Below, piece by piece: positions 1 to 64,000 of a stretch of 64,000 nt of DNA (its first letter is position 1; each line of letters begins with the position of its first letter). Under the pieces are notes generated by a model. It was not told the origin of the DNA and searched no databases. It saw nothing but the letters and a program-made list of their open reading frames with translations. The position numbers and the translations under genes are program-made. The DNA is from Phoronis australis (Eukaryota; Animalia; Phoronida), in the NCBI GenBank assembly GCA_002633005.1, contig NMRA01000740.1:107872-171871 (forward strand), read 5' to 3'.

Positions 1-201
1 AATAGGCAATTAGTAAGTGTTCTTGGTAAAGATGATTTACATTGAAATGCATACTATTTTTGTTGATTCTTTGCAAAAGCTACTCACAATATTTTGAAAA
101 ATGCTTGAAGCTGCGAAAAGAGGAGGAAATATTCTCGTACAAAACGTGAAACATTAGGTCATGAGAATGATGATGATAAACCCTTTATTGTTGATCCTCA
201 C

Positions 202-1384
202 TTTCAACCACAATTACTGCACTTGATCCCATCCGTCCTTGACTACTGACTGGAGGAACACCTCCTCGTGTCCTCCAGTCAAAGGACGAAGGTAATGGTG
301 AAGGAACAGCACTGGGACATGAGCCTTGCTGATACCTCGATTCCACCAAATGATCTAACCTTGTCTTTGGGATCTCTGTCATGACCTGCAACAATAAATT
401 CAAATATTAAATTCTCATTTAGGGCACAATACAAGGAACAAGTGGTATTGATTTTCATCTTTTTTATAAAAATGATTAATTTATAGCACCAAATAAGTGC
501 TTCATCATTTTTAAGTAGTGTACCATAGCCACTTTCAATGTTTTGAGAAATTGTTGGTATTTACAATATATATAAATGTCTTTGAAAAATGAAAAATAAT
601 CAAATTTGGAAATTATTTCTGTCTAAATTTGACAAGGTTTTACCGTGAGTGTACGTGACCTGATCATTGAATTGGTGACTGTGTTATAATTTTCTCTCTC
701 AATCGTTTACACCGCCAATTAGTCAAAGGTGACCATACATCTCTCAGTGTGAAAGTGCTCTCCTGGTTCAACCCTGTACTCGGTTCAGGTCACTTGGTCA
801 AACTTCTGACAGCGGCTTTAGTCAGGATTAAAGAACATGTGTCGTTGGCTTCATGCCGTATAGGGATACCGGTAGCTGTGGCCAGAGTGAACTTCACAGT
901 TCACAGCATATATGTATTTTCAACATTCACACATCCATTGGAAAGTGAAATTTAATCGGGGGGCATCCTTAACTAGCTTCCTATGAGTCAATGCTAATAA
1001 AACCGGTGCCAGTGTTCTCAATAAGGTACATTTTAATTTAAAATTTAAATTTAATTGTGTGCAATATCAGTGACGTTGCGGTAGGAGGTGGTGCATGGAC
1101 ATTCGTACTCAATTTTGTACCTTATCAGCAAACGCGTTAAGGTCAAGCTTGAAGGTGGTGTCAGGTCGAGCATTGTACTCTTTGATCAACATCCGATTTT
1201 TCACCCAAATCGCTCGTCTCATTTCTTCTTCCTCTGCTGTATACGTTTTGCCATACCGAGCTTTCCAATCTTTCCAACTGATAAGTGTTTTACTTTTCAC
1301 ATATTCCTGGTTATCCAATGCGTTGCAACTAAAAATTGCTGTTAGACACAACGATATAAGAAAAAGATTCTTAGAATTCGACAT
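202..1384 (-). CDS. Papain-family (peptidase C1A, cathepsin L-like) preproprotein, 5' part; probably catalytically inactive; continues off the left edge
   Basis: Exon 1 1384-1121 (GT donor): signal peptide MSNSKNLFLISLCLTAIFSCNA, then an I29 propeptide WKDWKARYGKTY..EEEMRRAIWVKNRMLIKEYN..FKLDLNAFAD (ERFNIN/GNFD-like). Exon 2 385-202: mature-enzyme start LPSSFDWRTRGGVPPVSSQGRMGSS. A possible small further exon lies at ~110-88. Confidence 0.85.
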
Positions 1385-1751
1385 ATTTTTACCCAAAATA
1401 AAACACAGCACACTAACTACTTGGCACACACTTTTCAATGAGCGTCAGCATGTGACATTTCGTGTTTACTTCCTGAACTTGTATGACCAACTGGGATCAC
1501 ATGACTTTTGGATTATTCTAAACATCGGACGCATGAGGTAAGTTAAGTTCATGGTAAACGTGTGTACGGGATACATGGTAAAGTATTTTGTGGAGTTACG
1601 CATGATTTAAATTTTATGTATATGATATGAAACATCTTTTCTCCTATTTTATAAATTTCTGTTTGTAAATATGTTCTGGGCCTGAAATGTTGACGCCTTG
1701 TTTACGTTCTACACCCCTCCTGTACGGGCATATTATTGCGACCTGGAAAAC
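1385..1751. promoter_or_regulatory. Bidirectional promoter between the C1A peptidase-like gene (-) and KIAA0930 (+)
   Basis: The two ATGs (1384 on -, 1752 on +) are 367 bp apart. Contains an M-box/CLEAR-like GATCACATGAC (1495-1505), a second CATGTG E-box (~1449), an ETS-like ACTTCCTG (~1468) and an AACATGGC YY1/Kozak-like context at the + ATG. Confidence 0.6.
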
Positions 1752-17424
<15,673 letters not shown>

Positions 17425-20400
17425 GTACCTGATACTCAGGGTAGAGTCATCCCTGATACTAAGGGTAGTGTTGTGCCAATCTAACTGTGCTGTAAGGCAA
17501 AGCACTGATTGTGCCACTGATTGTCTGGAACCAGCAGCCCTTAAGTTGAAGATTGATTTGGTAGCTTACAAGTGTTTCAAAAAAGGCAGTACAAGGTAAG
17601 GTCAATGACAGGAAGTTCTCCAATGGAATCTGTTGGTGATATCTTATACCTAAGTCACTTGGTGCTATGTCTGAGTAGCTGAACTGAAAGCATGGTGTGG
17701 TGCCCTACAAGAAGACTGTCTCTCTCTAGAAATTGCTGTGTGTTACCTCATAAGACAGTACCTGAAATAAAACTGTGGTGTGGTACCTTACAATAAGGCA
17801 GAAGCTGAAACGAAACCGTTGTAATAAGAAAGGAGCTGAAACGAAACCGTTGTAATAAGAAAGGAGCTGAAACGAAGCCATGGTGTGATACCTCATAATA
17901 AGACACCACAATATGGTTTTGTTTCAGTTTTTGTCTTATTATAATGTACCTCATAATAAGACAGTAGCTGAAATGAAGCCATGGTGTGATGCCTTATAAT
18001 AAGACACCACATGGTTTTGTTTCAGCTTGTCTTATTATAATGTACCTCATAATAAGACAGTAGCTGAAATGTAGTGTGGAACTTTACAGTGAGATGTGCG
18101 GTGCTGCTGCAATGGATGAATAATGATTGTTTTAAGCTTTGGTTTGATTTTGGAATCCTTGCAGTACTTTAAGCGCAGGATTATGCTCAAGCCTCGTATT
18201 TAAAGACCATTCGGTTGTTATCGCCAGTGGATGTTTTCTTTACTCGACTGCTAGGACAGCCGAGAGCATTGTTGGCAAATTCTTCATATTGGATTTTGCT
18301 CATTCAATTGTATGTTGAATTTGGACAAGTCATCACATTTTTATCATTACAAGTGGTCTATTTTGACAATCTACTGTATAGAGATTCATAGGGAATGTCT
18401 CAGTTGTGTATCCAGTATCCATCATGTGGACTGTAAGCCCAGTGACAGATAATTGTCCAGGTTCTTGATCAGTGCTCCCATTTACTCAACACTCTGGTCA
18501 CAGCGCTTCTACAACTATAACAGTTTCCGAATGGAGAGGCGTTGGAATAAAAACAATGATCTCAGTTGTACTTGCCCAATTGACTATACTTAAAATGTAT
18601 GCATAGCTCACATTCCAGTGCCAAAACGAGGCTTAAGCAGCATAACATAGATGTTGTCTGGCTAACACAACCATGTGTGAATTCATGTTTGCTGTACCAA
18701 ACTAGTAACAGTTTATTAAACGTTTTTTATGCATTCATGTATCTATGGTACAAAATAAGCTGCCAGATATGAGTCTTTGATCAGTTCATGCCTGTAGTCG
18801 GTTATTGAAACATAGAGAGGAGTGCACAAGATCCCTTGGTGCAAGATTGCTGCGGCATGTTGAAAAGAAATGGAACTCGCTTCCAGGGATTACTGAAAAT
18901 GATTAAAAGTGTTTACATTGACAATGACAACCAGTGTCAGCAGTAATGAATGTCTCATGAGAAAAACTTGTAGTGATAGTATGCATTAGTTATGATCCCA
19001 TTGATTCTTCAATAGTGTTCTTCCTTTACTAGAGTATATTAGTGCACAACGAATTGTCCAAACTGGTGTAACTTTCATGAAAGTTATAGTAACCAGTGAA
19101 TTGAATTTCTGATCCTTTTGCGTCTATAAAGTTGTCACTTGCTCCCGGTGTCACTTTGTTGATCACAGAAAATGAGCACTGCTTTCTTAAGTCTATGACC
19201 AACTTCTTTTAAATTAATGAAAAAGTGGAATTGTGATTCAGGTAAATGATGATTATTAGAATCATTTATGTTAAAAGTGTAGGTCAAATGCAAGAATTCT
19301 AAGGGGTTTTACAGTCTGTGGCATAAGTTTCTTGTTGACTGGACCGCCGAGAATAGAATGTTAGTGAACTGAAAAGCAAGCATCTGACCAAGCATCACTT
19401 TTTAGAGGCAGCGAATGAATGGACAGTTTCTGGTTGCAGCTAGCTGGCAGCTGCTTATTTAGATATGTGATTGCACCTGCTGGATTTAATATTCAACTTT
19501 GCTTACAATTCAACAGCAGAAAACAAAAAATAGGGATGTAAAAACTTGAGACCACGGGGTACCGATGTGAAGGTAATAGTGTTGATAAGTAGCAAATGCA
19601 TTACTTTACAATCATGATTTTATTGCCTGTCTTCCTTTGCTTCCTGTGAGAAAAGAATGAACGTGGCATTAGATAGTATTTTAACTACATTACTATACAG
19701 CCAGTACTAGTGAAAAAAGTTGACCTGTCTAGTAAATTTGGTACTTGTACATGAACTTCGTTTTGTGCTAGACATGAGTGGAATGTAAACAATCCCTCAT
19801 GCTGTTCAAGCCTCGTTTCAGAGAGTAATGAATATTCATTGTTCTACATTAAGAATGGCCTACAGTGCGCAGACACATGAATCATGATTGTAAATGTGAA
19901 CGTGCTCAAAGTGTGTTCCTGTCAGTAACTTCTGCATAGAGTTTCCAAGGGTACTATGTGAATAGAAGCTGATGTGGATCATATTCTGCTTTGTCAGTAG
20001 TGTTTCTGATTTCATGCGATGTTGCGGCCATGACATAGCATAATATCAAACAGTTGTAGTTCATATATCATGTGGCGTTGTGATTTTATCTGTTATCAGT
20101 GTTGTTTTTTTTTGTTTTTTTCTTGTATATCACCCGGTTAAATGTCGATTGTGCAAATTGTTCCAAGACTACATTGATGTGAGATGTGCATTTTTGTTTT
20201 GTACTACATTTTACGCATTCCTAATTTTTATAGATTTACTTTTTAACTTAAAATCAAATTGTCTCATTTTGCCATCCACTTCCTCCATACTTTCTAATCA
20301 AAGGACTGTTGGTGTAGTGATGCATAAACCTGTCCTTGGTTGCACTGTTAATTCTTTTGATAGATATGGCTGTGAACTGTTTATTTTCTTAGCATTTATG

Positions 20401-22200
20401 TGTCAGACTTTGATGAATCCAATTCTAACCAAGGTGCTTTTAAAGACACCATGCAGTGATGATCATTTTCAAACATCCACAGTGCATTTGCAGACATTTT
20501 AGTCCATGAGATGTTCTTGAAATTGTGAACCTGCCTTTGTCCCCCGGTAATGGTCAGTAGCATGTTGTCATGGTAACATGTACTTGTATTGTATGGCAAT
20601 CACAGGTCTTTGTAAATGAAGTAGGATGTGTGATGCACAGTGGTGAATTACTAGCAGTCTTCTAGCTCCATTAGGGACAATGAAAACTTGTTAAAGCTTT
20701 AACAAAACTAGTCTTGTTAGTAATTGCTGATCACAATTAATATTAATAATTCTTTAGACTGTGTTAGTTATATAAGTCTAGAGCTTTGTGTGCTTCATCT
20801 AATCCACATCAGAGTTTGCTGATTGGTTTATTTCAATAACAAGACAGGCAGTTTGTATTTTAGTTTTAGTGCCAACACTGGCTCAAATACTCCTGGCAAG
20901 TAAGTTGCCGTGATTCAATCCTGTGTGATGGTGTGGTTTATTCACTTCACAGGAACAAAAGGTGCAATTATTATACAATTGTCAGTTTTTAATTGCTTTT
21001 ACGACTTTCATGAAGGTTAACATCTTGTTTGTATTATGTGCCAAATTTTAAGGTATTTATAATTATGACATGACCTCTGATACTTCTGTCCTCTGATTGG
21101 TTGAAACGTGATACAAATTAGGATATAGTCCAATGCTGACCAACTTGATGTAGAAAGTTACTTTTCAGTCATGCCATCTAGACGTCAGATGTCGCTATTC
21201 ATGATCTTATCAGACACTGTAGAAACTATTAACCCTGATCACGAAGTGCGCAAATGTCAACGCATCGGTGTAGGTAATCACAAGGTTATCTAATAAGAGA
21301 CAAAAAAACATAAGAAACATTATCATAGGTCGTGTAACAACAAATATAGGGCAATCTCTTGGGCGTATCAGAGAATTTTGACAGAGAGCAGTTTTACCTC
21401 CAGCCTCGTGCAATATTGCCTCCAGCCTTGTGCAATATTGCCTCCAGTCTCGTGTAGTATTGCTCTACCTCTGTCCACATGACTTGGTATCACCCTCGGG
21501 ATCAGTTTATACTTTTGTTTTCATGAATCAAATATATGGTAAAGATATCTTAATTATGGACTCAATGTGTTATAGTAGTCAAATTTCCCAACAAATTAAA
21601 AACTTACTTCATCCTCTGCGCTTCGTGTAGCGTGCAGCTGTCATCAGATGGTTGGCACATATTTCAGCATAGGAATCGAGTAAAAATGAAGAGTAACCAT
21701 CTATCAACTATTGGTCTGAAATTGACAAGTCTTCACCATATACTAGTCAGTCTTCAAGTTTTTGTCAATGTTTACTCAAATTTTATGATTTTTTTCTGTG
21801 AATTCACAGTATACATTGAAGCTTTATTGTATTTGAAATTCATGACTCGAGAATTGATTAGTATTGTTAAGTGTGATGGCCTTATTTTGTGTGTAGTGTT
21901 GTATTGTGAACATTATGATAAGACATCTTGTACTCAATTATTTCAACTATCCATTGTGGAGTTCATGAAATGAATTCAGCTTTGTATCGTCTATAAGTAA
22001 GCATATTTTGTACTTGCGATTCTACATGAACTGAGACATTAATAAAGGGTTCTCGGGCTTGACATATCTTTCCCGATCCGGAGTTATTATTTTATATGAC
22101 TGGCAGACATGCTAATTACAACGGAAGTTTTGAAAGTCACAATCATTCAATTTTGTGCTCCTTGTACATTTGAAATGTTTCTAAAAATAAAATCTTCATA
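17425..22200 (+). other. Probable long (~4.8 kb) 3' UTR of KIAA0930
   Basis: U/GU-rich, with no credible exons after the stop; AATAAA at ~22042 and ~22186. The endpoint is inferred. Confidence 0.5.
17680..18090 (+). repeat. Degenerate minisatellite (AGCTGAAACGAA..GGTGTGATACCTCATAATAAGACA units)
   Basis: Repeated 30-80-bp units, visible directly and as repetitive spurious ORFs at 17726-17954. Confidence 0.75.
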
Positions 22201-23337
22201 ATCGCATTGTCGCTGTTGTCTCTAAAACCTGATAACTCATTTGTAATTCAAAGTAAAGATTACACTTTTTTATTGTTAATGATTAATAATGTTAATATCA
22301 AATTGTAACAGTTAGAAAGCGAACTCATTGTAACATTTGATTGCAGAGCCGCATGAGCCTCACAAAACATGGAGTAACTTTATCAAGAAAGTCTTACACT
22401 AAAACACATGTACAATGATTTACACAGATCTGCTAGCTGAGTGACCAGGATTGCAGAAGTGGAGGTGCCTGGGCTTACATCAACAACTAAATGAAAATGC
22501 TTTGCTCCTCACGCGTTAAGTTCGTGATAATCTCAAACATTTTAATTCATAACACTGTCCTGACCAAATACATGTAAGCTATATGTCATAGAAGGCCTAA
22601 GCATTGATATAAACCTACTCGGGTTTCATAATTAAACACCTGTAGGATACCATGACTGTCTTCAGAAATGTTAGGTAAGCTAATAGGTTTCAGAATTAAT
22701 ACTAAAATTCTTGTACCCAGGAACAAAACCACTTTTTTACCAAAATAAAGGTCTGTTTTGAAAGTTTGTCATTTCTAAAAAAAGAGTCTGCAGAAACATA
22801 CGATGTGTACGAACGTCCACGTTGCCAGCAGATGAGGCTTCACTTGTTTGTCACTTGACAAGTAACGCGCCTCTTTTCAGAATACTTGCATGGTAGACAT
22901 GAGTGAGCTGCAGTCACTCGTCTCCAGTTACACTATCAATCAGACCAATACTGCGCCAAGGACTTGTCTGCTGCAAATGTAAAAGCATTGATTTGTTGCT
23001 TCACAATAGTTTGTTATGATGCCTAAGGTTAGTTTTGGGATTGTGGTGGAAAAAAATAAAACAAACTAAAAAAATTCACCAATTTGGGACAAAACTAATT
23101 GCCATATTTGACCTTTTTTCATTTTACATGGTGGCAAGTGTAAACTAAAGTTTTCGAAATTTTGTGTGGTGGTGGATATCATATGAAATTTGAACAAAAT
23201 AAACTATTAATGTGGTGGAAAAATATTTTCTATGAAAAGAATGAGAAAACTAAATTTCAGCTGTTGGCCATATTGTGTAGTTCTACTAAAAATTGGTGAG
23301 ATTTTGCTGTAATTTATTTTTAGACAATATTTTTACT

Positions 23338-23352
23338 GCCACTAGATGGCAC
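23338..23352 (+). promoter_or_regulatory. CTCF-like motif GCCACTAGATGGCAC
   Basis: Matches the CCAC/GYAGRKGGCRS CTCF core consensus. Confidence 0.45.
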
Positions 23353-23912
23353 GTTATGTTTCATGATACACAGTGGTTGGCAATGCGGCATTACTAATAT
23401 CGTCTATAAATTTGGCTCGTTGAAAATGACACCATTTACACTATTTTCACAAATTGAGAATGAAGAAAGATTTTCATCAATCAAGACATCAGTAAGTAAA
23501 TAGGAACGTTTCATAAATTTTTGTTTTTACTGACAATTCAAAAAAGGAAGTCTAATGCCATTCGACTGTGGCAGCCATTTTGTTAGAGCACTACCAAAAA
23601 TTACTTTGAAGATTACATAGTTCAGGTTATTTTGAAAGCACTTGATTACGTGTTGAAAGAGCATATTGTAACTTGGGAATAAGTTTAAAACTAGATTGAT
23701 TTGAGGTCTAAGTTTTTTCACTCGAAAGTGAAAGTATCTTTTAAAGGTCACTTGACATTTTTGCATTTGCTATTTACAACTTAAAATACCACACAGCGCT
23801 AGGTGAAGCCAAAACCACAAACTTTCAACTGGTGAATCGTGCAATGGAGTATCTTCCAATCACAGCAATTATACAAGTGAACTTCATTGGGTCACGCCGG
23901 GTTACCACTACA

Positions 23913-24103
23913 CATGCGCGCCCCAGCGGGGGGGCTCAGAGAAACAAAAAGTCCCAGAAAACGAGACAAAGTCCACCAAAAAGGCGCAGACACACAGTTC
24001 ACAAGATGGTACCCCGTTTTTTTAGTCCTGATGCCTTTTTCGTCAACAAAAGGTACACATCATCAAAAATTCGAGCCCCCCCCCCACCCCAGGTGCATGC
24101 ATG
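23913..24103. mobile_element. MITE with CATGCGCGC..GCATG termini and 5-bp TSD CTACA
   Basis: TSD CTACA at 23908-23912 and 24104-24108; internal sequence homologous to 55235-55432. Confidence 0.85.
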
Positions 24104-24233
24104 CTACAGAGGCAACTCGCTATAGGGTTCCCACAAAACGTGCCTAAACAATGGTTTACATAAGACAAATTTCACAAAAAAAAACACTTCAGACACATGA
24201 ACAGAACCACCAAAAACAAAATTAAAATAAGAG

Positions 24234-27200
24234 TTAATTATCTTTAATAATGATTGAACCTAGACATCGTACCAGTAAAGACTGTTGTGAGTCCTCGCTC
24301 TCTGTTATCTCCAGTAGTTGTGAAGGTACTACGTGGTCATTGTTACCCTCTATGGACGTGTTGTGGACAGTGGCCACTCTGGCCTTGGTGAGGGACGCTT
24401 GCGACAGCTATAAAATTAATGTAACAACCATTACAGGAATTGACCACTGAATCTGCTCCTTCATTTATTTTTGCAACAATAGTTAATAAGGGAAACAGTA
24501 ATTTACATTTCATCAGATGACTGTTTTTTTTGTTAAAACACCTAATTAGAATTGTTTCTTGGGTTTTGTATATAAAATTAATTCATGTTAGGTGTAACAC
24601 CTATCAATGATATTGATCTGCCTAGTTGTAATCTGTCACAAAAATAAGAGGGTATTATATCATCTCAAGTCCTTGCAATACTCCAGATATTTTAAATTAA
24701 TGCAAAAAAGGAAAAACTATTAAGAAGGTCACGCTTGAATGATGCTTGTCAGAGTGCATGGAATGTGCTGGGAGAGGGGCTTCAAGGGTGAGATTGCTTG
24801 AATTTTTTTGGACACAACTTATTAATTGCATGTACATTACACCCCACTCACCCAAGTCACCAGCAGACAGCTCCATCATTACCACCCTTTGTGTTTCCAG
24901 TGCAATAAACCTAATCTGTTTGAAGTAATTACAAGCCCAGTAGGTACTACCTAACAAAGGTTTATGTATACTCATGGGGCATGTCTTTAAGAAATAAAGC
25001 TTGACTTGCTGCTTGGCTTGGGTAAAGCTCCTCGCCGCCTAAGGCTAGTCTTGGTGTGGCAATCTGTACATGTTACAGTCACTCATGGCATGAAGAACAT
25101 TTTGTTTCCGTTTAAATTTGTTAATTAGATGACACTTTAGAATTGTACGTCAGGTGCTGCTGCATGTAATTAATACATTAATCCTGTTACCATTGGTGAA
25201 TCGTCTGTACACATAGGACCTTTCTCATCATCAGGAATCCATGAAGAGGTCTCTTGACTACCACCTGTTTGCACCTGGTGATGAATAAGTATATATGACA
25301 GTGCACGGGTATATGAAAACAAACTGCTTTATTTGGTTTTACTTCAGTTAAGAATTTGCTGACAGTGGGGCAATCCTACAGGTGTCCTATTCAGTTCCAC
25401 CTGGCCTAGACTCCACAAAGCCTGTTCTCCTACTTTTAATACAGAAAAATCAAGTCAATCATATTGTGGATTAGGCACCACATATTTCAAAATAACTTAT
25501 GACAGCTAATGGTAAAAAGTCTGCCAACAAGCTGTTAAGGTCAAACTTTGGACTGACTGTGACCTCATTGCAATTCATTTTAACTAAGAATACTGAATCA
25601 CATTTCACAGTCCAAGAAGAAACATATTGCGTGGCTATATAACTTATAGCAAACTGCAGGATTTTGTGATGCATTTCAGGTTTTGTCTACTAGCTGAACG
25701 CTCCCTCTAAACATGTCACTCACCTGCACATACTTAGCCAAGTATTGTCTGATGTCAAGTGACTGCTCACGCTCTTCACTGTTGCTTGGCAACAAACCCA
25801 ACCCATCAGATCCTTGATCAGTTTCCTCTATCGGTTCCTGCTTGATGACAATGCCACCTGTTGCCTCCTGGTCCCCCTGCAGAAGTCCTTGTATGGCCTC
25901 CAGTGCATAAGGACGTGTGTCTGCAATAGATGAGAACTGAACCATGTCTGGAAGTTGGTACTAGGTAAAGATGCTTCTTAACACTAGAATTTCCAGAATA
26001 GTCAGACACTACCAAGCTGATGTACAATAAAATGGAGTGTGTAAGAAGACTGACAAGTATCATGGCATGAAATGAATTAATTAGCATCTATGTGAATTCG
26101 TACCTACGTTTACATAAAACGCATTATTCACACAGTTTATTCAGGTTAAATGTCCATAAATCTGGTCCAACTCACCTTTCAAAATTATTATCAGTAGTTT
26201 TGGTTCAATCAGTCATGGGAGAATAAATATTTCAAATGCTTGCAATTTGTAACCAAGTATTGAACAATATCTTGTCAAATTTCTCGAGAACTAGAAATTG
26301 TACCCCTACACATTAGCAGAAGATACGCCAGCCAAGAACCATTTTATCTAAAATCCACCAGTGATGCAGTACCTTCTTCGGATAGAAACGTCTCATCAAT
26401 AGGAGACAGGCATACATCTTTTAAGTCATCACTCAGTCCATCACTGCTTTGGGAGCTTTCCACCAGTGCCATTGTAACCATGGTTTTCCTCTGATCGACA
26501 GGTAAGTCCTCCCACATCTCCTTGATCACTGTGGTAACCTTGGGGTCATCCATGTCAGCCTCAGACAGGTATTGCCTCAACTGATTGGCCACTTGACGAT
26601 AGAAGTAATAGTACCTGAATGCATGAGAAATATTAACTGAATTATCCAATTTAACAGCATTTCATAAAACATTGTGCATTAAGTACTAGATGCCTTGCTC
26701 GTTATTTACTGGACAGGTGTCACTCAGCCACTATTTAATGCACAGTGGGAAATCATAAACACAAGGGTAGCAAAATAACATTTATTTTAATTTTCAGAAA
26801 AAAATATGGAAATTAGCAAATCTGTGTGTTACAGGTTCACGATTTACTGTAAATAATAAGACCGGCAAGTGCAGTTTACTTTCAGTGTCGGGACGTCATT
26901 TTTCTGTAGGGGGAAGTGTGTAATGCGAGTCATTATTCACATTATGATCTTCCTTGTGAAGATATTTGTTGGCTATAGTCATTGATAGGCAAATGCATGC
27001 GGGTTCTCTGGAGATCTTGTGGTTTGATTCAGTGTTTTATTAGAGTTTGTGAAGTTTGGCTGTGTGGTTGATATGTCGTACAATATATGATTAAACTGCA
27101 GTCGCTGCTCTTGTAAGTGAACCCGTGACACATTGCTTAGCATGCGTTGCATTCAAAGAAAAGATACTAATACAACTTAAGTCGCAGTTTCTCTCTACAA

Positions 27201-28182
27201 GAGAGCAATTCAATATGAAAAATCTCATCACGGAGTCAGGTTTATCATATATAAAAGAGCATAACATAAATTTATCCTAATATTTCATAGTCAATTTTAC
27301 CCATCAAAATGCTTGTCATCCGAGTGGCTTACGTCAGCAAGTGGAGGTAAGTGGTCACTAACAATGTCACGGTCTGGGTAACTTCTGTAACAACAACTAT
27401 TACATTTGGAAGATTTGAAAAACACCAGTACAACGGACTATTGCAGAAATAGTGCAAGAAGAGGTTATCAGATGCATTTGCCAACTCACTGTTCTGTAAA
27501 ATAGAAAAATTAACTTCCCTATTATAAAGGTTGTATTAGATATTATGTCTTTTCTCTCAGAGCTCCTGCATGGTAAGATTGAGATACAACGAGGTTAGGG
27601 ACAGTACTGCTTGCATGACCTATAATATCCCACTCACTCATTAGTGCATTCTAATGTTTAGTCCAACAAGATGAAGGAACAGCACCGCATGCATGCACCA
27701 TGGGTGTGGCCATGGGCTGCTCAGCACAACTTGTTCACGCACGGTGTTGCTTTTCTTGCGCAAGTAGCTGCATCACGGAAAATTATCCTTACTCAATTTC
27801 AGAAGCCAAACAATTGGAAAAATCACAGGCTATTTTAGCCTGACTGTTTTATTGCTGTGAAATTAAGCCATCAGTAACGCAATGATAGCTTTACTTCACA
27901 CACTTAAGGACTTCGGATATTTAGAAACCCCGATAAACAGGCCTCTTTACGAAAGCACAAATTAGCTGGTACACCCTTTTAAAATGCTCAATACATTAAC
28001 CTCTGTGTTGTACTAATCTGAGGAACAATTGTAATATTCAAGAATAGTAATATTACTAAGTGATATAGTAACAGACCTAGGAACACACACTAATCACTAA
28101 AGCCTCACACATTTCACACTATACACCCACCTCTCCAGTTTCCGTCTACATCTAGATATTCCTTTACTGAACATCCCAGATG

Positions 28183-28240
<58 letters not shown>

Positions 28241-31200
28241 GATGATGACGGCCTTCTTACGAGCACCACTTGATACTTTACGACTGAAAGGAAAATTTGA
28301 CGAACTTAGTGGAATTTAAGGTAAGCATTTACCTAAGAAAACTAATGAGAATTGTGGTTTTCACATACAAAATTGATGTAGCTTTAACACCATAAGATAA
28401 ATACATTTTAGATTAACAATAACATCATCAATTTTTGAGGTCTGTCTCAAACATACATATGAAATAAAATAAAATAATTTTTTGTCATGTTGCTAACACC
28501 ATTAATTTGCTATCCAAAGTGCACCTTTCTTTTTTTGCTAAGTTTTACTAAAAGACGTGGTCATTTGACCCAAATAATGGCAGACTGGAAAAAGTAAACA
28601 AAATCTACAGCTTTCAACTTAAAAAATTTTACTCGGATAAAATGTATAGTTTTGTAGATATTTGGCAAAATAGTTGTCACTAAGATTCTAGGTAAAACAT
28701 TTTAGAACATTTTACAAATAAATCCTAAGAGCATTTTGGACAACACTGCATAAAGCAGTAATATGTGAAAGTTTTGCATGTGATTTTTTGAAGTTAGCCA
28801 AATTTAAACATTTTTTAAGACGTGTGAATTTGGGTGGCAGACATTGCAAAGTGCAGTTATTTTTATGAAATATAAAGTTAGAATCTTTAAATAATATGGA
28901 GCGGAGCTTCTTTCATGCCCCACACATTATGCACCTTGGCACACACAGGTAATTCAAAACTGGTTATACAATCACCATATTTCCTCATCTTCATCGCTTA
29001 GGTCCAAGTGTTCAAACGATTCCTTACACAACAGGCTGTCAACAGCAACATCATCATTACTGAAATCAGCCGTTTCCTAGGAAAAAAATCACTAATTAGT
29101 TTCATTTAAATAGTTCAATAAATTGTAGTGCCTGAGGAAAGTGTTTGTGATTCATTTAAATTTCATCGCCTCACTGCATATAAATATACAATATTTGGAA
29201 ATTCAAAGGTTTCTGAGTGTGTGTTCAGTTGCAGAAAGGATCATTAACCTTAAGTGCCATACACTGAGTGAAGTTAAGCAAGCACTAAAGTAGCACTTAG
29301 AGTTTGTGACTTAAAAAAATATGACAGCCCCAGAAATCACTTTCACATTATATCCAGGTTGTCATTCACTGACCCTTGCATACATACACTCAAAGAACGA
29401 GCTCTGAGGGACTGAATGACAACTGCTTCAGCTCATTTTATGCAGCGAACATTTTTGTGTTCAAGTGCATCATGCACTCAACAAATCACTCATTAATATA
29501 TTTCTGTTGTCAACAAAACCACTAAAATTGTTACAAAAATTACTGACGTGGCTAAGTGTCATTTTTTTGTACATTTCTGGCATCACAATATGGGCAGTGG
29601 ATGGACTTAATGGAGTGACATGGTAGTGAGGGAAGTCTAGGTGAAGGTGAGCAACTAGTCATTGGTGATTCTACATAAACTACCTTTCTTATGATACATC
29701 TGGTTTTCTTGTTTAGATATATAGTAAAAAACGATCGAAACAGAATTTCCACATTTTCATTGCTGTTCTCATTAAAACAGCATCATTGTGCTGTTCATTT
29801 TTAGGGCAAAACCATGAACAAAAATACATACGGGGGGTACTTTTAGTTCAACACACTAGCTCCTGTCCATGTGAAATTGAAGGTTCTTAATCAGACCCAT
29901 TTTAATATTCAGCAGTAATGACTTTTACTTCTTACTAACATCATTTTATTTTGTTGCAGAATTCAATCACCAACAGGTTTTATTTTATTTTATTGATATA
30001 TAAATAAAATACAAAATCCAGTTCAGTACCTTACATTTCCTCTAGAGTGGCATGTCAAATACCTTTAGTTTTATCATAAAAGAGGTTCGTTTTGTCATGT
30101 GACAAGTTACAAAGTTTTCCCCAACAGCAAAACTAAAAAAATGTTCCTTCTTTTTCTTGTTGGAGACAAATTGATTTTAAATTTAGCTTAGAAATCTTTG
30201 AGTAACCAGCAAGTACAATCTCTTGAGTGGGAAAATAACCGTACTCTCCTGCTGTCAACACTAACACAGGAGTCCGGCTCATTGACTGTAAACATCTGAT
30301 CCACCCAGACTTCTCAAAATTACATTATGCCCATGTTCAGCCGTCCACCTCTGATTTTTGACTTAATCGACTTCAGCATTGCTGGAGTTAATCTGGACAA
30401 GTATATTATAAATAACTGCAGATGAAAACTTCATTTGAAAGAGGCAATAAAACATGAAACAAGTGGTTGCTCAACGGCACCTGAATACTTACTTCATTGG
30501 ACAAATCTTCAAATCGCGGAAACAATTTCCATGGACTGGATAATTTGATAGGAGTGAAACCACCACTCTGAAAAAAGTAAAAGCCTTGATTCTTCCCAGG
30601 CACCACTGAAACAACTATTTCATCCATTTAGATGAATGATCTTTCACCAATGCAGTATGTCTGGCAAAACATTAGGACAGACTCAAATTATAGCACTCTC
30701 CAAATCATTACATACAGTGTGATGTGCAGTGGCTTACAAACTATTTCATGAGCACTTAGTCACCGTCAGTAATGATAACTATAGTGAGTTGTTCGGAGGG
30801 GAAAGTTAATCGCCCAAAATTGCACTTGCAATTATGACCAAGACTTCGCTCGTGTTTTAAAACCGAAATTGTTCACCCGTATTCATGACCGAGACTTCGC
30901 TCAAAACCATTGTATCCAATAAAAAATTGATTTATATGTCGCAAGCTCTGAAGCAGTAGTACGCTTGAACTTTATACTGTCTTGTATTTTTGTGCATGTT
31001 ATGAATTGCTCAGAAGATAAAATCTCAGGTGCAAAGTAAATAATTACAAAACATTGAAAAATATCAAAGACATATTTTTGACTTGCTGCCCAGTAGCCAC
31101 AGCCATCCCAGGCATTTGAAAATGATCCGTTTCAGTACATACTGAGGTGCCAGAATGTATATCAATCAGGTTGTGGTGGAATCTACCGGGTAGTTTCATT

Positions 31201-34200
31201 CTCTTACTCTTGCGTGTATATAATATATGGCATTGCATAGAACATAGATATGAAACGGTTCTCTAGGGGGTAATGTAGTAGAATTTATAAACATTGGTGG
31301 TAAATCACTCATTGTTGTTTTGCTCACAATGTACCTTTTGTTTTATTGTACTAAATAGACATGGTTCCGTGACCCAATTGATGGCATACTGGTACAAAGT
31401 CAAAAATCGAATTCTTCAGACTTTCTGGTTTAAAGAAAATAATATGTGCCTCTAGAATGTCAAATTTTATAGTTATTTAGACATTCAGTTAAAAATAAAG
31501 CTGGCTTATTAAGTCTCACGTAAATTTAAAGTTATGTGAAATGTTATAGCCAAGTCCAGCAATCTATAAACCATTACTAAGACTCGGTAAAACTAAAAGT
31601 AGATATTTCTTCAAAATATAAAGTTTGGAAAATGTGATTTTCGACTTTACCAATATACAATTAAGTAACAGGTTCATGTGACCATATCTTTTAGTAAAAT
31701 AACACAAATAAAAAGTACATTATTTACAGCAAACCAATGGAATCAATTGTATAGATGAAAAATTTCTGAAAAAATGTTCAAGATGAAATCTAACAACCTT
31801 CGTTAAAATAAGTCTTCTAAATAATCATTTTATTTCGATTTTATAGGCCTAATAAATATTCTTCATAAAATCTCAAAAGCAATGTTATTTGATAGCCCTT
31901 AATGCAAACATAAGCAATCTGAGAACAATTCCTGGCACAGATTTGAAGAACAGTGCATAAGCACAGTATCTGGAACTTTCGTTTGAACTTGACCGGCCAT
32001 TTCCGGGCAATGTTGCAAAGTTAGCCACACTAAAATTTGAAATTTTTTGGGGTGCGTCTCACGTCACCCTTAGGCAACCCTTACCTTCCTTAGCAGGGTT
32101 CCATGTCTCGATTCATCTTATACAAGTGCTTAATTTTCGTCCATTAAACTATTCATATTCGAAACCCTTGCTCACAATTTTTTTTCATGCATATGAACAT
32201 AATGCTCGCACATTTGTAGCCAAGCGACTTATTTCAAAAACCTCTTTTCATGGAGTTGGATGTTACTCCAACCACCATGAAATTGTTGGCCCTTCATCAT
32301 AACAATGGGATAAAATTAAAGAATAAATAAAATACCAACTAATTATTACTAATTAATCTTCCAACAACAAAATGAAGCCTGACCTGTGACTTGGCTGGTG
32401 TAGAGAATTCCTTCATCCAATCATCAACAAATCCACTAGAACAGTCTTCCTCTCGAACGGCATATTCAGTGTGATCGCCTGGCGGTACGCCCGTATTGCA
32501 TAGCTTGACTGACTGAATAAAAAGTTGGCACTCCTCATTGGTTGCTAGTCATCGCATTCACATTCAGTTGTTCTAAGCGTGAATCAGCAAAATAGGGGAA
32601 GACGTCGTTTGCAGCAAATCTACCGTCCATTTGTCACATTAACTTTCTCACTTTTTCCTTTTCAGTGAATGTATTAGTCGATGAATCAATAAGTATAGAA
32701 GCTGTTAAACAATTCCATTGTTAAAAATTTCTCTAAGTAAACTTTGAAATATTTATTTTTTAAAAAATTTGTACCAAAGCAGAGATAGTGTGCCCCACGT
32801 CAATGGTGCAAAAGTAATTTTACTGACACACTATGATTGCTTAGCACGGGACAATGGCCTCATTAAAACTGAAAGCAAGAACGAAAAAACTATCATGGCC
32901 CATAGGTCCTCCATTAACTGGCACGAGTCCGTGTGAGTCAATTCATACATGCTCACATTTTTTTCTAAAACAAAGTAACCAGCTCATACGTATACTGTAT
33001 GTTGTATCACGGCTGGGTATGATTTGTTCAATCATGATGCCAGTCAGTGCAGATTCAAACCAAAAAACATTATCCACAAGGTTTTATCGCTTTGATGGTT
33101 AGATAATAGACTCCACAGAGCTAATTGAATTTATCTCTAATTTCACCTTTTGTAGAGCTGATTAATGCAAGAAAACTACTGTTGATGGGTGAAAACAAAA
33201 TTTATTCACTAATCGAAAGCTGATTACTACAATAACTATATCTAAAACACATGCTACAAGTCAAAAAACATAATGATTAATCTACCTTATCTCACTATGA
33301 ACAAGCTCTTGATTCACGTAAACAGATGAATAATAATTATACCTCCTCACAAGTTGTGCATGTTTCAAAGGCTTGCGGCTGCGAAGAGACAGACTCATCA
33401 GCAGAGTTTCCCCCTACAACTGTCTCTACTTTGAAGGGAAAGGCCTGAACTGTTGAAGAGTCACTCAACACATACTGTCTACCATCAGCTGGCACGTTGT
33501 AGTAGCCCCATCCCTCATTATCGACATAAACTGGTTCAACTGCAGTAGAAACAAGCGGGCCGCAGATGTACGTCTTTCTGGCTTTTCTTATCTCTTGGGA
33601 GCTAGATTTAGTCCGGCCTTGTAACTTACTGCAAGCATACAAAAAGTTATAAACAGTACTTTGGAATTAGTTGGAGGTTTCAGTTTAGGATTTGAAACAT
33701 GGATATATTTCATAACAGAACTTGTATGCCTTCACTTATCATGATCAGTGAATATCTGTTAGTAAAGCCCAGGTGGTTCAGTATTCAAAGCCAGCCTCTG
33801 TTACAGCTGACAACATCTGCTGGGCTATTGTGTTCTGGTCATAACAGGGTGATATCTGATGTTATCATGCAGGCTTGGGTAGACCTGATAATTGGATTAC
33901 ATAATCAGAATATATTTCAGTACTCATCATTGGTTGAGGAAATGAACAGGTTCTGCAATGAAAGAACTCAGTAAGTGATGTTTCTTATTCCAATGCATCG
34001 AGAGACCACTGACCAGCATATTTTCATGAATGAAAGAACTATTTTTCACATTCAGGAGAATTTAGTATGTAACCATGGAAAAATGTCAGTGGTGGTGCAT
34101 CTCATTTGCGTATCTTTGGTGATGCAAGATTCATGACTGCAATGCATGCACAGACTAAAAATGACATGAAAATATCAAGCCACTGCTTAAAAGCCTTAAA

Positions 34201-36553
34201 GGACATGCTGCTCTTGTGGCTATAGAGTTAGAAAACTTGGTTATTGCAGCTTAAAAGTAAAATCTCACAAATGCCAGAGAGAGAAAAACAATTGCAAAAA
34301 CTGCCTGTTTTCACTTTTCAAGGACTTCTAGCATTTTTGTGAACGCCCAGAATTTTTTAAAACATTGTTTGATGGCAATTGTGGAACAAATCTTGAGCAC
34401 CAAAAAGACAACACGTTTAATTTGGTGCTGCATACGTTGCATGGAAATTGGAGATTATCATACGGTACTTAGGGATCCACATCCGCCTGTTCACATATAT
34501 ATGATACGTCCAAAATCAGCTTAAAGCTAATTCACATACGCCTTTAAAATTAATTTTGAAAATACTCCCTACCATGATAGCAGCAACTTTACGAAATTAA
34601 TAACTAAACTACATTAGTAACTACTACCATGCCTGTAAAGACCATCCTGAGTATTTTCGAGTAAAAATAGCTTCAGAAAATCCACCATCTGGCCCATTTG
34701 CTGCCTACTTGCTCTAGTCAACATGATTTGGTAAAATTTACGCACTTGTTGCGTTTCTCTTGAAGCTGGCACAGAAATGCACTCCTTATATTTTCCAGTG
34801 TCAAGTGACTAGTCTCACCCTCCATTTGGGACGCTACAAGATAACAAGTGAGAACCAACTATAGTTGTTTAAGTCACTACATGTCAGAATTAACATTCAT
34901 TATCACTAAGTGATTATCAAAGGCACTGTTATGTGTGGTTTTACACTTAATAAAATCCAAGCTTATTTTCAAACAATATGCAGCTAAAGAAGGAAAGTGC
35001 CCACAGTTGAATAACTTACCTTTCAACTTCAACAGCCTTCCTACCAAATCTTCCAAATTGCTCAACTGTCTGCTAGTTTCTTCAAGAATCATAGCCTGAA
35101 GAAAATCAACAAGAAATAAAAAGCGAGGAACATGATGCACTCTACAATAAAAACCTTTGTTCACATTTGATGCACCCATGTTTATATTTGAAGCTGTACT
35201 TCCTTTATTCTGTCTTTGCTATGTTATGTACTTTCAAAATAAAAAATCAGCTTTAGTGATGTATTGGTTAACAGTTTTCATCGGTAATCTGTTTTGTCTG
35301 GGTTGTACTATGAGCTGTGTTGTAGAGCAAAAGGCTAGGCATAACTATTAAGTGTTAAGTACAAAAAACACGATTAAAAGATAGATAGACATAAGAACGG
35401 ACAAGGGAGGTAGATAGTTACACTATTTGTTTCCCCGTGTTCCTCTTTAAAATCACTTTAGTATATGTAGACTTAACCATGACCTACAACTTGAGAAAAA
35501 GCAAAGAAAATTGTTTTAGAGTGACTATTTTTTATTAAAAAATATTTAAATTTTCCCAAGAAGTTCATTTTTTTCTTGGAGGCCTTTCTAAAAATGCCGT
35601 CACAGATTTCAAAATCTTCCAACAGACTTATTTAAGTCACCAATAGGTAATCATGATAATGAAGCCATTGTCAAATACTGTTTTCTGTACTTTGTTTTTG
35701 ATATTTGGCAAATACACAACATTCAGTCAAAATTCCCAACTTCATTTCGAAATAACTTATGTTAAAATCAATTTAAAAAATCCCTGGCTTAGATTTGAAG
35801 TTCATTTGTATTAGATTTCAATTTCTTTATGACATAAAAATTGATCAAAAGATAGCTAAGAAATAAACTAGAGCAAATTGTCACTACCTAAAAATAATGA
35901 AATTTGAAAGCGCTTATCTCGCGTAACCTAAGCACCAGAAACACATGAAACCCTCTTGCCTAGATATTCACCCAACAAAGTTTATTTTGACTCTTGCGAA
36001 TGAAGTATGATCCCAATGTAGCTCCTGTATGTGACAGATCAAGCAGGCACCTTAATTTTTTGTTTCTCAATCCCATGATTTTAGATTTCAACTCAGAATG
36101 AGCATGATACTCTGGTGATAGGTATATACTTTTAAGTATAGGACTTTGCAAACAGGACTTTGTTTTTTTTAAACAGAATGGCATTTGAGTGGTTTCACTG
36201 CTTGTCTCAATTGCAAAATGAGTGAGCAAAGACGAGAAACGAATTAACAGTTTTATGAGTAATACAAAGCATTCACAGTGGCAATTAAAAACAGAATGAA
36301 AGTTCAACATTTCCGAGTCTGAATTAAAAAGTAAGCTTTTGAAATTTGTCAAACAACCAATCTCCAGTCAAAATACCTTTGAAGTTTTCTTCTTTCCCGT
36401 CCTGTCTCCTTTCTCTATAATTTGCTTGAGTGTATGGTAACAAGTAGCTATGTTTGCTCTCCACTTGGCATCTGATTGGCGCCGTTTCTGTCTCATGCCA
36501 GGATCTGACGCCGATCGGGACTGAGACCTCGTTTTAATCTCCGACCGTTGCAT
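24234..36553 (-). CDS. STRA8: STRA8-like protein (N-terminal bHLH, acidic/poly-Ser linker, HMG-like STRA8 C-domain), ~568-577 aa
   Basis: Phase-consistent exons on -: 36553-36377, 35095-35020, 34833-34746, 33628-33343, 32512-32384, 29076-28976, 28283-28131, 26614-26373, 25947-25724, 25274-25191, 24407-24234 (or a donor at 24273 to a terminal exon 22486-22475, LLM*). The bHLH block KRRQSDAKWRANIATCYHTLKQII..TSKAMILEETSRQLSNLEDLVGRLLKLKAS..TLENIRSAF resembles recalled STRA8 RRRLSQARHRATL..SKWQVL..LEQTLDNLLKLKAS..SLEEVKKEY. The second block ERYYYFYRQVANQL..PKVTTVIKEMWEDLPVDQRK resembles STRA8 ERYLNFYKQTMDLL..PIVSAAISHLWQNLSEERK. The symbol rests on recalled sequence, not a search. Confidence 0.8.
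28184..28240 (-). repeat. Coding (AGC)n trinucleotide repeat encoding 19 Ser
   Basis: GCT x15, ACT, GCT x3 on +, inside exon 28283-28131. Splice phases fix the Ser frame. Confidence 0.85.
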
Positions 36554-39500
36554 GCCTAAGCAGTTTGGGAAATTCTGGGTGAAAATGAAAAGTTAGGAGT
36601 TACGACAAGATTTTGGTTAAAAATATTTACCACGCACTATAATCATGCAGTGGAGCAAACAAAAATGTTGCTTGAACAAAAAGTACACTACTCTAATTCA
36701 TCTCTGCCGGCTAAAAGGGGCTTATGGCCAGGGACAAACGGCCAGTAAATACAGTCAGTCGTATGCACGCCTGGCATGGCATATCTTGGAAAGTCGCATT
36801 GGCACTCAAACAGATAACTTTGAAGAAACATTACACTTGGCAACTACATAAGGCAACACACCTATAGTATGTTTAGAGCCACCACTTCCTGCAATCAACT
36901 CCCTAAATAATCGCCTTGAGAAAAGTCAATTCATTAAGAATGAATCATTTTCTTGTTTTAGTTTCGTATTTTTAGTCTACCGAAATTGACTTTCAAGTCC
37001 TCATATCACTGTGTCAGTCACACATTTATTTAATTTATAATTATTTATTACTTGACGCTAGTTGTTTATTTCATATTTTTATTCTTTTATTTTATTAGTA
37101 TTCCTGTTCCTGGGGCATTTGGAAGACCAATGAGATTGTTTTGGCCCAGGTTTTGCGGTATAACATTTTGTCTAGATATTTTAAAAGGGTCAATTAGTTT
37201 TCCTCATTACACATAAAACCGTGGATCTTGACTGAACAATGAGAAGACTCACCACAGCTAACTTGGTCGATTTAAAAATCTACAATTTTGTCTTGATCTA
37301 ATTACACAACAGTCTATATCCACAAAAATGGACGTTGATTATAACCCATAAGTTTGAAAGTGCCAAGATTAATATTGTTTTATCTTCAAAAATTAGTTTT
37401 AAAAAATTCTTCATCTATTCCAGGAACATATTTCTCCCACAGCATCATTCAGTATGTTCTAAATATATGCAAGTTGACAAGTCATTTCAATTACTGGTAT
37501 CAAAATCTTATCTGCCATTTACAAATTAGCCTTTTAATGTTCAACACTTTTTGAAGATTGTGAGTCAATTGGCAGGAAATTTTGCTCATTTAGGGTCAAT
37601 GGCTATGGAACAGCATCTCAGAATTTTTATTTTTGTTAAACAATGAAAATATCACCCATCAAAAATGAATACTGAGGACATTATTTCAAAAAAGAAACTT
37701 ATATGGTTGGTACTCACTATATTGTCACATGGTTCCTTACGAATAGACAGTAAGAATGTTTAGTTCAAACACAAAGTCGCCTGCAGCTCAGGATTTTTGA
37801 AATTCATGCATTTCAAGCCCAATGATTCAGAAACTCGTAAACAGTGCAAATTACTCACTAAGATTGTCAAACCATCAATCCTTGCATTGACAGCAACATT
37901 ACCTCACCACTTGAAAAATGTCAACTGAGTGCAGATCTTCTGATAGCAATTTGTCAAATCAGCTGAGCTATCAAAAGGTCAGGGGTTTAATAAATTATCA
38001 ATTCAAGGATATTAAGCTTGGCTACTTGAAAGTGTTGAGATACATAATAAACATTTCCAGTTGAGCTCAGCAGACAAATAAATCCTTTAGCTTTCTTAAA
38101 GGGGCATTATGGGTTTTATGACCAAACCCACATTTCAGGGATTGTTGTTGGATGGGATAGTCATCTTGAAGTTATTGCTGTGACAACTCTGCCATAAAAC
38201 AAAAAATAAGTTTGGTTTTTCATTTTATAACAAATTTCCAATTCTTGCTACTGTATGCCAGACATGGGAAATTAAAGGCCTATGATTTTGCTCATTTGCA
38301 GTTAATATAAGCTTAATAAGATTCTCTGACATTAATTCTGTGCCAGCATGAGACTGCAACTCCCAGGGGGGGGGGGTGCAATTCCATTAAGGTAGAATGT
38401 AACCAATTTCAGACATACATAATTACAAATTGTTCTCACAGCTCCATAGAAATTCATCATGATTTTACGACTTGTATTACAAAAATAGAAAAGTAAACTT
38501 TCACTCACAGGCATCGACAGGGTTTCAATTTACAGTTGAATTCTATAGTTATTTTGAATTCTGGTCGTCTACTAAAGTATAAGCCTCCATTAAACAAAGT
38601 GGGTGTTACGGTGAAAGACACATAAACAGGCAAAAATTTACACAGGTTACTGAAAATCCATTTCTAATTAAAGTAACTTTGATGTCAAATTTATGATCTA
38701 ACAGCATTATTGCTGGCAGTGCTATCGACGCAGACAGGGAGTAGAATTATACCCTCGCCCACAAAATTTCCCTCTCAATAGGCACAGGCAATTTCCCATC
38801 AGGTGAAGGAAGGCCCTGTATCAATTGGTCAAAATAAAAAATCTCTGAGTCGGTGATATATTTTCCTCCTCTCATCAACCATAAAGTTAGTGAGCCAAAC
38901 TAACCTTAGTTAATTCATAGGCCCCGGGCCCCCCCTTAGCTGCCGCAAAAAAATAAAACAGTAAGAGCGTAGGGAAATGTTGAGTTTATTAATTAACCCT
39001 GGTAATTAAAATTATACGGATGAAAAAAGATTTAAATGTGTGCAGTTTTAGTGTTGGGGGGGCTCAAATCCAATTTCAAGTGTCAAATTCGGAACACGGC
39101 GCATTAGTAACGGAACTATGGTTAAGTACAGGCTCTCCCGCGATATCCCAGGCGACCCGGCAGTGGCGCTGCGCACTACGACTCAGTTTCCGTCGTCTGC
39201 TCCACTGTGCAGAAGAAAATTTACTTCATTTTTTAAAGAAAATGGAACCTGAGTGACGATGAAAAAACAGAAGCTGCTGGTAAGATGGGAATTTTAATCG
39301 AAGCCTTAGTGAATCACTCAGAAATTCGCAATACTCTCTTTGTCAAACCTTATGTTAAGACGATTTCCAAAGCAATCCCGTCATTATTGCCAACACAAAA
39401 AACGGATTTGGTCTTTTGGGCATTTGAATACTATTTTAAATACGACAAATTTGTTAAGAATCGATGGCACAAAACGTGTAACAAGCATTACAAAAAGAAG

Positions 39501-39568
39501 TAGGTTTCGCGCGCAAACGCTGTGGACCATAAACAAGTAGGTCTCTTAGTATGCTATTAGTCGGAAAT

Positions 39569-39624
39569 CGTGGTGGTGTAGTGGTAACGCACGCGCGCTC
39601 TATGCTCAAGGTCGTGAGTTCGAG
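39569..39624 (+). ncRNA. tRNA-like / tRNA-derived SINE head truncated by the assembly gap
   Basis: A-box TGGTGTAGTGG and B-box GAGTTCGAG with tRNA spacing; no clean anticodon stem; the 3' end is lost in Ns. Confidence 0.5.
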
Positions 39625-39869
39625 NNNNNNNNNNNNNNNNNNNNNNNNNNNNNNNNNNNNNNNNNNNNNNNNNNNNNNNNNNNNNNNNNNNNNNNNNNNN
39701 NNNNNNNNNNNNNNNNNNNNNNNNNNNNNNNNNNNNNNNNNNNNNNNNNNNNNNNNNNNNNNNNNNNNNNNNNNNNNNNNNNNNNNNNNNNNNNNNNNNN
39801 NNNNNNNNNNNNNNNNNNNNNNNNNNNNNNNNNNNNNNNNNNNNNNNNNNNNNNNNNNNNNNNNNNNNN
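39625..39869. other. Assembly gap (N run)
   Basis: 245 consecutive N. Confidence 0.99.
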
Positions 39870-40449
39870 TCACAATAAAATGGCTGCCGAAGGCAGTGCA
39901 CATTTGAAATAACTCGGCACAAATTAAAGAAAACTTCCGAATCGATGAATGCGGTATATCTGTGAGAGTTAAATCGAATCCTATTCAGATCATAACTTTG
40001 AAGTGGAATAATTCGGTGAGTACAACAGCAAGTCGGTTTTATGCTTAGGCGGACGAACATTGGGTTCCCCAGTATACTATGTGGTCAAGCAGCCGTAAAT
40101 CTTCATAATTCAACCCATTCAGAAAGCTTAAAACATGGAGATTAACTTTAAGACCACTGTGGCTGTGCAACCAACAAACCTCCCAAAACATCTTAAACTA
40201 ACGTGTCCTCATTTTTAGCAAAATCAAGTGGGAATATCAAAAAATAATTATCAAGTGAAAGCAAATTCTCTCCATCGAAAGATTTATGCCTCTTCAACTG
40301 GCAGTCAAAACTCTCCCGACGAGGTCAGTGAAATTGTGACGATACGCCAACAATGAAACTCCCGATTTTTGAGTCAAGAATAAGAACCTGCCGATTCGCC
40401 TTCGGCTACCCTTGCCCCTTACCGGACTAAGTCTTAGTCCTTAAGGCGT

Positions 40450-40925
40450 TAGGCTTACCTCACGCGGCTCGAGTCTCAAATCCCTGAAACTGTACTGGAA
40501 ACGGACAACTCACTTGGCAACCACTGCTGTGAAACTGATTCCTAGAATAAAATTCAATACCCAAAAAACAGCAGTGACATTCTTAGTGACACGAAAGCTG
40601 TCGCACAACAACACGAAGTGAGCTAAAGTAAAGCTAAGCGCGCCGACCAGCAGATTCTCATGCAGACATGATGCAGACGATCTTTTGAAATGTCCGCCAA
40701 CTGGGTCTTAAAAAATTAATTAGAAATAACAAACGTCTTTCTAAGACGAGTATTGTTTTGATATGTTCTTTAAAACGTAATTTTTAAGGAAAAAGTGTTG
40801 TAAAGAATATTTTTTAGGAATTTTTATGTTCAACTACGCTTAAATATACCATTTTGTAAATTCTTTACTCGTTGTTCTGCAATGTTTTGTAATAAGCATT
40901 TACAACGGGGTCAGAGGTTATAAAG
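40450..40925. promoter_or_regulatory. Putative bidirectional promoter for STRA8-like (-, non-coding first exon) and PGP (+)
   Basis: The STRA8-like ATG exon begins at an acceptor (~36575), so it needs an upstream exon. Minus-strand donors occur at ~40513 (GTGAGT) and ~40458 (GTAAGC) in a relatively CpG-rich patch. DR1-like GGGTCAgAGGTTA at 40908-40920. Confidence 0.4.
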
Positions 40926-43900
40926 ATGGCTGCGCCCAGGTTGATTTCTCTTGATAACGCTAAAGCTCTAGTCGATGCTTTAGACTGCTTTTTGTTGGAT
41001 TGTGATGGTAAGCTAATGTGCCTTCCACTAAATTGGAATGACTTACTAAAGCCTAGGCTGATTTCTTCTGATAACGTTGAGGATTTCGTCGAATTTTCAC
41101 TCGGACCTCCACTGACTGACAGTGACACCGACAGTGACAAGTGACTGGTAATGTATTCCCGTATGTGGCTGACTAAACGGGGCTACAAGTACAATACTCC
41201 TCAGCGGCATCACTTTCTGTACTAGTTTTGTTTCGTGTATTTTGCCAAATCGGCTAACTAAGTAAGACGTTTTCACCTCGTCAAAAATACATTTTACACT
41301 TAAAATTATTACTTTAAAAAGCTGTTGTAGATGTGCTTCCGGTGAATTATTTGAACCTCTGTTAGTTACTCGCTAACGGGCAATTGCCTATTAGCTGAAT
41401 GGTTAGCACGCTTGCCAGTTTTATGGGGGTCGCTGATTCGATTCCCGGGTCGGATAATATCGGCTACTACTACAAAGCGCTTACCATGGCTCGACATAAC
41501 GAACTGCAGGTCGCATTTGCGACCTGAAATTTGGAAATGCGAGCTGAGATTTTTGTCAGCTCGTATCAAGTCGCAAAATGCGACTTAGAATTTCCAACGA
41601 ATGCGAGCTGAATTTTTACAATTCCCAACAGATACCTGGCAAATACAAAGCAGCTCTTGTTAATCCGACCATTATTTGGTTGTTGCCAAATCCAAGTTTA
41701 GGCACGTAAAACTGGCGGGAAAATTTTGCGACCTGGCATTTACGAATGCGAGCTGGATTTTGAAAATGCGACCTGGGATTTTGGCTAGGTCGCAAAATGC
41801 GACCTGGCGATTTTAATAGCATCGAGCCCTGATTACTTTCTTCAACAATCCTTTCTAGTTCTAAACATATCTGATGAAGCACGTCTTTGGGAATTAAGAC
41901 GGATAATGACTTTTGCAAAGAATTCCAACTCTTTTTTAGTAGCACATTAACCGCAAAATGTTTCAACTGATGTCATATGAGTAATTGGCAAGGAATAGTG
42001 CAAAACTGCACAAAGGACGTATCCATTTGCAAAAATACCATGGGAATATATGAGGTGGAATGTGTAAGATTTGTGTCCCTTGGACTTTTTGTTCATCAAT
42101 GGGCACGTCATTTCTGTAACTTCCTAAATAACACCTGGTGAGGGAATGTCAAGCTGAGCGCAACAGATTTTCACAGATGTTCAAATTATGTTGACTAAAT
42201 TGTCTAATGTGTCATGGTGTGTTTTAATTATGACTCCATTTTTCACTTAATTTAATTCGCTATATATTCTGAGATGGGAGTAAATTTATATGGGTTTGTA
42301 ACTATCACCCCTCTATATCTGTGACAATACAGACCAATATCCCAATTTAAGCCACTATATATAAAGTGGTTGTGCTGCCTCGCCTTGGCGTGGCTGCCAA
42401 TTGAATCTCAGGAGCGTAAACCCTGATTACCCCAAGCTTTCTTATTAAAGTTATAAGACATGGAATTGTGTCCCTGTGATGTTTAAGAGCCATCAATCTG
42501 CTGAGAAATTTTCAATCTGCTGCCCATGAATGCTTGATGACTCAATGTTGATTAATAAGGTAGCAGTTGCAACACCTGTCAGGTATTGCTTAATAATATA
42601 ACTGATGCCTAATGTATTCTCTCTGCAGGTTGAGCAGAGACTCCTCTTTTGGCTCTGTGCTATTATTAGTGTTTGTATATATCTGTACACAGTTCCGTTT
42701 GTGATAAACCAGCTCTTGTGCAAAAGTTAACTTCATTTTATCCAAAACCTGACTTTAAATAAAATTTCCTTTACTTTTTGCTGCTTTTTTGTTGTATGGT
42801 GATGCAGTGTGAATGAGACAGTACCGATGCGCTAATACTTACTGAAGCCGCAACACAGACATGGCTAAAATTCTGATTTTCCGGCCAAAATTTTGTGCAC
42901 GTTATTCCTGAAAACAAATTGTGATCTTTGGTTCAGGCATAAAAAATTCCCCAAAACCCTCTACGGAACTTATGCTGGACTCTTACATGCACAGCTAGCC
43001 GAAAGGAGTCTTTAGAGAATAGCATACCCAAGTTCTGTGCTATTTAAAAGCTTTCGAAACGTAAATTTAAAAATAATTTTGTCGCCCCCAGTGTGTTTAT
43101 GGTGGGTCCGATTATCTGAAAGCCCATTGACTTACTCAGGTCTGAGCGTAGCGTTGATGTATACAGCGAAGTTAACTGGGCCGTTCGTACTGGCTTTGGT
43201 AATTAATGAACATCGAAGTAAATGGTAGGTGATGCAGTCGTCATTGAAATTATCACAAGGTATCGCTGCACTCTAAGATTTTTTCAATGTAACAATTTGG
43301 GAACATTTACATGTGCTGATTGACGTAAAACTTATTTTAAATCGATTGGTGGTTACATAGAGAAAAATACAAGCAACTATTAGCAAAGGCACCACCGTGT
43401 AATTGTTGGCGATAACAGTGGCACGTGGCGATAACTTTGATAGGACCGAAGTTGACTGTTCATACTGCACTGCAGCGTCAACGCTCCGCTTTCAAATCCA
43501 TCTGTTAGTGCTAAGTTAACTGGCGCTGTTAATTTCGATCCAGAACCAAAGTTAAGCGTTCATACTTACTGCAACTCCCCAAAACATCGACACTTCAACT
43601 TTAGTATAATGAAAGGCCCTAAAAGCACGATAGCAGCCTGTGGCATCCATAGGCAATGCAATTACATTGCCTATGACTCCAACTGTTTTGATTTCTGGTC
43701 TCTCCCCCTCACAATGCATTTTGATGTGTACCTGTACAGTCTCTTCTCTACCTGTGTCGCTTGTTTTGTGTTTGTAACTGTTTTCTTGAGAATGGTTTAA
43801 TGAAATAAACCAAAGTGTTGGATTGGATAGATATGTCGTTACTTACTTAGACGCTAATTTTAAAGTTCGTGCTTCTGTTCTGGCCTAAATCAGATGTGAT

Positions 43901-46900
43901 CGACTGCATAGTGTCCTTGGCCATTGCAGCAGCTTTCGAGGTAGCAAACTGGCCGAGTTGCCCAATCTCAACCAGTGAGGGTGTCAAAGTAAGATTCTTT
44001 TCATGAAAGCTTTAAAATATAGCTGTCCATCAGGAGTGTTGGAAACTGACACTTCATTTACTCTAATGCTTACTGGGAATTTACGAACATAGGCTCATGG
44101 GCAGATATTCGAAAAACAATCTTTTTAGAAACCTCGAACAAAACCGAATATACCCCCGTTCGTATGTTTAGAAAGGGGGGGGCTTATTTTAGGAAATTGT
44201 GTGTCAACATTTTACTATGCAGTTTTTGTTTAACACTTACAATTAGTTAATATAGTGGCCATGATTGTAATGGCTGGGAATCACCAGATCTGATTTTATC
44301 TTGCACAGTTCAAGACGAAAGTAATTAGACAAGCTACCGTTACCCCTATCATGACAGCTGACCCTGTTAACACAAACACGACAGGTAATAATGGTAAGCA
44401 TGACAAACTTCTAATTGCAGAAAGTCTTGGCCACCTTGCTAACTTTTCTGTTCAATTCGTCTTCAATTCTTGGACATGAAGAATTAAGATTACTCTGATA
44501 TTCAATTCAGCTTCCGCCCAGCCGTCATGACCGGGCATTCCGGGTCATTTTGTCTGGCAAATTCTTTTGGCTTGTACTGCAGTAACTGTTGTGATATGTG
44601 TGTTCTAGGCGTCCTTTGGCATTCATCCAAGACCATAGATGGCGCTGTGGAAACTGTAAAGAAACTGAAACAAAAGGTTTGTATCAAGTGCAGTTGTATT
44701 ATTAGTATGCAGTTATCATTATCATTTTAATATTACTATGATTACGTCTGTTGTTCCATGTTTAGAGGTTACCTGTACTTTTCTCGCAAAGTGGCACGGT
44801 ATGAAGAGGAGCTGATGATCGTCTTCTGCATGGGCAATTCTTAATAAACAAGTTTTAATGCCTTTCCAAACCACAATTACCTGGTCCTCTTGGTTGATTC
44901 CTTCACAGGATCAGATAAAGTACTCAGTAGTCTCCGTCGACAAACAGTGAACAGTTAATCACCCTATTTGGTGTTGGAACATGGGATGTCATGACAATGA
45001 TAGAATTTTCAGTGATAGTGCAGGAAGTAATGGCTTTAAGCTGCTACAAACCTCCTTCTATTATAAACAACTTTTGAGTTAAATCACTGACAGTGTTGTG
45101 AAATTGATTCTCATGTCAGTACTCACCCAAATTAGTTATGGGCTTGAATAGAACTGACATTTCTTTATTGTCTGGTAACAGGCTTGATCAGTTGAGTTGT
45201 CATGGCAACTCATTTTATGCACTCTGACCTCAAGCTTTAGCTACTGACAATATTTCTTTCCAAGCCCAGAAAACACTTCTCGTCTCACTAACTTTAAGGA
45301 AAATTTAAGTCCAGGGCTGAGCTCTTTTGAGGCTTCTTTTGTGTGAATTTGACAAGATTAGACAAGTCTTCAAGAATTATGGCCATGTATTTCTAGTGAA
45401 GCATACACTGAAGTATATTTATTTCTCTCATAAATACAGAATGGGCTTTAGCTTTATAGTGCTAAGTTGTTTTTAAATCAAAAATGTGTTTCTTTATGGA
45501 ATATGGAATCATAGCAGCTTTAGTGGGCCATAATTGATCTTATGGCCAAAAACTGCATTTTTGTAATTGTTTGTGGTAGGGATCAACTTCTTGAACCAAT
45601 TGACTTTGACCAGAACTATAAAATGACAATACTGAAGTGACCGTGACCAATCGAGATGCCCCCTATTGGGTTTGCCATGAATCAATCGCCACTTACATAC
45701 CAATCATCGTTGTTGTCAGCCATCAGTTTGCTGAAGTGAAGGCCAATGACTAACAGTTAAATACAAATTAGTCTTAAAATCCTCTTCCGTTTACCGAGTG
45801 AGGCTTAGCTCAGCCAACATAGTGATGGACTGCCACAGCTGAGATAGTGAGTTCGATTTCGTTTTGGGGCCTAATCTCATAAAACTACATTTATCGCCAA
45901 TAATGTCATTTAAACAGCAATGACGACTGTCACATTTGATACTGTCTTTTATACCACAATATTAGCCTCGAATGGCAGATACAACTGTGTAGTAACCCAT
46001 AAAGTTATCTCACTAGTGAGATAACATTTTGGCGGGAAACCGAGGCCGGAGTCGAACCCGGGCCTCGGGCGTTGCTGGTCGCCGACTTCACCACTCAGCG
46101 GCTGATGTCATCAAGAGTGAAAATAGAATACTTAAATGAGCACGCGCAATAATCCCATGTACAACAAACTGCATTGCACTGACACAAATGTGAAAAACAA
46201 AACGCACAATTTCAATGAAAAACGACTTAATTCAGTAAAATTTAAAAAACAAATAAGTAACTTGTGAAGTAAGTTATACGACGTGTAGATACTTGAGAAA
46301 TGTAATAGAAATGAATCTAAATGTGCAAAACAAGAAGTAGGTCATATCAGTTCAAAATATTGTCTTCGCAGCTATTATTAGCAACAGCTAGTCGACATCT
46401 TCCTCGTGTTTTCTCTTTTCGGAGCTCTGACTTGATTTATTGTGATGTTGAATGTGTCACCGGTGATTGTTGAGTTTCCAAATACAGACGACAACCCTAA
46501 TGAGGCAGAGGAGGTGCGGGAAATTGAGATGTTACTGGAGGATGATGCACGTTCGCACCCTGTAAGTAAGGAGCATTAACGCCTCTGCTCGGTAATGTCT
46601 GCTGTATGGTAGTTGTTCAGGTTCTGTATATTCCTGTGTCCTGACAGCTGCTTCACGGTGGTTCGGGGCACTCCGGACTTGAGTAACATGGAACATGTTG
46701 TCTTTCTGACGCTGTGGTTTTTTTACGGCCAGCTATTCCAGCTGGCTCGCACATCCGCGGAACCATTTTGGCTAGAGTGTTTACACCAATCGGCTGCAAC
46801 GTGAACCAAGGCTGATCAGATGAAGGCCTACACTGCTTGGGTTTAAGATAAAATGGGCTGTCTGCGAGCATCATAATCTCTGGTCTCACTGCTTTGTATT

Positions 46901-48391
46901 TCTTATACGCAGCTGCTGGGCAGTGGGGTTGGTTTTCTTCCAACGCAAATTGCTTTGGTTTAAATGATCTGGTTAATGACCCATCTGATCTTGTTTTGGT
47001 TGCCCATTCATTGAACTCGATGTATTCTCCTTCCGTTGAACTGTGCAATGTGATATCGCCCCACTGGAGATTTCTATTCTCATCGTTTCCACAAAATCCT
47101 AACAGGAGAGTTTTATTCAACCACACCAAGTTGAGTAAAGCAGTTGGACTGTGCAGTCCAATTACTCCCCTGGCCCATAGAATTTCCTGATCATTGACAG
47201 TAAGCTCCTCTGCTTTATAACTTTTGTTGCCCTTTCCTTGAGCTTTCAGGTCTTTTCGCTTTGCTTGCAGCACTGCTCTTGATCCACTAAACACTTGATC
47301 ACTTAAAATCGAAAACTTGGAATCATTTTCTCGCAGAAAACGATCAATAGGTCTGTGAAAACTTAAAAGAGTGTCTGGCTCATACTTCGATCTGTCTCTC
47401 TTTTTTACTTCAAGAAAGAAACAGCTCAAATAAGCATCCAGCTCTTCTTTTGATAGCTCAAGGATGTGTCTCTTCTCAGCTTGTCTTGTCGCTGCCAGCC
47501 AGGTGTTGAATGTTTCCACGTCGTATTTTGTTTTTCTTACGGTGTTTGAATTTTTCTTCGATTCGACAAAGTCCTTAACGTCTCTAGCGTTAAACTTTTC
47601 ACGGTATCTGTCATTTTCTTCAAATTTGAGTTCATTGATTTCCAATTTAAATGTCGGTAGCTTGTCATCTGGAATCCTAGACATATTGTAACCAGGTAAC
47701 CTACTGTACTATAGCAGACGATATTTTGACGATAGACGCTTAGCATAAAATGTGTAGTAAGCTAGTCAGTTTGTTTAAAACTTGTTTTATAGGTTCACCT
47801 TATTTCTATTTTGTTTAAATTTTCAGTTGGTTTTGAGTAAAAACATTGCTTTAGCAAGAAATGACTCGGCGTTTCTTAAGAGGTCATGACCTCCGACCCC
47901 TTGTCTCTGACATGGAAAGCAATTCCATAGCCGAGGCGAGTCGAGAAAGGTAGATCGATTCATTGCAATGTTTGTCGTTTAGTATGTGGTATAAATAGAT
48001 TATTACATGTTCTCAGCCGTTATCCCCCTTATCTAGAGCCCTTGTGGGTTTTGGACAATAATTGTCCAAAATCCACAAGGGCTCTAGATAAGGGGATAAT
48101 GACTTCACCATGTAATAATCTATATTTATCTTTATCATTGCAGGGTAAGAAAGTGTTCTATGTAACGAACAACAACAGTAAAACTCAAGAAGAATGTCTC
48201 GTGAAATGTCTCCAGCTGGGATTTCCTGCTGAGAAGGTACATGTAACACCACCTGTAGGAAATGTCTATGAACGATTAACACTTTTAGTTCAAATAGAAA
48301 TAACCAAAACATAGTTTTTTCTCTTTTTAGAATTTATTCAAGAAAATACGCAATTACATTAAGAAATAACAAATATATGCTCACACACACG

Positions 48392-48428
<37 letters not shown>

Positions 48429-51400
48429 TCATGCTTCAAAATAATTGGTTAACTCGATTTAATTTTTTGCTATTGCTTTAAATATTTTTAGGGTTGTTGG
48501 TTTCAAATTTCTCAAAAGGAGACTATTTCTTAATTTGCAATATAGCTACAAAGCCAATATTTAAATGCTGGTATGTAGGTGGGTGTAATTTGGTCTTTAG
48601 AACACTGATGAATAATATATTGAGACATAGTTAAAATACTATAGACCTCAATGTTATCCTTGCCTTAGTTTAAATTATGTTGTGCTTGTATTTTGATTAT
48701 TAACCTCTGAACGTCATGTCACATATTAGAATATGTAGGTCCCAAGTGTGGATATTTAAGTTTTGTTAAACTGAAATGAATTTAAAGTTAAAATTCACCG
48801 CCTGTCGTGAAACATATTGGATAGCATATAAAATCACACATGAAAGATGACGCTCAAAAATCGAATCTGAACTGGGCGGAAGAAATTAACATTACTCATA
48901 GGTCTTGTAAACTGACCCATCAATTTGAGTTTGTGTGCGTGAATTGACCTATCGGCATGCTTTTCTATAAAGTTATCCATGGCTCAAGTATTAGGGCTGC
49001 ATAAACTGTGTTTTGCGTCTCCAAGGCTGTGCTTAGTGGTTGGTAGGTTGTGTTTGGCAGCCAGTGAACTGTGTTTGGTTGCTGGTGAACCATGCTTGTT
49101 GACGAACCATGCTTGTTGACGAACCGTGCTTGTTGGCGAACCGTGCTTGTTGGTGAACCGTGCTTGTTGGTGAACCGTGCTTGTTGGTGAACCGTGCTTT
49201 TTATGACCGTAAGCAGTGATCATGAGTACAACAGCGGTGCTGTTCGGGTAGCAAGACTAAAACATGAAAGACTTTTATTCAAAGCGATTTTGTTGTTTTT
49301 CAGGAGGACGTCATCTGTGCTTCCTATGTTTTGGCTGCCTATCTGAAGAATGTGCTCAACTTCACTGGCAAAGTCTATTTGATTGGCAGTATGGGTGTGG
49401 CCAAAGAGTTTGAAAATCATGGAATTGATTATACTGGTGTTGGGGTAAGACTGCAGGTTTCATTCTGATGACTTGCTGGTAATAGCCCCTTACAGTTAAT
49501 AGTCACTTGCTGTAGTCTCAGATTTTGAGAACGACTGAGTGGGCATCAAACTGTTCTCAAAATCAGGAATCCTTCTATGTGACTATTGCTGACTCATGAA
49601 GACCTTGGTTTATATTTTGGCTTCAGAAACAGACAACAAAAATGTTTTAAAGTACTTTTGTGTTTTTCAAAGTAAAAAATCCTATAAACATGTGGGTGAT
49701 ATCAGCCAACATCATGTTATTCAATGTTCATATATGTGCAATTTGATGCTCGTTATTCTGCATAACAGTAATAACAAATAATTATTAAACAGCAAATGTC
49801 TTCAACATATTTAATTCTTGTATGTGATGACACTTGAATTTCAATTTCAAAGGGAATGGATAAAAGTCTTATTTAAGCAACTGACCACTTTCATTAGCAA
49901 TAATCAAATTTCTTTCAAGTCAATAAATAAGTATAGACACTGATGTTGGCCAATAAACAGAAAAATCAGAAATCCCAACTGGGAATCAGTAATTGCACAG
50001 ATATTGGGTCCTCAGTAGGTCAGTGGTAAGATCATTAGACCAACAATCTAGAGACCTGTGGTTCAATTCCCAGTTGAGGTAGTTTCTGATTTTTCTGTGT
50101 TTATTTGATTGAAAACAAGTCGGGTGACTGTGTACCAGATATTGTTTGTTGTTATCTTTGGAGTACACATGGTGATGATAATCAAAGGAGGTTACTCTCA
50201 TTTTCACAATATTTATCTGTAGTCTCACAGTTGATTATATAATTGTCCGAAAAAGGCAAAACGCCACTCTTAGGATGGATGACACAACAGTTGGGTGCAA
50301 ACAGTAATTGCACAGATATCAGGTCCTCAGTAGCTCAGTGGTAAGAGCACTAGACAGGCTATCTAGAGACTTGCAGTTTGATTCCTAGTTGGGGATTCCT
50401 TATTTTGCTGTGTTTATTTGATATTCTTGGCCAACATCATTGTCAGTATATTTACTATATCTAATCAACACATACTGGTAAATTGCTGATTATAATTGTC
50501 CAAATCTCATGTGAAAAAGAAGAAATGTGTCTCATGGGATGGATGACATAACAGTTGACTGCACTGATATCGGGTCCTCAGTAGTTCAGCGGTAAGAGCG
50601 CTAGACCAGCAATCTAGAGACCTGTGGTTTGATTCCTTGTTGTGGTTCCTGATTTTTCTGTTTTAATATTTGATATTCAAATTTCTTTGGTAACTTGTCA
50701 ATGAGTTTTTTGCTATTCATGAGAAGAATCTTAGGTTGCCACCCTCACAGGTCAAGGTTGGGCTATTCAACCGGTTTATGTACCTCGGAATCTGCAGGTA
50801 TTGATCAAAGACATCATGCTGCTATACTTAATGAGATGGCCTCAGGCTCCTGGTGTTATTGTTCTCTAGATTATCAGAGCCATCATAAACACAGTGGGGG
50901 CGACAATAGTGTTTTTGAAAGTTTTCATTTTGACAGTTTTTATTATTTAAATAGTTGGTGAAATGTACACGTGATTAGGTTTTTGAATTTTGAAAATGAG
51001 ACAAGAAATGTGACTTTTGCAGCCTAAAACGTTTGTATAATGTTGTCTGTTCCTCATTAATTCTCCCGGGTGTGCAAAATAATTGGGTCATTTACCATCA
51101 AGTAATAGTTGGATTTTAGGCAAGCCAAGTATCATTGTACTTTAACAATTCTTGGCATGTGTAAACGCATAAAGTAAATATATTTTAAAAATTCCTCGTG
51201 ACCACAGAATTTTTTATGTGACAAGAATAAGACCCAGTACCATGAAATATTACAATGGAGATTGCCATAACTTCCACAGACATGAATTGTTTTGCATGAA
51301 AATTGGAAATTGTTTTCCTTATTCTGATAACTACAATTAACGTGTCGTTGATTTTACAGCCAAGTTCTCGCACCTAAAGGCTTCAAATAAAATCTCATTA

Positions 51401-53856
51401 ACTCGCTTTTATTAGCTAATATACTCAAGAAACAAAAGTTTCATGTAAAATTCATGTTAAAATTGCTGTCCAACAATCTCCATGAAATATATCGTAATTT
51501 TTTACCCAAAAAACCAAAATGAATCACATGATTACAAACAACACCGTGTCATTTTCTGTGCATAAAATATGTAAAAATATTCAAAATATTTGATTATTGG
51601 ATATGAAATTGGTCAATTACCTCAATTAAGACAATTCTTACTGGTACACTGGTACAGTGGTAGACTGTTCTATTTCAGCCAGATGTTGTTGGCGATGATG
51701 AAGGGTATGACGACTGGATGAATATAGAACTAGATCCACAGGTATGATATTTAACAAGCAACACAGGTTAGATTAAGGACCATAGCTTTTGTTCCTTTAA
51801 GTGTTGTTTTCAATGATTTTTAATTTGTAATTTAAAGCTTTTGAGTCACTCACTTTTTTAAATTTAGTGCAAAGTCTGTGTATGACCACATGCGATCATG
51901 TCATTGTATCTCATGTCAACAAAAACATCTACGAAAGTCTTGGGGATCATCCATGGGTTCTGATTTTTCCGTTTGACACTATATTTCTCAATAAAGTATA
52001 CTGTGTCTTCCGATGATACTGATTTTCCTCTGAATATAGATTATAGTAATTGACAGTTTTTGAACATTTTAAAAGTGTAGGTTGACCTTCAACCTCCCAC
52101 CTCTTTGCATAATTTATTGGCCTTTGAAAATGTCTTGCATTATGGGCGATGCTTTAAAAGACTTGGAAGTTTTTGTGTGTTTCTGTTTTATTTAACAGTT
52201 GAGTGCTGGTTCTTCTCTAGGTAAACTGCGTGTGCATAGGATTTGACAAACACATCAGTTATCGAAAGATTCTAAAGGCTTCGTCCTACATAAGGATGAA
52301 GAGTTGTATGTTCCTGGCTACTAATGAAGATACCTCAGTGCCTCTGAGGGGGGATGTGCACATTGCTGGTGAGTGGAAACGTGAGATGAGTGTGATGTAT
52401 GAATGATTTAGGTTACGTCATGTACTATTTTTAGAGATCACGTGTTATGTTATGTAGTCACGTGATGGTTTCACCATCAGTTTGTAGTTATACGTTCACT
52501 GCTTGTATTACCACGATCACGAATAGACGTATTTTATTATCACTAGAATAATTGTTGTTCCTTCCACTCTGGCTACCCAACGATAAACATAACAATGTGT
52601 AGATGATAGATCTTAGGCTTATCAATAACGGTTGTGATCGTGCACTGCCTGAAGAGTCACATAAGGTCTCTTAGTGAACACCCATGTGAGGTTTCTGTTT
52701 ACGCAACATTTTCCCGTGAACAGAGTTACGGTAAAAATCCTTTAAAAATTGTGTTTTCAGTCTACCGAGTGGGTAATTTTCTCTCTTCCAAATTGGAGAA
52801 TTTTTACTGCTCTAGTTCACGTGACATCTTTCGATTCGATTGAAATTGTTTCAAATCTTTGCTTCTTATTGAGTTTTGTGTTGTAAGAATGTGCGCATTT
52901 ACCTTCACAGGGTCTATGTGTTGTTCTGTATGATGTATTATGTTTTTGGATTATCTAACTTACCTGTAGCTATCCTTTGTGCCAGGTTACTCCTGTCGTC
53001 TTAGCTTTGTTACAGTAGGATTCTTTCAAAAGTACTAATTTTTACTTTGTTGTTTCCAGGAGCCGGCTCCATCGTAGCACCAGTGAAGGCAGCTACAGGT
53101 GTTCAACCAACAGTCGTAGGTAAACCTCATCAGCCAGTCTTTGATGTGGTACGGAAGTTGACAGGTGCTGACCCCAGTCGTACAGTCATGGTGGGAGACA
53201 GGTAGGCCCTCTGGAGGCAGCTATTGCAACTGATGATGTGTGTTTAGCAGATGTAGGCATTGCAGTAATTGTGTTTTATCAAGGGTACTCAGTAGCTGTG
53301 CAGGTGAGTATTGAATTGTCTCCATGAACTCCTGAATCATTTGCGCATCCCACTGAATCTTGGAAAAATTCATAATGTTTGGAAATGATTTACACTTATG
53401 ATAAGTGTTTTGTGAAAATTAGTTATTAATGATTATGCAAATGTGTTAGCGGTTCTTTTGTTTGATTTTGTTCATAAACATATAGCTCTGGCTTGTTAAA
53501 AGTACATTTTTATGATTCAGCGGTTTGTGCAGGTGATTCATGACCTTCTGCTTTTGGGTCACATGTGTATTATTTAATCACTTTCTGCTTAACGGATTTT
53601 ATTATTTATGCAAAATTGTGTCAGTGGTAAGGGATATACCGTAACTTTAAATAATAAAAAATTCTGGTCTTGTAGGTTGGACACAGATATTGCTTTGGGT
53701 CATAACTGTGGCCTTCACTCAATCCTTGTCCTGACTGGCTGTCATTCCCTTCAAGATGTGGACGTCTGCTCAAAGAATGGTGGATCCATCAATGGACACT
53801 GTATACCAGAGTATTATATACCTTCATTTGGAGATTTAGGCCAGTTTATTGATTAA
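40926..53856 (+). CDS. PGP: Phosphoglycolate / glycerol-3-phosphate phosphatase (HAD subfamily IIA, PGP/PDXP-like), 305 aa
   Basis: Exons 40926-41007, 44609-44676, 48144-48236, 49304-49444, 51679-51741, 52221-52368, 53060-53201, 53676-53856 (918 nt, phases consistent). HAD motif I FLLDCDGVLW, motif II YVTNNNSK, FLATNED, GAGS, motif III VVGKP, motif IV MVGDRLDTDI, LVLTG. Confidence 0.92.
41357..41465 (+). mobile_element. tRNA-derived SINE-like repeat
   Basis: TAGCTGAATGGTTAGCAC (A-box) ... GATTCGATTCCC (B-box); homologous to 2241-2347. Confidence 0.6.
41485..41831. mobile_element. MITE with CA(T/G)GGCTCGA..TCGAGCCCTG TIRs and internal TGCGACCTG/CAGGTCGCA repeats
   Basis: TIR pair, near-TSD CTTAC/ATTAC, and many AATGCGA(C/G)CT motifs in both orientations. 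A related left end CAGGGCTCGACATTAAC lies at ~63648. Confidence 0.75.
46035..46105 (-). ncRNA. tRNA(Ala/AGC)-like sequence inside the Crypton 3' region
   Basis: Minus strand GCTGAGTGGT (A-box-like) .. GGCGA-CCAGCAA-CGCC .. GGGTTCGACTCC (B-box); imperfect cloverleaf. Confidence 0.45.
46378..47684 (-). pseudogene. Crypton tyrosine recombinase (DUF3504; ZMYM/KIAA1958/QRICH1-related) pseudogene
   Basis: Motifs KNSNTVRKT, LDAYLSCFF..KYEPDTL, LKAQGKGNK, LQWGDI, TKTR, CPAAAYKKY, PFYL, WF..QPIGVNTL. After a 1-nt frameshift in the A7 run (46718-46724) it continues NHSVRKT..LSGHRNIQNLNNY (H-x-x-R, H, catalytic Y). In-frame TAA at 46576-46578, then a Ser-rich FGNSTITGDTFNITIN tail. Confidence 0.85.
47995..48123. 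repeat. ~129-bp near-perfect palindrome (hairpin)
   Basis: ATAGATTATTACATG..TTATCCCC(C)TTATCTAGAGCCCTTGTGGGTTTTGGACAAT-A-ATTGTCCAAAATCCACAAGGGCTCTAGATAAGGGGATAA..CATGTAATAATCTAT. Confidence 0.9.
48382..48427 (+). repeat. (CA)n microsatellite
   Basis: Read directly from the sequence. Confidence 0.95.
49083..49199 (+). repeat. 17-18-bp minisatellite (GAACCGTGCTTGTTGGT) x~6-7
   Basis: Read directly; explains the repetitive ORF 48984-49223. Confidence 0.9.
49940..50680 (+). repeat. Tandem trimer of tRNA(Ala-like)-headed units plus an inverted partial unit
   Basis: GGTCCTCAGTAG(C/G/T)TCAG(T/C)GGTAAGA..CTAGA-N7-TCTAG..GGTT(C/T)(A/G)ATTCC at ~50007, ~50322 and ~50573, with shared spacers. An inverted 3' fragment lies at 49940-49987. 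Confidence 0.8.
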
Positions 53857-54067
53857 CTATTGTTGGACAGATTACTCAACTGTATAGTATTAGTAGGAGA
53901 CTAGATATTCACCAGTTGATAGGTGTGATGGAAGGCTGTGCCTAATAACTGAATAGAGTGGGAACTGACTGAATGCTATTCAACAGCTTTGATATGTTGG
54001 TGATCTAATGCTCCCTTGTGACTACCTCACTGTTTGTGTTTACAGGCTTTTTCACTACTGTTTCACT

Positions 54068-54083
54068 AGCGCCATCTAGTGAC
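54068..54083 (-). promoter_or_regulatory. CTCF-like motif (GTCACTAGATGGCGCT on -)
   Basis: Matches the CTCF core consensus; lies in the PGP 3' region. Confidence 0.45.
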
Positions 54084-55234
54084 TTTGGAACTTCGCATTT
54101 ATCGTCGTTGTCATATGTCCTGGGATTTTGGAGGACTTTGTAATACAAAGTTGGACAGTTTCATCTTGCCAATGTATGTTATCGAAATTGATTGTCTTTC
54201 TTTTTATCTATATTTAAATTGTTACAGCACTTGCTAGCACCTGTACCTAGTGTTTAATGACAACAAACTATTCACGTTTGGCTGACAGCCATATATTGCT
54301 TTTGATTGATCAAGTGACACTCGGTCTTCCAATTCATTAGGTTCAAGCAGTCTTCAGTGCACAGTTAGACAGTTCTAACCTAAATGCACACCATGAAATA
54401 TTAGGTCCCCCAATTTATAGGGGATGGGGTGTTTTATTTTTTTGNTGTTTGGTGTGCCTTTATCATACAGTTTGGTTCAGGGCTTCCAATGTAATGTGGT
54501 CCTCTCTCTTTGTACATCAGAATACTCCTGCAACCTTGTCGCGGTTGTGCGAGGATATTGACTGTATTAGACATTTCATACTCAGTAAAAAGTGAGATTA
54601 CAAATTCAGGGTTCAGACATACAGATTATTTGACTGGTCGTCTAAATCTGATCACTAGACTCAGTAAACGCTGTGATTGGATACTTAATTGTATGGCCAG
54701 AACCAGGCTTTTTAAACAGTATAGCCAGAGATCAGTCTACACCTGGGGTCTACTGTAACTCACTGCACTATTTGTGGGTCTGACAGACGTTTAGTGCTTA
54801 TATCTCATAATTACTTGTTGAAAAAAGTCTTCGCTAATCATTTTTCAGCAGAACTAAGGCAAGTAAGGGAAACCCTAAGGTGTTTCTGTGTGCTTATTCT
54901 TTTTCGTTATTTTAGAAAACAATTGGCTCTCACTGATGTGACTGTTAGTGTCATGTATGGGACAAATCATGAAAGCTGTGATAATTGTTTTGTCCAACTT
55001 TGTGGCCCACCCTGTGGGTTAATCTGTCCGCTGACTACTGACCAAAGTAGTCAGTCTGTGCTTGTTTGTGTTACTTATTCATTTCACTGGTCCACGCTAT
55101 GCAACAACACAGATAAGTAAAAAGTGCGTTTTGTTGTCAAAATTTCAAAGCCCCATGCAGCACTAGTTTTGAAAACCATCGTTTTGATGTGGAATCCTTT
55201 GTTTTTTTGTTTTTTTTATACTATGAGTTAGCAT

Positions 55235-55432
55235 CATGCGCGCACCCAGGGGAGGGCTCAAATGAGCCTCCATTTGGCGAAGTGGGCAAAAATGTCTGAC
55301 CCTGAGAGACATAAAGTTCGAGAAAATGGGACAAAAGTCCACTAAAAAAGCGCTCCGTTTTTTTTTGTTAGCAAAAGGTCCACGACGTCAAGAATTCGAG
55401 CCCCCCCATATTGAAGGCCAGGTGCGCGCATG
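55235..55432. mobile_element. MITE with perfect CATGCGCGCACC/GGTGCGCGCATG TIR and 5-bp TSD AGCAT
   Basis: TSD at 55230-55234 and 55433-55437; same family as 23913-24103. Confidence 0.88.
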
Positions 55433-56425
55433 AGCATTCCCAATTACACATGGAAGTCTTTGATTGCTCCTATGGGATGATACTTTGCCCCTAATTTAAT
55501 TTATTCCAATCTTTTAATTTTGCAAATTTGACTTGGTTTAATAAGCGTCATTAAACCATGTTTTTGACACCATTTTACATATCTCCATTATGTTCACATT
55601 TTCTTAATAATTAGCAAAGTCTGTGATAATTGATCAGCTTTATATGCTTTTTACACTTGAACAATGTCTATGGTTCTTATAATAGACAAATTAAGTGAAA
55701 CTGCCCTATAGTATAATATAATCTATTTGACTTATTTATTCACTTTAGGCAGTGTTCTGTTTTAGCACACATTTTCTTCATGGGTACTCCAGCTAGCTTT
55801 ACATGTGAACATCATTCAATTTGAGTTATGTCTAGAAGTAATGTAGGATAATTCAGTGCAGTTGTGTGTGTGTTTGTTCATAGACATAGGAAGTGGGGGA
55901 CATGGTCCTAGTGGCCTTTCTCCACTAAATCAACCTAATGTCTTTGAGGAGAGGGAATTGGGGGCAATGGATGTAGATGTATCAGAGGAGGGGACTGTGT
56001 TCACGTTACCCTTGCCCTGACCTTGACCAAGGCAAGTCTTCTTATCACCATGGTGTGTTTGAAAGTGTTTGTGTGTGTGTGTAGGTGTTCATTCTTACTG
56101 GTTAATGTGTGTGTTATCTATGATATAGTTTCACTTATCAGTGCCATTGTGCCAACAGTGAATAGTTTGCAGGTAGGACTTTAATGTATTCACCCATTAC
56201 ATTCTTTTGAGGAATTGTTTTGTTTTATAACTTTGTTTTTGTTTTGTCGTCACTTGCCTCAACAATAAATGGTTTATGTGTTTTCTGTAATTTGTAATTT
56301 GATTGTTTTGCAAATTTGTAGTGGGCAAAAATTAAAATACGAAATATCGAAACTAAACCCATGTTGTCTCAACTAGTGGAACAAACTGCCTGAACCCAAT
56401 AAGTTCTTGGTTGCGATTTTTCTAG

Positions 56426-56601
56426 GGAGTGACTATGAGTGTCTCACCCTCTTGTCTGCTGTCGTTGTATGGTATAATGTCACCCATTCGGCATCCAGTG
56501 TTGTGAATCTAAACCCCAAAGCGCCGCCACTTGACGAAGAGAAAGTGCGAGAATATGCGCTCAAGGGCTATGCACATTCTCTACTAAGTTCAGATATCGA
56601 G
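56426..56601 (+). other. Isolated exon-like segment of unknown gene
   Basis: Acceptor TTTTCTAG, open frame ..NLNPKAPPLDEEKVREYALKGYAHSLLSSDIE, donor GAG|GTCAGT. No partner exons or family recognised. Confidence 0.3.
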
Positions 56602-57029
56602 GTCAGTTGTGTATTCCGCTGCTGAGCAGACCTGTCATAAAACAAACTTATACCGGTTGCCTAGCTAAAGAAGGGGCATGTTTTCTTGCGTGTAACTTTG
56701 AAATCGGTGGGTCATTTTGAACATGTTTTTTTAATGTGTAAAGGAAAATCGTGCAAAACCATAGCTCACTGTGAATTTTTTATTTTGGACGTTTTTAGCG
56801 CTATCACAAGTATTGAAACTCTGCGTCGGAGCGCGTAGGGACTTTTATATGTTCGTCTCGGCAGAAACCAGTTACCCTGTTTTCTAAACTGAGCACAGCT
56901 TAACAATAGTTTATGAATTTTTGATGCTGAGCGAGTAATGTACATCATACGGAGTGCTTAACTTGTTCGGAAATTACCAACATCGTGCATGGAATGGTAT
57001 GAAAACCATTAATGTTAACTATGAACGTT

Positions 57030-57037
57030 TGATTGAC

Positions 57038-57070
<33 letters not shown>
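57030..57070 (+). repeat. (TGAT)n microsatellite
   Basis: Read directly from the sequence. Confidence 0.95.
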
Positions 57071-58534
57071 AAATTGAATTGAAGTCATTTTTAGGCAAGT
57101 AAATGGGTATATTTGTGGACATATTTACACATACATATAAAAGAAATAATGTATAGACAGAGATAAACATACATCTCAAGTACCACGTGACATGTAAACG
57201 GACTGGTTACACTGCAAGTGAATAAATAAATACTCAAAATGAAAGCACAAAATAAATAAATTAAGTCATAAAACATTTTAATTAATTGAGCTATGAAGAG
57301 CACTCGCTAGTTTGTTAATCAAATAATTACAAACGAAGACGGGCCGGTAAAAGTGGCCAATTTCAAAGTAAATAACATAAGGACGCCTTATTTCCTGACT
57401 TGATGTTTTGAGACCCGTGTTTTTAATATCGTAAAAATGGCCATTAAACGTCACTGAATACATTGAACCTATCCAAAACAAGGCGTCGTCTTCTCTCTAA
57501 GGACACTGACCGACAAAGGAACTCTAAAGATAGATAGGCGTAACTCACGCTGTTTACTTCGATTCAGGACCGAAGTTAAGCGTTCATATTGACAGTAACT
57601 CCCAAAAACATCGAGGTGTCGATGTTAGTATGAAAGGCACTATAGATATGTGTATGAAGTTCAGTAGCTTTAAATTAAAGGAAAAAGAATATTTTTGTGG
57701 TCAAAGGTCTTAGTTTTCTAATTTCCATCCCGTATAACCAGGTTGTACTTAGGGTTACTTTTAGTGAAACTTGTTCGCACAATGGAGTGTATTGGATTTA
57801 CTGTTATTATGATTGTCAACAAAAAAACGAAACTTTGACATTTAAATTGATATTTTTAAGGTTGAAAACTATGATAGGCGATTCTAGCCACTATTTCTAG
57901 GATAAGCATTGTACTTCCCAAAATCAGGTCTGTGACCACAGCCGATAAACTTTTAGTTACCTGTTACGTTTTATTTTATGCTCTTGTCTCTACGGATATT
58001 CTTGGATTTTGTATGTTAAGTGATTTGTTATTCTTGATGTCATTGCTTTAATTTTAGTTTAAAAAGTCTGTGCTGATGAAACGCACACGTTTGTTGTAGT
58101 CCTTCCTGGCTGGGTAATCACATTTTTTTTGGTTATGTTTCATGATTTGGTAGTGATTTCTCTGTTTGTACATTCCATTTTGACCTCTCAGTTATCGCAT
58201 ATTGTCAGAGATTGAGAAGGATGTAAATATGAATATATTATTAGCCTCATTTAGTTTTAACTGCACTGTGTGCATGACACTTGATGAACTGATTTTTGAA
58301 ACGTTTCTGGTTTTTTATGATTTTGATATTTCAGTTATGTTCACTTATTTTAAGGAACTAGTGTATTTTAGGATGTGCATTTTATTTTCTGCAATTATTC
58401 ACTGTTAATGTAATGTTAATAGAAGTCTAGTTTGTTAAATCTTGTATGAGAATCATTAAATTTGTTACTTTACTCCACTCTTGTTTTAGTGAAAATCGAA
58501 TTTTTTTAATAATCCTATTGAAACTTATTGCTTT

Positions 58535-58750
58535 AGGAAAACTTCAGTTTTCAAGTTAGTTCCTTGAAAAAAATTAAGTTTTGATGACTTATGCTTGTTA
58601 CTAAAAACTTGTTCCAAAACGTAAGTTTTTCAAAAACTTAAGTTTCCACTAACTTAAGTATTTTGGAACAAGTTTTTGGAACGAACTTAAGTTTTTAAAA
58701 CTTAAGTTTTCAGAACTTAAGTTTGTGGAAACTTAAGTTCTGAAAACTTT
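58535..58750. repeat. Cluster of palindromic AACTTAAGTT motifs (probable MITE interior)
   Basis: More than six AAACTTAAGTTT-like units flanked by TTCC/GGAA in both orientations. Confidence 0.7.
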
Positions 58751-61700
58751 ACAATTATACCGACAGTAATGTTGTGCCCAAGACTTGCGTTTCAGAAAAG
58801 AAGAGCGGCTGTTTAATGATTACCATTTTAAGTAATGAAGTTCGACATCGGACACATTTTAAAATGCGCGTTTGCACTTTACCCTATACCGTGCCACTGT
58901 TGGGGCCACGAACCTTATGTACGCACAACCCCAGCCCACTTTTAAACCCAACTAGAATCTTCCCCCGCAATCCCTACGTTTCGCCACCACTTAGCCGACT
59001 TTGTTAGCTTCGCTGCATGTTGATTCGAGTTACGGACATTTAAGTTTACTGGTCTTCTCAATTTTTAGTGCACCCACGGTGCATATGAAGCACTCCCTTT
59101 AGATTCCTCCGTTCGAGGACGATTTCTATCCAGCAACCGCTTAATGGTAGTCCAACGCAAACAATTAAGAAACAGAATGATATTGCTTATAAGATGTTTA
59201 TGTATGCACTTCACAAATCAAATACATGTACGCAGTCTGCTGGAAAGACGCTGTAATCCAACAGATGTCTCCCTGATCAGTCACAGCAGAGTCAGCACTG
59301 TTGACAAGACAGTAACACTCAATGGTATTGTCCGATTTTACAGTCACTTAACCAAAACGACAGTTCCGAATACACACCCTATCATAGATCGTAACAATAG
59401 GCAAAATTAAACGTAACACCAACCAACAGCAACTGACCAGCCATTCATCATTCAGTCAATCTTCAACTATTATGATCGACCACAACCGGTGACAGGTTAG
59501 CACAACGATTATGTTTTAGAAACACTTGCAATGAAAGTTGAAGCTTCACCAAGTCAGACATTTGTCCATAATTTGACCTCTGTATAAAATACAATATATC
59601 ACATTATCAGAAACAGGGACCAGGATAGAGGACTTAAACTATTACGTAATCATAGAATGTTATATCCCTCTGCTGGTGAAAAAATAAACTACGCATACAA
59701 CAACATACCGACAGATGTATACTGAATGCTGGACAGGAACAATATTTTAAGAAAAAAGCTTACTGAGTCTATATCACACCGACTTTTCAAATAACGCAAT
59801 AGTAATACTTTAATAAAAGAATGAAAATCAGAAGTCCAAAATGTAATAACAAAATCTATATCAGAGAAACTCCAACAGCAAAAAAAGCTTCTTCAAGTCC
59901 AGAATTAGTTGAAATCACCTACGGTGAGGGAAATTTTGATACTGTTGTCAAACATTTGAAATGTGCTACAGCTTAATAAATGAATAGCAACATACCATAT
60001 AACATTGCCATTTCCTTATACAGACAAATTGATGACATGCATCAAACAATAAACGCTGAGCACTAGTAAGTTTTCAGTTGTTTATACCAACTAAATACTA
60101 AGATTATAGTCCACATTTGTAAAACTTTTCCAATTCTGGCATACTACACTTACCTATAAATCTTAAGTTACATGGCAGCACTTTAACTAGTTTTGGAAAT
60201 AGCATTAACAGCTCAACAGTGCTCGAAAATGAAGTCAACTAATCGCAGAGGTTTTAGGACATAGATTATGTAACACAAACAGGTCACTCCTGTCAAAACG
60301 TGCAATATTTCAAAGTAAACATAATATCAATGTAACTGCAATGGTCAACAGTATCATCAAATCTTAAGTATAGGACAAGTGAAAAACACGAGACCATGTG
60401 CAAGCATCAACAATGCTAAAATAACTTCGTCAAAACCTACACTTCACCCTGCTAAAGAACGGAAAATGAATTGGATCTCGTAACATCCCTTACCACAACA
60501 GAAATCCATTTCTGTTACCCAACAGGCAAAAATGTGCACATGTGCTATTTTTCATATGAACTCTGAAGTGTTGTCAACAGTGACTCAAGAAAATGCAAGA
60601 GTTTCTTACGGTTGGCAAACCCAAAAATTGCAAATTCAAAAAATGGGGCTCGTTCACATTGCCAGGGCTCGAGTTGATAATGAAATGGTATACTATCATA
60701 GTGAGGAATATTACGAGGCCAATTTCATGGGAGTAAAAGGCTCGGTTCAGTTTTCGTTTTTAAGTCAGCGAAATGGCACTATGACAAGAAACATCCACTG
60801 CTGATCCATGTCAGTTTGTAACAAGTTGAATGCCTAAATGGACACCCTATCTAAAACTGTGGGCACACAAGTGTCTTGACACACAGAATACTGATACCAT
60901 ATCACTGTGATTGACATTATCCACCTCCCCCCTTAGACAAAAGAGTGTCAAGTAAGAAGTATATGAGCTGAAATGCTTTTCAAATGTATGTAATACCAAC
61001 AAAACGTGGCTCACAAGTACAATTGTGACGAATACTCTTGCTTCACTGTCACTGTTTGTGTTTAGACTTGTAGCAGACACCAAATAACATGATCACGTAC
61101 AACTTGCACAAATGGACGACATCATCTTGTCAAGTTATGTTTACATACACTCAGATCCAAAAATCTAGCTCCATGTCAATTTACATCATATCGAAGTTGT
61201 TTTCTTAACATGAAATAAATCAAGCCAAGATAACATCAATTTGAAATGACTTCAAAGTAGAACTGGTGCATGTCTGCAACAATCACCAGAAGAGCATTCT
61301 ATAGAGTATGCTTCTTGCAAGAAAAGCAAGATCTCGCGAAATGTGGATGAAAGGAAAGCGTTTAAGAGTGTTTTTACTAACCTATCCTCGCAAAATAACA
61401 CCCACTGAAGTTATTGGCTTGTGAATTTGAAGTATTGAATTTCTATTCAGTAAATGAAGGATTTTTCACCGTAATTCCAGGGTGATGTCTTGTGGTCTAC
61501 AGAAATCAGTGCAGATTTTGGAAACTCACACTTTGCAGTACATCAAAGATCTTGTTTTAATTGAAGTCATCCACCAACATGTATTCACGTTAAAGACACG
61601 GTAGCGGCTCGGTAACAGCATCATCATACACCAATCAAATTACAGAGGGCTTCATGTTTATTTAAATTAAGTTGGTACAACGACCAATAGAATTTTGTAC

Positions 61701-63019
61701 TTTATTATTTGAGTCATGACCGACATTTTGTCTGATGTGTTCACAGTCCGCTCATTACATTGCCCATGATTGAAGCTCTTTTAAATCTTTATCTTCTTCC
61801 ACAGCTAGAAAATGAAAGGCAAAATTTTGTTTATTAAAACCATAAAGCGAACAAAATAGTTCCATAAAATCTGACAACTTTTATGGTTGATCATTTCTGA
61901 AAATATAAGAAAATAGAATTCCATCTGTCCATTATATTGTGTCCTCATTGTCAACCAAATAGAAGCATGTGTGCCAAATGTAACGAAAATCTGTCCAAGA
62001 ACTCCAGCGACACAAGCACATCTCTGTTTCTTTTCCAGTGCTAGAATCCATTTCAATTTTGACTAAATTGTTACAACAGCACACTACGAGTTGCTCCACA
62101 CAACTTGAAATCACAACAATTAACTGCGAAAGTCCTTTCATCAACAAAGCGTCAAACCGCGACAAAAACGTTATTTCAACCTAACTGTCAGAGCTCAGTC
62201 AAAGATTGTCTAGTCTATTTTGAAAACTGAGGGGCAGGGAAAGTTTAAGATTCAGTCCATAGTAATATTATAGACTAGAGATTAAATAATCACAGAGTTT
62301 CAACTTCTTCTCACTGGTGAGCAAATCACACAGTAACTTCAATTAACCAATAAGAAAGAGCAAGCTTAACATGCTATTTGCATTACACACCAGTACTTAG
62401 GTAATTCCCTAACAGTTGGCAGCTCCGCAAAAGACATAGAATTAGACAGTCGAACCCCGTTCCTAACCCGCTCAGAACATTTTATTACGCAATTCCCATT
62501 TTCTCTAATGCAAAATATCCCTTCCAAACTTTTATCAAACACAGATACAACATTCGCAAGTTTATAACGTGGATAACTTCACCACCTTTACAGGTAACCC
62601 GCACATGCGAGTGTAAGAATTGATCACCTGCCGACACCTCAATTTCATACGTGTGCACTGTCATGTATGTAGTTGGACAGCCCTACATACAAAAATTGGC
62701 AAGTGAACAAAAGAAAAATTGTCTATTTGTATTATATGGTTTTTATTTTCTCTAAAGCAGTTACGTTAACAGCGATCTTCGACAGGTTCTGCAGAGCTCA
62801 TTGTCAGAAAATTTGACTACTTCAATTGAATGCGCCAATAGGTACATGTAATATGGTTGAAATTCTTTAAAGCTTGTAATGACCAATGACAAAGAAGAGG
62901 AAAATTTTCCAGGTGACATATCATTTTACAAATACAAGTAAATAGGCTGATGTGATAGAATTATTTCTTGTAGAAAAATTTAACACCAAGAAACATTTTG
63001 TGCAAGAATAAAGTTAAAA

Positions 63020-63308
63020 TACTGATAAAAAGAGACAAAAAGAAGACACTTGGAATCAAGTAGGAGGAAATCAAAACCAAAAAAGAGGATATCCTGTTAA
63101 AACAGGAAAATTATGAGCCCTGGTTATATTACCTGGTTGTGATTGGTCAAAGCTTGAGTGAAATATTTTTGTGTAAGTAGTAAAATTAATCTGCAAGAAA
63201 CTTTTTTGCATGAAAAGCGAAGAAAAACAGGAAACTGGAAATCAAACTAAGAGGAAATTGAAACCAAAAAAAGAGGAAATCCTCAAAGGGGAAAATTAGG
63301 AGCCCTGA
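63020..63308 (-). repeat. Two tandem fragments of a CAGGGCT-ended MITE
   Basis: GAGGAAA..AAACCAAAAAAGAGGA..GAAAATTA(T/G)GAGCCCTG occurs twice; resembles the reverse of the 4225/5322 family 5' part. Confidence 0.55.
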
Positions 63309-64000
63309 TTTTTTACCTGCTCGTGATCGGCCAGAGCTAAGTGAATGCAGCGTAAATGTATTGAGTGTCTATAAGGAGAGCAGTGGTGAAACAAACTGCA
63401 TTGCTTTATTTATTGGTTAGCTAAACTGTCAGAATGTTGATTATGTAATTTTAATTAAAATACAGTAACTTCCACTGAAGTTGCCTAGTAGATTTTGGTG
63501 TATGGAGTCAAACTTGCTAAGATGTACTTAAAACATCTACTTTTAGATGATGTTTACCTCTTTTGTTCTGGGATCAGTGCAATGAAAGGATTCTGGAAAT
63601 TTCTGATATCTGATTGAAACAGCCAATGAGGTGATTAGATAACATCAACAGGGCTCGACATTAACTTTTATTTTTTAACTTGAGATGAAATTTACCTGTC
63701 CTGACCTATAACACACTTGTTCAAAGGTAATTAAGCTCGAAAATATACTTTTCAAACATATATGAATGTCGCACATTATACCTGTTAGCACAACCTCAAT
63801 ACTGAAACATGTGTAAGAGCATATATTACATATTTAAATTTTGCACAAGTTTATTAAAGTGGGTATTTGTATTTGGATTTCACCATTGAACATGCTACCA
63901 GTTTACCCTGGCTTTTCAATTCTCTTATATGCTTTTCATAAGCTGCTCAGTGAGCCGTCGACTGTTTGTGACTTTTCAAAAATTCTATCCTGAACACATC

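What the first reader, a model, noticed from the sequence alone, without database searches (positions are those of the whole stretch)
24234..36553. STRA8-like meiotic-initiation factor in an apparently non-vertebrate genome
Seen: 11 exons splice in consistent phase to ~570 aa, with a bHLH ending ..LEDLVGRLLKLKAS..TLENIRSAF and a later block ERYYYFYRQ..L..P.V...I..MW..L...QRK. Established: these are the two conserved blocks of vertebrate STRA8, the retinoic-acid-induced partner of MEIOSIN, which is usually described as vertebrate-restricted. Inference: the repeat content (Crypton, 5-bp-TSD MITEs) and gene divergence suggest an invertebrate. If so, a STRA8-type switch predates vertebrates. The ORF track shows only disconnected fragments. 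Automated 'STRA8 homolog' labels may already exist for some invertebrates, so novelty needs checking.
Basis: partly seen in the sequence, partly recalled or inferred. Interest (0 to 1): 0.85.

Follow-up and report, generated by a model that had tools for sequence, protein, structure and literature searches.

The report
Invertebrate STRA8-like meiosis-entry gene
A real, spliced and transcribed gene in a probable invertebrate belongs to a family of snail, clam and worm proteins that is likely the counterpart of STRA8, the vertebrate switch into meiosis, which would make that switch far older than vertebrates, though its role in meiosis is untested.

Summary
RNA reads show 14 coding exons and 627 aa, not 11 and ~570; the cited 'ERYYYF' match comes from skipping an exon. 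The protein has a bHLH, an acidic stretch with an LxCxE motif and an HMG-like box. It belongs to LHLH2/LmorHLH, published in 2017 as 'Lophotrochozoan only' with no mention of STRA8. Evidence that this family is STRA8: the Lottia member passes Pfam bHLH_STRA8; its nearest predicted structures are two chordate STRA8 clusters; LxCxE, STRA8's RB-binding motif, is aligned in 25 of 28 sequences; the oyster member peaks in testis. Against: no vertebrate STRA8 or MEIOSIN sequence was obtained, so no tree; LxCxE precedes the HMG box; single window exons miss the Pfam model; no retinoic-acid element. 'Predates vertebrates' is already in print for amphioxus. What seems new is extension to protostomes. 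The scan earlier noted sea-urchin MEIOSIN-like genes on other DNA (untested here). Host lineage undetermined.

The parts
36377..36553 (-). Exon 1 (coding part): start codon, basic region and helix 1 of the bHLH (bHLH about aa 22-84)
   Evidence: joint 35094-36376, 50 and 18 reads; weak HLH match, 12.9 bits, below cut-off
35020..35095 (-). Exon 2: helix 2 of the bHLH, 76 nt, phases 0 and 1
   Evidence: an exon at the same position with the same phases in metagenome loci L001-L003 (read)
34746..34833 (-). Exon 3: conserved helix after the bHLH (aa 95-112)
   Evidence: the homologous Lottia stretch lies inside the part aligned to STRA8 models
33343..33628 (-). Exon 4: poorly conserved linker; read-through past its donor stops after one codon (possible 210-aa bHLH-only isoform)
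32384..32512 (-). Exon 5: linker
   Evidence: joint 32512-33343; its downstream joint is not listed
30493..30567 (-). Exon 6: conserved GFTP(I/V)K motif (aa 255-260), a likely proline-directed kinase site
   Evidence: joint 29075-30492; motif in homologues; kinase role inferred
28976..29076 (-). Exon 7: acidic stretch holding the LxCxE motif (aa 292-296, bases 29034-29020)
28131..28283 (-). Exon 8: poly-Ser from a trinucleotide repeat, then the conserved CRRKLE motif (aa 356-361), a likely cyclin-docking RxL site
   Evidence: docking role inferred from recalled RxL motifs
27301..27384 (-).
   Evidence: joints 27384-28131 and 26611-27298
26373..26614 (-). Exon 10: HMG-like box (about aa 387-443) and the conserved LSDDL motif
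25724..25920 (-). Exon 11: acidic tail
   Evidence: joints 25920-26373 and 25271-25721
25191..25274 (-).
   Evidence: joints 25271-25721 and 24407-25191
24273..24407 (-).
   Evidence: joint 22970-24273, 9 and 13 reads
22274..22970 (-). Exon 14: last 18 codons, stop ending at 22914, 3' UTR; end uncertain (AATAAA at 22274)
   Evidence: reads cover to the edge of the laid stretch at 22500
33201..33206 (-). AATAAA in intron 4, 136 nt after the donor: candidate early polyadenylation signal
   Evidence: 9 reads in each of X1 and X2 at 33317 inside the intron

Best explanation
This is a transcribed 14-exon member of the invertebrate LHLH2/LmorHLH family, which is likely the orthologue of vertebrate STRA8 and would act as a germ-cell transcription factor that helps switch cells from mitosis into meiosis. 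Shown: the gene structure, family membership, a bHLH, an HMG-like fold (predicted model), and a conserved LxCxE. Inferred from mouse STRA8: the bHLH pairs with a MEIOSIN-type partner rather than binding E-boxes alone, since Asp and Trp stand where canonical bHLHs have the DNA-contacting Glu and Arg. The LxCxE would bind RB-family pocket proteins and free E2F for pre-meiotic S phase. The conserved TP and RxL motifs would put it under cyclin-CDK control. Induction by retinoic acid is not assumed. Odds: about 0.75 for STRA8 orthology, about 0.55 for orthology plus a role at meiotic entry.
For: Family: profile of 27 homologues (window left out) scores the spliced protein at 219 bits, E 9e-69; BLASTP with Lottia E 2e-31 over both domains; the Lottia protein is LgLHLH2. 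STRA8 link: Lottia scores 27.3 bits on Pfam bHLH_STRA8, cut-off 25; 26 of 30 alignment members match it at E<=1, and the only other bHLH subfamily model listed matched 2; the two nearest predicted structures to Lottia aa 14-113 are chordate STRA8 clusters (TM 0.77 and 0.71 over 88-89 residues; other rows 0.61-0.66 over 71-78). LxCxE lies in one aligned column in 25 of 28 sequences, against 2.1 expected to hold it anywhere after shuffling. Mouse STRA8 binds RB through LxCxE (PMC10600341), and the motif is listed for STRA8 and not for MEIOSIN (PMC13637641 section 8). The catshark Stra8 reverse primer translates to E-T-F-D near the stop (my reading), like the residues ending the Lottia motif. HMG fold: the first 27 structure matches are all HMG boxes, Z 6.5 (rmsd 5.5, 62 aligned) down to 4.6; HMGB1 E 5e-06 by profile. 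Expression: oyster member 9.06 FPKM in male gonad, 1.17 digestive gland, 0.71 female gonad, under 0.1 in six other organs; the window gene is read in 2 of 3 raw-read libraries (52, 39, 0 reads at 36482). An amphioxus Stra8 shows the gene is pre-vertebrate.
Against: No vertebrate STRA8 or MEIOSIN sequence was retrieved (empty; none named), so no reciprocal search or joint tree. Single window exons do not match bHLH_STRA8. Lottia scores higher on generic HLH (29.5) than on bHLH_STRA8, and Haliotis (18) and Tubulanus (15.1) fall below the cut-off. The Atlas marks its STRA8 rows 'under the bar', both sides are predicted, and its feature search gave only generic HLH and HMG clusters below 0.9. LxCxE lies before the HMG box here but is C-terminal in vertebrates; Tubulanus lacks it, and the 28 sequences are mostly related molluscs. 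HMG Z-scores are under 8, and Foldseek gave nothing at E<=0.001. Oyster members have a degraded HMG region (4-9 identities in 39-46 columns). Bao 2017 describes LmorHLH as expressed in a variety of tissues and stages, with 1.3-3.2 FPKM from egg to gastrula. The tissues of the window's libraries are unknown.
Confidence: 0.55

Rival explanations
1. It is a STRA8 orthologue by descent but does not gate meiosis; it is a cell-cycle-linked factor of dividing germ cells and early embryos, and the meiotic role arose in chordates.
For: Oyster transcripts from egg to gastrula and a 13-fold male over female bias; 'variety of tissues'; RB and cyclin motifs fit any cycling cell.
Against: Male gonad is the clear adult peak, and the digestive-gland signal also appears for gonadal SOHLH1 (6.2 versus 27 FPKM), which suggests gonad carry-over.
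Confidence: 0.2
2. It descends from a single bHLH-plus-HMG ancestor that duplicated in chordates into STRA8 and MEIOSIN (co-orthologue), or it is the MEIOSIN orthologue.
For: Both vertebrate proteins have a bHLH and an HMG domain. A length near 600 aa is closer to MEIOSIN than to the 356-368 aa STRA8 clusters (MEIOSIN length recalled).
Against: LxCxE and the Pfam and structure matches point to STRA8. A preprint names Meiosin in sea anemones (passages only), and two earlier AI notes describe sea-urchin MEIOSIN-like genes (unchecked, and they could be this same family).
Confidence: 0.15
3. LHLH2 is an independent lophotrochozoan family, as published, and its likeness to STRA8 is convergence or the generic similarity of divergent bHLHs.
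For: Bao 2017 lists it as 'Lophotrochozoan only' with support 1; Pfam scores are marginal; the LxCxE position differs.
Against: STRA8 has 0 mentions in that paper's text and supplement, so it appears not to have been compared. bHLH, following helix, HMG-like box and LxCxE would all have to converge.
Confidence: 0.1

Closest known systems
LHLH2 / LmorHLH family (Bao et al. 2017, PMC5381572)
   Same: Same bHLH, with the two introns seen in clam-like loci; same GFTP, LxCxE, CRRxLE and HMG blocks; 219 bits on the family profile.
   Different: The paper used the bHLH only; its text has no mention of HMG or STRA8. The window protein lacks the ~8-residue insertion after helix 2 seen in the 25 mollusc bHLHs and falls outside molluscs in a tree that carries a long-branch warning.
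Vertebrate STRA8 (Pfam PF23175; PMC10600341; PMC13637641)
   Same: bHLH, acidic region, HMG-like domain and LxCxE.
   Different: 627 aa versus 356-368 aa; LxCxE before instead of after the HMG box; acidic stretch is not a long Glu run; no retinoic-acid element found; partner and function untested.
Amphioxus Stra8 (Rodriguez-Mari et al. 2013, PMC3769385)
   Same: An invertebrate STRA8 orthologue called by reciprocal best BLAST hit, E 8e-09.
   Different: A chordate, sequence not seen here, no function tested. I cannot exclude that the window comes from this group.
MEIOSIN / BHMG1
   Same: N-terminal bHLH and C-terminal HMG domain.
   Different: No LxCxE is listed for it; no MEIOSIN-named row appeared; direct comparison was not possible.

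Membership tests
LHLH2/LmorHLH | bHLH sequence of the published family | tested here: met
   28-34 identities in 63 columns to the 26 bHLH-bearing homologues; family profile 219 bits; Lottia protein listed as LgLHLH2
LHLH2/LmorHLH | Shared intron positions in the bHLH | tested here: met
   Phase-0 and phase-1 introns flank the helix-2 exon in the window and in L001-L003 (3 of 4 loci; L004 ends before them)
STRA8 | bHLH matching Pfam bHLH_STRA8 | tested here: inconclusive
   Lottia passes (27.3 > 25); two others seen fall below; single window exons give no match and the spliced window domain could not be scanned
STRA8 | Predicted bHLH-plus-helix structure nearest to STRA8 | tested here: met
   On the Lottia homologue, not the window protein: top two rows are STRA8 clusters, flagged under the tool's naming bar
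STRA8 | HMG-like domain | tested here: met
   Model pLDDT 77.8; first 27 matches are HMG boxes, Z up to 6.5; profile hits HMGB1
STRA8 | LxCxE RB-binding motif present | tested here: met
   aa 292-296; 25 of 28 sequences in one column; binding itself untested
STRA8 | LxCxE at the C-terminus, after the HMG-like domain | tested here: not met
   The only LxCxE precedes the HMG box; hence filed as a likely orthologue and variant, not as a standard STRA8
STRA8 | Glutamate-rich region between bHLH and HMG | tested here: inconclusive
   10 acidic residues in 30 at aa 271-315, the highest of the windows printed, but no long Glu run
STRA8 | Reciprocal best hit or clade with vertebrate STRA8 to the exclusion of MEIOSIN | not testable with these tools
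   No vertebrate sequence obtained
STRA8 | Retinoic-acid induction through DR5/DR2 elements | tested here: inconclusive
   No perfect element in the window; one-mismatch hits 4 (chance 4.2) and 9 (chance 4.5; 7 of 100 shuffles reach it); transcription start unknown
STRA8 | Expression in pre-meiotic germ cells | tested here: inconclusive
   Oyster member is testis-enriched in bulk data; window gene read in 2 of 3 raw-read libraries of unknown tissue
STRA8 | bHLH-mediated dimer with MEIOSIN | not testable with these tools
   No partner sequence and no host genome held
MEIOSIN | N-terminal bHLH plus C-terminal HMG domain | tested here: met
   Architecture shared with STRA8, so it does not discriminate
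MEIOSIN | Groups with MEIOSIN by sequence or tree | not testable with these tools
   No MEIOSIN sequence obtained; no MEIOSIN-named row

The most novel reading that the evidence does not exclude
The last common ancestor of protostomes and deuterostomes already started meiosis with a STRA8-MEIOSIN pair wired to RB through LxCxE. The 'lophotrochozoan-only' LHLH2 family is that STRA8. Vertebrates shortened it, moved the RB motif to the tail and added retinoic-acid control, while hagfish, zebrafish and flies lost it.
Probability: 0.4. Interest if true: 0.8.

Novelty: new variant of a known kind. Interest (0 to 1): 0.55.

Why it matters
A 2026 paper leaves open whether hagfish lost Stra8 or split off before it arose, and calls the MEIOSIN-STRA8 bHLH interaction a derived enhancement (PMC13637641). 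If LHLH2 is STRA8, the gene goes back to the bilaterian ancestor, hagfish lost it, and the RB link is ancient too. It would give a named, testable candidate for meiotic entry in oysters, mussels, snails and annelids, where the proteins retrieved are labelled uncharacterised, hypothetical or by domain only. It would also allow a test of whether retinoic-acid control was a later addition.

Tried and rejected
Word-index searches with single window exons found nothing (weak evidence by the tool's own note). Single exons against the PDB gave no meaningful hit. Two of the 13 hits (P0001, P0007) are repeat proteins and were dropped as spurious. Foldseek on both models gave nothing at E<=0.001. The Atlas feature search of the HMG exon gave only scores under 0.9. 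No RNA holder was listed by index; the runs came by species label. Exact look-up of 10 window ORFs to learn the host lineage found none, so the lineage stays open. A sequence scan of intron 5 for an in-frame extra exon gave one candidate with a poor acceptor (31262-31143), rejected, though intron 5 has no listed RNA joint. The tree used 20 of the 27 full-length homologues (one per genus; partial or duplicate rows left out), has no outgroup and joins two long branches, so it says only 'not nested in molluscs'. No complex prediction was run, as no partner sequence was at hand. Literature: ten searches; one search was swamped and uninformative; some searches listed 30 of 84, 30 of 63 and 25 of 28 papers. 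Passages in PMC12824366, PMC7743902, PMC13012086, PMC13072017, PMC9449974 and PMC7804246 mention STRA8 only as a vertebrate gene or in references or abbreviations. PMC11829761 did not call Stra8 vertebrate-specific in the passages found, so that description is not documented by my calls.
Full report
The observation. Stranded RNA reads from runs X1 and X2 lie on the exons in the direction expected for a minus-strand transcript and correct the model. There are two more exons (27384-27301, 25274-25191), and the supposed last exon is spliced at 24273 to an exon at 22970. The result is 14 coding exons, 627 aa, all introns GT-AG. Twelve of 13 introns are listed joints; intron 5 is inferred, and two listed joints carry the tool's 'between: not known' flag. 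With exon 9 the box begins F-D-G-Y, as in 14 of 27 homologues. Run X3, from the same study and read to similar depth, has almost no depth on the exons (52, 39 and 0 reads at 36482), so expression is sample-restricted; tissues are not given. The contigs of X4 show no listed piece on the exons.

The family. The HMG exon, scored against 1.84 billion representatives, gave 13 hits. Of the 10 looked up, three carry species names: Octopus, Lottia and the nemertean Tubulanus. The Lottia bHLH found 25 proteins, 24 named from gastropods and bivalves and one unnamed; none is named STRA8, and four carry the precomputed Pfam label bHLH_STRA8. A profile of 27 homologues scores the spliced window protein at 219 bits. 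Three of four metagenome loci show the same two bHLH introns. The Lottia protein is LgLHLH2 in the supplement of Bao et al. 2017 (PMC5381572; I read passages, sections 19 and 28 and supplement hits). LHLH2 is called LmorHLH in the text and was counted in 7 of 10 genomes (four molluscs, two annelids, one brachiopod), with none in human or fly, and labelled 'Lophotrochozoan only'. STRA8 has no mention in that text or supplement.

Anatomy. The bHLH spans about aa 22-84 and is followed by a further conserved helix. In the basic region, Asp and Trp, both at least 90% conserved, stand where canonical bHLHs have the E-box-contacting Glu and Arg (register read from the paper's alignment; the contact rule is recalled). 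Then come a GFTP(I/V)K motif, an acidic stretch with LxCxE at aa 292-296, a poly-Ser run, a CRRKLE motif and an HMG-like box at about aa 387-443. The box folds with mean pLDDT 77.8, and its first 27 structural matches are HMG boxes, at modest Z of 6.5 to 4.6. Foldseek found nothing significant.

Why STRA8. [quoted passage not shown] The Lottia bHLH passes the Pfam STRA8 cut-off, and 26 of 30 alignment members match that model at E<=1. The two nearest predicted structures to Lottia aa 14-113 are chordate STRA8 clusters, aligned over the extra helix as well. LxCxE is in one column in 25 of 28 sequences, against 2.1 by shuffling, and a Capitella member shows it too. The oyster member peaks in male gonad at 9.06 FPKM, against 0.71 in female gonad, 1.17 in digestive gland and under 0.1 elsewhere.

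Why not yet proven. I obtained no vertebrate STRA8 or MEIOSIN sequence, so there is no reciprocal test or joint tree. Lottia scores slightly higher on generic HLH, other members fall below the STRA8 cut-off, and single window exons do not match it. The Atlas flags its STRA8 rows as under its naming bar. LxCxE lies before the HMG box instead of at the tail and is absent from Tubulanus. Oyster members have a degraded HMG region, and the oyster gene is also expressed from egg to gastrula. No perfect DR5 or DR2 element lies in the window. Mollusc retinoic-acid receptors are reported not to respond to retinoic acid (recalled, not checked).

Mechanism. Most likely the protein dimerises through its bHLH with a MEIOSIN-type partner, docks RB-family proteins through LxCxE to release E2F for pre-meiotic S phase, and is timed by cyclin-CDK through its TP and RxL motifs. 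Every step of this is inferred from mouse STRA8 or from recalled motif rules. Only the motifs and their conservation are shown.

Host. Probably an invertebrate and probably not a mollusc: it lacks the mollusc insertion after helix 2 and falls outside molluscs in an unrooted tree with a long-branch warning. The neighbouring PGP-like gene is in at least four separate coding pieces, whereas vertebrate PGP has two exons (recalled). No genome is held, and the lineage was not determined. The evolutionary claim does not rest on it, because the family members come from named molluscs, annelids, a brachiopod and a nemertean.

Novelty. That STRA8 predates vertebrates is in print: an amphioxus orthologue by reciprocal BLAST (PMC3769385, passages). 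The family is in print under another name. In ten searches of the held library I found no paper that equates LHLH2/LmorHLH with STRA8, reports a protostome STRA8 or notes its LxCxE. The library lacks most subscription papers and some lists were cut. Supplementary Fig. 1 of PMC10600341 was too large to read, and Fig. S2 of PMC13637641 gave only its legend; both could bear on the comparison. PMC13637641 (outline, passages, sections 8 and 39, part of the supplement) sampled vertebrates only and leaves the timing of Stra8's origin open. A preprint names Meiosin in sea anemones without Stra8 (10.1101/2025.09.17.676462, passages). Two earlier AI notes of this scan describe sea-urchin MEIOSIN-like genes; I could not check whether they are the partner family or this one.

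Verdict. A real gene with a corrected structure, a firm member of LHLH2/LmorHLH, and a likely STRA8 orthologue (about 0.75) with a rearranged RB motif. New variant of a known kind; interest 0.55.

Noticed in passing
window 33342-33201 (minus strand, intron 4): Possible short isoform: 9 reads in each of X1 and X2 cover 33317 inside intron 4, an AATAAA lies 136 nt after the donor, and joint counts fall from 35 and 22 (intron 3) to 14 and 7 (intron 4). It would encode a 210-aa protein with the bHLH but no LxCxE or HMG box. Intron retention or 5' bias are alternatives.
   Followed up: partly
window 28183-28241: A trinucleotide repeat of about 20 copies inside exon 8 encodes a poly-Ser run not seen in the homologues.
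   Followed up: partly
window 46653-47708 (minus strand): Crypton-type ORF with DUF3504 (E 3e-22) and QRICH1 matches, lying between coding pieces of the PGP-like gene on the opposite strand.
   Followed up: partly
window 50009-50649: Three tRNA-like copies about 250-315 bases apart (Rfam; ARAGORN calls two, as Val and Ala), between coding pieces of the PGP-like gene; possibly tRNA-derived repeats.
   Followed up: no
window 188-1444 (minus), 4005-12654 (plus), 40926-53856 (plus): Neighbours: a cathepsin with an I29 propeptide, a DUF2045 (KIAA0930-like) gene and a HAD hydrolase (PGP-like) gene.
   Followed up: partly
window 23935-24081: A repeat in the last intron attracts hundreds of partly fitting reads on both strands in all four runs, so it is a high-copy element.
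   Followed up: no
proteins P0043, P0046, P0047, P0048: Oyster members keep the bHLH, LxCxE and CRRxLE motifs but have a degraded HMG region, a reverse parallel to MEIOSIN losing its bHLH in fish.
   Followed up: partly
proteins P0002, P0003, P0005, P0013: These gene-caller fragments read R-Y where full-length homologues read G-Y, which suggests the same phase-2 intron at the start of the HMG box in other animals.
   Followed up: no
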